NCBI GenBank assembly: GCA_021818465.1
Contig: JAKAEA010000001.1
Span: forward strand, 235,662 to 299,661
Source of the DNA: a bacterium
GTDB taxonomy: Bacteria; Patescibacteriota; Minisyncoccia; Phycocordibacterales; JAKAEA01
Direction: 5' to 3'
Length of the DNA stretch: 64,000 nucleotides
Part shown: positions 1 through 64,000 of the stretch, one piece after another
Position numbering within the stretch: the first letter of the stretch is position 1
How the letters are laid out: each line of letters starts with the position of its first letter
The notes under the pieces: model-generated
Seen by the model: the letters and a program-made list of their open reading frames with translations, nothing else
The model's database searches: none
Told to the model about the DNA's origin: nothing
Program-made: the position numbers and the translations under genes

Positions 1-594
1 CCTCTTAAGGATGAAGAACTTGCCGCGCGCGTCCAGCAGGGCGACCACGAGGCCTTCGCTGTGCTCATGAATCGATACAGCGGAAAACTCCTTCGCTACG
101 GCGCGCGGCTGCTTCCTCGTGAAGCTAATCTCGGCGATATTATTCAAGATATTTTTATTACGGTGTATCGTAATATGCAGGACTTTGACGCCACCCGTCA
201 GTTTTCGCCGTGGATATACCGCATTGCTCATAATGCATTTGTTGACGTTATTCGCCGTAAACACACAGAACCGCTGTATGTATTTGACTTTGATGCTGTG
301 ATACCACATCCTGTATATCATGATCCTGTGCCACAAGAGAAAGAAGATACTCGTACACGCGTATTACTAGAGAAGGGGCTGGAAAATCTATCGCCGGCAT
401 ATCGCGAAATCATAGATCTGTATTATTTTGAAAATTTCAGTTACCAGCAGATTGCAGACATCTTGCACGTGCCGCTTGGCACGGTTGGTATTCGTTTAGC
501 ACGGGCGCGCGCTGCACTCAAAAAATACATTCCGCATCCTGATGACGCCGATACACCGCCCGAGATGACGCGCACTCATACTCAAAATACATGA
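1..594 (+). CDS. ECF-type RNA polymerase sigma-70 factor (5' end truncated by window start)
   Basis: The reading frame is open from position 1 (LKDEELAARVQQGDHEAFAVLMNRY...), which is the canonical ECF region-2 start. A region-4 HTH is present (YQQIADILHVPLGTVGIRLARARAALKK). The TGA stop overlaps the downstream ATG. Confidence 0.85.
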   Translation, partial: PLKDEELAARVQQGDHEAFAVLMNRYSGKLLRYGARLLPREANLGDIIQDIFITVYRNMQDFDATRQFSPWIYRIAHNAFVDVIRRKHTEPLYVFDFDAVIPHPVYHDPVPQEKEDTRTRVLLEKGLENLSPAYREIIDLYYFENFSYQQIADILHVPLGTVGIRLARARAALKKYIPHPDDADTPPEMTRTHTQNT

Positions 595-1310
595 ACGAAC
601 ATAACGACAACCTCATACTCAAAAAAATTCACGATACTGTTTTGCACCAGGTCGAAACGGGCTCGCTCCGTGTTCATTCACGTCGGTTTTTTATGATTCG
701 TTTTGCCGCTACGGTTGCGGTGGCTGTACTTGCTTTTCTTTTTTCTACACTGGTGATGAGTTTTATATTTTTCAGTATTCACGAAAGTGGTGAGCAGTTT
801 TTACTTGGTTTTGGTGGCGCTGGCGTGCTCACGTTTTTAGAATTATTTCCCTGGGTGGCGTTCGTTGTGGATATCGCCCTCTTGGTACTTTTGGAATGGT
901 TGTTGCAGGGATTTAAACTTGGCTATCGCGTTTCACTCATCGTTATTTTTATCGGTATTTTTGGTGGTAGCGCCGTGCTCGGTTTTCTTATAGATCTGAC
1001 ACCGTTACATAGCACACTTTTAGGACTTGCTAATAAAGGAGAGTTGCCTATTGTCGGAGGAGTATATGAAAGTCTTCGCGATAACCATGCTGCGCAGGGT
1101 GTGTTTCGTGGTATGGTGGTGGCAGTTTCTGAACACAGTATTATCATCGCTCACGAAGACAACGATCGTGATGGTGACGATGGGGTTTGGAATGTGCAGG
1201 TGCCACTAGGTAGTGGGCCGTTCCACGTAGGTGAGCGCGTCTATGTTTTTGGTTTGCTCGCGAGCAGCACCATTGAAGCGCAAGGAATTCAACTTCTCTC
1301 ATCAAACTAG
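591..1310 (+). CDS. membrane protein, putative anti-sigma factor partner of the upstream ECF sigma
   Basis: ATGA overlap with the sigma gene. Several predicted TM helices follow a short cytoplasmic N-terminus. The anti-sigma call comes from genomic context only. Confidence 0.5.
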   Translation: MNEHNDNLILKKIHDTVLHQVETGSLRVHSRRFFMIRFAATVAVAVLAFLFSTLVMSFIFFSIHESGEQFLLGFGGAGVLTFLELFPWVAFVVDIALLVLLEWLLQGFKLGYRVSLIVIFIGIFGGSAVLGFLIDLTPLHSTLLGLANKGELPIVGGVYESLRDNHAAQGVFRGMVVAVSEHSIIIAHEDNDRDGDDGVWNVQVPLGSGPFHVGERVYVFGLLASSTIEAQGIQLLSSN

Positions 1311-1412
1311 TTGTAATAAAAAAAGAAAATAAAAATAAAGTGAAATAAACATGCGTACTGTGCGTACTATAGACGTGTAAGCTTATTTATCTGTAACATC
1401 ACGTTTATTGTT

Positions 1413-1907
1413 ATGAAAAAATATGTTGTTTCAAGTATCGTTGTAGGAGCGATTGTTCTCTACATTCTGTATCAGCACGTGCAAGGACCGAGTGCTATCG
1501 CATTGGCACCAAGCACGCCTGCATCGTCATCATCTAAAAGCACAGCAGCTGCTTCTGGTTCGCAAACAGCGCCATCGCAGAGTTCTTCGTCTCAGACAAC
1601 ACCTAGTGCGCCGACAAGTTTGTATAAAAATGGTACGTATACTGGCGTAACGGCTAATGCTTTCTACGGGCCGATGCAGGTTGCTGCGGTGATACGTGGT
1701 GGTCAACTCGCCAGTGTTAAGGTGTTGCAATATCCACAGAGCCATAGTTATTCACAAATGGTTAATGGGGAAGCCTTGCCCTATTTAAAATCGGAAGCAG
1801 TGCAAGCGCAAAACGCCAACATTAACATTGTTTCGGGGGCGACAGCATCAAGTCAAGCGTTCATGCAATCGCTTTCTTCGGCTCTCTCGCAGGCGACCAA
1901 TGGCTAA
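1413..1907 (+). CDS. secreted FMN-binding domain protein (flavinylation substrate)
   Basis: N-terminal TM/signal, a Ser/Thr/Ala/Pro-rich linker, then an FMN_bind-like domain with a VSGATASS motif that matches the [S/T]GA[S/T] flavinylation site. It lies directly upstream of ApbE. Confidence 0.7.
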   Translation: MKKYVVSSIVVGAIVLYILYQHVQGPSAIALAPSTPASSSSKSTAAASGSQTAPSQSSSSQTTPSAPTSLYKNGTYTGVTANAFYGPMQVAAVIRGGQLASVKVLQYPQSHSYSQMVNGEALPYLKSEAVQAQNANINIVSGATASSQAFMQSLSSALSQATNG

Positions 1908-1913
1908 TACGGT

Positions 1914-2669
1914 ATGAAGCAAACACGAATGCTTATGGGCATGCCTATTACTGTTGAAATCGTGGATGCTATCGCCACCTCAACAGATATAGACAACGTA
2001 TTCGACTACTTCACCTACGTTGATATGAAATTCAGCACGTATAAACCAGAAAGTGAAATCAGTCGTATCAATAGGGGTGAAATAGCCGCGGCGGATTACA
2101 GTGCTGATATGCGCGAGGTGTTCGCACTTTCTGAAGAAACGAAACGTGCCACAAACGGTTACTTTGACATTCGCACCGCTGCTGGTCCTATTGATCCTTC
2201 GGGGCTGGTGAAGGGCTGGGCCATCTATAATGCTGCAAAAATTTTAGAACGTGAAGGTTTTCAAAATTTTTACGTTGAAGCGGGTGGTGATATTCAGGTG
2301 CGTGGCACTACTGCCCAAGGTCAGACTTGGCGTGTTGGTTTACGAAGCCCATTTGAACACGAAAAGATTGTTAAAGTAGTGGCGTTAACTAATGCGGGTA
2401 TTGCGACAAGTGGTACCTACTTGCGTGGTCAGCACATTTACGATCCACACTGCCCCGATGCACCGTTGACCGATGTGGTGAGCCTCAGTGTCATTGGTCC
2501 GAATGTCTATGAGGCAGATCGTTTTGCTACTGCCGCCTTTGCTATGGGTCGGCAGGGTATTGCCTATATTGAACATCTGCATGGTTTTGAGGGATATCAA
2601 ATTGACCACGCTGGTATCGCTACCATGACGAGCGGTTTTGAAAAGTATGTTATTAATTCCACCACATAA
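1914..2669 (+). CDS. apbE: ApbE-family FAD:protein FMN transferase
   Basis: Conserved ApbE blocks (GYFDI, GLVKGWA, EAGGDIQVRG, GIATSGTY). Adjacent to the FMN-binding substrate gene. Confidence 0.8.
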   Translation: MKQTRMLMGMPITVEIVDAIATSTDIDNVFDYFTYVDMKFSTYKPESEISRINRGEIAAADYSADMREVFALSEETKRATNGYFDIRTAAGPIDPSGLVKGWAIYNAAKILEREGFQNFYVEAGGDIQVRGTTAQGQTWRVGLRSPFEHEKIVKVVALTNAGIATSGTYLRGQHIYDPHCPDAPLTDVVSLSVIGPNVYEADRFATAAFAMGRQGIAYIEHLHGFEGYQIDHAGIATMTSGFEKYVINSTT

Positions 2670-2672
2670 ATT

Positions 2673-4211
2673 ATGAATACTCTGCGTACGTATATTGACA
2701 ATATGTTAAATAACATCACGATGTATAAACTCGTGTTGTATGTGCTTATTGGTTTGGTTGCGGTGACGGTACTCCTCGGTATAGTCGGTCTCACGCCATA
2801 TAATCCCATCGCCATAATTTTTTCAGTACTCTTTTTTACTGCTCTGTGTTTAGCTGGAAATGCGCTTTTTGCCTGGGCATTTAGCGTTCCAGCCAATACT
2901 GAATCGGTGTATATCACCGCTCTTATTTTGGCGCTTATTATTTCACCGCCACGCTCGCCAAGCGACAGTTTTTATTTTCCTTTAGCCATTGTTGCTTCGG
3001 TTGTTGCCATGGCTTCAAAATATATTTTTGCAATCAAGCGTAAGCACGTGTTTAACCCAGCCGCGCTCGCGGTGGTGGTTACTGGTTTTACCTTGGGGTT
3101 GCCAGCAAGTTGGTGGGTTGGCACCAAATGGACACTGCCATTCGTTATTGTTGGTGGACTTCTTATTACGAGAAAAATTCGTCGTTTCGATCTCGTACTA
3201 GCGTTCGGTGTTGTAGCTGCGGTAACTATGGCTGCAGCGACATTGAGCAGTCCGTTTGCTATTGTGTACAACTGGGGTGTGGCAATTGTTGATTCACCGA
3301 TTATTTTCTTTGCGACGGTGATGCTCACGGAGCCGTTGACGACACCGCCGACGCGGTGGCTACGGATTATCTACGGTGGTGTTGTGGGGTTTTTGTTTGC
3401 GCCAGCTATCCATATCGGATCGCTCTATACCTCTCCGGAGTTGGCGCTGGTGGCGGGGAACGTGTTTTCGTATCTCGTGAGTCCGAAGGATCGACTCATT
3501 CTGGAGTTGAAAAAAATTCAAAAGGTTGCCAATGACACCTATCATTTTGTTTTCAATACTCCGAAGCCGTTGGCGTTTGTGCCAGGGCAGTATCTTGAGT
3601 GGACGCTTACTCCTAAGGGGGCAGACAGTCGTGGTAATCGGCGCTATTTTACTATCGCGTCATCGCCAACAGAGCGTGAGCTTATGATGGGAGTGAAGTT
3701 TTATCCGAAGCCAAGTAGTTTCAAAAAACAATTAGCAACGATGCGTCCGCGTGACACTATTATTGCATCGCAGCGTGCTGGCGATTTTGTGTTGCCGCAC
3801 AATAAAAGAAAAAAACTTGTGTTTATCGCCGGCGGTATCGGTATCACGCCCTTTCGTAGCATGCTCAAGTTTCTCATTGATCGCGATGAGACTCGCGATA
3901 TCGTCGTCCTTTATTCTAATAAAACCATCGCTGATGTTGCGTACACCGACGTTTTGGAAACTGCACGAGAAAATCTTGGTGTTAGGACGGTGTACACGCT
4001 TACTGACGAGGCGTCTATTCCATCGACGTGGCGCGGACGGCGCGGTTTCATTGATCGAACGACGATTGTTGAAGAGGTGCCAGATTTTACAGAACGAATG
4101 TTCTATATTTCTGGTCCGCAAACGATGGTCGATCATTTTGACGAGGTGTTGCGTGATCTGGGAGTACCACGTCGACACATTAAAAAAGACTTTTTTCCAG
4201 GGTTTGCATAA
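2673..4211 (+). CDS. polytopic membrane oxidoreductase with C-terminal ferredoxin-NADP reductase-like FAD/NAD(P)-binding module
   Basis: About 8 TM helices in the N-terminal ~300 aa. The C-terminal part has an RRYFTIASSP (RxYS FAD-binding) motif and a GGIGITPFRSML (NAD(P) binding) motif. The membrane domain lacks the four His of bis-heme ferric-reductase domains. Confidence 0.7.
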   Translation: MNTLRTYIDNMLNNITMYKLVLYVLIGLVAVTVLLGIVGLTPYNPIAIIFSVLFFTALCLAGNALFAWAFSVPANTESVYITALILALIISPPRSPSDSFYFPLAIVASVVAMASKYIFAIKRKHVFNPAALAVVVTGFTLGLPASWWVGTKWTLPFVIVGGLLITRKIRRFDLVLAFGVVAAVTMAAATLSSPFAIVYNWGVAIVDSPIIFFATVMLTEPLTTPPTRWLRIIYGGVVGFLFAPAIHIGSLYTSPELALVAGNVFSYLVSPKDRLILELKKIQKVANDTYHFVFNTPKPLAFVPGQYLEWTLTPKGADSRGNRRYFTIASSPTERELMMGVKFYPKPSSFKKQLATMRPRDTIIASQRAGDFVLPHNKRKKLVFIAGGIGITPFRSMLKFLIDRDETRDIVVLYSNKTIADVAYTDVLETARENLGVRTVYTLTDEASIPSTWRGRRGFIDRTTIVEEVPDFTERMFYISGPQTMVDHFDEVLRDLGVPRRHIKKDFFPGFA

Positions 4212-4355
4212 CCGTATATCCAAAGCTGTACTGTCGATAGTGTACTCACACATAGCTATCCACTATAGTGACTTAACAAGAGAACGGGACGGGACTACAA
4301 TATGTGCAGGTGGTCTTTGATGAAGGTTCCTTAATGTACACAAAGGAGGTGTTTT

Positions 4356-5033
4356 ATGAAAGGAACTATGACGAGAAAGGGTTGTAATGTGGCACGTGCG
4401 TTGTGCAAGGCAAGTGGTGCAGGTGTTATACCCGCAACGCAGGCCGAGGAAATTCTAGGACGAGGGTACATAGGTGTTGCTGCGGGATGTGCATGTAATT
4501 TTTATTTCAGTCATCATGATCGGGTGTATTTGTGTGTCGTTGCGATGACCGAAGATGAACTCCTGACATGTCAGCAAACACATATACTAGTTGCAGTACC
4601 CGCCGGATCTCTTGTGGAGCATCGACAGATTATGGACACCGTTATTCACTCAAAACAGTCGTTGCATTATCTGTACGAACACGAACATGAAGACGGTTTC
4701 CATGAGCAACAATTTGCAACGGAACGTGGTGAAGCAGAATGGTGGCTCATACGTCGTCAGTTGGTTTCCGAAAAACAAACGCTTCTTAATGGGGAATGTG
4801 CAGTGTCAGCGCGGGCAGCAGATTACAGCATCTTTATGTGTGCGCAGCTTTTGGGGGAACGTTTGTTTTGGCAATGTGAGGCTTGCTGTTGTGATCGTCT
4901 AAAGGACGGTCGACAGGTTGCTCTTGATAATTTTAATCGAACATTCCCGTTCTTTTCATATCATATTCCTAACCAGTCACAATCGAATGTAAGTGGAGTG
5001 ATCGTTGGCCGAAAACTGGAGCTGAAACTTTAA
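4356..5033 (+). CDS. hypothetical Cys-rich protein
   Basis: Strong RBS (AAGGAGG) 7 nt upstream of the ATG. 225-aa ORF with a CEACCCD cysteine cluster. No family recognised. Confidence 0.45.
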   Translation: MKGTMTRKGCNVARALCKASGAGVIPATQAEEILGRGYIGVAAGCACNFYFSHHDRVYLCVVAMTEDELLTCQQTHILVAVPAGSLVEHRQIMDTVIHSKQSLHYLYEHEHEDGFHEQQFATERGEAEWWLIRRQLVSEKQTLLNGECAVSARAADYSIFMCAQLLGERLFWQCEACCCDRLKDGRQVALDNFNRTFPFFSYHIPNQSQSNVSGVIVGRKLELKL

Positions 5034-5141
5034 AGGTAGTATGGGGCTATCAACAACGATAGCTCCTTTTTGTTTTAGTAAGAAACAGATGTACTAAAAC
5101 GTCATTACAAAAGAGGGTTTATTTATTTTTATGTTTGCTTT

Positions 5142-5648
5142 ATGCAAAGAAATACTATTGTATTGCTTATAGTAGCACTTATCGTACTGGTGGGAGCGGG
5201 TGCTTATATAACAGCAGTGTATACGAATCCTAACATGTCGGTGCCCGCTACGGAGGTAGTGTCAAAAACGCAATCGAGTACGACGCACGATACAAACGAT
5301 ACGGTGGCATCAAAAAATTCTCTTGGTGTACTCCCGTCGGAAGGGAAAGGGATATTGCGCGGCGTTGTTATGGTAGCCTCGACGTGCTCAGGGAGCGCAT
5401 CGGTGAATTCTTTATGTACTTCACGACCGTATCCCACAACAATGTATGTATATCCAGGAGCTAGTCAGGTAGCGTCTCCAACTATTATTGCCACCAATAA
5501 TGATGGAGTATTTAACTTGACTCTAGCGGCGGGTACGTATCTGGTAGAAGCGCAAAATAGCCCAAGTGGAAATCCGTCTTGTCCAACGACAACGGTGGAA
5601 ATTGCCGCAGGTGCGACAAAAAATATCACTATGACGTGTACCCAGTAG
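5142..5648 (+). CDS. hypothetical secreted protein with a Thr/Ser-rich linker and a beta-rich domain, possibly CarboxypepD_reg-like
   Basis: N-terminal TM anchor (IVLLIVALIVLVGAGAYI), a low-complexity linker, and a C-terminal domain containing Cys pairs. Confidence 0.5.
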   Translation: MQRNTIVLLIVALIVLVGAGAYITAVYTNPNMSVPATEVVSKTQSSTTHDTNDTVASKNSLGVLPSEGKGILRGVVMVASTCSGSASVNSLCTSRPYPTTMYVYPGASQVASPTIIATNNDGVFNLTLAAGTYLVEAQNSPSGNPSCPTTTVEIAAGATKNITMTCTQ

Positions 5649-5668
5649 AGGGGAAATGAATCGGCTTT

Positions 5669-7987
5669 TTATAACGCGACTTCGCAAACACCTGCAACAC
5701 AAGCAAGTTCTTTTTTGACGTCTAGTTCGTCGGTTTTTTCGTAGGTGATGATTTTAGAGTAATCGATATGTTCCAAACGTTTAGCTAATTCATTGTATTT
5801 TTTCTCGTCAATTTCTTCATAGGGAGCGAGTTGGTAAACGTGATTGTCGCGCGGTAAGAAGGAAAGGCCACCAACAATGTCCCAGTTTTTATAAATCCAA
5901 TCGGCTACAGCAATCCATTCGTCGTCGCCAACAGAAATGGTAACGGAAGGGTTGTGTTCGGTGTAGTGTGTTTTGACAAGTTTCCAGTGTTCAAGTTGAT
6001 CGATGGCGCTAATATCATTTTTGAAGAGTGAATTTTTTGGAGCTTTGACGGGAAATTCTAGTACGTAGGTGGTGGCATTTTCTGGCGATTGTCCAACTTC
6101 TGGGTGGAACGGAACACCCTGATCGCGGAGCATTTTAAAGAGAGAATCGGTGGCAGAGATGCGAACACGACGAATATAATATGGAGCATGGCGTGGGTGC
6201 ATACCGGAAGAGCAATCAACCATTTGAGACAGTGTACCGGATGGTTTGACAGAGGTGGTGCAAGTTGATGCTTTTATACCAAACCGTTTGGCATATGCAG
6301 TATTTATTTTTATTACTTCCGCTTTGAGTTTTTCTAGAACTTCTGCGTTGCGAATAGCAGGGCAATCCCACTGACCGGTAATAGATACCCCGAGTAGGGC
6401 CTCATTTTCGCAATGGCGCTGCCATTTTTTGGAAAGGTAGGGGAAATAGGTAAGGGAAGCTTGGTATGTGCCAAGGATAGCGGCGAGGCGAACTTTTTTG
6501 AGTAATGTTTTTTCGGTATCTTCGTGACGAGCCACAACCTCGGAAAGGTTACAAAATTGCATCGGTTGCAAAATAATCTCACCACACGGATTGGTACCCA
6601 TTGGGCCAATTAATTTTTCACCCGTAGCATCGAAATAACCTTCCTCTTTGAGGGCCGCGAGGCGGCGTTGCGGTAAGGTTTTAACAAGTCCACCACGATT
6701 AAAGATGCCACGTTCACCGGAACCCGATTTCATTAACGCCATCCATTCTTCCATAAATTCTGTATTAGTTGGCTTATGGGTGTATACGGCGGAGTTATTG
6801 GCTAACATACGTTGTGGCTCATTGACGTAAAAAGCACCTATTTTAGCGTCACGGATTTCTTGATCATCTAAATCAGAAAGAGAAATCATAGCACTGCGAC
6901 GCACACCACCAGCAACAACACAATCGCCAATCATGCAAATGATATCGTGAACGTCAATATTGCGCAGGCGTCGGCCTTGGCGGGCGAGCATTTTTTCGCG
7001 AGTAAAGGCGAGTAGGCGGCGTAGCGGGTCAGGGCCGGACGCTTTGCCGCCCATTGTCTTGAGGCGAGTGCCGGCAGGGCGTAATTGGGAAAAATCGAAA
7101 TCAATATCGTGACCAGATGCCCACGTCTTCATACCCAGAGCAAGTGCGTCTGACCAACCTTCTTTGCTATCGGGAATAACATGCGTCGGTAGTTTTTTGC
7201 CGGTTTGCGGTAAAATTTGTGGAAATTTTTGCACATTCTGGCTTTCTACTGACCAGCCGCAACCCGTGCCGCACATCGAGATGTACATAATTTCAGCGAG
7301 ATCTTGAAAATTTTCTGGAGCGGTGTAGGCACAGTTGTACGCGCAGACGTTAGTTTTGCGCGCGGCGGGACCAGAAAATTGCAGAAGCCGCATGGATGGC
7401 ATCGATTCTTGTTTCAAAATACCCTCACGAATTTCTTGGTATTCAGCATCGGTTAATTTTTTGCCAAGATTCTCTTGCATAAAATTTATATAGCGATCAA
7501 CCGTTTCAACCCACGTTTCGCGTCGGCCTTCTTCGGTTATCCAGCGAGAATAGGTACGATAGTAGATAAATTCACCGAGTGAATTGCGAAAATATTTTTT
7601 ACTATCCTCGGCTAATTTTTTGACTTTCGGAGGAACGTATACACCCTTTTCACGCAGTTTCGCTCGTTCTTCACGGTACAAAATATACGTTTTTGCTGTT
7701 TTTACGTATTCTGAGAGAATGAGTTCCTTTTCTACTGTGTCCTGAATACCTTCTACAGTTGGTACGAACGTTTTATATTTTTTAGTGATACGCACCGCAT
7801 CAGCGTACACTTTGTTGGCCACCATTTCCGCCTCTTTTTGAGAACCTTCACCAGCGGCGATCATTGCTTTATTGATCGCGTTTGTAATTTTTTGAATATC
7901 AAACGGAACAACTGAACCATCACGTTTCTGAATTTTTTTAACAACTGTTTCAACTGACGCGGTTTTTTTTGCGGTAGCCATAAGCAA
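5669..7987 (-). CDS. nrdJ: class II adenosylcobalamin-dependent ribonucleotide reductase with N-terminal ATP-cone
   Basis: ATP-cone at the N-terminus (VVKKIQKRDGSVVPFDIQKITNAINKA). Conserved class II blocks include CGEIILQPMQFCNLSEV and a C-terminal Cys pair. Confidence 0.85.
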   Translation of the reverse strand: MLMATAKKTASVETVVKKIQKRDGSVVPFDIQKITNAINKAMIAAGEGSQKEAEMVANKVYADAVRITKKYKTFVPTVEGIQDTVEKELILSEYVKTAKTYILYREERAKLREKGVYVPPKVKKLAEDSKKYFRNSLGEFIYYRTYSRWITEEGRRETWVETVDRYINFMQENLGKKLTDAEYQEIREGILKQESMPSMRLLQFSGPAARKTNVCAYNCAYTAPENFQDLAEIMYISMCGTGCGWSVESQNVQKFPQILPQTGKKLPTHVIPDSKEGWSDALALGMKTWASGHDIDFDFSQLRPAGTRLKTMGGKASGPDPLRRLLAFTREKMLARQGRRLRNIDVHDIICMIGDCVVAGGVRRSAMISLSDLDDQEIRDAKIGAFYVNEPQRMLANNSAVYTHKPTNTEFMEEWMALMKSGSGERGIFNRGGLVKTLPQRRLAALKEEGYFDATGEKLIGPMGTNPCGEIILQPMQFCNLSEVVARHEDTEKTLLKKVRLAAILGTYQASLTYFPYLSKKWQRHCENEALLGVSITGQWDCPAIRNAEVLEKLKAEVIKINTAYAKRFGIKASTCTTSVKPSGTLSQMVDCSSGMHPRHAPYYIRRVRISATDSLFKMLRDQGVPFHPEVGQSPENATTYVLEFPVKAPKNSLFKNDISAIDQLEHWKLVKTHYTEHNPSVTISVGDDEWIAVADWIYKNWDIVGGLSFLPRDNHVYQLAPYEEIDEKKYNELAKRLEHIDYSKIITYEKTDELDVKKELACVAGVCEVAL

Positions 7988-8179
7988 TGAGTAATTATTA
8001 ATACTTACTCAGTTTATACCAACGAGTATGGAGGTGGAAAGAGTAAAAGTGGAAAAAATCTCTACTGCAACAGCTCCAATTTCCAGTGTCAATCTGGCGG
8101 ACGTGCACTTACTGTTTTCCAATCAAATTCGGCAACCAATTCTTAATTTTTTAGAGAAAAATCAGTCGTTTTTTGTGTA

Positions 8180-8812
8180 TTAGGCGGGTACGTTTGTGGG
8201 TATTGCTCGAATTTCTTTAGTAACCATTCGGCCTTTTTCATCAACACTATATATAAGAATGGCGCCAAACGGCACCTCAAAATCTGCTATATTTTGGTCC
8301 GAAATGCTTTCTATATACTTAATAATAGAGCGTAGAGAATTGCCGTGCGCGATAACAAGCACGTTTTTACCTTCTTTAATTTTGGACAAGATAGTTTGGA
8401 GATAATACGGAACTGCTCGTTCGTACACCATTTGTAACGTCTCGCCGTGTGGAATGGGGTAATTCCAGCCGCGCCGCAATTCCTTAAATGTTTCTTTGCC
8501 CAAAAGTTTTTCCATTTCCCATTTGTTTTTTCCGGTATAGTCACCATAGTCACGTTCGTCGAGGGCAGCGTTGTGTTCAGCAGGAATTTCATCTTCATTG
8601 TTCGTGCTTAAAATACACGACAGAGTTTCCACAGCGCGCACTTGCATAGACGCAAAGGCAAAATCAATAGGAATGTCTTTAATCAGATTACCCATTTCAT
8701 TTGCTTTTTCAAAACCATAATCGGTGAGGTGGCGATCGCGTCGGCCAGTCCACTTGCCGAGTTTATTCCACTCGGATTCTTGATGACGGGCGAGTAGTAA
8801 TTTTCCATGCAT
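8180..8812 (-). CDS. gpmA: histidine phosphatase superfamily protein, cofactor-dependent phosphoglycerate mutase-like
   Basis: The N-terminus LLARHQESEWNKLGKWTGRRDRHLTDYG matches the dPGM RHGE/TGW signature. At 210 aa it is shorter than canonical GpmA. Confidence 0.65.
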   Translation of the reverse strand: MHGKLLLARHQESEWNKLGKWTGRRDRHLTDYGFEKANEMGNLIKDIPIDFAFASMQVRAVETLSCILSTNNEDEIPAEHNAALDERDYGDYTGKNKWEMEKLLGKETFKELRRGWNYPIPHGETLQMVYERAVPYYLQTILSKIKEGKNVLVIAHGNSLRSIIKYIESISDQNIADFEVPFGAILIYSVDEKGRMVTKEIRAIPTNVPA

Positions 8813-8824
8813 GGTGGTGGGTAT

Positions 8825-9796
8825 TTAGTTGACGACGTAGTGGGGCCGACGACCCTCAAAAAAGTCAATAATATTTTGAGCAGTGATAACGGCCATTTCA
8901 TCGCGCGTTTCAATGCTCGCTGAAGCAATATGAGGGGTAAGAATAACATTATTTAGACTCCGCAAACCGAGACTAACTCTAGGCTCAAATTCAAAGACGT
9001 CTAGGGCCGCCGCCGCAATAATGTTATTTTTTAACGCGTGTTCCAATGCGGCTTCTTCCACCACTGGTCCGCGGGCAGTATTAATAAGAAACGCGGTTGG
9101 CTTCATACGGCGTAAATGTTCGCCATTAATGAGGTGGCGGGTTGTTGGCAAGAGGGGCACGTGGAGACTCACCACGTCAGCTTTTGGTAATAGTGCATCT
9201 ATAGTTTGGTAATACACAGCCCCAGTTTCTTTTTCTAATTGTTCATTTTTTGTAATGTCGGTGTAGATAATATTCATACCGAGAGCTCGAGCATAATGAA
9301 CAACTCGTGCACCAATTCGGCCGGCTCCCACCAAGCCAAATGTTTTGCCGAGAATGTCGGTACCGATGAAATTCATCGGTGACCAGCCGTGGTATTCGCC
9401 CCGGCGAACCGACTGATCGGCTTCAACAATTCGGCCCGCTAACGCGAGCATAAGGGCAATGGTGTGCTCAGCGACCGCCTCGGCTGAACGAGGCGCCGGT
9501 GCATTGGTTACGATAATTCCTCGTTTTTTGGCTTCAATAAGGTCAATGTTGTCAAAGCCGCTGGCGTAATTAGCGTAGATTTTAACACTCGGCGCTGCAG
9601 TAAAAACGTCGACACCAATCGAATCAGTTAAAAGTGTAATGACGCCGTCGTACGGCTTTTTTTGCAACAAGGAAATAGTCTCATCACGGCTTGGTATAGC
9701 GTCAGAAGCATTAACGTCAACGTTGTACCCATGCTCACGAAGCACACTAAGACCCGCCTCCGGAATGGGGCGAGTTACGAACACAGATTTAGACAT
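8825..9796 (-). CDS. D-isomer-specific 2-hydroxyacid dehydrogenase (glyoxylate/hydroxypyruvate reductase or PGDH-like)
   Basis: NAD-binding GLVGAGRIGARVVHYARALGMNIIY and the catalytic region ...TARGPVVEEAALEHAL... typical of the family. Confidence 0.75.
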   Translation of the reverse strand: MSKSVFVTRPIPEAGLSVLREHGYNVDVNASDAIPSRDETISLLQKKPYDGVITLLTDSIGVDVFTAAPSVKIYANYASGFDNIDLIEAKKRGIIVTNAPAPRSAEAVAEHTIALMLALAGRIVEADQSVRRGEYHGWSPMNFIGTDILGKTFGLVGAGRIGARVVHYARALGMNIIYTDITKNEQLEKETGAVYYQTIDALLPKADVVSLHVPLLPTTRHLINGEHLRRMKPTAFLINTARGPVVEEAALEHALKNNIIAAAALDVFEFEPRVSLGLRSLNNVILTPHIASASIETRDEMAVITAQNIIDFFEGRRPHYVVN

Positions 9797-9882
9797 GTAA
9801 AAAGTATAGCATGTTTGGTCTATTGGTTTTGCTATACTATATATAGTAGTGGTTGATAACTATTGTATTAATTTTTTTTAAA

Positions 9883-10425
9883 ATGGCTCAAAAAATTTTT
9901 ATTGAAGACTCACCGTTTGCAAAGTTTGTTTTTTCCGATACACGCATTACTTGGTTTTGGTTTGTGGTGCGATTGTACGTTGGTTGGCAGTGGCTATCGG
10001 CTGGTTTTGAAAAAATAACGAGCTCGGCTTGGTTTGGTTCGCACGCCGGTAGCGCGCTCACCGGTTTTCTTAATGGTGCCATTGCTCAAACCTCTGGCGC
10101 TCACCCAAACGTGCAGGGGTGGTATGGAGTTTTTTTGCACGTTATCGTACTTTCTCATCCGGTTATCTGGTCAAATATAATTTCTGTCGGCGAATGTGCT
10201 GTGGGCGTCGCGCTTATTATCGGCGTCTTCACTGGTATCGCCGCATTTTTCGGTCTCTTTATGAATCTCAACTATTTATTGGCCGGTACGGTGAGTACGA
10301 ATCCAATTCTTTTTACTCTTGGCATTGGCCTCGTTCTGGCGTGGCGTGTTGCTGGTTGGTGGGGCGTGGATCGCTGGTTGCTTCCTATCCTTGGCACACC
10401 CTGGCAGAAGGTGGAGGTGGTGTAA
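9883..10425 (+). CDS. DoxX-family membrane protein
   Basis: RLYVGWQWLSAGFEKI and four TM helices. The ATG at 9883 is preferred over the upstream TTG at 9853. Confidence 0.6.
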   Translation: MAQKIFIEDSPFAKFVFSDTRITWFWFVVRLYVGWQWLSAGFEKITSSAWFGSHAGSALTGFLNGAIAQTSGAHPNVQGWYGVFLHVIVLSHPVIWSNIISVGECAVGVALIIGVFTGIAAFFGLFMNLNYLLAGTVSTNPILFTLGIGLVLAWRVAGWWGVDRWLLPILGTPWQKVEVV

Positions 10426-10600
10426 GATTAAAATAGGTTCTAAACACCCCATTGGGGAAAGTCGCAATCTCGCCAATCAGCCGAGACAGAGTCATATTTT
10501 TGAGATTTTTCGGATGGCATAGAAACATCCACCTATTAATTTTATACAAAAAAACCGCACGCTCAATCTAATGAACGTGCAGCTACTCCTACTTGTGTTA

Positions 10601-11569
10601 TTACAACACTGTGCGTAGGAAATGCAGAGCATTGTTGGCCGTAATTTTTTTGACCGTGTCAGGATCTCGAAACTCTTCTGTGAGTTTTCCGCTAATTATC
10701 TCCGCTTTGAGCGGAGAGTTTAGACATACTGGTTCAACTGGAAACCGGATGGGCCACCGAGGATCATCCGGAGCAAACTGCTTCATTCGCTCGAAATGAG
10801 TTCGAGCCTGAGGTTCGGGAATCTGACGATAGATCCCATCAGTTCCCAGGCTGACATTACCCAATCCGCAGATTTCAATCATGTGGCGCACGTGTTGCAA
10901 CCACGGATTAAGTGAATCGTCCGTTTGGGACAGGCCAAACGTCAAATTATAGACGCCGACAATACCACTAAATCGGGCGATGCCTGACAGAATATCGTCA
11001 GGCAAATTACGCGGGTTGTTATAAACACTATGACAACCGCCGTGGCTAGCCATGATGCGTACCCCGGGATTCTTTCGAACGAATTCAATAGTTTCCCGTG
11101 CTGTCTGATGACACGCGTGCGAGAGGTCGGCGACGATTCCGGCAACCGCCAATCCTCGCAAGAATTTTTTTCCTTGCTCAGTGAGCGGTTTGGTAGTCAT
11201 ATATCCGCCGCCGTAGGGATTTTCTTCATTCTTATAGGCGAGCGTGGTAAAGAGAATACCGAGCCGGCGAAGGGTTTTTAGATCTTCGATGTTGGCATCC
11301 ATCGGCGGCAATTGCAAACCAAGCACCACTCCGATTCGATCTCCAAGATTGTCCAAGTCTTCAATGTTTTGAATGACCAGGACATCCTCTTGTTTTTCAA
11401 AGACGCCTACTGTCTTTTGAACTTCGGCGATAATCGCCTCAGCTGTGCTGAATCGGCTGGCTATTGGCGGGCAAGCAGTGTAGCCAACAATCGCTGGTTT
11501 TGGAAATCTTGCGGCGAAAACCGGCAGCTCCATTTGCGAAGCGGGGAATGCGCAAAAGTCAACGAACAT
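10601..11569 (-). CDS. membrane dipeptidase, peptidase family M19 (renal dipeptidase-like)
   Basis: Conserved M19 blocks (HGGCHSVYNNPRNLPDD, DLSHACH). Start chosen at the ATG at 11569, which is preceded by AAGGAGG. The ORF-track start at 11635 is likely too far upstream. A terminator-like hairpin lies downstream on the minus strand (~10550-10590). Confidence 0.75.
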   Translation of the reverse strand: MFVDFCAFPASQMELPVFAARFPKPAIVGYTACPPIASRFSTAEAIIAEVQKTVGVFEKQEDVLVIQNIEDLDNLGDRIGVVLGLQLPPMDANIEDLKTLRRLGILFTTLAYKNEENPYGGGYMTTKPLTEQGKKFLRGLAVAGIVADLSHACHQTARETIEFVRKNPGVRIMASHGGCHSVYNNPRNLPDDILSGIARFSGIVGVYNLTFGLSQTDDSLNPWLQHVRHMIEICGLGNVSLGTDGIYRQIPEPQARTHFERMKQFAPDDPRWPIRFPVEPVCLNSPLKAEIISGKLTEEFRDPDTVKKITANNALHFLRTVL

Positions 11570-11757
11570 ATAAACCTCCTTAAGGTTTGAGAAAATTAGC
11601 GTGAATTGAAGACATTTCAATTCATCTATTGACAATAATACTATATTAATGTATATATGTCAATAGGTTGTCGTGCAATAAGTATAGATAAAAAAGATAG
11701 AACTAATATGTTACGATATGCTATATATTTTATTCTTCTACTAGAAAATACAATTTT

Positions 11758-13350
11758 ATGCCTCAAAAAATATTCAGACCACCAACTCTTGTTGAGTTTT
11801 CTCATAAGGAATCAAAAATCCAAAAAACTATTGCCGATAAACAACTTGATTTTATATGTCAAAAAGATAGCGCTTTTTGGAGTCAAGAGCGCAAGAAACA
11901 ATTATTTTCTCTTTTTAAAACTTCGGTAAAAACTCTACCAGCGTATCAAGAATTTCTTACTCGAGCTGGTGTTGATTATAAGAAAATTACTACGTTCGAA
12001 CAGTTTTCGAAAACTGTTCCGCCAGTTAGTAAGGATAATTATCTCAGAACATATTCTTGGAAACAATTATGCGCCCCCGGCGCACTCACGGGTCAATCGT
12101 TAGTGTTGACATCAACTTCTGGATCGACAGGAAAACCCTTTTATTTTCCTCGTAATGGTATTCTCGATACTCAATCGTCGCTCTATCATCAAATGTATTT
12201 GCGTAATAGCGGTATTGATCCTGATAAATCAACGTTGGTGATTGTGTGTTTTGGTATGGGTGTGTGGATTGGCGGTCTTATCACGTATCAAGCCTTTAAA
12301 TATATTGCTGAGCGAGGTCATCCAATGACTATTATTACGCCCGGGGTCAATAAAAAGGAAATTTACGAAGCAATGAAAAATGTGGCACCGAATTACGATC
12401 AAATAATTCTTTGCGGATACCCGCCGTTTATGAAAGACGTGATTGATGAAGGGAAAGCTAATGGTGTTGAGTGGCGTGATTTTAATATTAAAATGAGTTT
12501 TGCGGCTGAAAGTTTTTCGGAAAAATTTCGCGATTATCTTCTTCGTAAGACTGGTATGAAAAACCCTTATCGTGACACGGCCAATGTGTATGGCAGTGCT
12601 GATCTTGGCACGATGGCTATGGAAACACCGATCGCTATTCTTATTCGCCGCTTGGCTCTTCGAAACAAAAAAATCTATAAAAAACTTTTTGGAGATGCTA
12701 GTCGTCTACCGACTCTTGCCCAATTTATTCCATCATTTGTTAATTTTGAGGCGATTAATCGAAATATTTATGTCAGCGGTGACAATGTGTTGCCATTAGT
12801 TCGTTATCAGATTGGTGACAATGGTGGTGTTCTTGATTTTGCCGAAGTAGAGGAGGTTTTTAGTGAGGCGGGAGTTAACTTGCGCGCTAAGGCGGCGGCT
12901 ATTGGTATTACCGATACCATCGCCGAATTACCATTTGTCTATGTTTATGAACGGACCGATCTCTCTACAAAGCTTTATGGGGCGATTATTTATCCGGAGT
13001 ATGTAAAAGCCGGTCTTCAACATCCGACTCTGGAAAAATATATCACTGGCAAATTTACGATGTTTACGCAATATGATAAAAAACAAAACGAATATTTAGA
13101 AATAAATGTTGAATTAAAGCCCGGTATTGTTGAGTCAGACTGGCTTAATGAGAAACTTTTAAAGTTCGTTGTAGAATTTCTTTTAAATCGAAGTGCTGAG
13201 TATAAATATCTTACTGATATGCTTGGGACGCGCGTAAGTCCTAAAATTGTTTTTTGGCCTTATGAACATGCGACTCATTTCCAGGTTGGTATTAAGCAAA
13301 AGTGGGTAAAGAAGAATGATCAAGAAAAACGTAAAAATTTTAAAAAATAG
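11758..13350 (+). CDS. adenylate-forming enzyme, phenylacetate-CoA ligase (PaaK)/CapK/F390-synthetase-like
   Basis: P-loop-like TSTSGSTGKPFYFP typical of the PaaK-like ANL subfamily. 530 aa. Confidence 0.6.
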   Translation: MPQKIFRPPTLVEFSHKESKIQKTIADKQLDFICQKDSAFWSQERKKQLFSLFKTSVKTLPAYQEFLTRAGVDYKKITTFEQFSKTVPPVSKDNYLRTYSWKQLCAPGALTGQSLVLTSTSGSTGKPFYFPRNGILDTQSSLYHQMYLRNSGIDPDKSTLVIVCFGMGVWIGGLITYQAFKYIAERGHPMTIITPGVNKKEIYEAMKNVAPNYDQIILCGYPPFMKDVIDEGKANGVEWRDFNIKMSFAAESFSEKFRDYLLRKTGMKNPYRDTANVYGSADLGTMAMETPIAILIRRLALRNKKIYKKLFGDASRLPTLAQFIPSFVNFEAINRNIYVSGDNVLPLVRYQIGDNGGVLDFAEVEEVFSEAGVNLRAKAAAIGITDTIAELPFVYVYERTDLSTKLYGAIIYPEYVKAGLQHPTLEKYITGKFTMFTQYDKKQNEYLEINVELKPGIVESDWLNEKLLKFVVEFLLNRSAEYKYLTDMLGTRVSPKIVFWPYEHATHFQVGIKQKWVKKNDQEKRKNFKK

Positions 13351-14008
13351 TATAGTTGTCATAACTGGCGCTGGCCGGGGTTTGGGAAAATCGCTTGTTG
13401 CCGCTTTTACTAATCGTGAAGCACATGTTATTGCTTCTGATATTGATTCACGTCAATACAAAACTGATGTTCGAGATGAGGTTGAAGTAAAAAGATTAGC
13501 TGATGAAATTGTTAAAAAATTTGGTCAAATAGATATTTGGATAAACAATGCCGGTATTTGGTTACCGCGGATGTCAGTTCAAGAATTAGATATGAACCGT
13601 GTTCGGGAGATTTTTAATGTTAATGTCTTCGGTACAATACATGGCACTCGAGCCGCCCTGAAAATTATGGAGCATCAAGGAAAGGGAACTATCGTCAATA
13701 TTGTTTCTACTGCCGCGCTCGTTGGTCGACCGTTCTTTGCAACCTATTCGGCGAGCAAGCATGCTGAAAAAGGTTTTACGGATTCTGTGCGAGAAGAGTT
13801 GAGAGAGCAAGGAAGCAATGTCTCCATTATCGGTATTTATCCCGGTGGTATAAAAACCAACCTTTTTGATGAGAAAAAACCTGATGATTTTGCTAAGTAT
13901 ATGGAGCCAGAATTTGTCGCGGAAGCCATTGTTGCGAACTTAGAAAAGGAAAAGCCGGAACCCGACCTCATTCTTAAACGACCAGGTCAAGATATCAAAT
14001 TTAAATAG
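13316..14008 (+). CDS. short-chain dehydrogenase/reductase (SDR)
   Basis: VVITGAGRGLGKSL (TGxxxGxG), NNAGI, and the YSASK catalytic YxxxK. Confidence 0.8.
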   Translation: MIKKNVKILKNSIVVITGAGRGLGKSLVAAFTNREAHVIASDIDSRQYKTDVRDEVEVKRLADEIVKKFGQIDIWINNAGIWLPRMSVQELDMNRVREIFNVNVFGTIHGTRAALKIMEHQGKGTIVNIVSTAALVGRPFFATYSASKHAEKGFTDSVREELREQGSNVSIIGIYPGGIKTNLFDEKKPDDFAKYMEPEFVAEAIVANLEKEKPEPDLILKRPGQDIKFK

Positions 14009-14093
14009 CTAAAATTTAGTCACACCTTGGACGGTGCATGTACTCTTTTAAAGATGGTAGTATAGGGGTATTAGTAAATTCATTTTTAATACT

Positions 14094-15272
14094 ATGCTTT
14101 CACTTCATGAGATGTTAGAGAAAAAAGATGACGTTGGTGCAAAACCGATATTTTTTGATTTGTCCCAAACTGCCGATCAAAACAAACTCTCCGCACTTTT
14201 TGCTGACAATAAAATCCAACACGTTTCCGATGATTTTGAAGAACAGCACCAAGAATTATTTGCAGTCAGAAATCCGACGATTGTCTATACGGCGGGTTTC
14301 AAAGAAAAATTTAAAAAATATTACGAGGAACTAAAAACTCAAAAGCCTCTTCAGGAACATGGCCATTGGGTCTATTTTCCATGGCTCTCGAAAATTGTTC
14401 ATATTTTAGCTGAAGAAGATTTTTTTATTGTTCGAACTGCACGCAATAAAAATCTCATTAATACCGAGGAGCAAGAAAAATTTCACAATGCCAAAATAGG
14501 TATTGGTGGTTTATCGGTTGGTTCAAGCGTCGCCTACGCTATGACTCTTCAAGGTGGGCCGAAACACGTCAAACTTGCCGATATGGATCGTCTTGCCCTT
14601 TCCAATACGAATCGCATTCTTTCTGGTGTTGATAATCTCGGAATGCTCAAAGTAGAAATGGCCGCTCGTTTCATGTATCAGATTAACCCATATATGGAAA
14701 TAGAACTTTACCCCGACGGCCTGACTCCTGAAAATATTGAAGGGTTTTGCAAAGACTTAGATGTAGTGATTGATGAGCTTGATAATTTATCGGTGAAATT
14801 TTTGATTCGTGAACAAGCCAAAAAATATAAAATACCAGTCGTTATGGCTGCTGATAATGGTGACAATGCTGTAGTAGACGTTGAACGGTATGATTTAGAG
14901 CCGGATATGCCGTACTTTCATGGTCGTATGGGTGATGTCTCATACGACATGCTCACAAAATTAGATAAATTCGGTATCGGCAAAATGATCACCAAGCACG
15001 TTGGTCCGGAAAATGTGACCGAACGAATGCAGCAATCGCTCATGGAGATGGGGAAGACTATTGTCTCTTGGCCCCAACTTGGCGGCGCGGCTTTGATTAA
15101 TGGCGCGGCTGTGGCTTATTGTGTGCGAAAAATTCTGAACAGTCAGCCACTGGAGAAAAATCGCGCCCTTGTGTATTTGGACGAAAAACTTATTCCGACC
15201 TGGAACGAGCCGACCGAAATAAAAAAACGTGCCGCTATCGCCGATGGTTTTCGGAAAATTTTTGGGTTGTAA
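14094..15272 (+). CDS. E1-like ThiF/MoeB-family adenylyltransferase with ~130-aa N-terminal extension
   Basis: Rossmann motif GIGGLSVGS and the E1 signature DMDRLALSNTNR (DxDxxxxSNLNR). There are no CxxC zinc motifs. The N-terminal extension is unassigned. Confidence 0.7.
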   Translation: MLSLHEMLEKKDDVGAKPIFFDLSQTADQNKLSALFADNKIQHVSDDFEEQHQELFAVRNPTIVYTAGFKEKFKKYYEELKTQKPLQEHGHWVYFPWLSKIVHILAEEDFFIVRTARNKNLINTEEQEKFHNAKIGIGGLSVGSSVAYAMTLQGGPKHVKLADMDRLALSNTNRILSGVDNLGMLKVEMAARFMYQINPYMEIELYPDGLTPENIEGFCKDLDVVIDELDNLSVKFLIREQAKKYKIPVVMAADNGDNAVVDVERYDLEPDMPYFHGRMGDVSYDMLTKLDKFGIGKMITKHVGPENVTERMQQSLMEMGKTIVSWPQLGGAALINGAAVAYCVRKILNSQPLEKNRALVYLDEKLIPTWNEPTEIKKRAAIADGFRKIFGL

Positions 15273-15288
15273 TTATTTTAGTTTAATT

Positions 15289-16092
15289 CTATTTATTATT
15301 TTTTTGAGAATTTTTACCCAGTCTCTTAGCTTCCTCCCAGGCGAGATCAAAAACACTCTTCATAACGTCTGCCATTTCTTTACTTTCAACACTTATCGCT
15401 ATACCCCCGTGGTCGTGAGAAGCATAGGCAATTTTGTTATCGTAAATGACTAAATCGGCGGATATTTTGTATTTGTCTGGTGGTATGAGTATTGGTTTGT
15501 CAAGATTTTTAGTGTTATATCTAAGTAAATTTCGATTAAACTCATTATCGGGATGGATACCATGCATTTTGATATTTAATTGGTATCTTTTTTGTAAATA
15601 TTGCGGCATATAGTCACCCATGATTTCTCTAAGATTTTCTGTGGCGGAAATCACCCGCATCAATTTTTCTTTTGTTTTAAGAGTCTCTTCAAAAGCGCTA
15701 ATTAAACCTTCTTTTCCTTCAAATACTCGAACTTTCGGTTTTTGTTTAGTATCTTTATGTAAGGCTTTTAGTTCTGGTAATATTTTCTCAATTTTATTTA
15801 AAATATTTTCTTGCTTATCCACCATATTTTCGGCGGTATGAAGTAAAATATCAGGAGAAGTGGCGATATACTGTCGAACATCCTTATCGTCTGAGATACT
15901 TACTAATCCTTTTTTTATAAGAGATTCAAGTACGACATAAATTGTGCTTCTATTGATTTCGGTATGTCGAGAGATTTCTTGCACGGGAGCAATTTCAAGT
16001 TCAAGCAACGCTACGTAAATACGTGCCTCTTTTTCATTAAGACCAAATTCTATAAGAGTTTTAGTAAGCATAGTGTTAATGGGTGTTAACAA
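15289..16092 (-). CDS. TrmB-family transcriptional regulator
   Basis: N-terminal wHTH (LIEFGLNEKEARIYVALLELEIAPVQEISRHTEINRSTIYVVLESLIKKGLV). Divergently oriented from the small peptide gene. Confidence 0.7.
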   Translation of the reverse strand: MLTPINTMLTKTLIEFGLNEKEARIYVALLELEIAPVQEISRHTEINRSTIYVVLESLIKKGLVSISDDKDVRQYIATSPDILLHTAENMVDKQENILNKIEKILPELKALHKDTKQKPKVRVFEGKEGLISAFEETLKTKEKLMRVISATENLREIMGDYMPQYLQKRYQLNIKMHGIHPDNEFNRNLLRYNTKNLDKPILIPPDKYKISADLVIYDNKIAYASHDHGGIAISVESKEMADVMKSVFDLAWEEAKRLGKNSQKNNK

Positions 16093-16143
16093 TATTGTTA
16101 TAATTTACGTTTCGAAACTATTTTTGTTGTTATAGTATAACAA
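16088..16143. promoter_or_regulatory. two palindromic operator-like sites sharing a TTGTTATA half-site in the divergent intergenic region
   Basis: AACAATATTGTT at 16088-16099 (extending to TTGTTATAA) and TTGTTATAgTATAACAA at 16127-16143 are perfect inverted repeats. They lie between the TrmB regulator and the peptide gene. Confidence 0.4.
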
Positions 16144-16345
16144 CACAATAGAAATAATACAAGCTACTAGCGAATTAGTGCGGTGATAATTTTTTTTAGC
16201 AGTAGTTGTTTATAGGGAAAAAGTATTGTCTCGTGATTGTTATATGTTTACAACATTTTTGAAGGGTTTATTTTTTAGTTAGATAAAAAGTTGGAGTGCG
16301 TGATTTGTATATCAACTCATTGAAAAAAGAAAGGAGGTGATTATC

Positions 16346-16450
16346 ATGGCAAACCAACCAACAGGCCCCCATGGGGGTTCGTCGGGTGGCACTAGTACCG
16401 GCAACAATGGTTCGGGCGGTGGCTCTCACGGTGGTCCTCGAGGAGGATAA
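16346..16450 (+). CDS. 34-aa Gly/Ser-rich small peptide (MANQPTGPHGGSSGGTSTGNNGSGGGSHGGPRGG)
   Basis: Not in the ORF track (<60 aa). A perfect RBS (AAAGGAGGTG) lies 7 nt upstream of the ATG, and a rho-independent terminator follows immediately. No Cys. Ser/Thr sit in a Gly-rich context. Confidence 0.55.
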   Translation: MANQPTGPHGGSSGGTSTGNNGSGGGSHGGPRGG

Positions 16451-16471
16451 TTTCTCGTCGGACTATAGTAG

Positions 16472-16505
16472 AATAGGGTGAGAGTTTTCTCACCCTATTT
16501 CTAAT
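16472..16505 (+). terminator. rho-independent terminator after the small peptide gene
   Basis: AGGGTGAGA-gttt-TCTCACCCT, a 9-bp perfect stem followed by a T-rich tract. Confidence 0.7.
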
Positions 16506-16519
16506 TTATATAAAAATAT

Positions 16520-16789
16520 ATGTCTAATAAAAATAATATAAAATATCCTGTTGTTTTTATTATCTACAGAGATATCGTTCTCTGGGAGAGTCAGGTTAAG
16601 ATTAAAAGTGGTTTTCCTGTACATATTTTTCACGCAGTTGGTTTTTTAATTGAAGATAATACTGATAATTATGTTATTGCCCGAGAGATTGTGACAAATC
16701 AAAATGACGATCTCCGAGGGGCAATGACTATTCCCAAAGAAACAATCTTGCATTTTGAAAAGATCAAAGAAAATAAAATAATTTCTTAA
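16520..16789 (+). CDS. hypothetical protein (89 aa)
   Basis: ORF inside the AT-rich island with no recognisable motifs. Confidence 0.35.
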   Translation: MSNKNNIKYPVVFIIYRDIVLWESQVKIKSGFPVHIFHAVGFLIEDNTDNYVIAREIVTNQNDDLRGAMTIPKETILHFEKIKENKIIS

Positions 16790-16811
16790 AGATTAGCATA
16801 TTGTTATTTTT

Positions 16812-17309
16812 ATGAAATTAAAATCTACTCTCACCAATCGTTCAGGCAAAATATTGTCTGTTATTTATTCGGAAAAAGATCCTCTCATTGGCTTAGAAGG
16901 GAAAATTTTGCAAGGCGTTCACGCTTTTTGTTTTTGGGGAAATCACATGGTATTGGTGCATCATCCTAAAAGTGGGTGGATGCCACCGGGTGGTGGCATT
17001 GAACGTAATGAAAATTATATAGAAGCGACGTTACGAGAAGTTAAAGAGGAAACAAATATGAAAGTCACGTATCTAAAAACAATCGGTTTTCAGGATACAT
17101 ATGAGCCGGGGAAAGTGGTCCGACAGGTGCGGAATTTTTGTTTAGTTGAACCGTGTGGAGATTTTACATCAGATCCCGATGGTGAAATTATGGAAATTAA
17201 ACTTATTAGACCGGAAGACTATAAACAATATTTTGATTGGGGCGAAATTGGCGATAGAATTATGACGCAAGCGTTGAAATATAAGAGTAAAATAGCCGGG
17301 ATTTTATAA
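16812..17309 (+). CDS. NUDIX hydrolase
   Basis: Nudix box GGGIERNENYIEATLREVKEETN (Gx5Ex7REUxEExGU). Confidence 0.8.
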   Translation: MKLKSTLTNRSGKILSVIYSEKDPLIGLEGKILQGVHAFCFWGNHMVLVHHPKSGWMPPGGGIERNENYIEATLREVKEETNMKVTYLKTIGFQDTYEPGKVVRQVRNFCLVEPCGDFTSDPDGEIMEIKLIRPEDYKQYFDWGEIGDRIMTQALKYKSKIAGIL

Positions 17310-17381
17310 ACTTCTTATATTATTTGGTCTATCTAAGCTTATGAGATATAATCTTAATATCGAAAGTTATTGTGTTTTTCT

Positions 17382-18416
17382 ATGAAAGAAAACTATAAAG
17401 CTTGGCAAATAGATCTGAACTCTTTCAAAGAGCTTAAAACTGAAGTTGAGAGATTAAAATTTTTCTTAAAATTTGCCGTATTAGCTCCTTCGAGTCATAA
17501 TTCACAACCTTGGTTATTTTCAGTTTCTGAAAATAGTATTCAAGTTTATCGAGCAAAGTTTCGTTCTCTTCCTATCGCTGATGTAAATAATCGTCAACTT
17601 TTTTTAAGTATTGGTTGTGCTATTGAACATATTGTTATTGCTGCTCAGTATTATGGATATAGCACTAATGTAGAATATAAGGACGATTTAATTAACCCCA
17701 ATCTTGCTGCTATTATCACGTTTAGAAAAGAAGAAAAAAAAATTCAAACAATCGAAAGTTTACGTTATATCCAAGCTATTCTAAAAAGAAAGACAAATCG
17801 TGGTAAATACAAAAAAGAAAAAATTTTAGAAAATTTATTGGAAAAAATAGAAAAGTTAAAAACTCCCAATCTTAATATATATGTGATTAGTGATACTGAA
17901 AAAATATCTAGACTTGCCGATATTGCCGTTCAAGCTTCTATTGAATCAATGGTTGACGATAATTTTCGTTTAGAACTCTCTCATCATCTTAAACATAATT
18001 TAACAAAATCTAAAATTGGCATGCCTGGTTTTAGTTTGGGTTTGCCGACGCTGGTTTCATTTTTATTACCACATTTAATGAAACAATTTAATTTGGAACG
18101 AGTAGCTCAAAAACAAAACGAGAAATTATTTAAAAAACATACTCCATATATAGTTATATTAACGACTAACGGTGATTCACGAAAAGATTGGCTAGAAGCT
18201 GGCCGAGTATTTGAACAGATTACCCTTACTCTAACGCACGATAATATTAGCGTGTCTCCTTGGGGTGCGCCAATTCAAATAGGAGAATTTTACAGAAATA
18301 TTCAGAAAATTCTTCACACTAGTTTTCGGCCACAGATGTTTTTTCGAGTAGGGTATGCTCAAAAAAAAGCAAGATTTAGTCCTAGATTAATAGTTGAAGA
18401 TGTTCTGGATAAATAG
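17382..18416 (+). CDS. nitroreductase-family protein, Acg/tandem-nitroreductase-like
   Basis: APSSHNSQPW motif and a ~340-aa length consistent with the double nitroreductase fold. The ATG at 17382 is preferred over the TTG at 17370. Confidence 0.6.
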   Translation: MKENYKAWQIDLNSFKELKTEVERLKFFLKFAVLAPSSHNSQPWLFSVSENSIQVYRAKFRSLPIADVNNRQLFLSIGCAIEHIVIAAQYYGYSTNVEYKDDLINPNLAAIITFRKEEKKIQTIESLRYIQAILKRKTNRGKYKKEKILENLLEKIEKLKTPNLNIYVISDTEKISRLADIAVQASIESMVDDNFRLELSHHLKHNLTKSKIGMPGFSLGLPTLVSFLLPHLMKQFNLERVAQKQNEKLFKKHTPYIVILTTNGDSRKDWLEAGRVFEQITLTLTHDNISVSPWGAPIQIGEFYRNIQKILHTSFRPQMFFRVGYAQKKARFSPRLIVEDVLDK

Positions 18417-18526
18417 TTTTAATTCTAGTTTAGTAAGACCATGCTAAAGTCTAGAGCTTAAAGAATGGAGGATGATTTCGCATAAATAAGTTATAAGGTG
18501 TATGCTATATACAATATAGCAAAAAT

Positions 18527-20131
18527 ATGACTTTTGTATTCAATATAGATATTCTATCGGTTGGAATTGCGATTGCGGCTAATATAATTCTTGGTTTCGT
18601 AATTTTTGTTTCAAACAAAAGAAATATTACTACAACTCTATTTTTTTTACAGACAATTATATTATCTTTATGGAGCGTTGCTAATTATTTAACATATCAG
18701 ATTACTGATTTACAAATATCTTTATGGATGGAAAGAATGGTTATATTTTTAGCTGTTCCTAATTCGATTGTTTTTCTTTTACTTATGTATCATTTTCCTG
18801 AAAAACGCTGGTTGCTTTCTAGGAAAATAACACTTATTGGATTCGTTGTTGTTGTAAGTACAATGTTTTTAACATTAACTCCTTATATTTTTTCGGGCGT
18901 GCGATTAGTTGCTGGTATTCCAACTCCACAACCAGTAGTTCAGCCAGGGATTCTTTTATTTGCTGTAGTTTCGGTGCTCTCAATTCCGGTTGGAATTTAT
19001 TTCTTAATTGTTAAGTATGTAAAAAGTACTCAATTAAATAAATCACGAATTGGTTATTTGTTATTGGGAGCAATAATTATGTTTCTTTTTATTGTAATAT
19101 TAGATTTTGTATTTCCGGTCTTCATAAACGATACTCAATTTATTCCTTTTAGTGCAGTTTTTACCTTTCCTTTTGTAGGATTTACTTTTTATTCAATCTA
19201 TAGGCATCAACTTTTTAATATACGAGCAGCGTTAGTGGCTGGTCTAACATTTATTCTTTCTGTTTCAGCTTTCATTGAAATAATTTTTTCAACAACAGTG
19301 TCGGTGATAATTTTGCGTAGTGCGGTCTTTATCCTTGTGCTGGCTATCAGTATTATGATGAATCGTTTTGTGCAGACAATTGCTGAACAGCGTGAAAAAT
19401 TGGTAGTTGCCAATGAGGGTCAACAACAATTCATCCACTACCTCAATCACGAGTCAAAGGGGTACTTGACTGATGACAACGTAGTGCTCGCGGCGGTGCG
19501 GGATCAGGATTTCGGGCCGACCTCGCCGGAACTGCAGAAGATGGCCACCACCGTGTTGCGCAAGAACGCGCGGGCGGTGGATGATATTGACGAAATGATT
19601 CTCGGCGCCGACCTCGGCAGCGGGGTGGTGCGCTACACTATGGAGCCGTTTGATCTGGCTGCCGCGACACGCACCTTTGTGGACGAGTATCGACCGGACG
19701 CTGAGGAGAAACAGCAGAAGCTGGAGTTTCGTTTGGAACCGGCCGACGGCGACTTTACGGTGGTGGGCGACAAGCGACGCCTCATCCGCCATGCCCTGAA
19801 AAATTATCTCAAGAATGCCATCGTCTACACGCCCGTCGGCGGAACGATTAGTGTGACGCTCTCGCGGGTGCCGGCGGCGAAGGCGGGCGAGCCGGCGCGC
19901 GTGCGGCTCGCCGTGCACGACTCGGGTGTCGGTATTGCGCCGGAGGACAAGCCACGACTCTTTACCGAGGGTGGCAAGGGTCTCCATTCTACCGACGTCA
20001 ATCCCAACTCCACTGGCCGCGGCCTCTTCATCGTCAAGCAAATTTTGGACGCCCACCACGGCCGCGTTTTTGCCGACTCCGAGGGCGCTGGCAAAGGCGC
20101 GACGTTTGGGTTTGAGGTGCCAGTAGGGTAG
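18527..20131 (+). CDS. membrane sensor histidine kinase (polytopic N-terminal sensor, C-terminal HATPase)
   Basis: About 7 TM helices, then an H-box-like IHYLNHESKGYL and an HATPase_c domain (HDSGVGIAPEDKPRLF, GRGLFIVKQILDAHHGRV, GKGATFGFEVP). No response regulator is adjacent. The 3' ~700 nt are strikingly GC-rich. Confidence 0.75.
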   Translation: MTFVFNIDILSVGIAIAANIILGFVIFVSNKRNITTTLFFLQTIILSLWSVANYLTYQITDLQISLWMERMVIFLAVPNSIVFLLLMYHFPEKRWLLSRKITLIGFVVVVSTMFLTLTPYIFSGVRLVAGIPTPQPVVQPGILLFAVVSVLSIPVGIYFLIVKYVKSTQLNKSRIGYLLLGAIIMFLFIVILDFVFPVFINDTQFIPFSAVFTFPFVGFTFYSIYRHQLFNIRAALVAGLTFILSVSAFIEIIFSTTVSVIILRSAVFILVLAISIMMNRFVQTIAEQREKLVVANEGQQQFIHYLNHESKGYLTDDNVVLAAVRDQDFGPTSPELQKMATTVLRKNARAVDDIDEMILGADLGSGVVRYTMEPFDLAAATRTFVDEYRPDAEEKQQKLEFRLEPADGDFTVVGDKRRLIRHALKNYLKNAIVYTPVGGTISVTLSRVPAAKAGEPARVRLAVHDSGVGIAPEDKPRLFTEGGKGLHSTDVNPNSTGRGLFIVKQILDAHHGRVFADSEGAGKGATFGFEVPVG

Positions 20132-20255
20132 AAAGCGCTAGCATCTTGAAATATTGACAAAATAATATATAGATGATAAAATAAAAACAGATTCTTAACT
20201 CTGGGCGTTCCAGAGTGATCGGGTTTTTTCAAGTTCTCTTTGAAAGGAGAATAAT

Positions 20256-20633
20256 ATGAGTATCTCTATTTTTCGAAGGATGACTACAGTGTTTTTTGCA
20301 ATGGCAATCCTGAGTCTCGGTTTGTTGACTGGCTGCACGGAAAGTCAGGGAACATCGGTCAATGAGCTGCAAACTGAAATTTCGTCCATCAAAGATGGAC
20401 AGACGACAGAAAAACAGCTTATTGCTGCTCTCGGCCAACCTTACATGGTCAAGACAAATCTGGACGGGACGGAGACCCTTGGCTGGATGGGGGCGCAAGA
20501 GCATCAAAACGCCCTCCTATTGCTGACTGCAGTGGGGGTGTCGGCGGGGCATTCATACCACTCAAGGACTCTTGATGTGGTCGTGAAAAATGGTGTGGTT
20601 ATTAGTCACACTATTGTGACTAATAATCAATGA
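20256..20633 (+). CDS. lipoprotein, possibly SmpA/OmlA-like
   Basis: RBS GAAAGGAG upstream. Signal peptide with lipobox LLTGC. Confidence 0.55.
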   Translation: MSISIFRRMTTVFFAMAILSLGLLTGCTESQGTSVNELQTEISSIKDGQTTEKQLIAALGQPYMVKTNLDGTETLGWMGAQEHQNALLLLTAVGVSAGHSYHSRTLDVVVKNGVVISHTIVTNNQ

Positions 20634-20654
20634 TAATGACGAGGTTATTGCTTA

Positions 20655-20687
20655 CCGCCGCGTTTCTCTGAAACGCGGCGGTTTTTG
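20655..20687 (+). terminator. rho-independent terminator
   Basis: ACCGCCGCGTTT-ctctg-AAACGCGGCGGT followed by TTTTTG. Confidence 0.75.
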
Positions 20688-20730
20688 TATGTATTTGAAT
20701 CAGTGCAAGCGTGAGGGTATACTTGAATAT

Positions 20731-21333
20731 ATGAAAAAAACAATACTCATTAGTATTCTTATTATAGTGGTGGCGGTGATTATTTGGGCACTGGTGGATT
20801 TACGTTCAGCAACAGCGCCGACAATTCAATCACCAGTGAGTACTCTGCCCGACGCCGGCATGCTTCTTAGTAATGCCACCTACTCATTTTATGGTGACAC
20901 ATTCACACTCGCAAACGGAGCGGTGACACTTCAAGGACACGCTTTCGCAACAAGTTCGGCAACAACAACCATGCCGCTTATTCCTATGGGGTATAATCTC
21001 GCGGCTACGTCTACAGGTACTATTGGACCAAGTGGCGAGCCTGGTGCGGTGGCCGCACTGTATCGTGGCTTCGGCGCCAATCTTCAATGGACAACACTCT
21101 TTTTGTTTGCTCAAAATGCTGATGGCACTATTCACCAAATTGCTTCCGGTGTGGCCTATCAAGGTGATGCAAAAATTCAGTCGGTCTCGCTCGATAATGG
21201 CTCTATTACACTCTCTTTACTTGTAGTGAGTGCTGCTGATATGCAGAAGCCGCATTATGAACAAGTACCGACGCAACCAACCACTTTACATTTTACTGTT
21301 TCAGGTGATCGTATAATTCCTGCCACAAAATAA
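20731..21333 (+). CDS. hypothetical secreted protein
   Basis: N-terminal signal anchor MKKTILISILIIVVAVIIWALV. Start moved to the ATG at 20731, downstream of the terminator. The ORF-track start at 20689 overlaps the terminator T-tract. Confidence 0.5.
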   Translation: MKKTILISILIIVVAVIIWALVDLRSATAPTIQSPVSTLPDAGMLLSNATYSFYGDTFTLANGAVTLQGHAFATSSATTTMPLIPMGYNLAATSTGTIGPSGEPGAVAALYRGFGANLQWTTLFLFAQNADGTIHQIASGVAYQGDAKIQSVSLDNGSITLSLLVVSAADMQKPHYEQVPTQPTTLHFTVSGDRIIPATK

Positions 21334-21387
21334 ATATTTTTCTAAAAATTATGTATTAAATTGTATATTTAAAAAAATCGGAAACAA

Positions 21388-21603
21388 CTACCATACCGAT
21401 TCTTTTAGAGCGTGTCTAAAATCATGTTGCTCGCTCGTTGACATATGTTTCATTGTATTCGGATGGACGTTTTGCATATGTCGCCATAATGCTCCCACTA
21501 CATTTTTGATTGATGAAGAAGTTATGACGTTACCGCAAACATCGCATGCCGCAATCTTTGTATCCTGCGTTTTTACTTTTGTTTTTTTGTAATCATCGTA
21601 CAT
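21388..21603 (-). CDS. small C2H2-like zinc-finger protein (hypothetical)
   Basis: CDVCG...HMQNVH pattern. 71 aa. Confidence 0.3.
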   Translation of the reverse strand: MYDDYKKTKVKTQDTKIAACDVCGNVITSSSIKNVVGALWRHMQNVHPNTMKHMSTSEQHDFRHALKESVW

Positions 21604-21824
21604 ATTTTTTATTTTTTAAAATTAATAATTATATGCATGTATAACGATCGACACAACGCTATTGTGTGCACCGCTATGGCTCACTTGGTATACGACAGGT
21701 AATAGTGTGTGAAATTACATGTTCCGCATGTAAGTGTTTTTTATTAGCTTCGTCTATATAAACAGTGGCTTGTAGTACGGCTTCTTAACATCACTTTATA
21801 TTATTAGCCTAAATTATTTTTTAT

Positions 21825-22556
21825 ATGAATACACGCGTATTTTTTGTAGCAATTGCTCTACTTTGTGCCGCATCATTCGGTGGAATAATACCGGCTATTG
21901 CATTTGCTCAATCTTATCCAACATACTCATCTAGCTCTAGTGGTACGTATACCTCTGTGCTTGGTACCAACGGTATTGTGTATACCTATAATGCGAATAC
22001 CGGTACATATATGTCATCTCCTACTGGTGTTGCCTATAATCCGATAACGCAAATGTATACCTATAATGGTGTTACTTATTCCTACAATCAAAATACGCGT
22101 TTGTATACGGCGCACGGTGTATTTTTTACGTTTAACGCCTCCACAAATACGTTTACGCCGATTACAAACAGTGGTGTTACGACAACTACAAATGCTTCAA
22201 ACAGTACAATCGTTTTCTACACCAAAACTGGTACGCCAATATATGCAACACAAGGTGCATCTATCCCGGCTGGCCTTTATTACACCGCACGTGGTCGGCC
22301 CCTCTATTACTACGGTAATGGTTACTACTATAATTCCACTACACAAACGTATGGCAGTATTAACAATCCGAGTTTTATTAGTACAACGTATCCATTAACA
22401 ACTACGGTTGCTACACCTGGCGCACCCAATACTGGTGAAGGAGGCAATGCGCCGCTCAACTGGACATTACTTATACTCGCGGCCATTATTACTCTTTCTG
22501 GATCCACATATTTTGTGCACCGAGCGGTGGTAGCTCAGCGTACTATTTCTAAGTGA
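21825..22556 (+). CDS. surface protein with Tyr/Thr/Asn-rich repeats and a C-terminal sortase sorting signal
   Basis: Signal peptide and YTYNxNT-type repeats. The C-terminus is APNTGEGG, then a hydrophobic segment, then the basic tail HRAVVAQR. The sortase gene overlaps it by 4 nt. Confidence 0.6.
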   Translation: MNTRVFFVAIALLCAASFGGIIPAIAFAQSYPTYSSSSSGTYTSVLGTNGIVYTYNANTGTYMSSPTGVAYNPITQMYTYNGVTYSYNQNTRLYTAHGVFFTFNASTNTFTPITNSGVTTTTNASNSTIVFYTKTGTPIYATQGASIPAGLYYTARGRPLYYYGNGYYYNSTTQTYGSINNPSFISTTYPLTTTVATPGAPNTGEGGNAPLNWTLLILAAIITLSGSTYFVHRAVVAQRTISK

Positions 22557-23140
22557 TGAAAAAGAAAATTATTCCTTTTTTGGTTGGGATCATAACTATG
22601 ACTGCGGCGGTAGGGGGAGTGTCCGTTTTGATCGGTGCGACACTCTATGCTCCAGATGGTCGATTGCCCGAAGTGCATGCGGCTGTTGGCGCAAATAAAA
22701 ATCCCGCGCGTCTTCTCATTCCCAGTTTAGGAATTAATGCTGCGGTGCAGCGAGTTGGTTTAAATAGTCAGGGTAATATAGGTGCACCAGATAATTTTAC
22801 TGATGTGGCGTGGTTTGTGAGGAGTGCTGCGCCGGGAACGGTGGGCGGCGTATCAGTTATTGATGGTCACGTTGATAACGGTTTAGGATTGGCCGGTGTG
22901 TTTATTCATCTGAATACAATTCGTCCTGGTGCAGCGGTGAATGTGGTGACGAAGGGTGGAAAAACAGTGTATTTTAAAGTGACGAATGTTACAGCCTACA
23001 ATTACGAGCGTGTGCCAATGGAAAAACTTTTGCAAACTTCAGGCTCCTCAACAATTCGCCTCATTACCTGCGACGGCACCTGGGTTTCTGATCAGAAAAC
23101 ATACAATAAGCGTTTGGTGGTAACGGCCGTGGAGACGTGA
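22553..23140 (+). CDS. srt: sortase (class E/F-like transpeptidase)
   Basis: N-terminal TM. Catalytic His (VIDGHVD) and the TLxTC-type Cys motif (IRLITCDG). Confidence 0.8.
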   Translation: MMKKKIIPFLVGIITMTAAVGGVSVLIGATLYAPDGRLPEVHAAVGANKNPARLLIPSLGINAAVQRVGLNSQGNIGAPDNFTDVAWFVRSAAPGTVGGVSVIDGHVDNGLGLAGVFIHLNTIRPGAAVNVVTKGGKTVYFKVTNVTAYNYERVPMEKLLQTSGSSTIRLITCDGTWVSDQKTYNKRLVVTAVET

Positions 23141-23261
23141 TGAAATTTTTAGGCCTGTCAAGTTGACATTATTCAAAATTTGTTTTAAAAACAATATAAA
23201 ACAGCCTACTAGAAGCACAATTTAGAACGATGTAGTCAAATGTAATAAAACGGCTACTATA

Positions 23262-23807
23262 TTGTCTATGACCACAAAAGTCGTTTCAATAAAATCAGAA
23301 ACCGACTTTTTAGCAGCTTACGACTGCTATAGTGACGCAGTCTTTCGCTACAGTCTCTTGCGCATTCGAGATAAAGAGTTAGCAAAGGATATTACCCAGG
23401 ATACGTTCTTGCAGACCTGGAAATATTTTCAAGAAAAGGGTCCTATCTCAAATGTTAAGCCCTTTTTGTATACTGTAGCAATACGTTTGATTATTAATCA
23501 AACGTATAAGCATAAGGAACAGTCCCTTGAACGGTTAGCGGAAGAAATAGACTTTGAACCGGTGGATGGCACTACAACAGACGTGGCGGCCAGCCGGTCT
23601 GATCTTTTAGAAGGAGAAGAAGCACTTGCACACATTGAGCGGCTCAATTCGAGCTATCGGGATGTGCTCTACCTACGCTTTGTGGAGGGTTTAAGCCCTA
23701 AAGAAATTGCTCAGGTAATTGGAGAAAGTCGCAACCTCGTCGGAGTGCGGCTCAACCGGGCAATTAAAGCGCTCCGAAAATATCTTCGGGGCGGTCGTCA
23801 TATATAA
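23262..23807 (+). CDS. ECF-type RNA polymerase sigma factor
   Basis: Region 2 (DITQDTFLQTWKYF) and region 4 (YRDVLYLRFVEGLSPKEIAQVIGESRNLVGVRLNRAIKALRK). Confidence 0.8.
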   Translation: MSMTTKVVSIKSETDFLAAYDCYSDAVFRYSLLRIRDKELAKDITQDTFLQTWKYFQEKGPISNVKPFLYTVAIRLIINQTYKHKEQSLERLAEEIDFEPVDGTTTDVAASRSDLLEGEEALAHIERLNSSYRDVLYLRFVEGLSPKEIAQVIGESRNLVGVRLNRAIKALRKYLRGGRHI

Positions 23808-23816
23808 AAGGACGTA

Positions 23817-24068
23817 ATGTTATTCTATCAATCTACTGAAAGGAAATTTTTGAAAAAATACGCGAGCGTTGTGCGCCGCGTTGCTTTGCGGAAAAACGAT
23901 AAAGAGCTTATGCGAAAAAGGCTCTCGGAAGAAATTAAAAGCGCAACGGTGGTAGCGCAGTATAAAAAAAGCATACAACAAGAAGAGGGGAAATTTTTTC
24001 GCGGCTATATTTTCAGAATATTTGGCGCAGTAGTACAAATATACTATTCGTATCGCGATAGCAAATAA
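23817..24068 (+). CDS. hypothetical small basic protein downstream of ECF sigma
   Basis: RBS-like AAAGGACG upstream. 83 aa with no TM helix. Its anti-sigma role is uncertain. Confidence 0.3.
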   Translation: MLFYQSTERKFLKKYASVVRRVALRKNDKELMRKRLSEEIKSATVVAQYKKSIQQEEGKFFRGYIFRIFGAVVQIYYSYRDSK

Positions 24069-24182
24069 AGCTCGTGCTTTATTTTTTAATGCTGTTGTGG
24101 TAGAATTGATTTTGTGATGAGCGACCAAATGTTTGGTCGCCATTTTGTTCTTTGGTTTTTCTAGTTATGAGGAGTATCTGTT

Positions 24183-24605
24183 ATGCAGGCTGCAACTGAA
24201 CCGGAGGTTCAGATAAAACACCTTGGAAATGGAGTGCATGTGGTAACGGGGGATGCATCTGACCAAAGTCTTATTGAGGGACTCAAAAGACTACGGCATA
24301 CTTTTAGTGACCAACTCGTATGCTACGGTTTGCTCTCTGTTGGTGTGACCACCGATATTATTGCTATTTGTTGTTCAGATAATCGTACTTCTTCCCCTGG
24401 TTTTTCAAGAAAACATAGTCGGAAAAATTATGATAAATCTTTCTGGGCGCTTGAAGTAGATCAGCTGGATGACGTTGCTTATTCACTGGTTGAATTTTTA
24501 GGTGAACATCCTGAAATAGACATTGTGCACCTAATTATTAGTATCACGAACGAACAGCATCATACTAATGTTGTTCTTATTGAAACTAAAAACAAGAATG
24601 TTTGA
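24183..24605 (+). CDS. hypothetical protein (140 aa)
   Basis: GAGGAG RBS upstream and a terminator immediately downstream. Confidence 0.4.
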   Translation: MQAATEPEVQIKHLGNGVHVVTGDASDQSLIEGLKRLRHTFSDQLVCYGLLSVGVTTDIIAICCSDNRTSSPGFSRKHSRKNYDKSFWALEVDQLDDVAYSLVEFLGEHPEIDIVHLIISITNEQHHTNVVLIETKNKNV

Positions 24606-24620
24606 AGAAAGCATCTATAC

Positions 24621-24648
24621 AGGACTGCGAAGCGCGCAGTCCTTTTTC
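24621..24648 (+). terminator. rho-independent terminator
   Basis: AGGACTGCG-aagcg-CGCAGTCCT followed by TTTTTC. Confidence 0.7.
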
Positions 24649-24688
24649 TATGTCCCATACTGTTTTTTTATGTTAGGATAGCGATGTT

Positions 24689-27262
24689 ATGCTTGGTCTA
24701 AAAAAGATTTTTAAGAATTATAGCGCGAAAAATATTGCGTCTTTACAGCCGTTACTAGAGAAGATTAACGCTCTGGAGGAGGATATTTCTGCATTGTCCG
24801 ATGAAGCTTTGCGTGCAAAAACGGCGGAATTCAAAAAACGTTTAGCTGATGGAGCAACGCTGGATGATTTGTTGCCAGAAGCCTTTGCAGTGGTTCGTGA
24901 AGCTGCGCGCCGCACACTTGGCCAGCGCCACTTCGATGTTCAACTTATTGGCGGCATCGTGATGCATCGTGGTGGTATTGCTGAAATGAAAACTGGTGAA
25001 GGTAAAACGCTGGTAGCCACATTACCGGCGTATCTCAATGCCTTAGAAGGCAAGGGGGTACACGTAGTGACTGTGAATGATTATCTTTCTCGACGTGACG
25101 CTGTGTGGATGGGGCAGATTTACGCACGTCTTGATATGCGTGTTGGGGTTATCAATCATGAGTCATCGTACGTTTATGATCCGGCGCATGTTGCGGCAGG
25201 CGAAGCGGCAGCATTTAAGGTGGCGCACGAATTTTTACGACCTTGCACACGACATGAAGCATATGCTGTTGATATTACCTATGGCACCAACAATGAGTTT
25301 GGATTTGATTACTTGCGTGACAATATTGAGTATGATCCAGCGAATTTGCGACAATCTGGTTTTCACTACGCTATTGTTGATGAAATTGATTCTATTTTGA
25401 TTGATGAAGCGCGAACGCCGCTTATTATCTCTGCGCCCACAATGGAATCTGAAGATTTATATGCACGATTTGCCAAAATTGCAGATGCGTTGCACGAGGG
25501 AGAGGAACACGAAGATGATGGGGAATCAACTGGCGATTATATTGTAGATGAGAAAAAACGAGCAATTTCTCTTACTGATGCAGGTATTTCTAAAGCAGAA
25601 AAACTTTTAGGCGTAGAAAATATATATACAGAAAAAGGTATCAAGTATGTTCATCATTTAGAAACAGCGGTGCGAGCTAAGGCACTTTTTAAGCGAGAAA
25701 AAGAGTATGTGGTTCGTGATGGGCAGGTAATTATCGTGGATGAATTTACGGGGCGTTTGCAGCTAGGGCGACGCTGGTCAGAGGGTTTGCATCAAGCTAT
25801 TGAAGCAAAAGAAGGTGTTGTTGTGCAAAAAGAAACGCGTACCTACGCTTCAGTAACATTTCAAAATTATTTCCGACTGTATGGAAAACTTGCTGGCATG
25901 ACTGGCACGGCACTGACGTCAGAAGAGGAATTTTATAAAGTATACGGTCTTGAGGTGACAGCTATTCCGACAAATAAGCCAATGGTTCGTACAGATTTGA
26001 ATGATCAAATTTTTCAGACAGAACTCGGTAAATTTAAAGCAGTTGCGCGGCGAATTAAAGAGCTTAATGAACGCGGTCAGCCGGTGCTCGTGGGTACGGT
26101 GTCTATTGAAAAAAATGAATTGCTCGGTCAATTTTTGAGTCGCGAAGGCATCAAACATGAAATCTTGAATGCTAAAAATCACGAACGTGAGGGTGAGATT
26201 GTTGCTGAAGCCGGTCGGCGTGGTGCAGTGACCATTGCTACGAACATGGCAGGTCGCGGTGTGGATATTAAACTTGGTGGGCCTGAAGCAGATGCTGCAG
26301 AGCGTCAAGCCATTGTAGATCTTGGCGGCTTGGCTGTGTTTGGCACAGAGCGGCACGAAGCTCGGCGTATTGATAATCAGCTGCGCGGACGATCTGGTCG
26401 ACAGGGCGATCCTGGCACGACACAATTTTTTGTGTCGCTTGAAGATAATTTGATGCGTGTATTTGCTTCAGACATGATTAAGAATTTGTTGGGTCGTTTT
26501 GGTATTCCCGAAGATGAGCCAATTGAAAATCGTATCATTAGTAAAGCTCTTGAAACTGCTCAAACTAAAATTGAGGGTTTACATTTTGATGCTCGTAAGC
26601 ATACTTTGGAATATGACGATGTATTAAATTTTCAGCGTGTAACTATGTATGATCGACGACGAGCACTATTGCTCGGACACGGTGATATGCTTCGAGAAAG
26701 TATTGAAACAGAATTGCAACTTACCACTGCCCGTGAGGATCTACAGCGTGCTTTTACTGAGAAAAAAGCGACCATGGGCGAAGAGGAATTTTACACATTG
26801 ATTCGTCGGCTACTACTCCAAACTATTGATATGTTTTGGATCGATCATTTAGAAGCAATGGAGTATTTGCGTAATTCGGTTGGTTTGCGTGGCTATGGTC
26901 AACGTGATCCCTTGGTTGAATACAAACGAGAAAGTCTACGACTCTTTAAAGAAATGGAGCAGGGAATTATCGATCAAGTTTTTTCAGTCATACCAACTCT
27001 TTCATCTGCCGCCGCAACGGCCCTGAGTGCCGAAGAGCGTCAGATGCGCGATGTGCAAAAACAAGCGCAATTACTTGGAGGTTCAGCTACTGCCACTGAT
27101 GCTATTCGTACGCAAAATCCAACAGTTATGGCAGGAGCGGTTGGACCAGAACCACTTGGTCGTAATGAAAAGATATTTGTTACTAAACATGGAGTAGAAA
27201 AGGAAATTAAATTTAAACGTCTTGAGCAGTATTTGGCTGAAGGTTGGACTATAAAAAAATAG
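24689..27262 (+). CDS. secA: preprotein translocase ATPase SecA
   Basis: Walker A MKTGEGKT, DEAD-like motor blocks, and an 857-aa length. Confidence 0.95.
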   Translation: MLGLKKIFKNYSAKNIASLQPLLEKINALEEDISALSDEALRAKTAEFKKRLADGATLDDLLPEAFAVVREAARRTLGQRHFDVQLIGGIVMHRGGIAEMKTGEGKTLVATLPAYLNALEGKGVHVVTVNDYLSRRDAVWMGQIYARLDMRVGVINHESSYVYDPAHVAAGEAAAFKVAHEFLRPCTRHEAYAVDITYGTNNEFGFDYLRDNIEYDPANLRQSGFHYAIVDEIDSILIDEARTPLIISAPTMESEDLYARFAKIADALHEGEEHEDDGESTGDYIVDEKKRAISLTDAGISKAEKLLGVENIYTEKGIKYVHHLETAVRAKALFKREKEYVVRDGQVIIVDEFTGRLQLGRRWSEGLHQAIEAKEGVVVQKETRTYASVTFQNYFRLYGKLAGMTGTALTSEEEFYKVYGLEVTAIPTNKPMVRTDLNDQIFQTELGKFKAVARRIKELNERGQPVLVGTVSIEKNELLGQFLSREGIKHEILNAKNHEREGEIVAEAGRRGAVTIATNMAGRGVDIKLGGPEADAAERQAIVDLGGLAVFGTERHEARRIDNQLRGRSGRQGDPGTTQFFVSLEDNLMRVFASDMIKNLLGRFGIPEDEPIENRIISKALETAQTKIEGLHFDARKHTLEYDDVLNFQRVTMYDRRRALLLGHGDMLRESIETELQLTTAREDLQRAFTEKKATMGEEEFYTLIRRLLLQTIDMFWIDHLEAMEYLRNSVGLRGYGQRDPLVEYKRESLRLFKEMEQGIIDQVFSVIPTLSSAAATALSAEERQMRDVQKQAQLLGGSATATDAIRTQNPTVMAGAVGPEPLGRNEKIFVTKHGVEKEIKFKRLEQYLAEGWTIKK

Positions 27263-27271
27263 TGTATTCGT

Positions 27272-27841
27272 ATGCGCTACATGATCGCCTATCTTCTTCG
27301 GGGTAAACCAGCGTGGCGAGTGCGACAGCTTTCTGATGAGTTGGCTGATGTATTTAATCTTGAACCAATTAGTTTACGTATTCCACCCCATCTGACACTT
27401 AAGGCACCATTTGAAACAGGGAGCGAACGTTCTATAGAAGAACTTAAAACTGTGCTTGCACATTTTGTAAAAGGACGCGCGCCGGCGCCACTCACGTATG
27501 ACGGTTTTGGTCAGTTTGATAAACGGGTCGTTTTTGTGTACATCAAGCCGTCGGCGGCTGCCGCCACACTCATCGCCGATCTTACGAAAGAGTTGCGTCG
27601 CTTGCCGTGGATTCGTTTTACTCGTACTGATAACGAAAAACATTTACATGCTACTATCGCCTATGCTGAAAAGCGCAGTCAATTTGAAGATATAAAAAAA
27701 TATTTATCCGATGAAACAGTTCATGTAGAAGGAGCTATTGATAACATCTCTATTCTCATGCAAGAAAAAGACCACACCAGTCCTTGGAAGCTTTATGCGG
27801 AATATTCGTTTGTAACACTTTCGTCAGAGCCAGAGTTATAA
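27272..27841 (+). CDS. 2H phosphoesterase superfamily protein (LigT/2'-5' RNA ligase-like)
   Basis: Two H-x-T/S-x motifs (PHLTLK and HLHATIAY). Confidence 0.65.
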   Translation: MRYMIAYLLRGKPAWRVRQLSDELADVFNLEPISLRIPPHLTLKAPFETGSERSIEELKTVLAHFVKGRAPAPLTYDGFGQFDKRVVFVYIKPSAAAATLIADLTKELRRLPWIRFTRTDNEKHLHATIAYAEKRSQFEDIKKYLSDETVHVEGAIDNISILMQEKDHTSPWKLYAEYSFVTLSSEPEL

Positions 27842-27873
27842 TAAGTGTAAAGGTCGACAGGCAAAACGGGCAA

Positions 27874-27897
27874 AGGGGCCGAAGTACGGCCTTTTTG
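27874..27897 (+). terminator. rho-independent terminator
   Basis: GGGGCCG-aagta-CGGCC followed by TTTTTG. Confidence 0.55.
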
Positions 27898-27974
27898 TGC
27901 CATAAAAAGTGTTTTTTTGTACAGAAGTATGTTTTTTGTGTAAGTAAAACCCTAAGTAATCTCTCTTAAACACT

Positions 27975-28589
27975 ATGAAGTCATTACTTCAACCAGTGGA
28001 TGAAAACGTACAAGAGTTGCGTGATGCGGAAATCCTAACTCTTTCGGAAAAAAAACCAGCGGTATTTCAAGTCTTGGTTGAACGTTGGCGTCCACGATTA
28101 TTTGCTCGGGCGGCTCGCGTTATGGGTAATGCCGATGATGCGGAGGATGTGGTACAAGAAACTTTGGTGCGCGTCTATAAATATGCCCATCGCTATCAGG
28201 AACAACACGAACATAGTTTTGCAAGTTGGGTCTATACTATTTTCTATAATGTGGCAAAAACCTACCAACGTCGCCGTCACGATCGGTCGGTGTTTGTGAA
28301 TGCGAGCCAACTCGTTGCCAATGAAGAAATGGCTGAATTTCCCGATGTCGCAGAGCAAGATTTTTTTAGGAAATTTTTAGATGTTGACCAAGTTGCTTCC
28401 GTATTAACGCGATTACCGGCGACCGTAGCCCGATTATTGAAACTTTATATACTTGAGGGTCGCAGTTATACTGAATTAGCTCAATCAGAAGGTGTATCGG
28501 TGGGAACCATTCGTGTGCGTTTGCATAGAGCGCGACAATCATTTCAAGACACATTGCATCGTGATAAAGAAGAAATATCATTACGTTAA
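27975..28589 (+). CDS. ECF-type RNA polymerase sigma factor
   Basis: Region 2 (DVVQETLVRVYKYAHRY) and region 4 (YTELAQSEGVSVGTIRVRLHRARQ). Confidence 0.8.
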   Translation: MKSLLQPVDENVQELRDAEILTLSEKKPAVFQVLVERWRPRLFARAARVMGNADDAEDVVQETLVRVYKYAHRYQEQHEHSFASWVYTIFYNVAKTYQRRRHDRSVFVNASQLVANEEMAEFPDVAEQDFFRKFLDVDQVASVLTRLPATVARLLKLYILEGRSYTELAQSEGVSVGTIRVRLHRARQSFQDTLHRDKEEISLR

Positions 28590-28602
28590 TGTATGAAAAT
28601 GT

Positions 28603-29022
28603 ATGAATATGAGTAAACAAACATCGTTGACGTGTGATGTTTTTACCCGTCGGGTGATGGGGCGTATTTATGTAGTCTATTTTTTACGTAAACTCAGTCG
28701 ACCAGTTTTTATAGAGAGTTTTTTGCTTGGTCTATGCACCTTAATTATTTCACTTATGGTTTCTCTTGGGCATGTTATCAATAATGCGGAACGCGTACCC
28801 GATGCGCCAATGATGCTGCCACTATTTCGCTTTTTTTGGTCGGCGTTTTTAGATACCAATGATGTTGTTAAAATTTTAAGTATTGCTCTTGTGTTAACGG
28901 CTATTATGTTTGTCTACACTATTAGTTTCTCTTTGTTTAAACGTTGTACGCGTATATCTGGCCGTCTTCTCGGTCAGATTTTTTTTCGGCACACAACAGC
29001 ACCGCATCCAGCTATTAATTAA
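28603..29022 (+). CDS. membrane protein, putative anti-sigma factor
   Basis: Immediately downstream of the ECF sigma. TM helices are present. The anti-sigma call comes from context only. Confidence 0.45.
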   Translation: MNMSKQTSLTCDVFTRRVMGRIYVVYFLRKLSRPVFIESFLLGLCTLIISLMVSLGHVINNAERVPDAPMMLPLFRFFWSAFLDTNDVVKILSIALVLTAIMFVYTISFSLFKRCTRISGRLLGQIFFRHTTAPHPAIN

Positions 29023-29052
29023 CAATATTTCCTCTTGCGTTTTCTAGGGTAG

Positions 29053-31886
<2,834 letters not shown>

Positions 31887-31890
31887 GTAT

Positions 31891-32325
31891 ATGTACGCTT
31901 TTTCTATTCATCCCTGGGCGATTCTCGTTGCGGCGGTGGTGTCGCTTGCGATAGGTGGTGTCTGGTATTCGTCGGTGCTATTTGCACGACCGTGGTCGCG
32001 CATCACTGGTGTAACTGCGGAAGATAAACAGCAGCGCGGTGTGGTGACACGATATATACATTTTGGTCTTATTTTTTTAAGTCTCATTATCGTTGCCTTG
32101 ATCACCGCTTTTTTTCAGGAAAATTTATTTGTGCCAACGGTGTATCAAGCGCTCAGTACTAGTTTTTGGTTATGGTTTGTGGGAGTTGCTGTTAGCAGTA
32201 TGGTGACTACCATAACCGAACCGCGCCGCAGCCCGGCTGATTCCTGGAAACTTTTTGCTATCACTGCTGGTTATTGGCTTGTGGTTTTTTTGGTGACCGC
32301 TCTCATTGTGTTCGCTATGAGTTAG
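31891..32325 (+). CDS. hypothetical membrane protein
   Basis: Four predicted TM helices. 144 aa. Confidence 0.45.
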   Translation: MYAFSIHPWAILVAAVVSLAIGGVWYSSVLFARPWSRITGVTAEDKQQRGVVTRYIHFGLIFLSLIIVALITAFFQENLFVPTVYQALSTSFWLWFVGVAVSSMVTTITEPRRSPADSWKLFAITAGYWLVVFLVTALIVFAMS

Positions 32326-32337
32326 CGTACGGTTACC

Positions 32338-33168
32338 ATGTCACTCGTTACGTACCACATACATCGGCATCGCAATCATTTTCGTCGAATTAGTTACCCA
32401 GCATCACTGTGGCAAAAAATATACTCATTGTTTTTGATGCCGTTGGGTGTTGTGGCGATAGCGATGGTGGCGGTGAAATTGTTCGCGGTGGCGGTGCCGG
32501 TTTCTAGTGATACTATCAGTATTAACACTCTACTAGCCGCCCTCGGTTTTACTCTTATGCGACTTGGTATTGCGTATATACTAGCGGTACTGGTAAGTAT
32601 TCCGTTGGCAGTACTTGCTACAGCATCGCCAACTATGGAAGCAATGTTTTTGCCCATGTTTGATATTTTTCAATCAGTGCCCATTTTAGCTTTTTTCCCT
32701 GTTATTATTTTGATTTTTATCAATGTTAAATTTTTTACCGGTGCGGCAATAACCATCCTTTTTTTGAGTATGGTGTGGAATATTGTTTTTACACTTATTG
32801 GAGGCATTAATGTGATTCCGCGTGATATTATTGCCGCCGCACACCTTTTTGGTTTGTGGGGATGGACTTATTTTTGGAAAGTGTTGTTGCCAGCAATGGT
32901 TCCGCAACTTGTCACGGGTTCTATTTTAGCTTTCGCCCAAGGGTGGAATATTATTATTGTGGCGGAAGTGTTGCATACGTACATTCCTCACGGTACCGCG
33001 GCGCAAGATCTTTTTGGTATAGGTAGTATTTTAGTTTCTGCTTCGGCACATGGTCAGAGTACTGTTTTTCTTTGGGCTCTTTGTATAACAATTGTGGCCA
33101 TTGCTCTGATTAATTTCTTTATATGGCAAAAATTACTTCGCTATGCTCAACGCTTCCGATTCGAATAA
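32338..33168 (+). CDS. ABC transporter permease (TauC/SsuC/NrtB-type)
   Basis: Binding-protein-dependent inner-membrane component fold with conserved loop region. The exact start is uncertain. Confidence 0.7.
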   Translation: MSLVTYHIHRHRNHFRRISYPASLWQKIYSLFLMPLGVVAIAMVAVKLFAVAVPVSSDTISINTLLAALGFTLMRLGIAYILAVLVSIPLAVLATASPTMEAMFLPMFDIFQSVPILAFFPVIILIFINVKFFTGAAITILFLSMVWNIVFTLIGGINVIPRDIIAAAHLFGLWGWTYFWKVLLPAMVPQLVTGSILAFAQGWNIIIVAEVLHTYIPHGTAAQDLFGIGSILVSASAHGQSTVFLWALCITIVAIALINFFIWQKLLRYAQRFRFE

Positions 33169-33883
33169 CCTAATCGTTTTTAATGGGATAGGGAAAACGT
33201 ATCCGCATGAACACACATCGGCACTGCACGACATTTCTTTTTCCGTGGAAAAAGGAACACTCACCTGTTTTATTGGTCCGTCGGGTAGTGGTAAATCGAC
33301 CGTTTTAAAACTGATTGCTGGTTTGGAAAAGCCGACCATTGGCAGTATCCAGGCGCCACCACCTAAAAATATTTCTATGGTCTTTCAATCAGGTGCTCTT
33401 TTTCCGTGGCTTACCGCAGTAGATAATGTTGCTCTTGTTTTACAAGTTCGTGATGCCCGCTTATCTAAAACTATAGCGCGAAAAAAAGCTCAAGAATTTT
33501 TAGCCTTAGTACGTTTACAAGAGTACGCTGAAAAATATCCAGCTGATCTTTCTGGTGGTCAGCGCCAGCGGGTTGGTATTGCACGGGCACTTGCAGTTAC
33601 ACCCGACGTGCTTCTTCTTGACGAACCGTTTTCTGCTCTAGATCCGAAAACTACCGCCGAGCTTCACGATGATTTGTTGCGTCTTTGGAAACAAACAGGT
33701 ACGACAATTCTGGCTGTATCGCACCTTATTGAAGAGGCGGTTGCGTTGGCTAGTTCAATTATTCTGATCAAAGAAGGAACTATTGCCCAGCGGTACACAC
33801 TCCATATCCCATATCCGAGGCGCGAACAGGAAACAGCGTTTATACAAGAAGTTCACCACATCCGCCGCGACTTTTTTGCGTGA
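33143..33883 (+). CDS. ABC transporter ATP-binding protein (TauB/SsuB-type)
   Basis: Walker A GPSGSGKST, signature LSGGQRQRV, and Walker B LLLDEP. Confidence 0.85.
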   Translation: MLNASDSNNLIVFNGIGKTYPHEHTSALHDISFSVEKGTLTCFIGPSGSGKSTVLKLIAGLEKPTIGSIQAPPPKNISMVFQSGALFPWLTAVDNVALVLQVRDARLSKTIARKKAQEFLALVRLQEYAEKYPADLSGGQRQRVGIARALAVTPDVLLLDEPFSALDPKTTAELHDDLLRLWKQTGTTILAVSHLIEEAVALASSIILIKEGTIAQRYTLHIPYPRREQETAFIQEVHHIRRDFFA

Positions 33884-34953
33884 TTGCATGGGGAATGTCG
33901 TGGTATACTACACGTATGCCCGCCATGCACAGTCGCTTCCAACATTTTTTCTTTTTTGCCGTTTTTGTTGTGGTCTTAGTGCTCGTGTTTTTTATCATCG
34001 AATCTTTTTTAGCGCCGCTTGTATTGGCGTTTGCTCTAGCTATTATTTTTCAACCGCTATATCAATATCTCAAGCGACGTATGGGAGGAAAAGAGACACT
34101 CGCTGCCCTCATTGCCGTTATGATTATTGTAGCAATTGTTTTGGTACCACTTATTTTTGTGGGACAAGCGCTTTTTAATGAAGCACTCTCGCTCTATACA
34201 ATGGTGAGTGTAAATGGTCATGCGCAAAATTGGTTTAATCAGAGTGTTGCTAATCTGCAATCGTATCTGCGCGCTCATATTTCACCTCAAATTACGCTGA
34301 ATGCGTCCACCTATTTACAACAGGGTCTACAGTGGGTGGTGTCGCGTCTCAACGGTTTCTTTACTGAATTTCTGCGTATTCTTTTTGAGGTTTTAATTAT
34401 GATTATTGCCCTTTTTTATATTTTACGTGATGGTCATTTGTTACGTGACCAGTATTTAAAAATTAGTCCACTGCCTGATGAATATGATAATCGTATTATT
34501 AAAACGTTGAGTTCCGCTATTGGCTCAGTGATCAAAGGTTCACTTATTGTTGCTGTACTTCAAGCTATACAAGGTTCCGTAGCGGTACTGATTGCTGGGT
34601 ATCCTTCGCCGGTGATTTGGGGGGTCATTATCGGTATTGCTAGTTTTATACCAGGCGTTGGCACAGGTATTATTATGATTCCGCTTATCCTGTTCACTTT
34701 TTTTACTGGTCATATTGTGCAGGGAATTTTGTTAACAGTGTGGTATATCTTAGCCGTGAGTTTAATAGATAATATTCTTTCACCGAATGTATTAAAACGT
34801 GGTGGTATTGCCGTACACCCATTTATGATTTTGCTTGGTGTCATTGGTGGTATCGTCATTTTTGGACCAATTGGCTTTATTGTTGGGCCATTAATCATTG
34901 CATTATTCTTTGCTTTGTTGGAGTTATACCCGTTTGTTATACGAGAGACATAA
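33880..34953 (+). CDS. AI-2E family transporter (PerM/YhhT, UPF0118)
   Basis: Characteristic AI-2E membrane topology and conserved central blocks. Confidence 0.7.
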   Translation: MIAWGMSWYTTRMPAMHSRFQHFFFFAVFVVVLVLVFFIIESFLAPLVLAFALAIIFQPLYQYLKRRMGGKETLAALIAVMIIVAIVLVPLIFVGQALFNEALSLYTMVSVNGHAQNWFNQSVANLQSYLRAHISPQITLNASTYLQQGLQWVVSRLNGFFTEFLRILFEVLIMIIALFYILRDGHLLRDQYLKISPLPDEYDNRIIKTLSSAIGSVIKGSLIVAVLQAIQGSVAVLIAGYPSPVIWGVIIGIASFIPGVGTGIIMIPLILFTFFTGHIVQGILLTVWYILAVSLIDNILSPNVLKRGGIAVHPFMILLGVIGGIVIFGPIGFIVGPLIIALFFALLELYPFVIRET

Positions 34954-35960
34954 TGGCATTTATAGATGAAATTACCATTCATGCGCGGGCAGGTCGCGGT
35001 GGCGACGGTGTTGTGCGTTGGTTGCATGAAAAGGGCAAAGAATTTTCAGGAGCGGCCGGCGGCAATGGCGGGGCGGGTGGAAGTGTGTGGGTGCGGGCGG
35101 TGCGCGATATACATCGTTTGGCGAGCTATCGGCACGTCAAGGAATTTGCCGCCGGCCGCGGCGAAGATGGTAAACGTGCATCACGTCACGGACGTGACGG
35201 CACAGATGTGGTTATAGAATTACCCATCGGTTCTATTATTACGAATGTGTCGGCGGAACGTGGTGCTGCACCAACGCGAGGTAATCCGTTTAATAAAAAA
35301 ATTATTCTTACGCAAGAAGATGAACAGGTTCTTTTGCTTGCTGGTGGTCGGGGTGGTTTAGGTAATGAACATTTTAAAGCTTCTACTAATACCACACCGT
35401 ATGAATGGACACCTGGAAAAGAAGGTGAAGAAGCGGATTTTTTAATTGAACTTGAATTGGTTGCTGATGCTGGTCTTATTGGGTTCCCTAATGCTGGGAA
35501 ATCTAGTTTGTTAAACGCACTGACGCATGCTCGTTCCAAAGTCGCTCACTATGCTTTTACCACCCTTGATCCAGCGCTCGGTGCTATGGAAGAATTTGTG
35601 CTTGCCGATATTCCTGGTCTTATAGAAGGCGCGGCGCGTGGTAAGGGGCTTGGCGTAAAATTTTTGCGTCACGTACGCCGCACGCGTATTTTATTTCATT
35701 GTATTTCCCTGGAGCTTGATGATGTGGTGGCGGCGTATAAAACAGTACGTGCCGAATTAGCGGCATTTGATGCAGTATTGAGCACGAAGGCTGAGGTATG
35801 TATTTTAACTAAAAGCGATATGGTGCCACCGGAAAAAATTCAAGAAGCGCAAGCCGCATTAAAAAAACATGTTGCAACCGTCTATGTGGTGTCGATACTC
35901 GACGATGCTGCTGTTAAACATCTTAGAGATACACTCGTACACGTATTGCGCTCACTCTAA
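34953..35960 (+). CDS. obg: GTPase Obg
   Basis: Obg fold N-terminus (FIDEITIHARAGRGGDGVVRW...GGNGGAGGSV) and G domain (GFPNAGKSSL, DIPGLIEGA). Confidence 0.9.
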   Translation: MAFIDEITIHARAGRGGDGVVRWLHEKGKEFSGAAGGNGGAGGSVWVRAVRDIHRLASYRHVKEFAAGRGEDGKRASRHGRDGTDVVIELPIGSIITNVSAERGAAPTRGNPFNKKIILTQEDEQVLLLAGGRGGLGNEHFKASTNTTPYEWTPGKEGEEADFLIELELVADAGLIGFPNAGKSSLLNALTHARSKVAHYAFTTLDPALGAMEEFVLADIPGLIEGAARGKGLGVKFLRHVRRTRILFHCISLELDDVVAAYKTVRAELAAFDAVLSTKAEVCILTKSDMVPPEKIQEAQAALKKHVATVYVVSILDDAAVKHLRDTLVHVLRSL

Positions 35961-36614
35961 TTCTTGTTCTTGTCCTGGCTTATCCTCAAAATCTTCCTCC
36001 GTGTCCTCGTCGCTGTCGGTGTCAGCAGTAATGCTGCCATACCGTCGACTACGTGCGGCGTTTTCTAAAAGTTGCCGTGAAAGATTGTGCGCTAGTGACG
36101 CGTCTATTATTGGCATCAGAAATTTTTTTGTTCCACGATCGCCACGATCGTCGCTGCGGTCGGCGGCAGTAACAATATCAAGTTGCGCTAAGCCAAAGAG
36201 GCGGTAGTGATATGGTCGAGCAATATGTACATTGCTAATTTGGTGGTAGGGAATAGTGGTTTCGCGAATATAAAAGAGACCGCTTCGTAAATGTACGGCA
36301 TATTCATCAAGAAAAAATTTATATACTCGGTATAAAACATTAGCGCGGAGATAGGCTACAAGAAAAAAAGAAATACCCACAAGGGCAAACCATTCAGCAA
36401 GCATTCCGTTGGTTATATACCAGGTGGGGTGGGCGGCGAGAAACATAGTCGCTTGCTGTGTTAGATTCCCCCAATATATTGCCCAAGCCAGATACAAACA
36501 ACCAATACCCGCTAGTGCAAGCCACCAGCATTTATGAATAAAAATAAAAAGAAAGGTACGCCGCCCGCGTTTGTGTTTTTTTCCTAGCTCTAGTTGCTGA
36601 TATGCATAATCCAT
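35952..36614 (-). CDS. membrane protein with bacterial PH (bPH_2, YdbS/YdbT-like) domain
   Basis: Two TM helices followed by a PH-like domain. Acidic C-terminal tail. Confidence 0.45.
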   Translation of the reverse strand: MDYAYQQLELGKKHKRGRRTFLFIFIHKCWWLALAGIGCLYLAWAIYWGNLTQQATMFLAAHPTWYITNGMLAEWFALVGISFFLVAYLRANVLYRVYKFFLDEYAVHLRSGLFYIRETTIPYHQISNVHIARPYHYRLFGLAQLDIVTAADRSDDRGDRGTKKFLMPIIDASLAHNLSRQLLENAARSRRYGSITADTDSDEDTEEDFEDKPGQEQELE

Positions 36615-36688
36615 ATACTATATATTGTAGCGTATATAGTATACTAGTGTTAGGTTGGATGTGGTGTATAAACTAATTTTCAATTTTT

Positions 36689-37108
36689 ATGAAACATCGT
36701 TTTCTACGAGATAGTGCAAAATTTTTAGCCGGTTTAGTGTTGGGCGATTTTTTGACGTTATGGTGGTTGGCCGCTCAAGGCATTTGGCCCGTACATTTTT
36801 TCGGTATTATATGGTCATCACAAATTGTACTCCCCGGACTACTTTTTGATGCGGCACTTTTTCTTATGTTGGTGCACTACGGTTGGCATGTTGGAAAAAT
36901 TCCCATGTTTCGTGAGCGTACCTACCTCGTTATCGCCGGGGCTATTTTTATGGTAGTCGCTGTGGTGCATCTCATTCGACTTTTTACCGGTGATATCAAT
37001 CTAAATATTTTAGGTTGGGTGGTGCCGCTGTGGATCTCGTGGATTGGCGTTATCGTTGCCGGATATCTTTCATATCTTAGTTTTTCTCTTGCTGCAAAGC
37101 TTGAGTAA
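36689..37108 (+). CDS. hypothetical membrane protein
   Basis: Four TM helices. 139 aa. Confidence 0.4.
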   Translation: MKHRFLRDSAKFLAGLVLGDFLTLWWLAAQGIWPVHFFGIIWSSQIVLPGLLFDAALFLMLVHYGWHVGKIPMFRERTYLVIAGAIFMVVAVVHLIRLFTGDINLNILGWVVPLWISWIGVIVAGYLSYLSFSLAAKLE

Positions 37109-37669
37109 TTGTGTATGGCACTTTTTACTGGTAAAGGTGATGGCGGTACGACAAAAACCTATGGCTGCGATCAGCGCGTTTCGAAAAGCTCGGCGATAGC
37201 TGAGGCGCTCGGTTCGCTTGATGAAATAAATTCTTTTCTCGGGATTGTAAAAGTAACAGCGACGACGACGTCGTTTACCGTTGTTCAGAAAAAAGTCAGC
37301 GTTATTGTTCACAATCTCCAGCAGACTCTTTTTATGGTGCAAGCCCAGGTCGCGGGATTTCCCATGGAGATACCGGCAAGTAAAGTTAAAGAACTAGAAG
37401 AAATTATTGTTGCGTGTGAGCAGGAGTTGCCGCCAATAAAAAATTTTTTTATCTCTGGCGGTACTGAATTAGCGGCTCTATTTGATATTTCTCGAACAAT
37501 AGCGCGACGAGCCGAGCGACGAGTGGTAGCAGTTGCGGAAGAAAAAAAGATTACTATTGAAGCAACTACGCTCGCATTTCTTAATCGTTTGTCCAGTATT
37601 TTGTACGCTTTGGCGCGGCTTTCAAATCATAAAGCCGGCATTTCTGAAGAGTCGCCAACATACACCTAA
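37109..37669 (+). CDS. pduO: ATP:cob(I)alamin adenosyltransferase, PduO/MMAB type
   Basis: N-terminus FTGKGDGGTTKTYGCDQRVSKSSAIAEALGSLDEINSFLG matches the PduO-type consensus. Confidence 0.8.
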   Translation: MCMALFTGKGDGGTTKTYGCDQRVSKSSAIAEALGSLDEINSFLGIVKVTATTTSFTVVQKKVSVIVHNLQQTLFMVQAQVAGFPMEIPASKVKELEEIIVACEQELPPIKNFFISGGTELAALFDISRTIARRAERRVVAVAEEKKITIEATTLAFLNRLSSILYALARLSNHKAGISEESPTYT

Positions 37670-37758
37670 AAAACACGAAAGAGGGTTGAGTATTTTTGAT
37701 GCCTGACCTTACGTTAGTTTTGTGGTATGCTGTTTCGGAAACAAAGTCAGACTTCTTT

Positions 37759-39186
37759 ATGAAAAACTATATTCCCACAATTGGTTTGGAAATTCATGCC
37801 GAACTTAAAACACAAACAAAAATGTTTTGTGATTCGCGCAATGATCCCGACGAAGAGCGGCCGAACGTCAATATTTGTCCGATTTGTATGGGTCATCCGG
37901 GCACATTACCGACCATAAATAAAGAAGCTGTTAAGCATGTGTTAAAGGTTGGCATTGCTGTTGGTGGTCAATTAGCCGACTTCACGGAATTTGATCGCAA
38001 AAACTATTTTTATCCCGATATTCCCAAAGGCTATCAGATTTCGCAGTACAAATACCCGCTCGTTTCCGGCGGCAGACTTGCTGGTGTGGCGCTTACACGT
38101 GTGCATTTGGAAGAAGATACCGGGAAAAATATGCATACCGGCGATGCAAGTCTTATTGATTTCAATCGTGCTGGAGTGCCGCTTATGGAATTAGTAACTG
38201 AGCCGGTTATACACAGTGCTGAAGAGGCGGTGCGTTTCGCAAAAGAATTACAGTTACTGTTGCGTTATCTTGGTGTGGCCGAAGCAAATATGGACAAAGG
38301 AGAGATGCGGGTGGAAGCAAATATTTCTGTGAGTGCTGATGCGCAAAAATTTGGCACTAAGGTAGAAGTGAAAAATCTTAATTCATTTCGGGCGGTTGAG
38401 CGGGCAATCGTCTACGAACTAGAGCGTCAACAGACACTTCTCGAAAAAGGAGAAGTTGTTGTTCAGGAAACGCGTGGCTGGAACGAAACCAAAGAGGCCA
38501 CCGTTAGTCAGCGTCAAAAAGAAGATTCGCATGATTATCGCTATTTTCCTGATCCAGATTTACCCAAACTTCATCTAAGCAAAATTCCTGAATGTGCGCG
38601 CGCCGAGTTGGAAAAAGAAATTGGTGAATTGCCCCAAGCTCGGCGTGAACGTTATGTCAAAGATTTCAATCTTCCCCCGGAGGATGTTGAATTATTTGTG
38701 ACGCAGCCGGAATGGGGGGATTATTTTGAAAAGCTCATTGCTGATTTTGGGGGTGATACAAAAAAAATAAAGCTTTCTTCAAATTACCTTTCATCGGATC
38801 TCTTGGGTTTAGTAAAAAAGGAACCAACTCACTGGCAGACACATCCCATTGCTCATGATGCGTTTGCTTCACTCATTACAATGCTTGCCGAAGGAAAAAT
38901 TGGCTCGCGAGCAGCTAAAGATATTTTGGCTCTATTGTTTAGTTCTGGTGGTCATCCACAAACGATTGCCGAAGAAAAAGGATTACTTCAGAAAACCGAT
39001 GAAGGTGAATTACAGAACATCGCCCAAAAAATTATTACCGATAATCCTAAGGTTGTTGCTGATTATAGAGCTGGCAAACAAGCTGCCTTGCAATTTCTGA
39101 TTGGTCAGGCTATGAAAGCTACTCGTGGCGCGGCAAAACCAGAATTGCTCACCAAAATTTTTAAAGATTTGTTGCAGGTTTCTTAA
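37759..39186 (+). CDS. gatB: aspartyl/glutamyl-tRNA(Asn/Gln) amidotransferase subunit B
   Basis: MKNYIPTIGLEIHAELKT... is the canonical GatB N-terminus. The ATG at 37759 is preferred over the upstream TTG/ATG at 37696/37699. Confidence 0.9.
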   Translation: MKNYIPTIGLEIHAELKTQTKMFCDSRNDPDEERPNVNICPICMGHPGTLPTINKEAVKHVLKVGIAVGGQLADFTEFDRKNYFYPDIPKGYQISQYKYPLVSGGRLAGVALTRVHLEEDTGKNMHTGDASLIDFNRAGVPLMELVTEPVIHSAEEAVRFAKELQLLLRYLGVAEANMDKGEMRVEANISVSADAQKFGTKVEVKNLNSFRAVERAIVYELERQQTLLEKGEVVVQETRGWNETKEATVSQRQKEDSHDYRYFPDPDLPKLHLSKIPECARAELEKEIGELPQARRERYVKDFNLPPEDVELFVTQPEWGDYFEKLIADFGGDTKKIKLSSNYLSSDLLGLVKKEPTHWQTHPIAHDAFASLITMLAEGKIGSRAAKDILALLFSSGGHPQTIAEEKGLLQKTDEGELQNIAQKIITDNPKVVADYRAGKQAALQFLIGQAMKATRGAAKPELLTKIFKDLLQVS

Positions 39187-39224
39187 AGCCATTTTACTAT
39201 AGAAATTTTTTGTGGTACAATGCC

Positions 39225-39665
39225 AACGCTGTTTGTTGGATTCGTGCGCTATTCGATAGTTCTTTTACACAAAGTACTATTGGAAGTGAGGAAAGTCCGA
39301 ACACCAGCATTGGCAAAATTTTTTGTTAATGCAGCAAGTAGCGGGTAATGCCCGCACACGGTGACGTGCGAGGTGCGAACAGAGACGCCGGAAGCGAAAG
39401 CCGAAGGCATCCTACCAAGGATGAGTCTGGTAGTAATATCAGAGTGAAACGGCTAAATCCTTACTTTGGTGCAAGACCGTATCACAGTACTCTAAATGCC
39501 GACGCGTTTAGGACGACTGTGATGAGTCGCAAAGAGTTGATAGGCAACTATTAACCAAGGCAAATACGAATCTCGAGAATAATGGGGGAATGATGGCAGT
39601 GACGCAATGTCAGCACGGTTCCTCTTTTGTTTTTAGACAGAATTCGGCTTATAGACAAACAGCAC
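39225..39665 (+). ncRNA. rnpB: RNase P RNA (bacterial)
   Basis: Conserved GGAAAGTCCG (P4 5' strand) and ACAGAAtTCGGCTTAT (P4 3' strand). The putative P1 pairs GCTGTTTGT (39227-) with ACAAACAGC (39655-). The span overlaps a spurious 68-aa ORF in the track. Confidence 0.6.
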
Positions 39666-39675
39666 AATCAAGAAA

Positions 39676-39702
39676 AACCAGGCCCTAAAGGCCTGGTTTT
39701 TC
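39676..39702 (+). terminator. rho-independent terminator after rnpB
   Basis: ACCAGGCC-ctaaa-GGCCTGGT followed by TTTTTCC. Confidence 0.75.
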
Positions 39703-39776
39703 CTATTGCTACGTTGAGGTGATAGCACTATAATAGAAAGTTGTTATACGAGGTTTAATTTAAAGATAAAATTATT

Positions 39777-42245
39777 ATGAACGAAGATAAGATATTGGAC
39801 TCCTCATCGTCAATGGCACATGGCGAAAATAGGGCAGATAAGGTATCCTTTTGGACTTTGTTACTCGGACTTTTTTTGGCGCCTGTTTTTTTTATTCCGT
39901 CGGCTATTGTTCCACTACAATCTGCTAAAGCCTATTTATTGTTTGTGGTGGTTATTGTTGCGGCGGCAGCTTGGATCGTGGCGCGTCTTAAAGACGGCAA
40001 ACTCATACTACCTCGTTCATGGATTTATCTATTTTTCTTGGCGTTACCTCTATGGTTTCTTATAACGTCGCTCTTTTCTCCTAATCAATCACTCTCGCTC
40101 ATTGGTGAAGCCTATGAAGTTGGTACATTCGCTTTTATTACAGCTCTCTTTGTGCTCGGGTATCTTGTTTCGGTTCTTTTTAAAGGTACGCGTCGTAGTG
40201 CGTATGCATATTTGGCATTTTTTATTTCTTTTATTGTTGTTGCCTTATTTCAGTTTATACATTTGTTTGCTCCTCAGGTTCTTTCGTTTGGTGTTTTTTC
40301 ATCGCCTGCCGCAAGTATTTTGGGGAATTGGAATGATTTGGGCATTTATTTTGGTGGTGTAGTTTTGTTTGCCTTCATCACGTTAGAGTTATTGGCCTTG
40401 GAAGCAAAATACAAATACCTCTTCACTGTCATTATGATTGTAGCGCTTTTTATGCTGTCGGTGGTCAATTTTTCTGATGTGTGGTATGTCTTGGCGGCTT
40501 CAGCGATTATTTTCTTCGTTTACAATTTTTCCTTTAAGAAAGTTGCTGCTGGTGATGATCAATCAGCAGGAGATGTCTCGCGCAGTCGTCACTTGCCCTG
40601 GGCGTCACTCGTTATATTCATTGTCTCAATTATTTTCATTTTGATTCGAGGAAATGTTTATACAACACTTGCAAATCAACCCTTCAATATAGGCTTTCTT
40701 GGCAATCTTTCTGTTCCATCAACAGAAGTGCGGCCATCTTTGCAAGGTACGCTCGATGTGGCCGGCGCAACGCTTCATACCAGTCCAATAATTGGTACAG
40801 GCCCTAATCGTTTCTCGTATGAATGGTTACTTGCTCGACCGGTAAGTATCAATGCTACACCATTTTGGAGTGTTATTTTTAGTTATGGTGTCGGTTTGAT
40901 TCCAACATTCTTCATTACAACTGGTCCAATTGGTTTTGTGCTATGGCTCGGTTTCTTTGCTCTCTTTTTATGGCTTGGTTTTCGATCTTTATTTGCTCGA
41001 AAAGAAAATGTGTTTGCTGAGTACGTGACGGTTTCCAGTTTTATCATCGCTCTTTATTTCTGGATTTTTACGGTTGTTGAAGTACCATCGGCAGCGCTCC
41101 TGGTGCTCACATTCTTTTTCACCGGTCTTTTCTTGGGATCAATTGCTGAAACATCCCTTGTACGTTCTTGGGAATTTGATTTTACAACAAATCCAAAAAC
41201 GAGTTTCGTGTCAGTTTTGGTTTTCGTTGTCTTACTTCTTGTTGGTCTCATTTCGATTTATGGTGTGACTCGTCGTTTTGTTTCTGTTATTTATTTCAAC
41301 GCTGCTGTTGCTGATGCAAGTGTGAATGGAAATGTTTCTGCTGCTCACGATAATCTTGTACGAGCAATTCAGTTTAATGCAGATCCACTCTACTATCGCA
41401 GTCTGGCGCAACTTGACTTGACAAGTATGCAGCAAATTTTAGCAACAACGAGTGCGGCGCAAAGCGCAATGGCAAATCAATTTCGAGGGTATCTCAACGA
41501 AGCACAGGCAGCTGCTCTCGCAGCACGAAATATTGATCCAACCGATTATCAAAACTGGTTACTACTTGGTCAAATCGCTGGTTCAGTAGCATCGTTTGAT
41601 AATGCCACAAGTACCTATACTGCAGCACGAGCATATTATGGGCAAGCTGAGAAACTTGATCCCACTGATCCCTCTGTGCCGTTTGCTTTAGCCCAGCTTG
41701 ATATAGCACATAATGCTGTGGCCACTGCTACGGCCGATATTAATCAAGCGCTAGCTCTTAAGAGTGATTATACGAATGCTATTTTCTTGCTTTCTCAAAT
41801 TCAGGCCAGTCAAGGAGAAACAGCAAACGCTATTAAGTCATTACAGGCAGCAATAATTTCTTCCCCCCAAAGCGCTGGTTTATTCTTTAATCTTGGATTG
41901 TTGTATTACGACACAAAAGATTGGACAAATGCCGCAGCCTCGTTCCAGCAAGCAGTGAATCTTGTGCCGCAATATGCGAATGCGCAATATTTCCTCGGTT
42001 TATCTGAAGCAAATTTAGGTGACACAAAAGCAGCTCTTATTCAGTTTGAAAATCTTGCTGCTTCAAATCCGAACAATACTACCATTGCGGCAATTGTCAC
42101 TAATCTCAAAGCTGGTCATAGTCCACTTGCCGGTTTAACACCACCAGCAAGTACTCCACAAAAAGGTTCTCAACCACCGATTAAAGATGTGACTACTGGT
42201 AGTACGGTTTCCAATCCGACTTCTCCTGTAATAAAGAAACCTTAA
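39777..42245 (+). CDS. polytopic membrane protein (O-antigen ligase/Wzy-like N-terminal domain) with C-terminal TPR repeats
   Basis: About 12 TM helices over ~500 aa, then TPR-like repeats (YYRSLAQLDL..., ANAQYFLGLSEANLGD). Confidence 0.55.
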   Translation: MNEDKILDSSSSMAHGENRADKVSFWTLLLGLFLAPVFFIPSAIVPLQSAKAYLLFVVVIVAAAAWIVARLKDGKLILPRSWIYLFFLALPLWFLITSLFSPNQSLSLIGEAYEVGTFAFITALFVLGYLVSVLFKGTRRSAYAYLAFFISFIVVALFQFIHLFAPQVLSFGVFSSPAASILGNWNDLGIYFGGVVLFAFITLELLALEAKYKYLFTVIMIVALFMLSVVNFSDVWYVLAASAIIFFVYNFSFKKVAAGDDQSAGDVSRSRHLPWASLVIFIVSIIFILIRGNVYTTLANQPFNIGFLGNLSVPSTEVRPSLQGTLDVAGATLHTSPIIGTGPNRFSYEWLLARPVSINATPFWSVIFSYGVGLIPTFFITTGPIGFVLWLGFFALFLWLGFRSLFARKENVFAEYVTVSSFIIALYFWIFTVVEVPSAALLVLTFFFTGLFLGSIAETSLVRSWEFDFTTNPKTSFVSVLVFVVLLLVGLISIYGVTRRFVSVIYFNAAVADASVNGNVSAAHDNLVRAIQFNADPLYYRSLAQLDLTSMQQILATTSAAQSAMANQFRGYLNEAQAAALAARNIDPTDYQNWLLLGQIAGSVASFDNATSTYTAARAYYGQAEKLDPTDPSVPFALAQLDIAHNAVATATADINQALALKSDYTNAIFLLSQIQASQGETANAIKSLQAAIISSPQSAGLFFNLGLLYYDTKDWTNAAASFQQAVNLVPQYANAQYFLGLSEANLGDTKAALIQFENLAASNPNNTTIAAIVTNLKAGHSPLAGLTPPASTPQKGSQPPIKDVTTGSTVSNPTSPVIKKP

Positions 42246-42279
42246 TATAAACCAAAATTTCCAACTGAACGGATAAGAA

Positions 42280-44046
42280 ATGGTTAAGCGATTCTGGAAC
42301 TTCATTGCCCGAGAAATCGGCGGCTTACACGAAGCAGCGTATTTGCTCGCAGCGTTTTCCATCGGCTCAACTATTCTCGCGTTTATTCGAGATCACTTAC
42401 TTGCCAACTACTTTGGCGAGAGCCGAACACTAGATCTCTACTATGCGGCATTCCGTGTGCCCGATTTCATTTATGCCCTTATGGGTTCTATTGTTGCTGG
42501 TGGCGTTATTATTCCATTTTTACTTGAACGGTTGGAGCGTAGTGAGCGTGAAGCTAAGGAACTCATTGATGGTATTTTTTCGGCCTTCTTCTTGATTATT
42601 GGTGTAACGGCGCTTATCGCGTATGCGTTTGCGCCGTTTTTGATGCATCTTTTTTTTCCGACTCTGATGAATGGTGGTGATGCGGGTACGTTGGTGGCGA
42701 TGACTCGCATTATGCTCCTCTCGCCAGTGTTTTTAGGATTCTCAAACTTTTTTTCCAGTATTACTCAAATCTACCGCCGCTACCTCATCTATTCGCTGTC
42801 GCCGTTGCTCTATAACATCGGTATTATTGTGGGTACGGTGGTGCTCTATCCACGTTTTGGTTTGGCTGGCTTGGCTTGGGGTGTTGCTTTGGGGGCATTT
42901 ATGCATATGTTTATCCAGTTGCCGTTTGTGTGGAAGAAAGCACTATTTCCAAAATTTACCTTTAATTTTCGCAGCGGCATTATTCGTGAAGTCGTGCTCA
43001 CGTCCTTTCCACGTACGATTACGGTTTCATCAAATGAGATTGCTGAATTTTTTCTCATTGTGATGGCCGGCGGTTTAGCGAGTGGTGCTATTTCCGCCTT
43101 TAATTTTTCTTGGAATTTACAATCGGTGCCGTTGGCTATTATCGGTACCAGCTATGCCCTAGCAGCATTTCCGGTATTGACGCGACACTTTGTCAATGGT
43201 GACACAAAACGTTTTGTGGAGCAGATGGTAGTATCAACGCGCCACATCATTTTTTGGTCACTGCCGGTAATGACGCTCTTTATTGTGGTACGAGCACAGA
43301 TTGTACGCGTCATTCTTGGTTCTGGTCAGTTTACTTGGACAGATACCCGTTTGACTGCTGCAGCTCTGGCTCTTTTTACATTGTCACTCATTCCGCAAAG
43401 TTTGGTGACGCTTTTTGTACGCGCCTATTATTCGCGTACCAATACAGCTAAACCACTACTCATGAATGTTTTTTCTGCGGTATTCATTGTTGGGTGTGCC
43501 TATGGTTTATTGCAACTTTTTCAGTCGTGGCCGTTATTTCGTTTTTTTATAGAGGCGCTTTTTCGCGTCGACAATGTGCCGGGCACCGAAGTGCTTATGT
43601 TGCCGCTCGGTTTCACCCTCGGTATGTTTGTGAATATGCTGCTACACTGGTATGCGTTTGAGCGTGATTTTCCCGGATTTACTCGCTCGGTTATTCGATC
43701 GGTATTTGAAGTTTTTTCTGCATCAATCATTATGGGTGTCGTCTGCTATTTTTTCTTAAGTGTCCTGGCACCGCTTTTAGGTCTTTCCGATATTTTGAAT
43801 GCTACTGGACCAGGTGCGCCGCTCGCCACGCTGGCTTTTACGCTTGGATTACACGGACATGTAGTTACAATGAGTACCACTATAGCTGTCTTTTTGCAGG
43901 GTTTTATTGCCGGTCTCGTGGCAATCATTGTTGGTTTGGGCATTTTGTATTTTTTCCGCAATCATGAGCTTTTTGAAGTGGCTCGTGCTCTACATCATCG
44001 TATTTGGAAACGGGAAGTGGTGCCACCCGATCCATCTGGCGCATAG
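42280..44046 (+). CDS. murJ: lipid II flippase MurJ (MviN)
   Basis: N-terminus AAYLLAAFSIGSTILAFIRDHLLANYFG...LDLYYAAFRVPDFIYAL is the MurJ signature. 14 TM helices. Confidence 0.85.
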   Translation: MVKRFWNFIAREIGGLHEAAYLLAAFSIGSTILAFIRDHLLANYFGESRTLDLYYAAFRVPDFIYALMGSIVAGGVIIPFLLERLERSEREAKELIDGIFSAFFLIIGVTALIAYAFAPFLMHLFFPTLMNGGDAGTLVAMTRIMLLSPVFLGFSNFFSSITQIYRRYLIYSLSPLLYNIGIIVGTVVLYPRFGLAGLAWGVALGAFMHMFIQLPFVWKKALFPKFTFNFRSGIIREVVLTSFPRTITVSSNEIAEFFLIVMAGGLASGAISAFNFSWNLQSVPLAIIGTSYALAAFPVLTRHFVNGDTKRFVEQMVVSTRHIIFWSLPVMTLFIVVRAQIVRVILGSGQFTWTDTRLTAAALALFTLSLIPQSLVTLFVRAYYSRTNTAKPLLMNVFSAVFIVGCAYGLLQLFQSWPLFRFFIEALFRVDNVPGTEVLMLPLGFTLGMFVNMLLHWYAFERDFPGFTRSVIRSVFEVFSASIIMGVVCYFFLSVLAPLLGLSDILNATGPGAPLATLAFTLGLHGHVVTMSTTIAVFLQGFIAGLVAIIVGLGILYFFRNHELFEVARALHHRIWKREVVPPDPSGA

Positions 44047-44070
44047 ACGATTTTCTGGTAGTATGGCGCT

Positions 44071-45876
44071 ATGAACTCTCGTCACATTCGTAATTTTTCC
44101 ATCATTGCCCACATTGACCATGGCAAGTCAACGCTGGCTGATCGTATGTTAGAAGTAACCGACACGGTAGAACGACGCAAAATGCGTGACCAAGTGTTGG
44201 ATTCTATGGAGCTAGAGCGGGAACGGGGAATTACCATTAAAATGCAACCGGTGCGAATGGAGTATCAGCACAACGGTGAAGTATATGTTTTGAATTTGAT
44301 TGATACTCCCGGACATATCGATTTTTCCTATGAAGTTTCGCGGGCACTTAAAGCAGTGGAGGGTTGTGTTCTTTTGGTCGATGCTACGCAGGGTGTTCAA
44401 GCGCAAACGCTCACTACACTTTCTATGGCCCGAGAGCAGGGACTGGTGATTGTGCCGGCGGTAAGCAAGATTGATTCGCCGTTGGCTCGGATTAGCGAAA
44501 CAAAAGCAGAAATTGCTTCCGTACTTGGTATTTTGCCAAACGAAATTTTGGAGTGCTCTGGTAAGACAGGTCAAGGAGTGACGGAACTACTGGAGGCAAT
44601 TGTTGCTCGGGTGCCACCGCCACATATGACGAATGAAACAATATTTCGCGGACTCATCTTTGATTTCCAGTATTCAAATCATCGTGGCGTTATTGTGTAT
44701 ATTCGTGCAACTGATGGTACTGTCAAAAAAGGCGATCGGCTCAGCTTTGTTGCTGCCGGAAAAATTTTTAATGTATTAGAAGTCGGCATTTTTGCGCCGG
44801 AAGAAAAGTCCGTCGTGGCGCTTGGTGCAGGTGAGATAGGGTATATTGTTACTGGTATTAAAGAAGCTGGTATTGCCTCGGTTGGTGATACTCTTGCGGC
44901 TCTTGGTCCAGCAAATAAGCCAGCACTGCCAGCGTTGCCAGGTTATGAAATGCCGCGGCCGGTAGTGTGGGCGTCGCTCTATCCAGAAAGTCAAGATGAT
45001 TTTCCGGCACTGCGTCAAGCTCTCGGTCGCTTAAAGCTTTCCGACTCATCACTCGCTTTTGAAGAAGAAACCTCGGGCACACTCGGCCGAGGTTTTCGCT
45101 GCGGCTTTTTAGGTATGCTTCATATGGAAATTGTCACTGAGCGTTTGCGCCGTGAGTTCAATCTTACCCTCATCGTTACTTCACCGAGTATCACATACGA
45201 AATCACGCTCGTGGATGGTACAAAGGAAATTGTGTATTCACCAGTTTTTTTTCCTGACGATGGGCACATTAAAGAAGTTCGTGAGCCATGGGTCAAGGCA
45301 AACATTATCACACCAGCCCAGTATCTCGGACCAATTCTGACCCTTCTCTATGAACATGAGGCTGAAACCGGTGAGACAGAAACATTTGGTGATAATCGCA
45401 CCGGTATTTCCTTAATGATGCCGTTACGCGAAATGATGCGCGGTTTTTTTGATGAGCTCAAAAGTGTTTCGTCCGGCTTCGCTTCTATTTCATACGAATT
45501 AGGAGAGCAACGTGTAGCTGATGTGACGCGCTTGAATATTTTAGTTGCCGATGAGCCAGTGCCAGCGTTCGCGCGTGTCGTTTCGCGTCGACGAGTAGAA
45601 GAAGAAGCACGTAATGCTGTAGAAAAACTGCATAAAATTCTACCGCGTCAACTTTTTGTTACTAAAATTCAAGCCCAAGCTCTCGGCCGCATTATTGCTT
45701 CTGAAACACTTTCAGCTTTACGTAAAGACGTTACTGGCTACCTCTATGGTGGCGACGTGACCAGAAAAATGAAGCTTTTGGAAAAACAAAAGCGAGGTAA
45801 AAAGAAGATGAAAGAGCGTGGCAGTGTTACTATCCCCCAAGATGTCTTCCTTAAAATGATGCGCGACGAAAAATAG
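44071..45876 (+). CDS. lepA: elongation factor 4 (LepA)
   Basis: IRNFSIIAHIDHGKSTLADRMLE, DTPGHIDF, and the LepA C-terminal domain. Confidence 0.95.
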   Translation: MNSRHIRNFSIIAHIDHGKSTLADRMLEVTDTVERRKMRDQVLDSMELERERGITIKMQPVRMEYQHNGEVYVLNLIDTPGHIDFSYEVSRALKAVEGCVLLVDATQGVQAQTLTTLSMAREQGLVIVPAVSKIDSPLARISETKAEIASVLGILPNEILECSGKTGQGVTELLEAIVARVPPPHMTNETIFRGLIFDFQYSNHRGVIVYIRATDGTVKKGDRLSFVAAGKIFNVLEVGIFAPEEKSVVALGAGEIGYIVTGIKEAGIASVGDTLAALGPANKPALPALPGYEMPRPVVWASLYPESQDDFPALRQALGRLKLSDSSLAFEEETSGTLGRGFRCGFLGMLHMEIVTERLRREFNLTLIVTSPSITYEITLVDGTKEIVYSPVFFPDDGHIKEVREPWVKANIITPAQYLGPILTLLYEHEAETGETETFGDNRTGISLMMPLREMMRGFFDELKSVSSGFASISYELGEQRVADVTRLNILVADEPVPAFARVVSRRRVEEEARNAVEKLHKILPRQLFVTKIQAQALGRIIASETLSALRKDVTGYLYGGDVTRKMKLLEKQKRGKKKMKERGSVTIPQDVFLKMMRDEK

Positions 45877-45894
45877 CTCATACACAATCTATCA

Positions 45895-45925
45895 AAAAAA
45901 CCCGCTGCGCAGCGGGTTTTTTGTG
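45895..45925 (+). terminator. rho-independent terminator after lepA
   Basis: AAACCCGCTGCGCAGCGGGTTTTTTG. Confidence 0.8.
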
Positions 45926-45931
45926 AATTCT

Positions 45932-46039
45932 CTAAAAGAATCCTGGCATATAGAGAAGAATCATGCCTAATGCAACGACGATGGAAACTATAATCATCAA
46001 AACATTAAGAGCTTTTCTCTGGCGTTTATTCAAAAGCAT
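45932..46039 (-). CDS. possible 35-aa small membrane protein (MLLNKRQRKALNVLMIIVSIVVALGMILLYMPGFF)
   Basis: Short ORF with a single TM helix. Not in the ORF track. No clear RBS. Confidence 0.2.
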   Translation of the reverse strand: MLLNKRQRKALNVLMIIVSIVVALGMILLYMPGFF

Positions 46040-46060
46040 AATGCGCTATAATAGCATGAT

Positions 46061-46405
46061 ATGAGAGAATTTCAACAAAAAAAAAAGCGCCGCAGCCGAA
46101 TCTCTCATATACTTTTTTCACCGCTTGTTATCGTGGTGTTGGCTGTTATTGTAGTATTGCTTGGTCGCTCGGTGTGGAATCTTTATGGTAAAGAACGTGA
46201 TGCGGCTACTGAACTTGCAGGTGCTGCCGCTCAAAACCAAAGACTGTTGAAAAATAAAGCGACCCTTTCGCAGGAAATTGCCCATTTACAAACACCCGAG
46301 GGAGTAGATGAAGCTATTCGCTCAACTTTTAATGTTGCTAAACCAGGCGAAAATTTGATAATTATTGAAGGTTCTGGCACAGTGGCGACGAGTAGTGGAC
46401 AATAA
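46061..46405 (+). CDS. ftsB: septum formation initiator family protein (FtsB/DivIC-like)
   Basis: Basic N-terminus, a single TM helix, then a coiled coil (ATELAGAAAQNQRLLKNKATLSQEIAHLQ). Confidence 0.6.
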   Translation: MREFQQKKKRRSRISHILFSPLVIVVLAVIVVLLGRSVWNLYGKERDAATELAGAAAQNQRLLKNKATLSQEIAHLQTPEGVDEAIRSTFNVAKPGENLIIIEGSGTVATSSGQ

Positions 46406-46428
46406 CGACTAGGCATACAAGTAAAACT

Positions 46429-46502
46429 GCGGGATTAGTTTAGTGGTAAAACGAGTGCTTCCCAAGCATTAGACAGGAGTTCGATTCTCCTATCCCGCAC
46501 CG
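46429..46502 (+). tRNA. tRNA-Gly (anticodon CCC)
   Basis: Cloverleaf with acceptor GCGGGAT/ATCCCGC, T-arm AGGAG-TTCGATT-CTCCT, and anticodon loop TTCCCAA. Confidence 0.8.
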
Positions 46503-46669
46503 GTAACTTTTAGTTGTGAATTCTTATATACCAGTAGGATTTTTATCAAAAAGGATTGAGAGCAATCGCTAAAATATGCTAATATATAACTGCTATTAAA
46601 AGGAAATTTAAAAAACGATATGTAGTTTTAAGTATCGGTATTCTTATTGTTGCCGGTATTGTTTTTTTC

Positions 46670-48058
46670 GTGACGCAACCTAAGCCGTCTGGTATTGAAA
46701 CGGCAACAGCTGAGCCGACAACGATCACCAGTATTGTCAGTGTGACGGGCAATGTTAAACCAGTAGCACAAGCAAATTTTGGTTTTCAAATCGGCGGTGT
46801 TGTTAAAAGCATTCCCGTCACCGTGGGAGAATATGTGAAAGCCGGTGACCTTATCGCTAGTTTGGATGATCAAACTATTAAAGCTTCACTCCTTTCAGCT
46901 CAAGCTGCACTCCAAGAAGCGCAAGCGAATCTTGCTACGAATCAAACCAATACGGATATCAACTACGCTAATGCAAAGCGTAGTGCTGTTGTTGCTGCTA
47001 TTGATGCGTATAATAAAGTACAAAATGCTGTAAATAGCTATTCCAATTCACTTTTTCAGAGTTCGCAGTCGGCAAATCCAACCTTACTTATTCCAACTCA
47101 GACCCAAGCCCAAGAGCGCAGTATAGAAAATGCGCAAGTTGGCGTTATCGTACTGTTGCAAAAATGGAACGCTGAAGTAAGTACGGCTAGTACAAGTGTT
47201 GCAGAGACACTTATTCTCGATTCGGAAGGATACATGAACACGGTTACCTCGTTTATGAATAATCTGGTGGCTGCAGCAAATGCCTATGCTCAAACCAGTG
47301 GTCCCACACAAACAAATGCAGCGGCATATGTCGCTACAGCTAATGCGGCCAAAGCAGCAGTGTCGTCAGCAATGAGTGAAATAACAACAGCAGAAAACAA
47401 TCTAGTTACTACTCGTCCGCAAAGCACTGCGGCACTGGTGGCGCAAATCGCTCAAGCCCAAGCCAATGTTGCTAATTGGCAAGCCCAAGATAATGAATCG
47501 CGCGTTACCGCGCCGTTTGACGGTATTATTACTCAAATTACTCCGCAAGTCGGTGATTTAATTGCTGCCAACACGATTCAATTTTCTGAAATGTCCAATA
47601 ATATGTATAAAGTGACGGTTGACGTACCAGAAACAAACATTGTTGGGATGGCAGTTGGTGATCCGGCTAATATTACGCTTGATGCGTTTGGCGATACGGT
47701 TAATTTTCCAGCTACCGTAACCAAAATCGATCCTGCCGACACGCTTGTTGAAGGTGTGCCAACGTACAAAGTGACGCTGCATTTTAATCAGCCCGATAGT
47801 CGCATTCGCTCGGGTATGACCGCAAATATTGATATCACTACAGACTCTATTCATAATGTTTTAGCTATTCCTTTTCGGTCTGTTTTACAAGGAGGAGGTT
47901 CCACGACGGTGCGTGTACTGAATTCTAATGGGACCACGTGGAGCTATGTGCCCATCATCACTGGTCTTAAAGGCTCTGATGGTATGGTGCAGATTGTACG
48001 TGGTATTGCCACAGGCACGCAGGTTGTAACATACGCTCCTGGTGATAATGCTTCTTAA
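46670..48058 (+). CDS. efflux transporter periplasmic adaptor subunit (MacA/HlyD-like)
   Basis: Biotinyl/lipoyl-like hairpin (VKAGDLIASLDD), a coiled-coil region, and a beta-barrel. The first canonical start is the GTG at 46670. The membrane anchor is encoded in frame upstream (see findings). Confidence 0.7.
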   Translation: MTQPKPSGIETATAEPTTITSIVSVTGNVKPVAQANFGFQIGGVVKSIPVTVGEYVKAGDLIASLDDQTIKASLLSAQAALQEAQANLATNQTNTDINYANAKRSAVVAAIDAYNKVQNAVNSYSNSLFQSSQSANPTLLIPTQTQAQERSIENAQVGVIVLLQKWNAEVSTASTSVAETLILDSEGYMNTVTSFMNNLVAAANAYAQTSGPTQTNAAAYVATANAAKAAVSSAMSEITTAENNLVTTRPQSTAALVAQIAQAQANVANWQAQDNESRVTAPFDGIITQITPQVGDLIAANTIQFSEMSNNMYKVTVDVPETNIVGMAVGDPANITLDAFGDTVNFPATVTKIDPADTLVEGVPTYKVTLHFNQPDSRIRSGMTANIDITTDSIHNVLAIPFRSVLQGGGSTTVRVLNSNGTTWSYVPIITGLKGSDGMVQIVRGIATGTQVVTYAPGDNAS

Positions 48059-48066
48059 AATTACGT

Positions 48067-48789
48067 ATGAATGTTATTGAAGTCGAACACGTGAGTAAAA
48101 CCTATTCTGATGGTGGCGAAACTACGACGGTGGCGTTGCGCGATGTAAGTTTTAATGTGCGAGAAGGAGAATTTCTGGCCATTATGGGGCCTTCTGGTAG
48201 TGGTAAATCAACCTTGCTGCACCTGTTAGGGTTGCTGGATATTTCAACAGCTGGTCAGTATCGTTTTGATGGCAAGAATGTTGAAATGTACAGTCGTGAT
48301 GAACAAGCTTATATTCGTAATGCAAAAATGGGTTTCGTATTTCAAGCTTTTAATTTATTGCCGCGTACGACGGTTTTGGAAAATGTAAAATTGCCCCTCG
48401 CATATTCCCAAGTTCCGGAAGCAAAATGGAATACGATGGCTCGTCAGGCCGTAGAAGCGGTTGGTTTGGGACATCGGGAGCAACATCAAACGAGTGAGCT
48501 TTCTGGTGGTGAACGTCAACGCGTTGCTATTGCGCGCGCGCTGGTTAATAATCCTCAAGTTATTTTTGCCGATGAACCGACAGGAAATCTTGATTCAAAG
48601 TCTGGTAAACAAGTGATGAGTATTATTCAAAAGCTTAATGAAGAACAGGGGAGAACTATTGTGCTCATTACTCACGAAACAGCAACGGCTGAGCACGCCG
48701 AGCGAGTCATTCGTCTTAAGGACGGTGTTATTGAGCGTGATGAAAAAGTTCTCCATCGCTTACGACCAGATGATGAGTATGTTAAATAA
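48067..48789 (+). CDS. ABC transporter ATP-binding protein (MacB/LolD-type)
   Basis: Walker A GPSGSGKST, signature LSGGERQRV, and Walker B IFADEPTGNLD. Confidence 0.9.
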   Translation: MNVIEVEHVSKTYSDGGETTTVALRDVSFNVREGEFLAIMGPSGSGKSTLLHLLGLLDISTAGQYRFDGKNVEMYSRDEQAYIRNAKMGFVFQAFNLLPRTTVLENVKLPLAYSQVPEAKWNTMARQAVEAVGLGHREQHQTSELSGGERQRVAIARALVNNPQVIFADEPTGNLDSKSGKQVMSIIQKLNEEQGRTIVLITHETATAEHAERVIRLKDGVIERDEKVLHRLRPDDEYVK

Positions 48790-48807
48790 CATTTTCTTAT
48801 AATTTTT

Positions 48808-50049
48808 ATGAATTTTCGTAATAGTCTCAATACGGCCCTGCGAGCGCTCACGGTGAATAGGTCTCGTTCGGTATTGACCATCCTGGGTATCGTTATCGGT
48901 ATCACGGCTATTATTTTAGTACTATCCATTGGGCAAGGAGCACAGGGACTCATTATGCAAGAAATTCAAGGTGTTGGCCCTCGAAATATTTCTATTGTTC
49001 CTGGGCGTAACGTTAATAGCCCCTCAGCCATTGCCGCATCGTTTTTAACTAATTCACTCACTATAAATGATCTTAAAGCGTTGCAACAAAAAATAAATGT
49101 TCCCACCCTGAGTGCTATTTCGCCGGTAGAAACGACAATTTTCCCTGTATCGGCCGGTAGTCAAACGTATCAAGCAACAATTGATGGAGTGGCCCCGTCA
49201 ATGCAACAAATTATAAACATATCCCTAACGCAAGGGTATTTTTTTACTAATAGTGATGTGACCGATGCCTCTCATGTGGCCGTTATTGGGCACAAGGTTG
49301 AAACAAATCTTTTTGGTAATCAATCTGCACTCGGTAAGCGTATTATGTTTGATAATCAGACGTTCGTGGTGGTTGGTGTCGTGGGGGCAAATGGTTCATC
49401 CGTTTTTACAAATCCTGATCAAACAGTTTTTATTCCTTGGAGTACGATGCAAAATTATATTCTTGGCATAAAATATTTTCATCGTATTATTGCTGAAGCT
49501 GATTCTGTACAAAATATTAATCGCACGGTGAACGATATTACCTTAACGTTACGCTCCGATCATAATATTACGGATCCAACAAAAGATGATTTTACTATTC
49601 AAACACAAGTAAATCTTGCTAATACGGTGAGTATTATTACCACCGCTTTAACATTACTTTTAACGGGAGTCACGGGCATTTCACTCATAGTTGGTGGTGT
49701 GGGTATTATGAATATTATGCTTGTGTCGGTGACTGAGCGAACGCGCGAAATTGGTTTGCGCAAAGCGCTCGGCGCCACAGATCGTGCTATATTAATGCAA
49801 TTTCTGCTTGAAGCGGTTCTTTTAACTGGTATCGGCGGTATTATTGGCATCGCCCTCGGTACATTCTTTTCTGCAATTATTGCTATTGCTATAGTGCACT
49901 TCTCTGGTCTTAATTGGCAATTTAGTTTTCCATATATGGGAGCAGTTATCGGTATTGTGGTGTCGGCCGTCATCGGTCTTGTTTTTGGTATCTATCCTGC
50001 GCGTCAAGCGGCGCGAAAGAGTCCTATGGAAGCGTTGCGGTACGAATAG
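48808..50049 (+). CDS. ABC transporter permease (MacB_PCD + FtsX domain)
   Basis: N-terminal TM helix, a large periplasmic domain, and a C-terminal FtsX-like four-TM region (GIMNIMLVSVTERTREIGLRKALGA). Confidence 0.85.
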   Translation: MNFRNSLNTALRALTVNRSRSVLTILGIVIGITAIILVLSIGQGAQGLIMQEIQGVGPRNISIVPGRNVNSPSAIAASFLTNSLTINDLKALQQKINVPTLSAISPVETTIFPVSAGSQTYQATIDGVAPSMQQIINISLTQGYFFTNSDVTDASHVAVIGHKVETNLFGNQSALGKRIMFDNQTFVVVGVVGANGSSVFTNPDQTVFIPWSTMQNYILGIKYFHRIIAEADSVQNINRTVNDITLTLRSDHNITDPTKDDFTIQTQVNLANTVSIITTALTLLLTGVTGISLIVGGVGIMNIMLVSVTERTREIGLRKALGATDRAILMQFLLEAVLLTGIGGIIGIALGTFFSAIIAIAIVHFSGLNWQFSFPYMGAVIGIVVSAVIGLVFGIYPARQAARKSPMEALRYE

Positions 50050-50072
50050 CGCTCATGCTATAATTTTGTTCT

Positions 50073-50309
50073 ATGAAAAATGTAACTATATATAGCACTC
50101 CAACTTGTCACTTTTGTCACGCTGCCAAAGATTTTTTTAAGGCGCATAACGTCGCTTTTACCGATTATGATGTTGCCGCTGATGTTGTTAAACGTCAAGA
50201 AATGTTGCACAAAAGTGGTCAGATGGGCGTGCCTGTTATTTTTGTTGGCGATGAAATGGTTGTTGGTTTTAATGAGCCGCATTTACGCGAATTGCTCAGT
50301 ATCAACTAA
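50073..50309 (+). CDS. glutaredoxin-like protein (NrdH/YruB family)
   Basis: IYSTPTCHFCHAAKDFF holds the CxxC active site. 78 aa. Confidence 0.75.
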   Translation: MKNVTIYSTPTCHFCHAAKDFFKAHNVAFTDYDVAADVVKRQEMLHKSGQMGVPVIFVGDEMVVGFNEPHLRELLSIN

Positions 50310-51317
50310 TTATTTTTCTACTACCGTGTAGATGGCGGATGGTTCTAAACCAAGTCGCCATGCGGAAAAGCCGGCCAGACCGGCTTTTTTAATGAGCGCG
50401 ATTTTCGTAGCTATGCTGCGAGCGTTTTCGTACCAAATTGTAGTATAACCAAAACGTACAAATGATTCTGCTTCGTAACTACTATAGCCAAATTGTGCAG
50501 ACTTGGCATGCTCTTTAATACTGCGAGCTAAAGTTGTAGCGCCACCGATGCCTATGCGTCGGCCAGTGCGATTATTCCATTGCCAATAGTAGAGCGGAAT
50601 GCCGAGCGATATTTTAGCTGCCGGCACGTGGGTGAGGGCATAGGCAACAACCTTTTTAAGCCAAGGATACGCTACGACCGGTCCATGGGAAAGCGGATCG
50701 TCGTAGCTCATAATGCTTAAAAAATCGGCGCTTTTAGCTAGTGTTGTGTAATCAAACACGCCCGCCGTGCTTTGCCAAAAGCCGGCGGGGTAGTCGGCTG
50801 GTCGGTCGCTTGTGTGCGCAACGACAGCCACGCTTAAAATCAAACCGTTTGTGTGTAGTATTGTCGCAGCATTCGCGACGAACGCGGAAAATTTTTGTCG
50901 ATAGAGCGCGTTCATTGGCTCAAAATCAATCTGCCAACCCCAGTAATGTTCTTTTTTGGCTTCGGTCACGAGGGCGGCAATTGCCACGTTCTCTATGATT
51001 GGATTATCTAAGAGTGCCTCGGTTACCTGTTGACTAAATGCGCCGTTTGTTACCAAAGGCATGATGCGTATGTTGTGTGCGGCGGCAAAGACTCGAATTG
51101 CAGGACTGGTGCTACCAACGAGCGTGCCGCTTGCGGTGAATGAATACGTCTGTGGCGCAAGTACATCAATAGCATTGGCGTGGTTGAAAAAATCTTGTTG
51201 AGCCGCAGGACTTTGGCGATAGTAGAAAATACGGGTGTAGGAAGTAGCTGCATACGCATCTTGAAAAACAAAGAAGGTCCCTAGAATAAAAATGACTAAT
51301 AAACTATATTTTTTCAT
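50310..51317 (-). CDS. secreted glycoside hydrolase family 18-like protein (chitinase/peptidoglycan hydrolase-like)
   Basis: Signal peptide plus GWQIDFEP (DxxDxDxE-type catalytic motif). Its stop abuts the convergent glutaredoxin stop with zero gap. Confidence 0.6.
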   Translation of the reverse strand: MKKYSLLVIFILGTFFVFQDAYAATSYTRIFYYRQSPAAQQDFFNHANAIDVLAPQTYSFTASGTLVGSTSPAIRVFAAAHNIRIMPLVTNGAFSQQVTEALLDNPIIENVAIAALVTEAKKEHYWGWQIDFEPMNALYRQKFSAFVANAATILHTNGLILSVAVVAHTSDRPADYPAGFWQSTAGVFDYTTLAKSADFLSIMSYDDPLSHGPVVAYPWLKKVVAYALTHVPAAKISLGIPLYYWQWNNRTGRRIGIGGATTLARSIKEHAKSAQFGYSSYEAESFVRFGYTTIWYENARSIATKIALIKKAGLAGFSAWRLGLEPSAIYTVVEK

Positions 51318-51318
51318 G

Positions 51319-51390
51319 TGCCCTCGGCCAGAATCGAACTGACATCAGCTCCTTAGGACGGAGCTGTTCTATCCATTGAACTACGAGGGC
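51319..51390 (-). tRNA. tRNA-Arg (anticodon CCT)
   Basis: Acceptor GCCCTCG/CGAGGGC, anticodon stem GCTCC/GGAGC with loop GTCCTAA, T-loop TTCGATT. Confidence 0.7.
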
Positions 51391-51452
51391 AATAGCGCGA
51401 ATCAGGCTGCTGATGGCTAGACTATAGCATAATTTTTTGCTATAGTTTTTTC

Positions 51453-51698
51453 GTGACACCCGAAGAACGTCAACTTCTTGAGCGTGTGGCGACATTGACT
51501 GAGCGTAATTATAAAATGTTACGTCGGTTACATTCCTCAATGGTTTGGGGTCGGGTGCTACAAATAGCGTATTGGGTGATTATTATAGGTCTCGCATTCG
51601 GAGCATATTACGTTATTCAACCCTATATTAGTCCGCTATATACTTTATTGAACAAGATGAGTCAAATAGCCAATTTGCCATCGTTACCGAAACTGTAA
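51453..51698 (+). CDS. hypothetical small membrane protein
   Basis: GTG/TTG start directly after a T-tract. C-terminal TM helix. Weak support. Confidence 0.3.
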   Translation: MTPEERQLLERVATLTERNYKMLRRLHSSMVWGRVLQIAYWVIIIGLAFGAYYVIQPYISPLYTLLNKMSQIANLPSLPKL

Positions 51699-51702
51699 AA
51701 AT

Positions 51703-51778
51703 GCCGAGGTAGCTCAGTTGGTAGAGCATGCGCCTGAAGAGCGTGGGGTCGCCGGTTCAAGTCCGGCCCTCGGCACCA
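51703..51778 (+). tRNA. tRNA-Phe (anticodon GAA)
   Basis: GCCGAGGTAGCTCAGTTGGTAGAGC... with anticodon loop CTGAAGA and an encoded CCA. Confidence 0.85.
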
Positions 51779-51795
51779 TTGAGGAGTTAATGAGT

Positions 51796-52350
51796 TTAGC
51801 TAACAGTTTTGACGCGCAGCTTGGTTTGGCGGCGTTTGTCAATTTTGGGAAGGCGAATAGTGAGAAGACCGTGCGTTTGTGAGGCTTCAGCGCCTTCTAC
51901 GTCAACCTCTTCTGGTAGCATGATAGTTCGAGAAAAGGCGCCCCAATACAATTCTTTATGAAAATAATCCTCGTCGCTGGTTTCTTTTTGCTCTTCGCGC
52001 CGGCCGCGAACGGTAACCATATCGCGTGTGATAGAGATATCGAGGTCGTCGGGACGAACGCCGGCAACGATAGTTTTTATAACAATATCATTAGCGGTTT
52101 GGTATACGTCTACCGCGACTTGCCCTTCCTCAGCACTTTCTTCTAACCATTCGGATTCAGTTGTTGGCTCGGGCGTTGATTTGGGAGTGACTCGAACGCT
52201 CGTTGCAGGGTTGTTGATCGATCGACCACTTGAAGCACGGGGTTGCACACGTCGCGGCTCTTCTGCTGCCGGCTCAAAAGTATCCATATCATCATCAACT
52301 TTAACACTGCCAGTTAATCGTTCAAAAAAAGATCGTTTATCTTTTGCCAT
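51796..52350 (-). CDS. Hsp20/alpha-crystallin family small heat-shock protein
   Basis: C-terminal ACD (FSRTIMLPEEVDVEGAEASQTHGLLTIRLPK) and an acidic N-terminal region. Confidence 0.75.
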   Translation of the reverse strand: MAKDKRSFFERLTGSVKVDDDMDTFEPAAEEPRRVQPRASSGRSINNPATSVRVTPKSTPEPTTESEWLEESAEEGQVAVDVYQTANDIVIKTIVAGVRPDDLDISITRDMVTVRGRREEQKETSDEDYFHKELYWGAFSRTIMLPEEVDVEGAEASQTHGLLTIRLPKIDKRRQTKLRVKTVS

Positions 52351-52361
52351 AGTACATTTAA

Positions 52362-53096
52362 TTATGTGGTTTTAAGATGTTTAATTCTTTCAAAAATAAG
52401 AATGAGGGCAATGACACCAATCCAGATAAAATACAGAGAATCTATTTCTGAGCCGCCTATGCTGTATAGTATAGATAAATCAAGAGCGGCGTGCAAGACA
52501 ATAGCGGTGCATAACCCAAGTGTGGTATAGAAAGTTCGTTTGGCTGGTGGTTTATGAAAACCGAGCGCTAGAGCGTAGCCAACGGCTGCAGAGGCGATGA
52601 TGTGGATAACTGTTGCGCCAAAAAAGCGATTGATACCAAGAGCGATGGCAAGATGGAAATTGCCGTGAATAATTGGGCTGATAATAAAAAAAGCATTTTC
52701 CACGGCGGAAAAACCTAAAGCAGCGGTAATCATATACATCATGCCGTCAATAGGTTCATCGTTTTCTGCTCGCCAGAGAGTGGTAATGTAGGCCGCGGAA
52801 TATTTTATTGCTTCTTCGATAGCGGCCCACACCAGAATCGTGAGAGGAATTGTCGTGAAGATGTTGCTGGTAAGACTTTCTAAAGGTAAAGCAACAAAAA
52901 CCCCAAGCGCACCACCGATAAAAGCGTAGGTAACAAGTTTTGCTGGTTCAGGGTGCTTGTCTTCGTGTTCCCATATCCACAACCACACTAAAACTGGGCC
53001 AATACCTGCAGCAATAGCAAGTAAGGCAGATAGGGCAAGATATGACGGATAATTGTGTATGCCGTTAAGAAATTGGGCAACTAGTGGAATGGCCAT
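52362..53096 (-). CDS. PrsW-family intramembrane protease-like membrane protein
   Basis: Polytopic protein with an AAIEEAIKYS (EExxK) motif and conserved His residues in TM helices. Confidence 0.45.
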   Translation of the reverse strand: MAIPLVAQFLNGIHNYPSYLALSALLAIAAGIGPVLVWLWIWEHEDKHPEPAKLVTYAFIGGALGVFVALPLESLTSNIFTTIPLTILVWAAIEEAIKYSAAYITTLWRAENDEPIDGMMYMITAALGFSAVENAFFIISPIIHGNFHLAIALGINRFFGATVIHIIASAAVGYALALGFHKPPAKRTFYTTLGLCTAIVLHAALDLSILYSIGGSEIDSLYFIWIGVIALILIFERIKHLKTT

Positions 53097-55312
53097 GATG
53101 CTATAAGAAGAAGTTCAGGTTCAGATGTTTTTAAATTTTTTGGTAGAGATTCCCAAATTGCTTCAGTTACGAACGGCATAAAAGGGTGTAGAAACTTAAG
53201 AAGAGCAACGAGAAGGTAAGCGAGTGTCCAGCGAGCACTGTGTGCCAAGCTTTCATCGCTTTGCGCGATTGCTTTCTTGCTTTCCTCAATGATGTTGTCG
53301 GCAAAGGTATGCCAGAAATAATGATACAATTTTTCAGCAGCGAGATACAAGCGATAGTGTTCGATATCGGTGGTAATGTCTTGAGAAAAATTTTTAAATT
53401 CTTGTAGGTCGGATTCATTTTTTGCTGAAAGTTGTGGTTTAGTTTCTAAGGATACATCGGCGGTATTTTCCAAAACAAATCGTGTGGCGTTCCAAATTTT
53501 ATTGGCAAAATTTTTGTAGCCGCGGATTTTGTCCTCAGAAAGTTTACTGTCGTTACCGGGGCCGGTGCCGATCAAGAGGGAAAGACGCACGGCGTCAGCG
53601 CCGTATTTTTTCGTCATCTCTAGTGGATCAATAATATTGCCGAGTGATTTACTCATCTTGCGACCCTTGCTGTCGCGCACCAAGCCGTGCAGATAGACGG
53701 TGTGGAATGGAATAGTGTCGAGCAGATACCCACTCATTAGAATCATGCGGGCGACCCAGAAAAAAAGAATATCGTAACCAGTCTCTAGTAAACTGGTGGG
53801 GTGATAAGTTTTAAAATCCGGAGTTTGATTTGGCCAGCCAAGCGGGGAAAATGTCCAAAGACCCGAAGAAAACCAGGTATCTAAGGTGTCGGGGTCTTGT
53901 GTCCAATCATCGCCTTGTGGTGGCTCTATGTCGCAGTATATTTCCTCTTTCTTGGCGTTTGAACGATACCACACTGGAATGCGGTGGCCGAACCAAATCT
54001 GTCGCGAGATACACCAATCGTGCAAATTTTCAATCCAATTGAAGTAAATTTTTTCAAAACGCTCGGGGATAATTTTGATGCTGCCGCTCGCTACTGCTTC
54101 CCGCATAATTTTCTTAAGTGTCGTTGAAACGCCGTTGCGCGAAAACTCCTTATTGACCGCAACAAACCACTGAAGCTTTGGTAGTGGTTCTATAATACCA
54201 CCACTGCGCTCGGCAGTGGCGAGATTGTGGGTAATAGTTTCTTCTTTTTCTACAAGTTCGTTTTGCTTCAACCAATCTACAACAGCTGCGCGTGCCTCGG
54301 TAACTTTTTTGCCGGCAAGCAGGGGTGCGGGCACGGTCATTTTGCCAAATTCGTCAATGACTTGTTTCAGCGGCAGTTGGTGGCGCTGAGCAATTTCCCA
54401 GTCAGTGTGACTATGAGCCGGTGTGACACCAACAGCGCCAGTGCCGAATGCTTGATCAACTGCCGTATCAGCCACAATTTTCAAGTGGATTTTTTCACCG
54501 ACAAAATCAACATCATATTCTGTGCCGATAAATTTTTTATATTTTCCCTCTGGATGTACCGCCACGGCGGTGTCGCCGACTTTTGTCTCCGGACGGGTGG
54601 TGGCTATAGGAATAGGAAAATCTTTTGCATATTTGAACGTATAGAGTGTTGTTGAGGCCTCAGTGTACACAATTTCGTCGTCGGAAATGGTCGTTTGACC
54701 TTTGGGGTCCCAGTTGACAATGCGATAGCCACGATAGATAAGACCGTCGTCGTACATTTTCTTAAAAGCGGTACGCACGGCGCGCGAGCGCGGCTCGTCG
54801 AGGGTATAGGCCTCGCGACTCCAATCAACCGAAGCGCCCATACCGCGGATTTGGTCGGTGATGGTATCGTGACTTTCTTGGGCAAATTGGTGTACACGCT
54901 TTAAGAATTCTTCACGGCCGAGATCGTGGCGGCGAATTTTCTCTTTTTCAAGGTTTTTTTCTACGCGCGACTGGGTGGCGATGGCAGCATGATCAGTGCC
55001 AGGAAGCCAGAGAGTGCGCTTACCACGCATTCGCTCAAAACGAACCAAACTGTCTTCAATAGCGAGCATGGTGGCGTGGCCAATATGCAGTGTACCAGTG
55101 ACGTTAGGTGGTGGCAAAACTATAGAAAATATAGGCGCATCACTGCGGGTTACGCCTTTTTGCACGCACACGTCGGGATTAAAAAAACCACTGTCTAGCC
55201 AGGTTTTATATATGTTTGATTCAGTTTCTTGAGGATTGTAGGGTTTGAGAAATTTTTTCGGAATACTGGGTTGCATGAGAGAAATACTAGCAAAAAATGG
55301 CCGTTTGTGCAC
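53081..55312 (-). CDS. valS: valyl-tRNA synthetase (short form lacking C-terminal coiled coil)
   Basis: HIGH motif (PNVTGTLHIGHA), KMSKS, and editing-domain blocks. The GTG at 55312 directly follows the tsaD stop. An alternative ATG lies at 55276. Confidence 0.9.
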   Translation of the reverse strand: MHKRPFFASISLMQPSIPKKFLKPYNPQETESNIYKTWLDSGFFNPDVCVQKGVTRSDAPIFSIVLPPPNVTGTLHIGHATMLAIEDSLVRFERMRGKRTLWLPGTDHAAIATQSRVEKNLEKEKIRRHDLGREEFLKRVHQFAQESHDTITDQIRGMGASVDWSREAYTLDEPRSRAVRTAFKKMYDDGLIYRGYRIVNWDPKGQTTISDDEIVYTEASTTLYTFKYAKDFPIPIATTRPETKVGDTAVAVHPEGKYKKFIGTEYDVDFVGEKIHLKIVADTAVDQAFGTGAVGVTPAHSHTDWEIAQRHQLPLKQVIDEFGKMTVPAPLLAGKKVTEARAAVVDWLKQNELVEKEETITHNLATAERSGGIIEPLPKLQWFVAVNKEFSRNGVSTTLKKIMREAVASGSIKIIPERFEKIYFNWIENLHDWCISRQIWFGHRIPVWYRSNAKKEEIYCDIEPPQGDDWTQDPDTLDTWFSSGLWTFSPLGWPNQTPDFKTYHPTSLLETGYDILFFWVARMILMSGYLLDTIPFHTVYLHGLVRDSKGRKMSKSLGNIIDPLEMTKKYGADAVRLSLLIGTGPGNDSKLSEDKIRGYKNFANKIWNATRFVLENTADVSLETKPQLSAKNESDLQEFKNFSQDITTDIEHYRLYLAAEKLYHYFWHTFADNIIEESKKAIAQSDESLAHSARWTLAYLLVALLKFLHPFMPFVTEAIWESLPKNLKTSEPELLLIASWPFH

Positions 55313-55313
55313 T

Positions 55314-56468
55314 TTATAGTGTGAGATTACCAGCGGCTTTGATGGTTGTGGCCGGTTGGGCGCCGCTGAGGATAGAAATATACGCGGCGGCGGCGATCAT
55401 GACGGCATTGTCAGTAGAAAGCGTGACGGGGGGAATATAAAGGTTGAGGTCAGGATAATTCGCGGCAAGTTTTTCAAAAGCGTCGCGAATGTGAGCATTG
55501 GCACTGACGCCGCCGGCGATTACCAGTGTGCGCGGCTCGTACGCGGCAATAGCATGGGTGGTTTTCGTTATGAGTACGTCGGTGACGGCGTCTTCAAATT
55601 CGCGTGCCACCTGGCGGCGTACATCGTCGGTCATGTTGTCAAATTTTTTAAGCAAATAGAGCACAGCAGTCTTGAGGCCGGAAAAAGAAAAAGCAAAATC
55701 TCCGGAATCAAGCATGGGACGTGGTAGAGAAAATTGCGGGGTGCTGTTTGCGTCACGCGCTTCTTGGGCCAGACGTGAGATTGCCGGTCCGCCAGGATAC
55801 GGTACGTTGAGTAAGCGTGCCACTTTATCAAATGCTTCGCCGACGGCGTCGTCACGTGTCTGACCGACGACCTTGTGATTTTGCCAGTCTTTGGCGACGA
55901 CAAGCTCGGTGTGGCCGCCGGAAATAAGAAGCGCCAGCACAGGGAATTGAAAAGTTGTGCCGGCGGTAATCAGTGGTGAAAAAAGATGTCCGGCCATATG
56001 GTTTGTGGGATAGACGGGTATGTGCCAGATTTCGCCGAGAGCTAAAGCGAAATTAATACCAACCCAGAGTGCTGGTTCCAGACCTGGTCCAGCAGTGACG
56101 GCAATAGCGTCAATAGCCGGTCGGTCTATATCCGCACTATGTTTTAAAAGCATATCAGCTAAACCGGTTTCTCGTTCCAAAATCTTTTTTATTTTTTCTT
56201 CATTAAAATTTGATTTTTCTTTTATTTGTTCTATAGCTGCGTCATGTACAGCTTTTTTTAAAAGTGGTACAAGATTTTTTGCGTGTTCGCGTTTGGCGAG
56301 AGCGGGGAAGACACCACCATACGCCGCATGAATTTTAACTTGCGAATAGAGTGCTTGACTACGCACGTTAAACCTAACAGATTCGTGTGTTGAATCTAAT
56401 GTGCCACGTGCTTCCACAACGCTCACCGCTGTTTCATCGCAGCTCGTTTCAATACCGAGGATAATCAT
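55314..56468 (-). CDS. tsaD: tRNA N6-adenosine threonylcarbamoyltransferase
   Basis: MIILGIETSCDETAVSVV... plus the Kae1/TsaD metal-binding H-x-x-GH motif (HMAGHL). Confidence 0.85.
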   Translation of the reverse strand: MIILGIETSCDETAVSVVEARGTLDSTHESVRFNVRSQALYSQVKIHAAYGGVFPALAKREHAKNLVPLLKKAVHDAAIEQIKEKSNFNEEKIKKILERETGLADMLLKHSADIDRPAIDAIAVTAGPGLEPALWVGINFALALGEIWHIPVYPTNHMAGHLFSPLITAGTTFQFPVLALLISGGHTELVVAKDWQNHKVVGQTRDDAVGEAFDKVARLLNVPYPGGPAISRLAQEARDANSTPQFSLPRPMLDSGDFAFSFSGLKTAVLYLLKKFDNMTDDVRRQVAREFEDAVTDVLITKTTHAIAAYEPRTLVIAGGVSANAHIRDAFEKLAANYPDLNLYIPPVTLSTDNAVMIAAAAYISILSGAQPATTIKAAGNLTL

Positions 56469-56469
56469 T

Positions 56470-56545
56470 TGGTCGGGATGCCGGGATTCGAACCCGGAGT
56501 CACACGTACCCGAAACGTGTATGTTAGCCGTTACACCACATCCCG
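56470..56545 (-). tRNA. tRNA-Pro (anticodon CGG)
   Basis: The reverse complement folds with acceptor CGGGATG/CATCCCG, anticodon stem CACGT/ACGTG, loop TTCGGGT, and an encoded CCA. Confidence 0.85.
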
Positions 56546-56571
56546 TGGTCGCGCCGATTTTTTATCGTGCG

Positions 56572-56646
56572 GTGGGCGATACAGGGCTCGAACCTGTGAC
56601 CTTGTCGACGTCAACGACACGCTCTAGCCAACTGAGCTAATCGCCC
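56572..56646 (-). tRNA. tRNA-Val (anticodon GAC)
   Basis: The reverse complement is GGGCGATTAGCTCAGTTGGCTAGAGC... with anticodon stem TGTCG/CGACA and loop TTGACGT. Confidence 0.85.
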
Positions 56647-56770
56647 AATAAAAACACAATGACCTAACCAAAACAACTAATCGCCCAATAAAAACACAAT
56701 GACCTAACCAAAACAACTAATCGCCCAATAAAAACACAATGACCTAACCAAAACAGCTAATCGCCCGATA
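56637..56770. repeat. 40-bp exact tandem direct repeat, 3 full copies plus a partial fourth
   Basis: Unit CTAATCGCCCAATAAAAACACAATGACCTAACCAAAACAA starts at 56637, 56677 and 56717. A degenerate partial copy starts at 56757. The first 10-13 nt of each unit copy the 5' end of the adjacent tRNA-Val. Confidence 0.85.
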
Positions 56771-56839
56771 GAAAATGATTCTATCAGAAAAAGCGCCGGA
56801 ACTCCAGCGCTTTTTCTTGTAACCAATTAGGCAAAAAAA

Positions 56840-57202
56840 CTATTTTGTCACTGTTGTTGGTGTTGGTGTTGTGGGCGCATTATTGACAGGTACTTGATTT
56901 CCGACAGAGCGATAGTAATAAAATGGCATTGGACCATTGTTTTCTCCCATCATGCTCCAACCAAAACCATGACCCCAGCCGCCATAGCCATAGTCGCCGT
57001 AGCCCCCAAGAGCGGCGTGTAATTCACCGAGCATAAAACCACCCCAGAAAATCACGATCGCTAAAATAATAGCCACAATGATACGAATAATAAAGAAACC
57101 GTGCCATTTCCCCCATCGGTTGCCGCAATATGCGCAGTAACCATTTTTATTAGTGCATGCAACGCACTTACATCCTTCCGGATGATTAGTATTTGCTTCC
57201 AT
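56840..57202 (-). CDS. hypothetical membrane protein with N-terminal Cys-rich (zinc-ribbon-like) segment and Gly/aromatic-rich tail
   Basis: CKCVAC...CAYCG, one TM helix, and GGYGDYGYGGWGHGFGW. Confidence 0.4.
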   Translation of the reverse strand: MEANTNHPEGCKCVACTNKNGYCAYCGNRWGKWHGFFIIRIIVAIILAIVIFWGGFMLGELHAALGGYGDYGYGGWGHGFGWSMMGENNGPMPFYYYRSVGNQVPVNNAPTTPTPTTVTK

Positions 57203-57279
57203 AGATAGTATGAGTTTAATTTTTTAACTTCGACGTTCTTTAGTATAGCAAATCAAAAAAAGTTTTGTTGCCGAGGTGT

Positions 57280-57537
57280 TTATGGTTTTGTTGGGTGAGC
57301 GATTTTATTATATACCCAAGAGATGAGTACACCAGTAATAAAGCCATCAATAAAAGCCCAAATAGCGCCAATGATTGCGCCGGCAATTGAGGCGCTGTAA
57401 CCGATGTATAGTGATGAGAGAGCAGTTACGAGTGAGTTGCCCCAACCAGCCATTGCAACCAATCCTAAAAAGAACACATACAGGGCTCCCAGTACGCCAA
57501 TGGCGATGCCGAGAGCGAATGGTTGGCATTTGTTCAT
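57280..57537 (-). CDS. hypothetical small membrane protein (85 aa, 3 TM, Gly/Ala-rich)
   Basis: Hydrophobic GxxxG-rich helices. No family recognised. Confidence 0.4.
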   Translation of the reverse strand: MNKCQPFALGIAIGVLGALYVFFLGLVAMAGWGNSLVTALSSLYIGYSASIAGAIIGAIWAFIDGFITGVLISWVYNKIAHPTKP

Positions 57538-57616
57538 TATTTTTTACTACATTAGTTTTATATAATAGTCGACACGATTATTATATACTAATCCATTTTA
57601 TTAGCGTTTCGGGCAT

Positions 57617-57706
57617 TGGCGGATGGGGAGGGATTTGAACCCTCGAGACCCTTTCGGGCCTGCCGCGTTTCGAGTGCGGTGCCTTCGACCACTCAGCCAC
57701 CCATCC
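57617..57706 (-). tRNA. tRNA-Ser (anticodon CGA), long variable arm
   Basis: The reverse complement is GGATGGGTGGCTGAGTGG... with anticodon loop CTCGAAA, a long variable arm, T-arm GAGGG-TTCAAAT-CCCTC, and an encoded CCA. Confidence 0.65.
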
Positions 57707-57788
57707 ATCGCTGGAGTGTTTAGATACTAGCACGTATGGCTTTTTTAGCAAAAAATGGTATGCTTTTTCAGCAGTCTTTCCGATTTTT

Positions 57789-57863
57789 GGCCTCATCGTC
57801 TAGTCTGGTCTAGGACACGGGCTTTTCAAGCCTGGAACTCGGGTTCAAATCCCGATGAGGTCA
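57789..57863 (+). tRNA. tRNA-Glu (anticodon TTC)
   Basis: GGCCTCATCGTCTAG...GGAC resembles the tRNA-Glu D-arm. Anticodon loop TTTTCAA, T-arm TCGGG-TTCAAAT-CCCGA. Confidence 0.75.
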
Positions 57864-57878
57864 CATTCAAAAACGTAT

Positions 57879-58805
57879 CTAGTGGTGTAGTTTTGTGTAG
57901 AGGTAGAGATCTTCTAAGGCTTTGACGGCGTCGCCGGCGGCAATATTATTTTGGTGGAAGAGGCCATCGGTGCAGTCGCCAGCAGCCCAGATACCAGCAA
58001 CAGAAGTGCGTTGTGTACGTGGGTCAACAACGATACGATTGAATGTATCTAATGTGACAAGATCTTTGACGAAAGTGGTGTTGGGCACGAGACCAATCTC
58101 TACAAAAACGCCGCGCACGGGAAGCTGTATAGGTGTGTCACTGCCTTTTATTTGATACGTGATACCCGTCACCAAATTATTACCTGTAATTTCTGTAATG
58201 TCAGCATTCTCAATATTGTGAAAGTGAGGATTGGCTTTGATGCGTTCTACGGTCACCGCGTCGGCGCGAATGGGGCCGTGGGTGATAAGGGTGACACTTT
58301 TACAATACGCCAAGAGCTGGGCGGCTGATTCCATACCGGCATTACCACCGCCAACCACCGCAACATCTAAGCCACTAAATAATAAACCATCGCAGGAGGC
58401 GCAGTAGGTAACACCCTTGTTTTCAAATTGAGCAGCCCCGGGAACTTCAAGTTTGCGGCGGCTGGATCCGGCAGCAATAAGAATAGTTTTGCCCAGGAAA
58501 ACATCTTTGCCGGTGACAACTTCAAATATGTCGTCAGTTTTTTTATGAATAGCAGAAACCCAAAGACCTTCACGAATATCTAGCCACTCGCCTTTGTACG
58601 ATTCAAGATGCTCTTTAAAACGCTGGGCGAGATCGCTACCAGAAAGACTCGGAGTACCAATCCAATTTTGGATATTTTCGGAAACATTGCTTTGGCCGCC
58701 CCACTCCTTGGTTATAAAAAGAGTGCGTAGGCGCTTGCGAGCAGCATAAATGCCGGCAGCTACACCGCCAGGTCCACCGCCAATAATAATGGTGTCATAT
58801 ATCAT
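57879..58805 (-). CDS. trxB: thioredoxin-disulfide reductase
   Basis: FAD site GGGPGG, redox-active CASC, and NADPH site GGGNAG. The ATG at 58805 (MIYDTIIIGGG) is preferred over the upstream TTG at 58844. Confidence 0.85.
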   Translation of the reverse strand: MIYDTIIIGGGPGGVAAGIYAARKRLRTLFITKEWGGQSNVSENIQNWIGTPSLSGSDLAQRFKEHLESYKGEWLDIREGLWVSAIHKKTDDIFEVVTGKDVFLGKTILIAAGSSRRKLEVPGAAQFENKGVTYCASCDGLLFSGLDVAVVGGGNAGMESAAQLLAYCKSVTLITHGPIRADAVTVERIKANPHFHNIENADITEITGNNLVTGITYQIKGSDTPIQLPVRGVFVEIGLVPNTTFVKDLVTLDTFNRIVVDPRTQRTSVAGIWAAGDCTDGLFHQNNIAAGDAVKALEDLYLYTKLHH

Positions 58806-58871
58806 AGGGTAAACATTATAACAAACGTTTGAATGTTTACACAAGAAGAAAAAGAGTTTTTCGAATTACGA

Positions 58872-60188
58872 CTATTTAATTTTTGATCTTCGCAAGAACG
58901 CAGGAATGGCGTTCCAATCATCACTTTCATCTGGTTTTTTATCGTCTTTTATATCTATTTTTGTTTCAGTTTTTGGAATTGGTCGGGTATTAATAGGGTT
59001 AGGGGTGATGCTATTAAAAATACGGGCGCGATCTTTTTCTTTATCAGTGTGTTCAATAGATTCGTTTAACGTGCTCGTTACAACAGTAGAACGGCCTCCA
59101 AAAAAGCTCGCAATACCATTACTCGATTTTTCGCTATCGATAGTTTTTTCATCAGCAGAAGCAGATGTTTTCTTTTCTGGTGATACACGCTCTACTTTGC
59201 TGTCACGAATATCAGAAAAACGGCGATTGTTGGGCTCTGGAAAGCCGGAAGCAATAACGGTCACTTTTAATTCGCCTTTTTTAATATTTTCATCGCGAAT
59301 AGAACCGAATATGATTTTTGCATTTGGATCGGCAGATTCGGTAATAATTTTAGCGGCATCTTGAATTTCAAACATGGTGACATCGTCGCTGCCAGCAATA
59401 GAAAATAAAATACCTTTGGCGCCATGAATGGAAATATCCAAAAGAGGGGAATTAATAGCAGCTTTAGCGGCTTCCTCAGCTCGTTTTTCGCCCGAACCAA
59501 TACCGACGCCCATTAAGGCTGAGCCGGCATTATCCAGCACGGCGCGCACGTCGGCAAAGTCAACGTTAATGTCGCCTGGTGTGGTGATTAAATCAGAAAT
59601 TCCTTGAACGGCCTGACGTAACACCTCGTCGCACATCGCGAATGCATTGCGAGCGGTGGTTTCTTTGCTGACCGTGCTTAAAATACGATCATTAGGGATG
59701 ATAATGATAGCATCAACAGTTTTTCGTAGCTCTTCTATTGCTTGCTCGGCGATACGCATACGTTGTTGACCCTCAAAGAAAAAAGGTTTGGTTACTACGG
59801 CAACAGTAAGTGCTCCCATTTCTTTAGCAACTTTGGCGATAACTGGAGCGGAACCGCTGAATGTACCACCGCCCGGGCCCCCAGTAAGGAAAATCATATC
59901 AGCGCCTTTCAGAGCTTCTTGAATTTCTTCTTTAGTTTCTTCAGCTGCGCGTTTGCCAAGTTCGGGATTCATGCCAGCCCCAAGACCACGAGTGACATTT
60001 TTTCCAATATGAATTTTCTTTTTGGCAAGAGAATGATGGAGATCTTGCGCATCGGTGTTAATAGCAATGAACTCGATACCATCAACCTTTGAACTTATCA
60101 TATGGTTAACAGCATTTTTGCCAGAACCGCCGGCACCGACGACGCGAATTCGAGCAAATGTTTCAACTTCTGGTTTTATTTGAGGCAT
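58872..60188 (-). CDS. ftsZ: cell division GTPase FtsZ
   Basis: [15 protein letters not shown] and a [12 protein letters not shown] tubulin-like signature. Long disordered C-terminal linker. Confidence 0.9.
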
Positions 60189-60286
60189 ACGTTTTTGGTG
60201 GTTATAGTACCACCGATATAAAAAGAAAACACTTGATTTTTAAAAAAATCGTGCTGTGCTTAAGAACAGGTCGATATGCAGCTATT

Positions 60287-61507
60287 TTATGGCATAAATT
60301 GCCGCAACCACTCCCAAAAACTCTTACGTGCTTGACCGATAATTTTTATACCCATCGATGATTCGTTTTCTTGAGTAAGGCCAAGAATAGCTAGGCCGTG
60401 AGCAGTGCTCCAGAGCGTTTCAGGTAGACCGTGACGATCGGCATCAAACGCTGGGCGAGCAATTTTTGCTGGAATTTTTAATACTGACCGAGCAAGATTT
60501 TCAATGTCAGCACTCATCGCACCACCGCCCGTTAGTATGATACCTGCTGGCAACAATCCCGAACGCCCAATTTTTTTAAGATGTCCTTCTATAAGTTCAA
60601 ATATGTCGTGCATTCGAGCCTCTATAATTTCATCAAGTTTCTTTTTTGAATACGAGAGGCCACTTGGTGTAGTCCATGTATGCATCGTTGAGTTTATATT
60701 TGAACCAGCGGTAATTTTTATCTTTTCTGCTTCTTCAATAGGAATTTTTAAACCAAGGGCGATATCGTGGGTGATGTCGGTTGAACCGATAGGAAACACT
60801 TCAAGTGAAATAGGAATATTGTTTTCAAAAACAGCAATAGAAACGGTTTCTGAGCCGATGGTTGCCAATACGCAACCAGCAATTTTTTGTGTCTTGCTGA
60901 GTGTGACAAGACCAGCTGCTAGTGGACCGGCATACACATCTTCTATTTCCAAACCAGCATCATCAAACACCTGTAACATATCAAGAAGATGTTGTTCGAT
61001 GGTGGTAATAAAGAGAGTGCGGGCTTCCAATTTCATACCTTTCATACCCTGCGGTCGACCTAAAACTATTTTGCCATCTATTTTATATGAAAGGGGGATA
61101 GCGTGAATGATTTTACGATTGAGCGAGAATGAGTTGGGTAAATCGTGCTCACTTATCTCTAAAGCTTTATTAACATCTAAATCGCCAACTTCAGCATCGC
61201 CGCGCGATACCGTTACTGATCCTAAGCTGGCCAAAGCGGCCAAGCCGATACCATTCGCTGAAACAAAGGCACGTTTGAGGGTTACCCCTGCTATTTTTTC
61301 CGCTTGACGTACTGCGGCGCTAACCGAACGAGCTGCATCGGAAATACTCATCACATAGCCATGTCGTAAGCCACGGGTTTCGGCCCAGCCAGTGGCAATA
61401 AGCTTCGGTGCCACTTTGTTGGTTATCCGATCGTGGACAAGCTCTGCCACCACGACTTTTACGCCGCTGGTGCCGAGGTCTATGCCGGTTGTTATTGTTC
61501 GTGCCAC
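60287..61507 (-). CDS. ftsA: cell division protein FtsA
   Basis: Actin-like ATPase fold (GIDLGTSGVKVVV). Located upstream of ftsZ. Confidence 0.85.
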   Translation of the reverse strand: MARTITTGIDLGTSGVKVVVAELVHDRITNKVAPKLIATGWAETRGLRHGYVMSISDAARSVSAAVRQAEKIAGVTLKRAFVSANGIGLAALASLGSVTVSRGDAEVGDLDVNKALEISEHDLPNSFSLNRKIIHAIPLSYKIDGKIVLGRPQGMKGMKLEARTLFITTIEQHLLDMLQVFDDAGLEIEDVYAGPLAAGLVTLSKTQKIAGCVLATIGSETVSIAVFENNIPISLEVFPIGSTDITHDIALGLKIPIEEAEKIKITAGSNINSTMHTWTTPSGLSYSKKKLDEIIEARMHDIFELIEGHLKKIGRSGLLPAGIILTGGGAMSADIENLARSVLKIPAKIARPAFDADRHGLPETLWSTAHGLAILGLTQENESSMGIKIIGQARKSFWEWLRQFMP

Positions 61508-61911
61508 AGGTTGCCGAGCTTGAGGTTAAACAGCGCACAGTACTCTTGCTCTTTATGCTCCATTGTAGCGCCGTGGTCGAAACCTTTCAAATGCAATAAA
61601 CCGTGGATAAATAAAAAATAGATATAATCGTTCATTGGTACGCCTAGTATCGTTGCTTCTTTTTTTGCGATTGCGGGGCAGATAAGTATTTGACCACTGC
61701 TAGTATCAAAAGGAAAACTCAAAACATTCGTCGGCTTATTTTTGGCGCGGTATGTTTTATTGGCGTGGTGAGATTGGCGCGGTGAGACAAAACTTATATC
61801 TAGATCGTATGCGTTACCAAGTACCGTCCGTTTAATAGCAGCGAACTTTTTTTTAATTTGTGGAGCTATGGTACTAGGTGAAAAACCAGGCACGAATTTA
61901 GTGACGAGCAA
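61492..61911 (-). CDS. ybeY: rRNA maturation endoribonuclease YbeY
   Basis: HGLLHLKGFDH zinc-binding motif. Confidence 0.8.
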   Translation of the reverse strand: MLVTKFVPGFSPSTIAPQIKKKFAAIKRTVLGNAYDLDISFVSPRQSHHANKTYRAKNKPTNVLSFPFDTSSGQILICPAIAKKEATILGVPMNDYIYFLFIHGLLHLKGFDHGATMEHKEQEYCALFNLKLGNLWHEQ

Positions 61912-62137
61912 TTGGCTCGGCGATTTTTCCGAGTTTGGTCAAACGTTCGCGTTCGGTGCGGCGTGACAAAACCTTAAGAGCACGTTTCTTGCGAACATAA
62001 CGGGATTCGGTGCGTTTTGCGTAACGAATACCTCGTACGCGTGGCAAAATTCCCGCTCCTTGGACGCGGCGAGTGAAGCGTTTTAGAACACCCATCGGAT
62101 TTTCGGTACCAGTTTTTTGGACTTCAACATTTATCAT
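61898..62137 (-). CDS. rpsU: 30S ribosomal protein S21 (probable)
   Basis: A 79-aa basic protein with an S21-like pattern (VLKRFTRRVQGAGIL...RYAKRTESR). Confidence 0.5.
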   Translation of the reverse strand: MINVEVQKTGTENPMGVLKRFTRRVQGAGILPRVRGIRYAKRTESRYVRKKRALKVLSRRTERERLTKLGKIAEPIARH

Positions 62138-62187
62138 GAGCGAATACTATACCAGAAGCGGTATGACTATGCAAGAATATAGCCTCA

Positions 62188-63447
62188 TTATTTCTTAATG
62201 AGATTTTTTAAATATTCAGCAAGACGATTGAGTGGTACGGTTTCTTGAGAACGTGTTCGCATATGACGAATGAGGATGGTGCCATCAACGCTTTCTTTTT
62301 GGCCCATAATAAGAATATAAGGAACTCCAAGATATTCAGCACTTCCAAGTTGCACAGCCATAGTGTCTTTAAGTAACGCGTGATATACAGCAATTTTTGC
62401 TCGACGTAAATTTTCTATAATAGTGAGACTTTTAAGTAGGGCATCGTAGCCGATATGAATAAAGTAAAATAGGGGCGTGGACATTTTTTTGATTCGGGTT
62501 TCGCGATTGTTTTTGTGTATAGGAATTTTAACAATAGCACTTGTACCGAGTACATCTTTTTTGAAACCCATGCGCCGGGCAAGGCCACCCCAGCGGGCGC
62601 CACGAGCTATGACAATGGAGTGGTCCGCTGAGGACGTTTCATTTTTTTCAGTCACTGGTTGATCAAGAGAAACACGAAAAATAGTGTGTTGGACAATGTC
62701 TGGTTCAACAACAAGTTGTTTATCAAAAATATATGGCGTCTCAGCTGCCTCTAAACGTTCAAGGACGCGCATAAAATGATTTCGAGATGGTTCAGAAAGA
62801 AATCCAACAGATTCAGGCATTGTTGCGCGAGCATTTTGACACTCTGTGTGTTTACAATCAATTGGCGCGAACGAACTTTTTTTAAAATTTTGCCGACAGT
62901 CAGCGTGGAGTTCGTTTAGGTGGCGGTGAAAGTGGGCGGTGATATCTCGCGAAAATCTATTAAATGATTCACGCTCGCCAACGCTGTTGATTTTTAAAAC
63001 AATCTCGCTTTTGGTGGGGATTGAGTAGGAATGTTCACGAGCAATTTCATAGCAAAGTTTTATAAGTAACGTTTCTGCTGTTGGTTCGGCGGTGCCAATG
63101 ATATCAATATGATATTCAGCTTGAATATACTCACCACGACCGATTGTTTTTTCTGAAAATAAAGCGACAGGGTTTGCCGTAGCCGCTCGAGAAAAATACT
63201 GACGTAGAAGAGCAATTTTTTCAGGTATGGAGAAAAGTATACCAATTCGATCAGAAAATTCACTAGCAAGTCGTTCGTCTTGTTTTTCTAACTTAGGAGT
63301 GTGTTCAAGAGGGAAAAAACCGTAATAGCGAGCCATTTCAGGGACCATAGTTGTCGTTTTATAATCCCAAGATTTTTCTGGTTTGTGGACAGGTTGCTGC
63401 TTTAGCGTAATCACTGGTTTTACTTTGTGTTTTTCCGCTGTAGGCAT
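62188..63447 (-). CDS. hisS: class II aminoacyl-tRNA synthetase, histidyl-tRNA synthetase-like with C-terminal anticodon-binding domain
   Basis: Insertion and motif-3 regions align with HisRS (ARGARWGGLARRMG matches GGRYDGL). HGTP anticodon-binding domain at the C-terminus. The N-terminal ~100 aa are divergent. Confidence 0.55.
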   Translation of the reverse strand: MPTAEKHKVKPVITLKQQPVHKPEKSWDYKTTTMVPEMARYYGFFPLEHTPKLEKQDERLASEFSDRIGILFSIPEKIALLRQYFSRAATANPVALFSEKTIGRGEYIQAEYHIDIIGTAEPTAETLLIKLCYEIAREHSYSIPTKSEIVLKINSVGERESFNRFSRDITAHFHRHLNELHADCRQNFKKSSFAPIDCKHTECQNARATMPESVGFLSEPSRNHFMRVLERLEAAETPYIFDKQLVVEPDIVQHTIFRVSLDQPVTEKNETSSADHSIVIARGARWGGLARRMGFKKDVLGTSAIVKIPIHKNNRETRIKKMSTPLFYFIHIGYDALLKSLTIIENLRRAKIAVYHALLKDTMAVQLGSAEYLGVPYILIMGQKESVDGTILIRHMRTRSQETVPLNRLAEYLKNLIKK

Positions 63448-63486
63448 TGTATGGATTTGTTATTTTTTAAAAAGTGTAACTGCTAC

Positions 63487-64000
63487 TCAATTTTGTTCCC
63501 CAGTAGGTTCGGTGTATGTACCGGGCGAGACGCCTAGAGAACTGAATGGATACAGTCTAAAGAGTGGCGTACCAACAATGAGGTTGCGAGGCACTGGTCC
63601 CCATGCTCGAGAATCAGAGCTGGCATGTCGGTTGTCACCCATAACAAAATATTGGTTAGGACCAAGCGTTACCGTCATCATGTTTTGACTTTGATCGGCT
63701 GGAAGGACATAGGGTTCATTAAGGGTAAAGCTCGTGGTGCAGCCTGGAGGGTTTTTACACACGGTTACTTTAGAGCCAGTCAATGTTAATTTTTCACCCG
63801 GTAAACCGATAACTCTTTTGATAAAATATTGGCTAGGATCAAGGGGGTATCTGAATATAATAATATCGCCGCGTTGGGGGTTACTGAAATGGTAGCTGAG
63901 TTCGTTAACAATAAGATACTGGCCATTTTTAAATGTTGGATACATTGATGAGCCGCTGACCACGAATGGTTGGGCAACATACATTCTGATGGGGATGACA
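63487..64000 (-). CDS. lepB: signal peptidase I (5' end beyond window)
   Basis: SGSSMYPT (SxSMxPT), KRVIGLPGE, GDNRHASSDSR. The reading frame stays open upstream of the listed Met to the window edge. Confidence 0.85.
   Translation of the reverse strand, partial: VIPIRMYVAQPFVVSGSSMYPTFKNGQYLIVNELSYHFSNPQRGDIIIFRYPLDPSQYFIKRVIGLPGEKLTLTGSKVTVCKNPPGCTTSFTLNEPYVLPADQSQNMMTVTLGPNQYFVMGDNRHASSDSRAWGPVPRNLIVGTPLFRLYPFSSLGVSPGTYTEPTGEQN

Follow-up and report, generated by a model that had tools for sequence, protein, structure and literature searches.

Three adjacent genes in the window (the whole 64-kb stretch of DNA analyzed here) encode a membrane-anchored FMN_bind protein, an ApbE flavin transferase, and a 512-aa protein in which a membrane domain is fused to a ferredoxin-reductase-like (FNR) module. 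This trio is a further member of the catalogued NQR/RNF-like system, ordinary but for an ApbE that apparently lies on the wrong side of the membrane. It probably corresponds to a two-subunit NQR/RNF-like transmembrane electron-transfer complex accompanied by a dedicated maturation enzyme, with electrons that would leave NAD(P)H for a flavin outside the cytoplasm and then pass to an acceptor. The domain identities, the gene order, the conservation of motifs and the predicted topology come directly from the analysis, and from them we infer the cofactors, the direction of the electrons, the acceptor and the regulation.

Gene layout and soluble domains of the module

The module that the original prediction had placed at 1413-4211 is present with all its ORFs on the + strand, at 1413..1907 (164 aa), 1914..2669 (251 aa) and 2673..4211 (512 aa). 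The intergenic gaps are of 6 nt between FMN_bind and ApbE and of 3 nt between ApbE and the fusion, and in the window all three ORFs share one reading frame. The features of the region are the following.

1..594, + strand: ECF-type sigma-70 factor gene, short of about 3 codons at the 5' end of the window (Pfam Sigma70_r2, Sigma70_r4_2)
591..1310, + strand: 239-aa multi-pass membrane protein, putative anti-sigma factor (4-nt overlap with the sigma ORF)
1341..1366, + strand: SigW-type ECF promoter-like motif TGAAAT-N16-CGTA, ending 47 nt before FMN_bind starts
1413..1907, + strand: NqrC/RnfG-like FMN_bind subunit (PF04205, alignment to 8p2a, motif position)
1914..2669, + strand: ApbE-family FAD:protein FMN transferase, minimal 251-aa form (PF02424, E=1e-41; structure alignments)
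2673..3488, + strand: NqrB/RnfD-like membrane domain of the 512-aa fusion, residues 1-272, about 10 helices (Pfam, profile, hhalign, fold search)
3504..4211, + strand: cytoplasmic ferredoxin-reductase-like module of the 512-aa fusion (PF00970, PF00175)

The FMN_bind protein matches PF04205 above the gathering score (E=5e-7) and is laid out as an anchor (residues 4-20), a Ser/Thr/Ala/Pro-rich linker (about 26-70) and a single FMN_bind domain (75-161), the last of which aligns, motif on motif, to the crystallized FMN-binding domain 8p2a (E=4e-11). The flavinylation motif announced in the original prediction, VSGATASS, is found at residues 140-147, with the site itself at S141-G-A-T144 and the Thr144 codon at nt 1842-1844. 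Moreover, [ST]G[AS][ST] occurs in 46 of 52 FMN_bind orthologues, about 22 residues before the C-terminus. Export signals were judged by hydropathy and charge, and on this basis the N-terminus (MKK followed by a 17-residue hydrophobic stretch with a mean hydropathy of 2.24) is predicted to be a signal anchor or a signal peptide, in agreement with the earlier description of the protein as secreted. The window protein lacks a lipobox; among the orthologues, most have a positively charged N-flank ahead of the hydrophobic segment, the N-termini of the rhizobial copies resemble signal peptides, and the copy from Agreia has a lipobox. Across the family, then, the FMN_bind domain is predicted to be exported by means of an N-in anchor, a signal peptide or a lipobox.

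The FNR module of the fusion consists of an FAD-binding barrel (278-364), an NAD(P)H-binding domain (384-489) and a C-terminal aromatic tail, DFFPGFA, and no iron-sulfur domain is found within it. The 512-aa protein scores 57.3 bits against Pfam NAD_binding_1 (PF00175, cut-off 22) and 22.1 bits against FAD_binding_6 (PF00970, cut-off 21.1). In a profile search, the closest solved relatives of the module are the FAD/NAD domains of NqrF (E=1.8e-16), and a Foldseek search with the full-length model (pLDDT 86.9) retrieves flavohaemoglobin reductase, NqrF and bacterial NOX dehydrogenase modules. The GGIGITPFRS motif reported previously is found at residues 387-396; the RxYS motif named along with it has no literal match, the equivalent FAD-binding motif being R-Y-F-T in RRYFTIASS (residues 323-331).

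The membrane domain and the proposed electron path

The membrane domain is an NqrB/RnfD-type domain, as indicated by Pfam matches across the family, a profile search of solved structures, hhalign and a fold search, and because of this identity the trio belongs to the NQR/RNF-like system. For example, PF03116 (NQR2_RnfD_RnfE) is matched by 51 of 52 homologues, with a best E-value of 1.5e-11, the window protein itself reaching 26.2 bits, below the gathering cut-off of 27.7. The profile search of solved structures gives a sole match, RnfD 8ahx_D (E=2.2e-5), and hhalign against RsxD from E. coli returns a probability of 93.7%. The full-length model was swamped by the FNR half in Foldseek, and the membrane domain was therefore modeled separately (pLDDT 78.8); all 15 top matches are then RnfD or NqrB, with query TM-scores of 0.57-0.69. 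The sequence alignment to RnfD covers only the C-terminal 40% or so of the domain, the same part to which the Pfam RnfD profile is confined in family members, so that the register of the alignment is not fixed by this profile. This limited coverage and the sub-threshold PF03116 score of the window copy were counted against the main explanation.

These results change part of the original prediction. A possibly novel transmembrane path had been proposed, but the domain is of a known, NqrB/RnfD-like kind, and the exact fusion architecture was defined in 2021 (PMC8238504). The estimate of about eight transmembrane segments was slightly low, the model showing about 10 helices. On the other hand, the absence of the four His ligands is borne out, only H125 being conserved family-wide, and the N-terminus matches a redox family, NqrB/RnfD, and not one with a non-redox function. 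The missing histidines bear on the idea of a NOX/FRE-type ferric reductase, in which electrons would cross the membrane domain through two haems. Such an enzyme could be suspected from weak matches of 13 of the 52 homologues to the ferric-reductase NAD-binding domain PF08030 and from the Streptococcus NOX that the full-length model retrieves in the fold search. However, Ferric_reduct (PF01794) is not matched, the four conserved histidines are missing, and the membrane domain modeled alone matches RnfD and NqrB only, so that a bis-haem identity is refuted at the domain level and essentially no credence is left for this explanation.

Regarding cofactors, [ST]G[AS][ST] is found in the membrane domain of none of 77 orthologues. 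RsxD carries the motif SQAT187, and the best-scoring alignment puts Thr187 in a loop that is absent from the window protein, with a register that is not fully certain by sequence. As for topology, the positively charged loops KRKH (122-125) and RKIRR (167-171), read by the positive-inside rule together with the NAD(P)H-using module, predict a cytoplasmic C-terminus for the 512-aa protein and an external position for the invariant ASWW loop.

In the mechanism proposed here, the FAD of the cytoplasmic FNR module would be reduced by NAD(P)H, and flavin sites in the fused NqrB/RnfD-like domain would carry the electrons across the membrane, in the reverse of the FMN-to-riboflavin leg of Na+-NQR. 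Electrons would then reach an FMN covalently bound to Thr144 of the membrane-anchored FMN_bind subunit, placed there by ApbE, which would stand in for the covalent FMN lost from the RnfD-like domain in the NQR/RNF-like family. The tethered flavin would finally reduce an extracytoplasmic acceptor, most likely a metal ion, for example Fe(III), whose reduction would serve its uptake, although the acceptor may vary across the family, some members having cupredoxin neighbors in place of FMN_bind and ApbE. The ApbE-dependent logic of the original prediction, in which NAD(P)H donates electrons that cross the membrane to a flavin outside, fits all these findings as well as the published proposal (PMC8238504, PMC10979944), in which one-way transfer to the extracytoplasmic flavin is put forward for the NQR/RNF-like system; no experimental characterization of any member was found in the literature searched.

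A related possibility, compatible with this mechanism, is an ion-coupled machine that pumps Na+ or H+ with NAD(P)H oxidation or uses the gradient to drive electron flow. NqrB and RnfD are part of the ion-translocating core of NQR and RNF. The fold matches to RnfD and NqrB of Na+-pumping complexes would agree with such coupling, as would the invariant polar or charged residues within the membrane domain (N63, N75, E77, S78, K116, N128, E220, E256 and N263). Nonetheless, neither the window nor the source segment contains the pump subunits RnfA/E and NqrD/E, and the surveys propose a simple unidirectional transfer (PMC8238504, PMC10979944), which makes ion coupling unlikely.

The leader of ApbE and the side of flavinylation

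ApbE aligns with the solved enzymes from Salmonella and E. coli and keeps the catalytic-core motifs (GIATSGTY and EADRFAT regions), being shorter by an internal segment of about 55 residues. Neither a signal peptide nor a lipobox is found in the window ApbE, whose N-terminus, MKQTRMLMGMPITVE, leads directly into the fold. A leader from an upstream alternative start is impossible, because an in-frame TAA closes the frame 6 nt upstream and allows no N-terminal extension. Also, stop-codon readthrough fusing FMN_bind to ApbE, which would carry ApbE outside, was considered from the shared frame of the window and rejected, because this frame relation is not conserved across loci: of 43 loci, only 9 have FMN_bind and ApbE in one frame, and for ApbE and the reductase the number is 5.

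The same form of the enzyme is found in relatives. The best 120 ApbE homologues are all of 239-268 aa, and no hydrophobic N-terminus was seen in 50 orthologous ApbE ORFs or in the ApbE of Agreia pratensis, the one hand-checked case among the high-GC actinobacterial loci, where the simple ORF caller over-extends genes. Hence, as far as sequence can tell, the dedicated ApbE appears to lack an export signal in every locus examined, while its substrate is predicted to be exported. The original prediction had missed this feature, and no comment on a leaderless cluster ApbE was found in the texts of PMC8238504 and PMC10979944. It was counted against the main explanation, as a leaderless ApbE does not fit flavinylation outside the cell.

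One way to reconcile these data is a module that works entirely at the cytoplasmic face, where the leaderless ApbE would flavinylate an inside target, either FMN_bind or Ser115 of the membrane domain (in the invariant AMASKY motif), to give a membrane-bound NAD(P)H:flavin or quinone reductase. Apart from the lack of a leader in every locus examined, this would be in line with the existence of cytosolic ApbEs with cytosolic targets (PMC12052999); for example, the ApbE of Klebsiella pneumoniae is likewise without a signal peptide, but it serves a soluble cytosolic fumarate reductase (PMC12052999), whereas the sole motif-bearing substrate here is predicted to be exported. Ser115 comes into consideration as a cryptic site because two alignment settings (MAFFT and one gap setting) pair it with Thr187 of RsxD. 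This is, however, the lower-scoring pairing, which sets three hydrophobic helices (mean hydropathy 0.95) against an RsxD loop that is hydrophilic (0.10) and is hard to square with a fold match that covers RnfD almost completely. AMAS also resembles the ApbE motif poorly, and Ser115 was accordingly set aside, except as a low-probability candidate. Moreover, the N-in anchor of FMN_bind with its positive N-flanks, its long Pro/Ala/Ser-rich linker and the Agreia lipobox speak for an exported domain, and an all-cytoplasmic module is considered very unlikely.

For the preferred transmembrane complex, it is possible, if doubtful, that the ApbE dedicated to NQR/RNF-like modules really is a cytoplasmic enzyme and that the exported FMN_bind subunit would receive its FMN before it leaves the cytoplasm or on its way out. 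To our knowledge, every studied ApbE system with an exported target performs flavinylation outside the cell. Modification before export is nevertheless chemically plausible, because ApbE is able to modify a seven-residue tag in the cytoplasm (PMC12052999). The evidence would equally allow ApbE to be exported by an unrecognized route, or to have a second target that faces the cytoplasm. If ApbE does act inside, it would represent an undescribed maturation route for extracytoplasmic covalent flavoproteins, in which FAD export would be unneeded and the secretion channel would have to pass an FMN-carrying chain. The pairing of a leaderless ApbE with an exported substrate is a consistent and testable discrepancy, and it bears on how extracytoplasmic flavoproteins get made.

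Distribution, regulation and comparison with known systems

A tblastn search with the window proteins finds the trio collinear in 43 of the 80 loci from related species, and this adjacency is not due to chance, because the same gene order recurs in so many of them. The hosts belong to Patescibacteria, Chloroflexota, Rhizobiales, Actinomycetota and Spirochaetota, at least five phyla. Clustering of the ORFs of all 81 loci, the source included, gives FMN_bind in 51 and ApbE in 50, and walking outward from two ApbE homologues reaches the same trio. In all, 769 protein clusters at 50% identity (E≤1e-30) were found, and more than 427 species genomes carry a relative, with Dictyobacter and Ktedonospora among the loci. 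These counts indicate that the NQR/RNF-like system is much commoner than the 127 clusters of its first description. Many copies, that of the window included, fall just under the Pfam RnfD threshold, which may help to explain the apparent rarity of flavinylation in the candidate phyla radiation. Cultured carriers of the module are found in Agreia, Mesorhizobium and Ktedonobacteria.

In the source genome, the trio is preceded by a sigma factor gene, which on the source contig starts 9 nt before the window and encodes 200 aa. It matches NCBIfam sigma70-ECF (E=7e-28), its best specific matches being SigW models, below their cut-offs. This ECF sigma factor is the probable regulator of the module, outside its conserved core; a homologous gene adjoins the trio in two other loci only (L035 and L010), and in L084 an ECF sigma gene lies at an unrelated position, after the trio. 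The 239-aa membrane protein matches no Pfam or NCBIfam family and is a putative anti-sigma factor, whose homologue in L035 is again paired with the sigma gene. The pattern TGAAAY-N16/17-CGTA, which we take to be the SigW-type ECF consensus and which was applied after the sequence was seen, has a single match on both strands of the 64 kb, where 0.93 is expected over the whole window. A looser form, [TG]GAAA[CT]-N15-18-CGT[AC], is also found ahead of the trio in L035 and L013, bringing the total to 3 of 50 loci against about 0.75 expected. The trio operon is thus probably transcribed from an ECF-sigma promoter in the source genome, as judged from these motifs.

Among the neighbors, a ZIP gene lies two genes upstream on the source contig, and 7 of the 81 loci have an NRAMP, VIT1 or ZIP gene no more than 3 kb from the reductase gene; L084 has a YcnI-like copper-binding protein (DUF1775) upstream. 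These neighbors hint at a metal as acceptor. Metal transporters are, however, near a minority of loci only, the commonest neighbors being two-component regulators. In tiny-genome bacteria without a respiratory chain, an outward electron path driven by NAD(P)H could serve metal acquisition or surface redox balance. The trio is, as it stands, one more case of a catalogued and experimentally untouched system, and of modest direct importance.

Extracellular electron transfer in Listeria relies on Ndh2, quinone, EetA/EetB, the two-domain lipoprotein PplA and FmnA/FmnB. The original prediction had drawn an analogy with this flavin-based route, and in both the outward carrier is an FMN_bind protein tethered at the surface, to which an ApbE-family enzyme attaches the flavin. 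A Listeria-type path through the quinone pool would also find an echo in a weak NCBIfam match to PplA. However, this match (NF041941) amounts to 17.9 bits where the cut-off is 325, and the window protein has one FMN_bind domain where PplA has two. Moreover, nothing like Ndh2, EetA/EetB or a quinone-biosynthesis gene is found among the annotated neighbors, and the electron input and membrane step are unrelated, being Ndh2 and quinone in Listeria and the fused FNR/RnfD-like protein here. Also, FmnB is a secreted lipoprotein, whereas the window ApbE is leaderless. The PplA score and the components missing among the annotated neighbors led to rejection of a Listeria-type locus, an explanation that is given hardly any weight, and the analogy is not upheld.

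With Na+-NQR and RNF the relationship is one of homology: the membrane domain corresponds to NqrB/RnfD, the FNR module to the FAD/NAD domains of NqrF, and the FMN_bind partner to NqrC/RnfG, with ApbE maturation in common. However, the trio has two subunits only, without an iron-sulfur domain and with NqrA/D/E and RnfA/B/C/E absent: tblastn with E. coli RsxA/B/C/E/G in the window and source segment gave nothing better than E=0.48, and no canonical RNF or Na+-NQR subunit Pfam family was found among the neighbors. In addition, the loop that bears the covalent FMN in NqrB/RnfD appears to be deleted in the window protein, and the flow proposed for the trio is one-way outward, as opposed to a loop coupled to ion pumping.

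Finally, the closest comparison is with the NQR/RNF-like system as defined by Méheust et al. 2021, eLife (PMC8238504), and modeled by Huang et al. 2024 (PMC10979944), with reported hosts in the candidate phyla radiation and Actinobacteria and a modeled example from Ktedonobacter, to which Dictyobacter and Ktedonospora are related. The window trio combines RnfD homology, an NqrF-like PF00175 domain, and FMN_bind and ApbE immediately upstream. Both therefore have an NqrB/RnfD-like membrane domain fused to a PF00175 NAD-binding module, an NqrC/RnfG-like FMN_bind partner with an adjacent ApbE, and a flavinylation site kept in the partner and lost in the RnfD-like domain (PMC10979944). There is no architectural difference, although a strict PF03116 screen would miss the window copy, and the ECF-sigma and anti-sigma genes and the ZIP neighbor are specific to the source lineage.

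The trio and its membrane reductase

The module consists of three consecutive genes separated by gaps of 6 and 3 nt, and no terminator-like site was found between them.

Genes of the module (window positions)
1413..1907, + strand: FMN_bind protein (the partner), 164 aa; Pfam FMN_bind, E=5e-7
1914..2669, + strand: ApbE, 251 aa; Pfam ApbE, E=1e-41
2673..4211, + strand: reductase, 512 aa; Pfam FAD_binding_6 and NAD_binding_1

The original prediction had placed three ORFs here, in agreement with the ORF calls and the Pfam families, and two of the motifs it named are present, VSGATASS at residues 140-147 of the partner and GGIGITPFRS at residues 387-396 of the 512-aa protein. A literal RxYS is absent from the latter, the FAD-binding equivalent being RYFT in RRYFTIASS. 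Moreover, although the outline of its interpretation stands, the membrane path that it regarded as unclear and possibly novel is of a known type, being NqrB/RnfD-like. The window protein scores 26.2 bits against PF03116 (NQR2_RnfD_RnfE), below the cut-off of 27.7, and 51 of 52 homologues (55-76% identity) match this family individually, with a best E of 1.5e-11. Also, a profile of the membrane domain only, searched against solved proteins, gives a single match, the RnfD of Azotobacter vinelandii (8ahx_D, E=2.2e-5), and hhalign against RsxD, the RnfD of Escherichia coli, gives a probability of 93.7%. In a Foldseek search with the AlphaFold model of the domain (pLDDT 78.8), the top 15 matches are all RnfD or NqrB, with query TM-scores of 0.57-0.69, and urea transporters come next, far behind. 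The full-length 512-aa model is confident (pLDDT 86.9, pTM 0.80). For the cytoplasmic ferredoxin-reductase module, the closest solved relative in a profile search is NqrF, and no iron-sulfur domain is present in the 512-aa protein. The genes of the window and their nearest homologues indicate Patescibacteria (the candidate phyla radiation) as the source lineage.

The window domain (2673-3488) and about 40% of the close homologues of the reductase (P0001-P0120) either lack a precomputed PF03116 annotation or score just below the gathering threshold. The NQR/RNF-like system will therefore be undercounted, above all in the candidate phyla radiation, by screens that rely on this threshold.

The flavinylation site and a leaderless ApbE

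In E. coli RsxD, the threonine that carries the covalent FMN (SQAT187) lies in a hydrophilic loop of ~80 residues between NPFNPAM and the GGVWLLWQKAIRW helix, whereas just ~30 residues separate the equivalent motifs of the window protein, HVFNPAA and GGLLITRKIRRF. The affine-gap alignment with the highest score is collinear and leaves Thr187 of RsxD opposite a gap. MAFFT and other gap settings shift the N-terminal half and pair this threonine with the conserved Ser115, a register that sets three hydrophobic helices (mean hydropathy 0.95) opposite the hydrophilic RsxD loop (0.10). We favour the register in which the loop is deleted, because of its higher score, this hydropathy mismatch in the alternative and the near-complete coverage of RnfD in the fold search. 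Sequence alone does not fix the register, because the Pfam profile matches just the C-terminal ~40% of the domain. The motif [ST]G[AS][ST] is absent from the reductase membrane domain in every copy examined, and is found ~22 residues from the C-terminus of the partner in 46 of 52 copies. The FMN_bind domain of the partner aligns motif on motif with the crystallised FMN-binding domain 8p2a. The N-terminus of this protein varies by lineage: most have an N-in anchor, Rhizobiales a signal-peptide-like segment and Agreia a lipoprotein lipobox.

The ApbE of the module has no leader. In the window copy, an in-frame TAA 6 nt before the ATG closes the frame, and the N-terminus, MKQTRMLMGMPITVE, runs directly into the ApbE fold; also, an internal segment of ~55 residues of Salmonella ApbE is missing. 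All of the 120 closest homologues listed measure 239-268 aa, none of 50 orthologous ApbE ORFs has a hydrophobic N-terminus, and the hand-checked ApbE of the cultured Agreia pratensis lacks one too, though the FMN_bind protein beside it is a lipoprotein. Classical ApbEs work outside the cytoplasm, and those known from the cytosol have their targets there (PMC12052999). The mismatch between a leaderless ApbE and an exported substrate draws no comment in Méheust et al. 2021 or Huang et al. 2024 (PMC8238504, PMC10979944).

A readthrough fusion of FMN_bind to ApbE was considered and rejected, because the shared reading frame of the trio is not conserved. Flavinylation of the partner before export is chemically plausible, since in the cytoplasm ApbE can act on tags of seven residues. 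The remaining options are that ApbE is exported by an unrecognised route, or that it has a second target, facing the cytoplasm. This leaderless ApbE is the one aspect that we would single out for experiment in a module otherwise of modest interest.

Distribution, neighbours and regulation

A scan of one genome per species gave 80 related loci, which span Patescibacteria, Chloroflexota (including Dictyobacter and Ktedonospora), Rhizobiales (Mesorhizobium, Kaistia), Actinomycetota (Agreia, Arthrobacter and others) and Spirochaetota. With the window proteins as tblastn queries, 43 of the 80 have FMN_bind, ApbE and the reductase in collinear order. Clustering of the ORFs brings in a second group of loci, whose ApbE is more divergent, so that, counting the source segment as well (81 loci), FMN_bind is found in 51 and ApbE in 50. 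The same trio was reached from two ApbE homologues on large contigs outside the candidate phyla radiation.

At several loci in Patescibacteria, neither FMN_bind nor ApbE adjoins the RnfD/FNR fusion gene, and genes for anchored cupredoxins (blue-copper proteins) take their place; thus, the membrane reductase may serve a copper-protein partner. In L066, two small anchored ORFs lie directly upstream on the strand of the fusion gene, the first a cupredoxin by Pfam and the second of no family.

Loci with cupredoxin neighbours of the fusion gene (locus positions)
L066: 4618-5486
L033: 10778-11218
L054: 7002-7490
L061: 9705-10190

Few other neighbours are conserved alongside the trio: a histidine kinase is present in 19 loci, a response regulator in 18 (≤3 kb from the reductase gene in 14 and 11, respectively), and parts of MacB-type ABC exporters recur; in the window, 42 kb from the module, three consecutive genes (46670-50049) resemble by eye a MacA/MacB-type exporter, with periplasmic adaptor, ATPase and FtsX-type permease. 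At 7 of the 81 loci, a gene for a divalent-metal transporter (ZIP, NRAMP or VIT1) lies ≤3 kb from the reductase gene: NRAMP directly downstream in three, VIT1 in three, and on the source contig ZIP, two genes upstream.

Loci with a nearby divalent-metal transporter (locus positions)
L001 (source segment): 6606-7301, ZIP, just upstream of the window
L010, L046, L048, L025, L027 and L043: the other six loci

These recurring transporters agree with Méheust et al., whose link to iron assimilation was based on six clusters containing VIT1 (PMC8238504). The ZIP gene on the source contig ends 19 nt before a gene for an ECF sigma factor, with which ZIP may be co-transcribed.

This sigma gene and an overlapping gene for a 239-aa membrane protein precede the window trio, and only one other locus, L035, has a homologous pair. 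TGAAAT-N16-CGTA lies in the 102-bp gap ahead of the FMN_bind gene and is the sole match in 64 kb to what we take to be the SigW-type consensus.

1341-1366: SigW-type promoter-like motif (pattern match)

A similar motif lies upstream of the trio in L035 and in L013. The motif is a lead and not a result, because the consensus was applied to the window after its sequence had been seen. Two more window ORFs (23262-23807 and 27975-29022) resemble ECF-type sigma factors by eye, with an ORF for a small membrane protein after the second; if these calls hold, the density of sigma factors would be unusually high for a small genome. Both the metal and the ECF themes of the window recur in L084, from a metagenome-assembled genome labelled Udaeobacter.

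Flanks of the L084 trio (locus positions)
3184-3849: DUF1775 (YcnI-like, copper-binding) gene, upstream
7300-7878: ECF sigma gene, immediately downstream

Directly downstream of the window module, a 225-aa cysteine-rich ORF (4356-5033) is a candidate gene that is assigned to no family and lacks a homologue among the 80 related loci; ahead of it lies a good match to a sigma-70-like promoter (4273-4301), and the hairpin that follows (5043-5066) is the strongest terminator-like one in the region. Another protein (5142-5648; 168 aa) is anchored and probably extracytoplasmic, with a weak beta-sandwich match (CarboxypepD_reg). Its AAGAT, 15 residues from the C-terminus, loosely resembles a flavinylation motif, probably by chance, since none of the 80 related loci encodes a homologue of this protein. 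At 9853-10425, 6 kb downstream of the module, lies a gene for a DoxD/DoxX-family membrane protein; this family is named after a subunit of a quinone-linked oxidoreductase, most members having no known function, and the gene is no evidence for quinones in the source genome. Finally, G+C dips to 0.33-0.38 at 14001-18000, compared with ~0.44 elsewhere, with a nitroreductase-family gene (17370-18416) at the edge, and this stretch may be acquired DNA.

Proposed electron path and relation to NQR/RNF systems

Domains, gene order, motifs and predicted topology are direct results; the path proposed here takes the FMN-to-riboflavin leg of Na+-NQR in reverse and draws on the published model. NAD(P)H would reduce the FAD of the FNR module, from which electrons would pass to one or more flavin sites in the RnfD-like domain and then to the covalent FMN on Thr144 of the partner. 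This FMN would probably dock at the outward-facing, invariant ASWW loop of the reductase (W147/W148) and hand the electrons to an external acceptor.

Méheust et al. 2021 defined the NQR/RNF-like class by the PF03116+PF00175 fusion within a flavinylation gene cluster, and counted 127 such clusters, chiefly in Actinobacteria and the candidate phyla radiation (PMC8238504). Our literature search found no experimental study of the system. The Ktedonobacter complex was modelled with AlphaFold-multimer by Huang et al. 2024, who reported that the flavinylation site is lost from the RnfD-like subunit and suggested that the covalent flavin of the partner reaches into the vacated flavin pocket (PMC10979944). 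Unlike NQR/RNF complexes, the module is accompanied by no other Rnf or Nqr subunit in the window or the source segment. The trio is thus a further member of the known, uncharacterised NQR/RNF-like class. Its reductase family, with at least 427 species genomes and 769 clusters of relatives at 50% identity (E≤1e-30), greatly exceeds the size given in the first report.

What the first reader, a model, noticed from the sequence alone, without database searches (positions are those of the whole stretch)
11640..19430. AT-rich ~7.8-kb accessory island carrying a peptide-centred enzyme set: candidate undescribed modification system
Composition drops visibly to ~33% GC between two ~45-50% GC housekeeping flanks. 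Inside the island sit a PaaK-like adenylate-forming enzyme, an SDR, an E1-like ThiF adenylyltransferase with an unassigned ~130-aa N-terminal extension, a divergently transcribed TrmB-type regulator, a 34-aa Gly/Ser-rich peptide gene with a textbook RBS and private terminator, an 89-aa unknown, a NUDIX hydrolase, an Acg-type nitroreductase-like protein and an orphan sensor kinase. Two adenylating enzymes, a flavin-type oxidoreductase-like protein, a reductase and a dedicated small peptide under a local regulator fit a peptide/small-molecule activation-and-modification cassette, RiPP-like or peptide-nucleotide-like. Yet it matches no canonical architecture: there is no YcaO, no radical SAM, no lanthipeptide enzyme, no transporter and no immunity gene. 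It appears acquired, though no integrase is present.
Basis: partly seen in the sequence, partly recalled or inferred. Interest (0 to 1): 0.8.

Follow-up and report, generated by a model that had tools for sequence, protein, structure and literature searches.

The report
Split oxazolone-synthetase-like cassette in Parcubacteria
The "island" is a gene cassette conserved across many ultra-small Parcubacteria (an acid-activating ligase, a ring-closing enzyme, a flavin oxidase and a membrane sensor kinase) whose two central enzymes resemble the recently described bacterial oxazolone-making enzymes, and in this genome a regulator, a small glycine-rich peptide gene and mobile filler were inserted into it, so it is not a peptide-modification system.

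Summary
About 33% GC holds only for about 15.3-19.4 kb; 11.7-15.3 kb is 38-41%. The right boundary falls inside the kinase gene.

The core is not an acquired, peptide-centred island. In 82 related Parcubacteria loci the packed order PaaK-like ligase > ThiF-like > nitroreductase-type flavin oxidase (FDO) > 7TM histidine kinase recurs. The ThiF-like protein is the N-half, and the FDO the C-half, of the Rv1355c/TrzS family. TrzS is an experimentally characterised fusion enzyme that cyclises and desaturates N-acyl amino acids to oxazolones.

The known N-acyltransferase partner is absent. A PaaK-like adenylating ligase takes its place, and its subtype co-varies with an upstream amino-acid-converting enzyme.

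SDR, the TrmB regulator, the 34-aa peptide, the 89-aa ORF and NUDIX are lineage-specific insertions. The closest relative (87% ThiF identity) lacks TrmB, the peptide, the 89-aa ORF and NUDIX.

The peptide is probably real. It sits behind a TrmB-linked palindromic operator. Related peptides are under purifying selection and pair with C39-like peptidases elsewhere. It is not co-conserved with the enzymes.

Verdict: a new variant of a known kind, of moderate interest.

The parts
10601..11635 (-). M19 (membrane dipeptidase / dehydropeptidase family) gene, divergent from the ligase. It is a flank and only a possible accessory.
   Evidence: Pfam Peptidase_M19 at E 4e-32. GC is 48%, like the flanks. 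An M19 homolog also lies beside the cassette in L013 and L074.
11758..13350 (+). PaaK-like adenylate-forming (ANL-type) ligase, the first gene of the conserved cassette.
   Evidence: A profile of 40 homologs hits phenylacetate-CoA ligase structures (2y4o, E 7e-15). The invariant residues are S121, G122, Y278, G279, E289, D354, G356, R399 and K513; I read these as ANL core motifs from my own knowledge of the superfamily. It is adjacent to ThiF in 58/71 loci.
13316..14008 (+). Classical SDR oxidoreductase, a lineage-specific insertion between ligase and ThiF.
   Evidence: Pfam adh_short at E 3e-45. Only one other locus has a close SDR by the cassette (L003, 50% identity, upstream of the ligase).
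14094..15272 (+). ThiF/E1-like ATP-dependent cyclase homolog, equal to the N-terminal half of the Rv1355c/TrzS family. It includes a family-specific N-terminal domain (14094-14468).
15289..16071 (-). TrmB-family winged-helix regulator with a C-terminal domain, divergent from the peptide gene.
   Evidence: Pfam TrmB at E 2e-16. Close homologs abut cassette genes at different positions in L013, L022, L025, L078 and L084, and in 6 of 14 metagenome contigs of at least 4 kb found with TrmB as the query.
16125..16145 (.). Perfect palindromic operator TGTTGT-N9-ACAACA, upstream of TrmB.
   Evidence: This is the only perfect site in the 64-kb window. In 1.39 Mb of related loci, perfect sites occur almost only where the TrmB homolog is present.
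16235..16255 (.). Second, imperfect operator (2 mismatches), overlapping the -35-like TTTACA hexamer upstream of the peptide gene.
16347..16451 (+). 34-aa Gly/Ser-rich peptide gene (MANQPTGPHGGSSGGTSTGNNGSGGGSHGGPRGG), monocistronic.
   Evidence: It has a ribosome-binding site and its own terminator, and the gene caller called it. Analogous operator/RBS/terminator-flanked Gly-rich ORFs occur in L084, L022 and L101. The L084 and L101 blocks differ by 14 synonymous and 1 non-synonymous change in 18 codons.
16471..16500 (+). Intrinsic terminator of the peptide transcript.
   Evidence: A 13-pair stem followed by a T-rich tail. The RNA fold z-score is -3.7.
16520..16789 (+). 89-aa ORF of mobile or phage-associated origin. 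It is not part of the cassette.
   Evidence: Only 6 homologs were found. They sit in a phage-like region, next to an IS1595 transposase, or in a cassette-less locus. It matches phrog_25889 at E 6.5e-5.
16812..17309 (+). NUDIX hydrolase, a lineage-specific passenger.
   Evidence: Pfam NUDIX at E 5e-12. Homologs appear in 3 related loci (L003, L008, L027) at variable positions.
17370..18416 (+). [quoted passage not shown] It is the cassette's oxidase, displaced by the insertion.
   Evidence: NF047509 at 226.8 bits (cutoff 199). It also matches the C-half of the Rv1355c family at 82.6 bits. It is 53% identical to the FDO directly after ThiF in L084. It matches MsAcg 2ymv. It aligns to residues 381-628 of the Rhodococcus fusion.
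18527..20131 (+). 7TM-sensor histidine kinase, the fourth conserved cassette gene. Its composition is mosaic, with a junction at about 19,390-19,450.
   Evidence: Pfam HisKA_7TM and HATPase_c. It lies within 2.6 kb of ThiF in 43/66 loci. GC3 is ~0.2 for codons 1-285 and ~0.75 after codon 300, and the two halves have different best relatives. The same protein is found on 4 contigs.

Best explanation
The region is a composite of two things.

(1) A four-gene cassette that is widespread in Parcubacteria: PaaK-like ligase > ThiF-like enzyme > flavin-dependent oxidase (FDO) > 7TM histidine kinase. The ThiF-like and FDO proteins are the two halves, encoded separately, of the oxazolone synthetases TrzS, OxzB and TyzB/TyzC.

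By homology with those characterised enzymes (inferred, not shown here):
- The ThiF-like protein adenylates the free carboxylate of an N-acylated amino acid. The amide oxygen then closes a 5(4H)-oxazolone ring.
- The FDO desaturates the C-alpha/C-beta bond.

The usual acyl-CoA-dependent N-acyltransferase is missing. I infer that the PaaK-like ligase activates a free carboxylic acid with ATP. It then supplies the N-acyl amino acid, either directly as an amide-forming ligase or through a thioester. The acid is probably derived from an amino acid, because in other genomes the gene just upstream is an ELFV amino-acid dehydrogenase, an aminotransferase or a tyrosine ammonia-lyase.

The co-conserved sensor kinase suggests that the product or its precursor is tied to signalling. 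This is speculative.

(2) Lineage-specific insertions. One is the SDR. The other is a low-GC block running from TrmB to the first half of the kinase. It carries a TrmB-family repressor with its palindromic operator, a monocistronic Gly-rich peptide gene, a phage-associated 89-aa ORF and a NUDIX gene. It appears to have arrived by recombination with a lower-GC relative. The peptide belongs to the TrmB module, not to the enzyme chemistry.
For: Homology to oxazolone synthetases:
- ThiF matches the Rv1355c family at E 3.7e-102 over model positions 5-349, and the FDO matches positions 371-653.
- BLASTP against a Rhodococcus Rv1355c-family fusion gives E 2e-63 for ThiF and 2e-11 for the FDO. The two hits are collinear and the nucleotide-binding motifs are kept.
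- The function of TrzS, OxzB and TyzBC is established experimentally (PMC12856293; PMC10404671; bioRxiv 10.1101/2020.06.11.147165).

Synteny across 82 loci:
- The ligase is adjacent in 58/71 loci and within 7 kb in 12 more.
- The FDO is adjacent in 46/73 loci and nearby in 18 more.
- The kinase is within 2.6 kb in 43/66 loci and elsewhere in the locus in 13 more.

The ligase:
- It is a PaaK-clade ANL enzyme with its invariant core positions intact.
- Its subtype co-varies with the upstream enzyme. TAL-linked ligases are 29-34% identical to the window's in 8 of 9 loci, while ThiF stays at 59-78% in all loci.

The insertions:
- The closest relatives have ThiF directly followed by the FDO (L084), or carry a different insert at the same junction (L083).
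- The composition shift and the mosaic kinase are shown.
- The operator is specific to TrmB-bearing loci.
- The 89-aa ORF sits in phage or IS contexts elsewhere.
Against: - No chemistry was tested, so the substrate and product are unknown.
- No OxzA/TyzA/TrzA-type acyltransferase is present. The ligase's role in making the N-acyl amino acid is an inference.
- The window's FDO scores higher with the Acg family (226.8 bits) than with the Rv1355c C-half (82.6 bits). No Acg-type FDO has a known reaction.
- The ThiF-like protein is unusually conserved (mean column identity 74%) compared with its partners. That is atypical for a secondary-metabolite enzyme and could point to a macromolecular substrate.
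- The characterised FDOs use O2, and many Parcubacteria live without oxygen.
- In this genome ThiF and the FDO are 2.1 kb apart with a terminator between them.
Confidence: 0.6

Rival explanations
1. The 34-aa Gly-rich peptide is the substrate: the ThiF-like and PaaK-like enzymes activate it and the FDO and SDR modify it, giving a RiPP-like or peptide-nucleotide product under TrmB control.
For: - ThiF-like enzymes such as MccB and PaaA do act on peptide C-termini (review PMC12596934). Any peptide C-terminus is formally an N-acyl amino acid.
- The peptide gene looks real: it has an RBS and a terminator, and related peptides are under purifying selection.
- The TrmB regulator that controls it is repeatedly linked to the cassette.
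Against: - No Gly-rich ORF occurs in about 79 of 82 cassette loci, and the 87%-identical relative has none.
- The C-termini differ (GG, GR, KK, GS), and a C-terminal Gly has no C-beta to desaturate.
- In L022 and L101 the peptide pairs with C39-like peptidase genes instead.
- The N-terminal domain of ThiF has no RRE or peptide-clamp fold, and the small-molecule enzyme TrzS family shares it.
- The peptide is monocistronic.
Confidence: 0.07
2. The ThiF-like protein has a housekeeping role on a macromolecule. It could be a TcdA-like tRNA t6A cyclodehydratase, or a MoeB/ThiF-type activator of a sulfur-carrier or ubiquitin-like protein. The neighbouring genes would then be coincidental or auxiliary.
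For: - The closest solved structure by sequence is TcdA (E 1e-12).
- Some sources name homologs as tRNA threonylcarbamoyladenosine dehydratase or as molybdopterin/thiamine adenylyltransferase.
- Sequence conservation is very high across genomes.
Against: - Scores for the TcdA, MoeB and ThiF models are far below their cut-offs (55.6 vs 304, 68.9 vs 449, 72.2 vs 275). The Rv1355c family scores 342.8 bits on half the model.
- TcdA, MoeB and ThiF lack the N-terminal domain.
- No MoaD/ThiS-like gene is nearby.
- The tight, conserved operon with the FDO and the ligase is unexplained by this model.
Confidence: 0.08
3. There is no functional system. The region is a patchwork of horizontally acquired, unrelated genes that happen to be neighbours.
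For: - Composition is heterogeneous and the kinase is mosaic.
- The 89-aa ORF and NUDIX have phage-type relatives.
- The ThiF|FDO junction holds different inserts in different genomes.
Against: - The four-gene order is conserved across dozens of species-level genomes whose flanks differ.
- ThiF and the FDO are fused into one protein in other phyla.
Confidence: 0.03

Closest known systems
TrzAS of Mycobacterium tuberculosis, M. smegmatis and Rhodococcus jostii (Rv1356c/Rv1355c): N-acyl tryptazolone synthesis (PMC12856293)
   Same: TrzS is a ThiF-like cyclase plus a nitroreductase-superfamily FDO. The window's ThiF-like protein is its N-half, including the N-terminal extension and the nucleotide-binding motifs, and the window's FDO aligns to its C-half. 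In both cases the cluster lies next to signalling genes: GGDEF/EAL in actinobacteria (PMC12856293) and a kinase here.
   Different: Here the two domains are separate genes. The FDO is the Acg-family type. There is no TrzA-type acyl-CoA N-acyltransferase; a PaaK-like ATP-dependent ligase is the conserved upstream gene. A 7TM histidine kinase is part of the operon. The host is Patescibacteria.
OxzAB of Pseudoalteromonas rubra (oxazolone synthetase; bioRxiv 10.1101/2020.06.11.147165) and TyzACB of M. tuberculosis (PMC10404671)
   Same: The logic is the same: an N-acyl amino acid is cyclised by a ThiF-type enzyme using ATP and desaturated by an FDO. TyzB and TyzC are also separate, adjacent genes.
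   Different: OxzA and TyzA are FeeM/AHL-synthase-like acyltransferases, which are absent here. The substrate amino acid and acyl group are unknown here.
TcdA (tRNA t6A cyclodehydratase)
   Same: It is the closest solved structure by sequence (E 1e-12). The chemistry is related: ATP-dependent cyclisation of an N-carbamoyl amino acid.
   Different: TcdA has about 270 aa, no N-terminal domain and no FDO partner. The model score is far below the cut-off.
Peptide-modifying E1-like systems: MccB (microcin C7), PaaA (pantocin A), and the McbB/SagC E1-like plus McbC/SagB dehydrogenase of TOMM clusters
   Same: They combine an E1-like fold with, in TOMMs, a nitroreductase-family dehydrogenase. A Gly-rich small peptide lies nearby in this genome.
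Acg, Rv3131 and Rv3127 (DosR-regulon FDOs of M. tuberculosis, function unknown)
   Same: The window's FDO passes the Acg-family model (226.8 bits, cutoff 199) and matches MsAcg 2ymv.
   Different: Here the Acg-type FDO occupies the slot after a TrzS-type ThiF that Rv1355c-type FDOs fill in most Parcubacteria.

Membership tests
Oxazolone synthetase (OxzB / TrzS / TyzB+TyzC) | ThiF-like cyclase domain of the Rv1355c/TrzS clade | tested here: met
   NF005901 at E 3.7e-102 and 342.8 bits on model positions 5-349 of 722. 34% identity at E 2e-63 to a Rhodococcus Rv1355c-family protein.
Oxazolone synthetase (OxzB / TrzS / TyzB+TyzC) | Intact E1-type nucleotide-binding and catalytic motifs (Gly loop, DxD...SNxNR, Lys, DxxD Asp) | tested here: met
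   GIGGLSVGS, LADMDRLALSNTNR, KVE and IDELDN are invariant in 21 homologs and align with TcdA and the Rhodococcus fusion. The exact equivalent of TrzS D217 was not mapped.
Oxazolone synthetase (OxzB / TrzS / TyzB+TyzC) | FDO of the nitroreductase superfamily fused to, or adjacent to, the ThiF gene | tested here: met
   The FDO is adjacent in 46/73 related loci and in the 78% relative L084. In the window it is 2.1 kb downstream, behind an insertion, and aligns to the fusion's C-half.
Oxazolone synthetase (OxzB / TrzS / TyzB+TyzC) | FDO of the same subtype as in the characterised enzymes (Rv1355c C-half type) | tested here: not met
   The window's FDO scores 226.8 bits with the Acg family and 82.6 bits with Rv1355c. 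Most other Parcubacteria cassettes score the other way round.
Oxazolone synthetase (OxzB / TrzS / TyzB+TyzC) | Adjacent OxzA/TyzA/TrzA-type N-acyl amino acid synthase | tested here: not met
   No such family recurs in the 83 loci or is annotated in the region. The conserved upstream gene is a PaaK-like ligase.
Oxazolone synthetase (OxzB / TrzS / TyzB+TyzC) | The product is an N-acyl oxazolone | not testable with these tools
   This needs heterologous expression or in vitro assays.
RiPP / peptide-modifying E1-like systems (MccB, PaaA, TOMM) | Precursor peptide gene co-conserved with the enzymes | tested here: not met
   Gly-rich small ORFs occur in only 3 cassette-centred loci (the window, L084, L022), and their positions vary.
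RiPP / peptide-modifying E1-like systems (MccB, PaaA, TOMM) | Peptide-binding N-terminal domain (RRE or peptide clamp) | tested here: not met
RiPP / peptide-modifying E1-like systems (MccB, PaaA, TOMM) | YcaO cyclodehydratase partner (TOMM) | tested here: not met
   No YcaO appears in the Pfam or NCBIfam scans of the region.
TcdA / MoeB / ThiF housekeeping adenylyltransferases | The score reaches the family's curated cut-off | tested here: not met
   TcdA 55.6 vs 304; MoeB 68.9 vs 449; ThiF 72.2 vs 275.
Genomic island | Compositional deviation from the flanks | tested here: met
   This holds only for about 15.3-19.4 kb (30-34% GC, tetranucleotide outlier).
Genomic island | Integrase, tRNA target or flanking direct repeats | tested here: not met
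   No tRNA lies within 26 kb and only chance-length repeats are present. No recombinase appears among the ORFs.
Anti-phage defence systems (PADLOC) | Proteins match a defence-system model set | tested here: not met
   Only weak generic E1-domain hits (31 bits or less) and wHTH hits were found.

The most novel reading that the evidence does not exclude
The cassette makes a small, labile oxazolone-type molecule from an ATP-activated, amino-acid-derived acid. The 7TM histidine kinase encoded in the same operon would be its receptor. This would be a self-contained signal-synthase and sensor pair, conserved in ultra-small, host-dependent Parcubacteria. It would give oxazolones, whose physiological role is still unresolved, a signalling function. 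It would also give an Acg-type FDO its first reaction.
Probability: 0.15. Interest if true: 0.8.

Novelty: new variant of a known kind. Interest (0 to 1): 0.5.

Why it matters
Oxazolone synthetases were discovered in 2020-21 and extended to M. tuberculosis in 2023-25. Their authors call the physiological role of the products a major unresolved question (PMC12856293).

This analysis finds a split homolog in genome-reduced Parcubacteria, where biosynthetic capacity is scarce. The acyltransferase is replaced by an ATP-dependent ligase, and a 7TM sensor kinase is kept in the same operon. Three experiments follow directly:
- Reconstitute the ligase, ThiF and FDO together.
- Test the kinase's response to the product.
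- Test whether Acg-type FDOs are desaturases.

I found no paper linking oxazolones to Patescibacteria.

The analysis also removes a tempting but wrong RiPP annotation. It defines a TrmB-type operator (TGTTGT-N9-ACAACA) and a small family of Gly-rich peptides that deserve separate study.

Tried and rejected
- Rfam scan of 9-22 kb at E <= 1: no hits, so the peptide region is not a known RNA element.
- Leader-peptide or attenuator reading of the 34-aa ORF: the fold shows a strong terminator starting about 20 nt after the stop codon, with no evident competing antiterminator. I consider it unlikely but not excluded.
- phmmer of the ligase against the PDB found nothing. Only the 40-sequence profile reached PaaK.
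- RRE or peptide-clamp hypothesis for the ThiF N-terminal domain: no support.
- A Foldseek search against AFDB was not available.
- PADLOC gave no defence-system match.
- No further copies of cassette genes, and no TAL, ELFV dehydrogenase, aminotransferase, C39-like peptidase or response-regulator genes, occur elsewhere in the 64-kb window.
- No tRNA or flanking repeats mark the low-GC block.

Full report
**Source and observation.**
The window comes from contig DAIEME010000001.1 of MAG GCA_027341405.1, a 540-kb contig. The relatives found are Parcubacteria/Paceibacteria of the Patescibacteria.

One addition: the 'PaaK-like' assignment needed a 40-sequence profile, which hits phenylacetate-CoA ligase structures at E 7e-15. 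The single sequence hits neither Pfam nor the PDB.

The 34-aa ORF (16347-16451) has an AAAGGAGG ribosome-binding site. A 13-bp-stem terminator follows it.

**Composition.**
The window averages 43.3% GC.
- The flanks are 45-48% GC.
- Ligase, SDR and ThiF are 38-41%.
- TrmB, the 89-aa ORF, the FDO and the first ~285 codons of the kinase are 30-34% (GC3 about 0.2), and NUDIX within the same stretch is 38%.
- The 3-kb GC minimum of the whole window is at 16401.
- The only tetranucleotide outliers are the 4-kb windows that together span 14001-20000.

The right boundary lies inside the kinase gene. GC3 rises from ~0.2 to ~0.75 around codon 290-310, which is about 19,390-19,450. The kinase core (59% GC) is the most GC-rich stretch of the window.
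- The N-terminal half is closest to L084 (48% identity).
- The C-terminal half is closest to other, mostly higher-GC genomes (39-42% identity).
- The same chimeric protein is found on four contigs.

No integrase, nearby tRNA or flanking repeats exist. The left flank (2-Hacid_dh, DoxD) is syntenic with five other genomes. The '~33% GC, 7.8-kb island' is therefore really a low-GC replacement of about 4 kb with one junction inside a gene.

**What the enzymes are.**
NCBIfam places the ThiF-like protein on positions 5-349 of the 722-residue 'Rv1355c family' model (E 3.7e-102). It places the nitroreductase-like protein on positions 371-653 of the same model, and above the cut-off of the Acg family (226.8 vs 199 bits).

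A Rhodococcus plasmid protein annotated as Rv1355c family aligns collinearly with both:
- residues 11-334 with the window's ThiF (34% identity, E 2e-63);
- residues 381-628 with the window's FDO (22% identity, E 2e-11).

The E1-type motifs are conserved.

[quoted passage not shown] It converts N-acyl-tryptophan into an N-acyl oxazolone by ATP-dependent cyclisation and O2-dependent desaturation (PMC12856293). OxzB of P. rubra and TyzB/TyzC of M. tuberculosis do the same with N-acyl-tyrosine (bioRxiv 10.1101/2020.06.11.147165; PMC10404671).

The 'unassigned' N-terminal extension belongs to this family. It models confidently (pLDDT 88) but matches no PDB fold, and in particular no RRE or peptide clamp.

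**Conservation.**
A scan of one genome per species, using a ThiF alignment as query, returned 80 loci, and 206 stretches were confirmed as relatives. With two close relatives fetched separately, this gives 82 non-self loci.

| Gene | Adjacent or close to ThiF | Also found further off |
|---|---|---|
| PaaK-like ligase | directly upstream in 58/71 | within 7 kb in 12 more |
| FDO | directly downstream in 46/73 | nearby in 18 more |
| HisKA_7TM kinase | within 2.6 kb in 43/66 | elsewhere in the locus in 13 more |

Flanking genes differ between genomes.

Genes that recur in only some loci:
- receiver-only response regulators (20 loci);
- an unknown 310-aa protein between the FDO and the kinase (15 loci);
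- immediately upstream of the ligase, an ELFV amino-acid dehydrogenase (21 loci), a tyrosine ammonia-lyase (9 loci; E 3e-186 to FlxA) or a class I/II aminotransferase (7 loci).

The ligase subtype tracks this upstream gene. TAL-linked ligases are only 29-34% identical to the window's in 8 of 9 loci, and the ninth (L054) carries two ligase copies. ThiF stays at 59-78% identity in all loci. This argues that the ligase acts on the product of the upstream enzyme.

No OxzA/TyzA-type acyltransferase recurs.

Two FDO types occupy the slot after ThiF. The majority type resembles the Rv1355c C-half. A minority type, which includes the window and L084, belongs to the Acg family.

**What is not conserved.**
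SDR, TrmB, the peptide, the 89-aa ORF and NUDIX are absent from almost all cassettes.
- The closest relative (87% ThiF identity) has a different 5-kb insert between ThiF and the FDO. It has no TrmB or peptide.
- The next relative (78%) has ligase > ThiF > FDO > kinase contiguous, with TrmB and a Gly-rich ORF after the kinase. Its FDO is 53% identical to the window's. The window's FDO is therefore the cassette's own oxidase, displaced by an insertion.
- The 89-aa ORF has six homologs. They sit in a phage-like region, beside an IS1595 transposase, or in a cassette-less locus. It matches a PHROG family.

**The TrmB and peptide module.**
The TrmB-peptide intergenic region holds a perfect palindrome, TGTTGT-N9-ACAACA (16125-16145). 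A second, imperfect copy overlaps the peptide promoter's -35-like hexamer.

In 1.39 Mb of related loci, perfect sites occur almost only where the TrmB homolog is present. They lie upstream of TrmB itself and of varied targets: Gly-rich ORFs, a radical SAM/SPASM gene, the FDO-kinase pair in L013, and hydrolases.

A TrmB-centred metagenome scan found cassette genes beside close TrmB homologs in 6 of 14 contigs of at least 4 kb. Several of these carry a divergent ThiF (34-39% identity) with an Acg-type FDO.

Gly-rich ORFs flanked by an operator, an RBS and a terminator occur in the window, L084, L022 and L101.
- The L084 and L101 peptides share an 18-codon block with 14 synonymous changes and 1 non-synonymous change. 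These ORFs are therefore translated and under purifying selection.
- In L022 and L101 they are followed by C39-like peptidase genes.
- Their C-termini are not conserved.

The peptide is thus a real but separate, TrmB-associated element. Its function is unknown.

**Mechanism.**
Shown here: homology, synteny, motif conservation, the operator and the insertions.

Inferred from the characterised homologs: the ThiF-like protein adenylates the carboxylate of an N-acylated amino acid and the oxazolone ring closes. The FDO then desaturates C-alpha/C-beta.

Inferred from context: the PaaK-like ligase activates an amino-acid-derived free acid. It provides the N-acyl amino acid in place of an acyl-CoA acyltransferase.

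Speculative:
- The operon's 7TM kinase senses the product. Actinobacterial trzAS loci and the Rhodococcus locus likewise lie next to c-di-GMP genes (PMC12856293).
- The M19 (dehydropeptidase-family) neighbour acts on hydrolysed products.

**Rivals.**
I considered three rivals: a peptide-substrate model, a housekeeping TcdA/MoeB-like role, and mere juxtaposition. Each is weakened by the tests above. The unusually high conservation of ThiF keeps a macromolecular substrate possible.

**Novelty.**
The enzymology is of a known kind. Three things appear undescribed in the papers I could search:
- the Patescibacteria distribution;
- the ligase-for-acyltransferase replacement;
- the operon-encoded sensor kinase, together with the Acg-type FDO in this slot.

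I rate it a new variant of a known kind, interest 0.5.

Noticed in passing
window 18527-20131 (junction about 19,390-19,450): The histidine kinase gene is a compositional chimera. GC3 is ~0.2 in the 7TM sensor half and ~0.75 in the kinase core, and the two halves have different best relatives. Both halves are outliers for this 43%-GC window. The same protein is on 4 contigs.
   Followed up: partly
window 16125-16145 and 16235-16255; L013, L022, L025, L084, L087, L164: The palindrome TGTTGT-N9-ACAACA behaves as the operator of a Parcubacteria TrmB subfamily. It lies upstream of the regulator itself and of varied targets: small peptide genes, radical SAM/SPASM, FDO-kinase and hydrolases.
   Followed up: partly
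L022 6048-6820; L101 2476-4010; L084 14933-15028: Short Gly-rich peptide genes (24-31 aa) have their own terminators. In L022 and L101 they are followed by C39-like cysteine peptidase genes without a transporter. The L084 and L101 peptides differ almost only at synonymous sites.
   Followed up: partly
82 related loci (e.g. L011, L022, L004): The gene upstream of the PaaK-like ligase alternates between an ELFV amino-acid dehydrogenase, a tyrosine ammonia-lyase and an aminotransferase. The ligase subtype co-varies with it, while ThiF does not.
   Followed up: yes
L004, L025, L062, L079 versus the window and L084: Two different FDO types, Rv1355c-C-half-like and Acg-family, occupy the same position after ThiF in different Parcubacteria. 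This links an Acg-type protein to a defined enzymatic context.
   Followed up: partly
window 14094-15272 and homologs: The ThiF-like protein is 59-87% identical across species-level genomes (mean column identity 74%). Its operon partners are only 20-70% identical. This is an unexplained asymmetry.
   Followed up: no
window 10601-11635; L013 8864-9850; L074: An M19 (dehydropeptidase-family) dipeptidase gene lies next to or inside the cassette in three genomes. It could act on N-acyl-dehydroamino acids released by oxazolone hydrolysis, which is speculation.
   Followed up: no
window 16520-16789; L167, L170: The 89-aa ORF belongs to a tiny family also found in a phage-like region (HNH, RusA, ParB) and beside an IS1595 transposase. 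It matches phrog_25889.
   Followed up: yes
L083 1311-6390; L013, L023, L027, L044, L051, L052, L073, L078: The ThiF|FDO junction holds different inserted gene blocks in many genomes. It looks like an insertion hot spot within an otherwise tight operon.
   Followed up: partly
window 21825-23140: A Thr/Ser-rich 243-aa protein with a C-terminal hydrophobic tail is immediately followed by a sortase gene, so it is probably a sortase-substrate pair. An ECF-type sigma factor and SecA lie further downstream.
   Followed up: no
15 loci, e.g. L005 5363-6286 and L008 12250-13167: An unknown protein of about 310 aa with no Pfam hit is inserted between the FDO and the kinase in 15 cassettes.
   Followed up: no

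What the first reader, a model, noticed from the sequence alone, without database searches (positions are those of the whole stretch)
14094..18416. E1-like ThiF protein plus nitroreductase-like protein near a small peptide, but no YcaO: a partial McbBCD/MccB analogy
In thiazole/oxazole-modified microcin systems, an E1-like docking protein (McbB/SagC) and an FMN nitroreductase-like dehydrogenase (McbC/SagB) act with a YcaO cyclodehydratase. In microcin C systems, an E1-like MccB with an N-terminal peptide clamp adenylates the peptide C-terminus. Here an E1-like protein with an N-terminal extension and a nitroreductase-fold protein flank a small peptide. YcaO is absent from the window, the peptide does not end in Asn, and the nitroreductase looks Acg-type (APSSHNSQPW) rather than SagB-type. 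Either a non-canonical variant or a coincidence.
Basis: inference. Interest (0 to 1): 0.6.

Follow-up and report, generated by a model that had tools for sequence, protein, structure and literature searches.

The report
Split oxazolone-synthetase-like operon in Patescibacteria
The E1-like protein and the nitroreductase-like protein belong to a gene cluster conserved in many ultra-small Patescibacteria; it resembles the enzymes that make oxazolone small molecules in Mycobacterium and Pseudoalteromonas, not a microcin-type peptide-modification system.

Summary
The window has a 392-aa ThiF/E1-like gene (14094-15272), a 344-aa nitroreductase-fold gene (17382-18416), a 34-aa Gly-rich ORF between them (16346-16450), and no YcaO.

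The pairing is not chance. In 82 related Patescibacteria loci the core is PaaK-like ligase, ThiF, nitroreductase, then a 7TM histidine kinase, all on one strand. Relatives also carry ligase-ThiF, ThiF-nitroreductase and ThiF-ammonia-lyase fusions.

The ThiF protein, N-terminal extension included, matches the N-terminal half of the Rv1355c/TrzS family (E 3.7e-102). TrzS is an experimentally shown ATP-dependent oxazolone cyclase fused to a flavin oxidase. MccB matches only marginally (E 0.4) and McbB not at all.

The window departs from the usual cluster. Its oxidase is Acg-type rather than TrzS-type, a replacement also seen in about a dozen relatives. A TrmB, peptide, 89-aa ORF and NUDIX segment separates it from ThiF.

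The Gly-rich peptide recurs in one close relative only and is probably not the substrate.

Best reading: a small-molecule pathway in which the ligase activates an aryl acid, ThiF cyclodehydrates, and the flavin oxidase desaturates, linked to a sensor kinase. This is a new variant of a known kind. The chemistry is inferred, not shown.

The parts
11758..13350 (+). 530-aa PaaK-family adenylate-forming ligase ('X'). It is the conserved first core gene of the cluster.
   Evidence: It has no Pfam hit. A profile hits PaaK structures at 1.5e-7. The AF2 model has pLDDT 88, and its top Foldseek PDB hits are PaaK1/2, BT_0428, AjiA1, 6siw and ClxA at E 1e-20 to 1e-14. The gene is present in 78 of 82 related loci and lies directly upstream of ThiF in 59 of 73 assessable loci. 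It is fused to ThiF in P0371, with 42% identity over 480 aa.
13316..14008 (+). 230-aa short-chain dehydrogenase/reductase. It is an accessory gene between X and ThiF.
   Evidence: Pfam adh_short, E 2.9e-45. It sits in the same position in L003 at 67% identity, but similar SDR genes turn up in only 8 of 82 loci and mostly at other positions.
14094..15272 (+). 392-aa ThiF-like protein, the predicted ATP-dependent cyclodehydratase (TrzS/TyzB/OxzB-type cyclase).
   Evidence: It matches NF005901 (Rv1355c family) positions 5-349 at E 3.7e-102, against about 1e-20 for ThiF/MoeB models. It is 50% identical to P0243, a full-length family member. More than 100 orthologues share 65-87% identity. The invariant residues include the Gly-rich loop (G139, S141, G143), D163, N171/N173/R174, K186 and D227/E228/D230.
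15289..16092 (-). TrmB-family HTH regulator. It is a recurrent accessory gene of the cluster.
   Evidence: Pfam TrmB, E 1.8e-16. Orthologues at 50-61% identity lie beside the cluster in L005, L017, L026, L029, L079 and L088, and TrmB-family genes also flank it in L089 and L091.
16346..16450 (+). 34-aa Gly/Ser/Thr/Asn-rich ORF ending in GG, the 'small peptide' of the finding. It is probably a real small gene but probably not part of the pathway.
   Evidence: It has a ribosome-binding site and a terminator hairpin at 16471-16500. Its GC is 0.61 against 0.28-0.30 for the neighbouring DNA. One Gly-rich counterpart lies next to the TrmB orthologue in L088. None was found in the 82 other loci. There is no Rfam hit.
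16520..17309 (+). An 89-aa ORF (16520-16789) and a 165-aa NUDIX hydrolase (16812-17309). These are lineage-specific insertions between ThiF and the oxidase.
   Evidence: The 89-aa ORF has no family and no homologue in the 82 loci. NUDIX homologues appear in only 3 loci, at varying positions.
17382..18416 (+). 344-aa Acg-family (FDO-B) flavin-dependent oxidase of the nitroreductase superfamily, the predicted desaturase partner of ThiF.
   Evidence: It scores 226.8 bits against NF047509, cut-off 199, and also matches the C-terminal half of the Rv1355c profile at E 2e-23. In the 82 loci it and the TrzS-type oxidase never occur together. Orthologues sit in the cluster in L088, L089, L091 and L092. 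It keeps the residues conserved across both oxidase clades and the fusions.
18527..20131 (+). 534-aa histidine kinase with a 7TM N-terminal sensor region. It is the conserved last core gene of the cluster.
   Evidence: Pfam HisKA_7TM plus HATPase_c. The gene is present in 54 of 66 assessable loci and directly follows the oxidase in 35.
10601..11569 (-). M19 (renal-dipeptidase/dehydropeptidase family) metallopeptidase, divergent from X. It is an accessory gene.
   Evidence: Pfam Peptidase_M19, E 4.3e-32. Orthologues at 43-45% identity lie between X and ThiF in L005 and L017.

Best explanation
The ThiF-like protein and the nitroreductase-fold protein are two enzymes of one small-molecule pathway. 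The pathway is encoded by a gene cluster conserved in Patescibacteria (Parcubacteria/Paceibacteria). Its core is a PaaK-like ligase (X), a ThiF-like enzyme, a flavin-dependent oxidase (FDO) and a 7TM histidine kinase.

The ThiF and FDO pair is a split relative of the oxazolone synthetases TrzS, TyzB/TyzC and OxzB.

Proposed mechanism:
1. X adenylates an aryl carboxylic acid derived from an aromatic amino acid and couples it to an amino acid, either directly or through CoA. In relatives that acid would be supplied by an adjacent Tyr-ammonia-lyase-like, Trp-dehydrogenase-like or HisC-like gene.
2. The ThiF-like enzyme adenylates the carboxylate of the resulting N-acyl amino acid. The amide oxygen then attacks to close a 5(4H)-oxazolone ring.
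3. The FDO uses FMN and O2 to desaturate the C-alpha/C-beta bond.

In this genome the usual TrzS-type FDO has been replaced by an Acg-type FDO. A TrmB, peptide, ORF89 and NUDIX segment has been inserted between ThiF and the oxidase. The co-operonic kinase suggests that the product, or its precursor, is sensed.

Shown here: homology, conserved synteny, gene fusions, and retention of the conserved motifs. Inferred: every chemical step, the substrate, the amide-forming role of X, and any signalling role.
For: Family assignment
- The ThiF protein matches the N-terminal half of the Rv1355c/TrzS family at E 3.7e-102, extension included.
- 950 family representatives score E <= 1e-30. Fifty-seven of the 150 best are 690-800 aa long; four of five long representatives checked against NCBIfam are ThiF-FDO fusions (the fifth, P0285 at 924 aa, is a ThiF-ammonia-lyase fusion), and one, P0243, passes the family cut-off at 485 bits against 476.

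Synteny
- In 82 loci, 80 of them representatives of different species, X is present in 78, an FDO in 66 and the kinase in 57, nearly always in that order on one strand.

Gene fusions in relatives, each in the same operon context
- L093 has an X-ThiF fusion.
- L094 has a ThiF-FDO fusion.
- L095 has a ThiF-ammonia-lyase fusion.

The window's Acg-type FDO is a genuine cluster member
- The two FDO clades never occur together in the 82 loci.
- Its closest long-contig relative, L088, has X, ThiF, an Acg-type FDO at 53% identity after a 3-nt gap, then the kinase.
- Three of four look-ups that started from FDO orthologues landed in the cluster.
- The window FDO keeps the residues conserved across both clades and the fusions.

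Biochemistry of the characterised relatives
- TrzS carries out ATP-dependent cyclisation and O2-dependent desaturation of N-acyl-Trp.
- TyzB and TyzC do the same as separate proteins.
- OxzB does so as a fusion (PMC12856293, PMC10404671, bioRxiv 10.1101/2020.06.11.147165).

The ligase and the supply genes
- X has the PaaK fold, and its structural neighbours include ClxA and the PaaK-family AMP-ligase 6siw/6siy.
- The variable upstream genes best match the FlxA Tyr ammonia-lyase, the ScyB Trp dehydrogenase and HisC-type aminotransferases.
Against: - No OxzA/TyzA/TrzA-type N-acyltransferase was found in the window or among the conserved neighbours. The pathway must therefore start differently, and the amide-forming role given to X is a guess.
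- The window's oxidase is Acg-type. No Acg-family protein has a demonstrated desaturase activity.
- ThiF and the oxidase are 2.1 kb apart in the window, with an oppositely oriented gene between them, so they are not co-transcribed here.
- ThiF orthologues are 65-87% identical across the listed orthologues. That is unusually conserved for secondary metabolism and may point to a different, more central role.
- The window itself lacks the upstream amino-acid-converting gene seen in relatives.
- No product has been observed for any member of this Patescibacteria cluster.
Confidence: 0.6

Rival explanations
1. RiPP system. The E1-like protein, as an MccB-like C-terminal adenylase or a McbB/SagC-like docking partner, and the nitroreductase-fold dehydrogenase modify the Gly/Ser/Thr-rich 34-aa peptide encoded between them.
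For: The peptide ORF has a strong ribosome-binding site and a terminator. It is compositionally distinct from its surroundings and ends in Gly-Gly, the classic C-terminus of E1 substrates. It lies between the two enzyme genes. A Gly-rich counterpart exists in the close relative L088. A peptide C-terminus is formally an N-acyl amino acid, so oxazolone-type chemistry on a peptide is conceivable; this last point is inference.
Confidence: 0.04
2. Canonical E1 function. The ThiF protein activates a ThiS/MoaD/ubiquitin-like sulfur carrier or modifier, and the nitroreductase is an unrelated housekeeping Acg/NfnB-type enzyme.
For: The Pfam ThiF domain is present, and MoeB/ThiF NCBIfam models hit at E about 1e-19 to 1e-20. 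Some sources annotate orthologues as molybdopterin/thiamine adenylyltransferase. The nitroreductase does fall within the Acg family.
Against: All MoeB/ThiF equivalog scores are far below their cut-offs, for example 72 bits against 275, whereas the Rv1355c family scores 343 bits. I saw no rhodanese domain and no paired CxxC zinc motif. The only GG-ending ORFs in the window are the low-complexity 34-mer and one unremarkable 58-aa ORF that was not examined further. The conserved operon and the fusions with X, FDO and ammonia-lyase argue for a small-molecule pathway.
Confidence: 0.05
3. TcdA-like tRNA modification. The ThiF protein cyclises t6A to ct6A in tRNA.
For: TcdA is the best sequence match among solved structures, at E 2e-15. 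JGI names some orthologues tRNA threonylcarbamoyladenosine dehydratase. The window encodes TsaD at 55314-56468. TcdA catalyses an analogous ATP-dependent cyclodehydration.
Against: The TcdA equivalog scores 55.6 bits against a cut-off of 304. The N- and C-terminal regions are shared with TrzS, not TcdA. The operon with a PaaK-like ligase, a flavin oxidase, amino-acid-converting enzymes and a sensor kinase has no tRNA logic.
Confidence: 0.04
4. Same conserved cluster, different chemistry. X, ThiF and FDO make or degrade something other than an oxazolone, for example another cyclised or amidated aryl-acid derivative, a cofactor-like molecule or an envelope component.
For: The canonical N-acyltransferase is missing. 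ThiF is very strongly conserved, at 65-87% identity. The oxidase can be swapped between clades or be absent (11 of 73 loci have none within the fetched locus), while the kinase stays. Methyltransferase, hydrolase, SDR and M19 accessories vary between loci.
Against: Every characterised member of this ThiF clade paired with an FDO makes oxazolones (PMC12856293, PMC10404671). A full-length TrzS-type fusion sits in the same operon context in L094.
Confidence: 0.25

Closest known systems
TrzAS (Rv1356c/Rv1355c) N-acyl-tryptazolone pathway of Mycobacterium
   Same: The window ThiF protein aligns end to end with the N-terminal (cyclase) half of the Rv1355c family, and the ATP-binding motifs are kept. 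A nitroreductase-superfamily FDO is the partner. Patescibacteria relatives include genuine full-length ThiF-FDO fusions of this family.
   Different: The window has two separate genes 2.1 kb apart. Its oxidase is Acg-type (FDO-B), not the TrzS-type FDO-A. There is no TrzA-type N-acyltransferase; a PaaK-like ligase is the conserved partner instead. A 7TM histidine kinase is part of the operon. The host is a Patescibacterium rather than a mycolic-acid actinobacterium.
TyzACB (Rv2336-Rv2338c) N-acyl-tyrazolone pathway
   Same: The ThiF-like cyclase (TyzB) and the FDO (TyzC) are separate proteins encoded side by side, which is the same split architecture (PMC10404671).
   Different: TyzC is an FDO-A23 enzyme. 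TyzA, an AHL-synthase-like acyltransferase, supplies the N-acyl amino acid. TyzB is 318 aa against 392 aa for the window protein; whether it carries the same N-terminal extension was not compared.
OxzAB oxazolone synthetase of Pseudoalteromonas rubra
   Same: It combines a ThiF domain and a nitroreductase domain to carry out cyclisation and oxidation of an N-acyl aromatic amino acid in an ATP-dependent manner (bioRxiv 10.1101/2020.06.11.147165).
   Different: OxzB is a fusion protein. It is accompanied by the OxzA N-acyltransferase, which uses fatty acyl-CoA. It was described only in Proteobacteria.
McbBCD / TOMM azole synthetase
   Same: The overall logic is the same: an ATP-dependent cyclodehydration followed by an FMN-dependent dehydrogenation gives an oxazole-type ring. 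An E1-like protein and a nitroreductase-fold protein are involved. A Gly/Ser-rich small ORF lies nearby.
   Different: There is no YcaO. The E1-like protein is catalytic-type and unrelated to McbB/SagC at the sequence level. The oxidase is not SagB/McbC-type. The peptide lacks Cys and is not conserved with the enzymes.
MccB (microcin C) and PaaA (pantocin A)
   Same: Both have an E1-like adenylating core preceded by an N-terminal extra domain.
Acg / Rv3131 / Rv3127 family (DosR-regulon FDO-B proteins of M. tuberculosis)
   Same: The window oxidase passes the NCBIfam Acg-family cut-off, and its best solved relative is Acg, PDB 2ymv.
   Different: As far as I recall, the mycobacterial Acg proteins are stand-alone genes of unknown substrate. 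Here the Acg-type gene occupies the slot that a TrzS-type desaturase holds in most relatives.
PaaK-family aryl-acid ligases (PaaK1/2, BT_0428, AjiA1, ClxA; flexirubin FlxA/FlxY pairing)
   Same: X has the PaaK fold and an SGSTGKP-type motif. In some relatives it is preceded by a FlxA-like tyrosine ammonia-lyase, as FlxY is in flexirubin clusters.
   Different: X is about 100 residues longer than PaaK. It has no Pfam hit and only marginal sequence similarity. Its acceptor, whether CoA, an amine or something else, is unknown.

Membership tests
Oxazolone synthetase systems (OxzAB / TyzACB / TrzAS) | ThiF-like cyclase homologous to the TrzS/TyzB/OxzB clade | tested here: met
   The window protein matches NF005901 positions 5-349 at E 3.7e-102. 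It is 50% identical over residues 12-379 to P0243, which passes the family cut-off.
Oxazolone synthetase systems (OxzAB / TyzACB / TrzAS) | Intact ATP-binding/adenylation motifs, including the conserved Asp whose mutation (D217A in TrzS) abolishes cyclisation | tested here: inconclusive
   The Gly-rich loop, D163, the SNTNR motif, K186 and D227/E228/D230 are invariant in 15 orthologues. I did not establish by direct alignment with M. smegmatis TrzS which Asp corresponds to D217.
Oxazolone synthetase systems (OxzAB / TyzACB / TrzAS) | A nitroreductase-superfamily flavin-dependent oxidase fused to, or encoded next to, the ThiF gene | tested here: met
   An FDO gene lies 2.1 kb downstream in the window. 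It is adjacent to ThiF in 46 of 73 related loci and fused to it in many representatives. The window-type FDO is directly adjacent in L088.
Oxazolone synthetase systems (OxzAB / TyzACB / TrzAS) | The oxidase belongs to the FDO-A group, as do all characterised oxazolone desaturases | tested here: not met
   The window oxidase scores 226.8 bits against the Acg family but only 82.6 bits against the Rv1355c family. The oxidases of most relatives show the reverse pattern.
Oxazolone synthetase systems (OxzAB / TyzACB / TrzAS) | Adjacent N-acyl amino acid synthase (OxzA/TyzA/TrzA acyltransferase) | tested here: not met
   No acyltransferase family appears among the window ORFs scanned or among the gene families annotated from those shared by 8 or more of the 82 loci. 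No TyzA, TrzA or OxzA sequence was available for a direct comparison.
Oxazolone synthetase systems (OxzAB / TyzACB / TrzAS) | An oxazolone product | not testable with these tools
   This needs heterologous expression or in vitro reconstitution with LC-MS.
TOMM / McbBCD azole synthetase | YcaO cyclodehydratase | tested here: not met
   No PF02624 hit was found in the window ORFs scanned; all ORFs of 300 aa or more were either scanned or covered by precomputed Pfam hits. The rest of the genome was not available.
TOMM / McbBCD azole synthetase | McbB/SagC-type E1-like docking protein and SagB/McbC-type dehydrogenase | tested here: not met
   No McbB chain appears among the PDB hits at E <= 10. 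The oxidase is Acg family.
TOMM / McbBCD azole synthetase | Precursor peptide with a Cys/Ser/Thr-rich core, conserved with the enzymes | tested here: not met
   The 34-aa ORF is Gly/Ser/Thr-rich but has no Cys. It is absent from the 82 related loci and has only one counterpart, in L088, which lies outside the operon.
MccB-type peptide adenylase | N-terminal peptide-clamp domain and an Asn-terminated heptapeptide substrate | tested here: not met
   [not shown]
MoeB/ThiF sulfur-carrier adenylyltransferases | Equivalog-level similarity and a ThiS/MoaD partner | tested here: not met
   All MoeB/ThiF models score far below their cut-offs. No plausible beta-grasp GG-terminated ORF was found in the window. 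The genome outside the window was not searched.
TcdA (ct6A dehydratase) | Equivalog-level similarity | tested here: not met
   NF011696 scores 55.6 bits against a cut-off of 304.
Acg family FMN-binding oxidoreductase (NF047509) | Score above the curated cut-off over the full length | tested here: met
   The score is 226.8 bits against a cut-off of 199, covering profile positions 3-319 of 319. The best solved relative is 2ymv, Acg.
PaaK-family adenylate-forming ligases (protein X) | ANL/PaaK two-domain fold with the phosphate-binding SGSTGKP loop | tested here: met
   Foldseek top hits are PaaK1/2 at E 2.6e-20, from a model with pLDDT 88. T118-P131 is an invariant motif. PaaK equivalog sequence models are not matched.

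The most novel reading that the evidence does not exclude
The conserved ligase, ThiF, oxidase and 7TM-kinase operon, often with receiver-domain genes nearby, is a self-contained chemical signalling module of Patescibacteria. The three enzymes would make an aryl-oxazolone or related labile heterocycle from aromatic amino acids, and the co-operonic membrane kinase would sense it. That would make it the first small-molecule autoinducer or host-sensing system proposed for these ultra-small episymbionts. As a corollary, Acg-family proteins would be desaturases of N-acyl amino acid or oxazolone-type substrates, because they can replace the TrzS-type oxidase in this operon.
Probability: 0.15. Interest if true: 0.85.

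Novelty: new variant of a known kind. Interest (0 to 1): 0.6.

Why it matters
- Oxazolone synthetases have been described only in Proteobacteria and Actinomycetota, always with an acyl-CoA-dependent N-acyltransferase, and the function of the products is unknown. Here the same enzyme pair is strongly conserved (ThiF orthologues 65-87% identical) across many Patescibacteria. These organisms are generally described as having very small genomes and little biosynthetic capacity.
- In these genomes the pair is wired differently. A PaaK-like aryl-acid ligase sits at the start of the cluster and a 7TM sensor kinase at the end.
- This gives a concrete, testable candidate for a conserved specialised metabolite, or signal, in the candidate phyla radiation.
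- The replacement of the TrzS-type oxidase by an Acg-type one offers a lead on the substrate class of the Acg/Rv3131 family. I recall these as dormancy-regulon (DosR) proteins of M. tuberculosis; PMC10404671 only predicts their substrate class.
- For the original question the result is corrective. This is not a YcaO-less microcin system.

Tried and rejected
1. Direct sequence search of X against the PDB found nothing. Only a profile search and a structure model identified it as PaaK-like.
2. I looked for MccB or McbB similarity with a ThiF profile at E <= 10. MccB was marginal and McbB absent.
3. I searched 82 loci, and the regions upstream of the TrmB orthologues found among all fetched loci, for Gly-rich or GG-terminated small ORFs. 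Only L088 has one.
4. I tested the peptide region for a known RNA family and found none.
5. I looked in the window for a second, TrzS-type oxidase, a receiver domain, an amino-acid dehydrogenase, an ammonia-lyase or an aminotransferase like those in relatives. None was found.
6. I considered conserved neighbour family 'c12' (about 305 aa, no Pfam hit) as a possible TyzA-like acyltransferase. I rejected this because it carries a class-I methyltransferase-like GxGxG motif, and Pfam-annotated methyltransferases occupy that slot in L090 and L094.
7. Literature searches for this cluster in Patescibacteria, and for AclA (PDB 9egb, the closest solved structure), found nothing usable.
8. I could not obtain TrzS, TyzB/TyzC, OxzB, MccB or McbB sequences for direct pairwise or profile-profile comparison. 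I used NCBIfam family models and PDB searches instead.

Full report
**What is in the window**

The region holds the following genes.

| Coordinates | Strand | Gene |
|---|---|---|
| 10601-11569 | - | M19 dipeptidase |
| 11758-13350 | + | 530-aa protein 'X', no Pfam family |
| 13316-14008 | + | short-chain dehydrogenase (SDR) |
| 14094-15272 | + | 392-aa ThiF/E1-like protein |
| 15289-16092 | - | TrmB-family regulator |
| 16346-16450 | + | 34-aa ORF |
| 16520-16789 | + | 89-aa ORF, no family |
| 16812-17309 | + | NUDIX hydrolase |
| 17382-18416 | + | 344-aa nitroreductase-fold protein |
| 18527-20131 | + | histidine kinase with a 7TM N-terminal region |

- The Pfam ThiF match begins at residue 118, so the N-terminal extension is real.
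- The 34-aa ORF reads MANQPTGPHGGSSGGTSTGNNGSGGGSHGGPRGG. It has an AAAGGAGGTGA ribosome-binding site and is followed by a 13-bp hairpin with a T-rich tail.
- No YcaO domain was found in the window ORFs scanned. The rest of the window is housekeeping: enolase, SecA, GatB, MurJ, LepA, LeuRS, TsaD, FtsZ/FtsA and others.
- The window is part of a 540-kb contig of MAG GCA_027341405.1. The named homologues are Parcubacteria/Patescibacteria.

**What the two proteins are**

- The ThiF protein matches the NCBIfam model 'Rv1355c family protein' (NF005901, 722 positions) over positions 5-349 at E 3.7e-102. Genuine ThiF and MoeB models score only about 1e-20, and TcdA 6e-15.
- The nitroreductase matches the same model over positions 371-653 (E 2e-23). 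Its best hit, above the curated cut-off, is the Acg family (226.8 bits against 199).
[quoted passage not shown] It converts N-acyl-tryptophan into an N-acyl tryptazolone by ATP-dependent cyclisation followed by O2-dependent desaturation (PMC12856293).
- TyzB and TyzC of M. tuberculosis do the same as separate proteins (PMC10404671). OxzB of Pseudoalteromonas rubra does it as a fusion (bioRxiv 10.1101/2020.06.11.147165).
- An exhaustive HMMER search found 950 cluster representatives at E <= 1e-30. Fifty-seven of the 150 best are 690-800 aa long.
- Of the longer representatives checked, P0243, P0251, P0263 and P0312 are ThiF-FDO fusions. P0243 is 50% identical to the window protein over residues 12-379 and passes the Rv1355c family cut-off.
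- The N-terminal extension is thus a family trait of these small-molecule cyclases.

- A profile of the ThiF orthologues was searched against all PDB sequences. The hits were TcdA (2e-15), AclA 9egb (3e-13), MoeB and ThiF (about 1e-8), PaaA (3e-4) and MccB (0.4, Rossmann core only). McbB did not appear.
- I could not search the N-terminal domain alone, so a distant fold relationship to a peptide clamp is not strictly excluded.

**The pairing is conserved**

- One scan of species-representative genomes returned 80 Patescibacteria loci. With two loci fetched earlier this makes 82.
- The gene families shared by most loci are ThiF (82 loci), X (78), one nitroreductase (66, never two) and the 7TM kinase (57). 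They are almost always on the same strand in the order X, ThiF, nitroreductase, kinase.
- Among loci with enough flanking sequence, X lies within 300 nt upstream of ThiF in 59 of 73. The nitroreductase lies within 300 nt downstream in 46 of 73. The kinase directly follows the nitroreductase in 35 of 66.

Three natural fusions tie the components together, each inside the same kind of operon.

| Locus | Gene order |
|---|---|
| L093 | amino-acid dehydrogenase, X-ThiF fusion, hydrolase, kinase, receiver |
| L094 | aromatic ammonia-lyase, X, ThiF-FDO fusion, methyltransferase, kinase |
| L095 | ThiF-ammonia-lyase fusion, X, nitroreductase, kinase |

**Two oxidase clades, and where the window fits**

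- The nitroreductases of the 82 loci fall into two clades.
- The majority clade (55 loci) nearly always sits immediately downstream of ThiF. It matches the C-terminal half of the Rv1355c family best, at E 1e-48 to 1e-59, so it is TrzS-type or FDO-A.
- The minority clade (11 loci plus the window) is Acg-type or FDO-B, at 202-231 bits against a cut-off of 199. Its members are 37-45% identical to the window protein.
- No locus among the 82 has both clades, and the window has no TrzS-type copy.
- The closest relative with a long contig is L088 (ThiF 78% identical). It has X, ThiF, an Acg-type oxidase (53% identical, 3-nt gap), the kinase, then TrmB on the minus strand.
- Four look-ups that started from oxidase orthologues gave these contexts.

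| Locus | Context found |
|---|---|
| L089 | X, ThiF, TrmB(-), oxidase, kinase |
| L091 | TrmB, oxidase, dehydrogenase, X, ThiF, kinase |
| L092 | receiver, oxidase, dehydrogenase, X, ThiF, hydrolase, kinase |
| L090 | oxidase, methyltransferase, kinase; no ThiF within 8 kb |

- The window oxidase keeps most residues conserved (>=85%) across both clades and the fused proteins: APSxxNxQPW, G82, E86, R140/N143/R144, G217, G278, R326 and R339. It differs at H87 and T285.
- The window arrangement is therefore the canonical cluster with an Acg-type replacement of the oxidase and an inserted segment holding TrmB, the peptide ORF, ORF89 and NUDIX.

**The partner ligase and the accessory genes**

- X has no Pfam hit and no direct PDB sequence hit. 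A profile reaches PaaK at 1.5e-7.
- A confident model (pLDDT 88) has PaaK1/2, BT_0428, AjiA1, the PaaK-family AMP-ligase 6siw/6siy and ClxA as its top structural neighbours.
- Directly upstream of X, relatives carry one of three genes.
  - An ELFV-type amino-acid dehydrogenase, in 20 loci. Its best match is the ScyB tryptophan dehydrogenase.
  - An aromatic amino-acid lyase, in 10 loci. Its best match is the flexirubin tyrosine ammonia-lyase FlxA.
  - A HisC-family aminotransferase, in 9 loci.
- All three remove the amino group of an (aromatic) amino acid to give a carboxylic acid. That is the natural substrate class of PaaK-type ligases.
- Receiver-domain genes occur in 25 loci, and a methyltransferase-like gene lies between the oxidase and the kinase in about 13.
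- The window lacks an upstream deaminating gene. It has the SDR and the M19 peptidase instead, and both recur in a few relatives.
- No OxzA/TyzA/TrzA-type acyltransferase was seen anywhere.

**Proposed mechanism (inferred)**

1. X adenylates an aryl acid and couples it to an amino acid.
2. The ThiF-like enzyme adenylates the carboxylate of that N-acyl amino acid, and the amide oxygen closes an oxazol-5(4H)-one ring.
3. The FDO desaturates the C-alpha/C-beta bond with FMN and O2.

The co-operonic kinase suggests regulation by, or sensing of, the product. M19 enzymes are dehydropeptidases, so an N-acyl dehydroamino acid formed by hydrolysis of the oxazolone would be a plausible substrate. That is speculation.

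Homology, synteny, fusions and motif retention are shown. All the chemistry is inferred. The weakest links are the amide-forming role of X and the catalytic equivalence of the Acg-type oxidase.

**The small peptide**

- It looks like a real small gene. It has a ribosome-binding site and a terminator, and its GC is 0.61 within DNA of 0.28-0.30.
- A 53-aa Gly-rich counterpart lies beside the TrmB orthologue in L088. That one ends in GRGR and sits outside the operon.
- No similar ORF was found in the other 82 loci or next to the other TrmB orthologues. No RNA family matches the region.
- It is more likely linked to TrmB than to ThiF. I put the RiPP reading at about 4%.

**Novelty and verdict**

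- The searchable literature describes oxazolone synthetases in Proteobacteria and Actinomycetota only, always with an N-acyltransferase. Searches combining Patescibacteria or the candidate phyla radiation with these enzyme families found nothing.
- I classify this as a new variant of a known kind. It is a split ThiF/FDO oxazolone-synthetase relative with a PaaK-like ligase in place of the acyltransferase, an operonic 7TM kinase and, in this genome, an Acg-type oxidase.
The McbBCD/MccB framing and the role of the peptide are not supported.

Noticed in passing
window 18527-20131: The histidine kinase gene is compositionally split. The 7TM half has GC about 0.31, and the DHp/ATPase half (19400-20100) has GC 0.60-0.65. 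Orthologous kinases in five relatives show only 0.37-0.51 in that half. Two assemblies hold the same 534-aa gene. This could reflect recombination or horizontal replacement of the kinase core, or a shared assembly chimera.
   Followed up: partly
window 16346-16450 and L088 14867-15028: Gly-rich small ORFs of 34 and 53 aa, each with a ribosome-binding site and a terminator hairpin, lie divergent from orthologous TrmB regulators in two related genomes. No function or family is known for them.
   Followed up: partly
L093 1114-3705; L094 3195-5375; L095 153-2927: Three natural fusions occur in relatives: PaaK-like ligase with ThiF, ThiF with a flavin oxidase, and ThiF with an aromatic ammonia-lyase. 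Each sits in an operon that ends with a 7TM histidine kinase.
   Followed up: yes
L090 8001-11384: An Acg-type oxidase, a methyltransferase and a kinase-like gene occur together with no ThiF or ligase within 8 kb. The link between the oxidase and the kinase may therefore hold on its own.
   Followed up: no
window 15289-18416: GC drops to 0.28-0.38 across TrmB, the intergenic region, ORF89, NUDIX and the oxidase, against a window mean of 0.43. This fits the idea that the segment was inserted or exchanged.
   Followed up: partly
window 1413-4211: The window begins with an FMN_bind protein, an ApbE flavin transferase, and a 512-aa protein that combines an RnfD/NQR2-like membrane region with an NAD_binding_1 domain. 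That is an unusual fusion for a Patescibacterium.
   Followed up: no
L088 1-6554 and L089 10724-17023: Large SpvB/RHS/YD-repeat toxin genes with barstar-like immunity genes lie next to the cluster in two relatives.
   Followed up: no
[not shown]
   Followed up: partly
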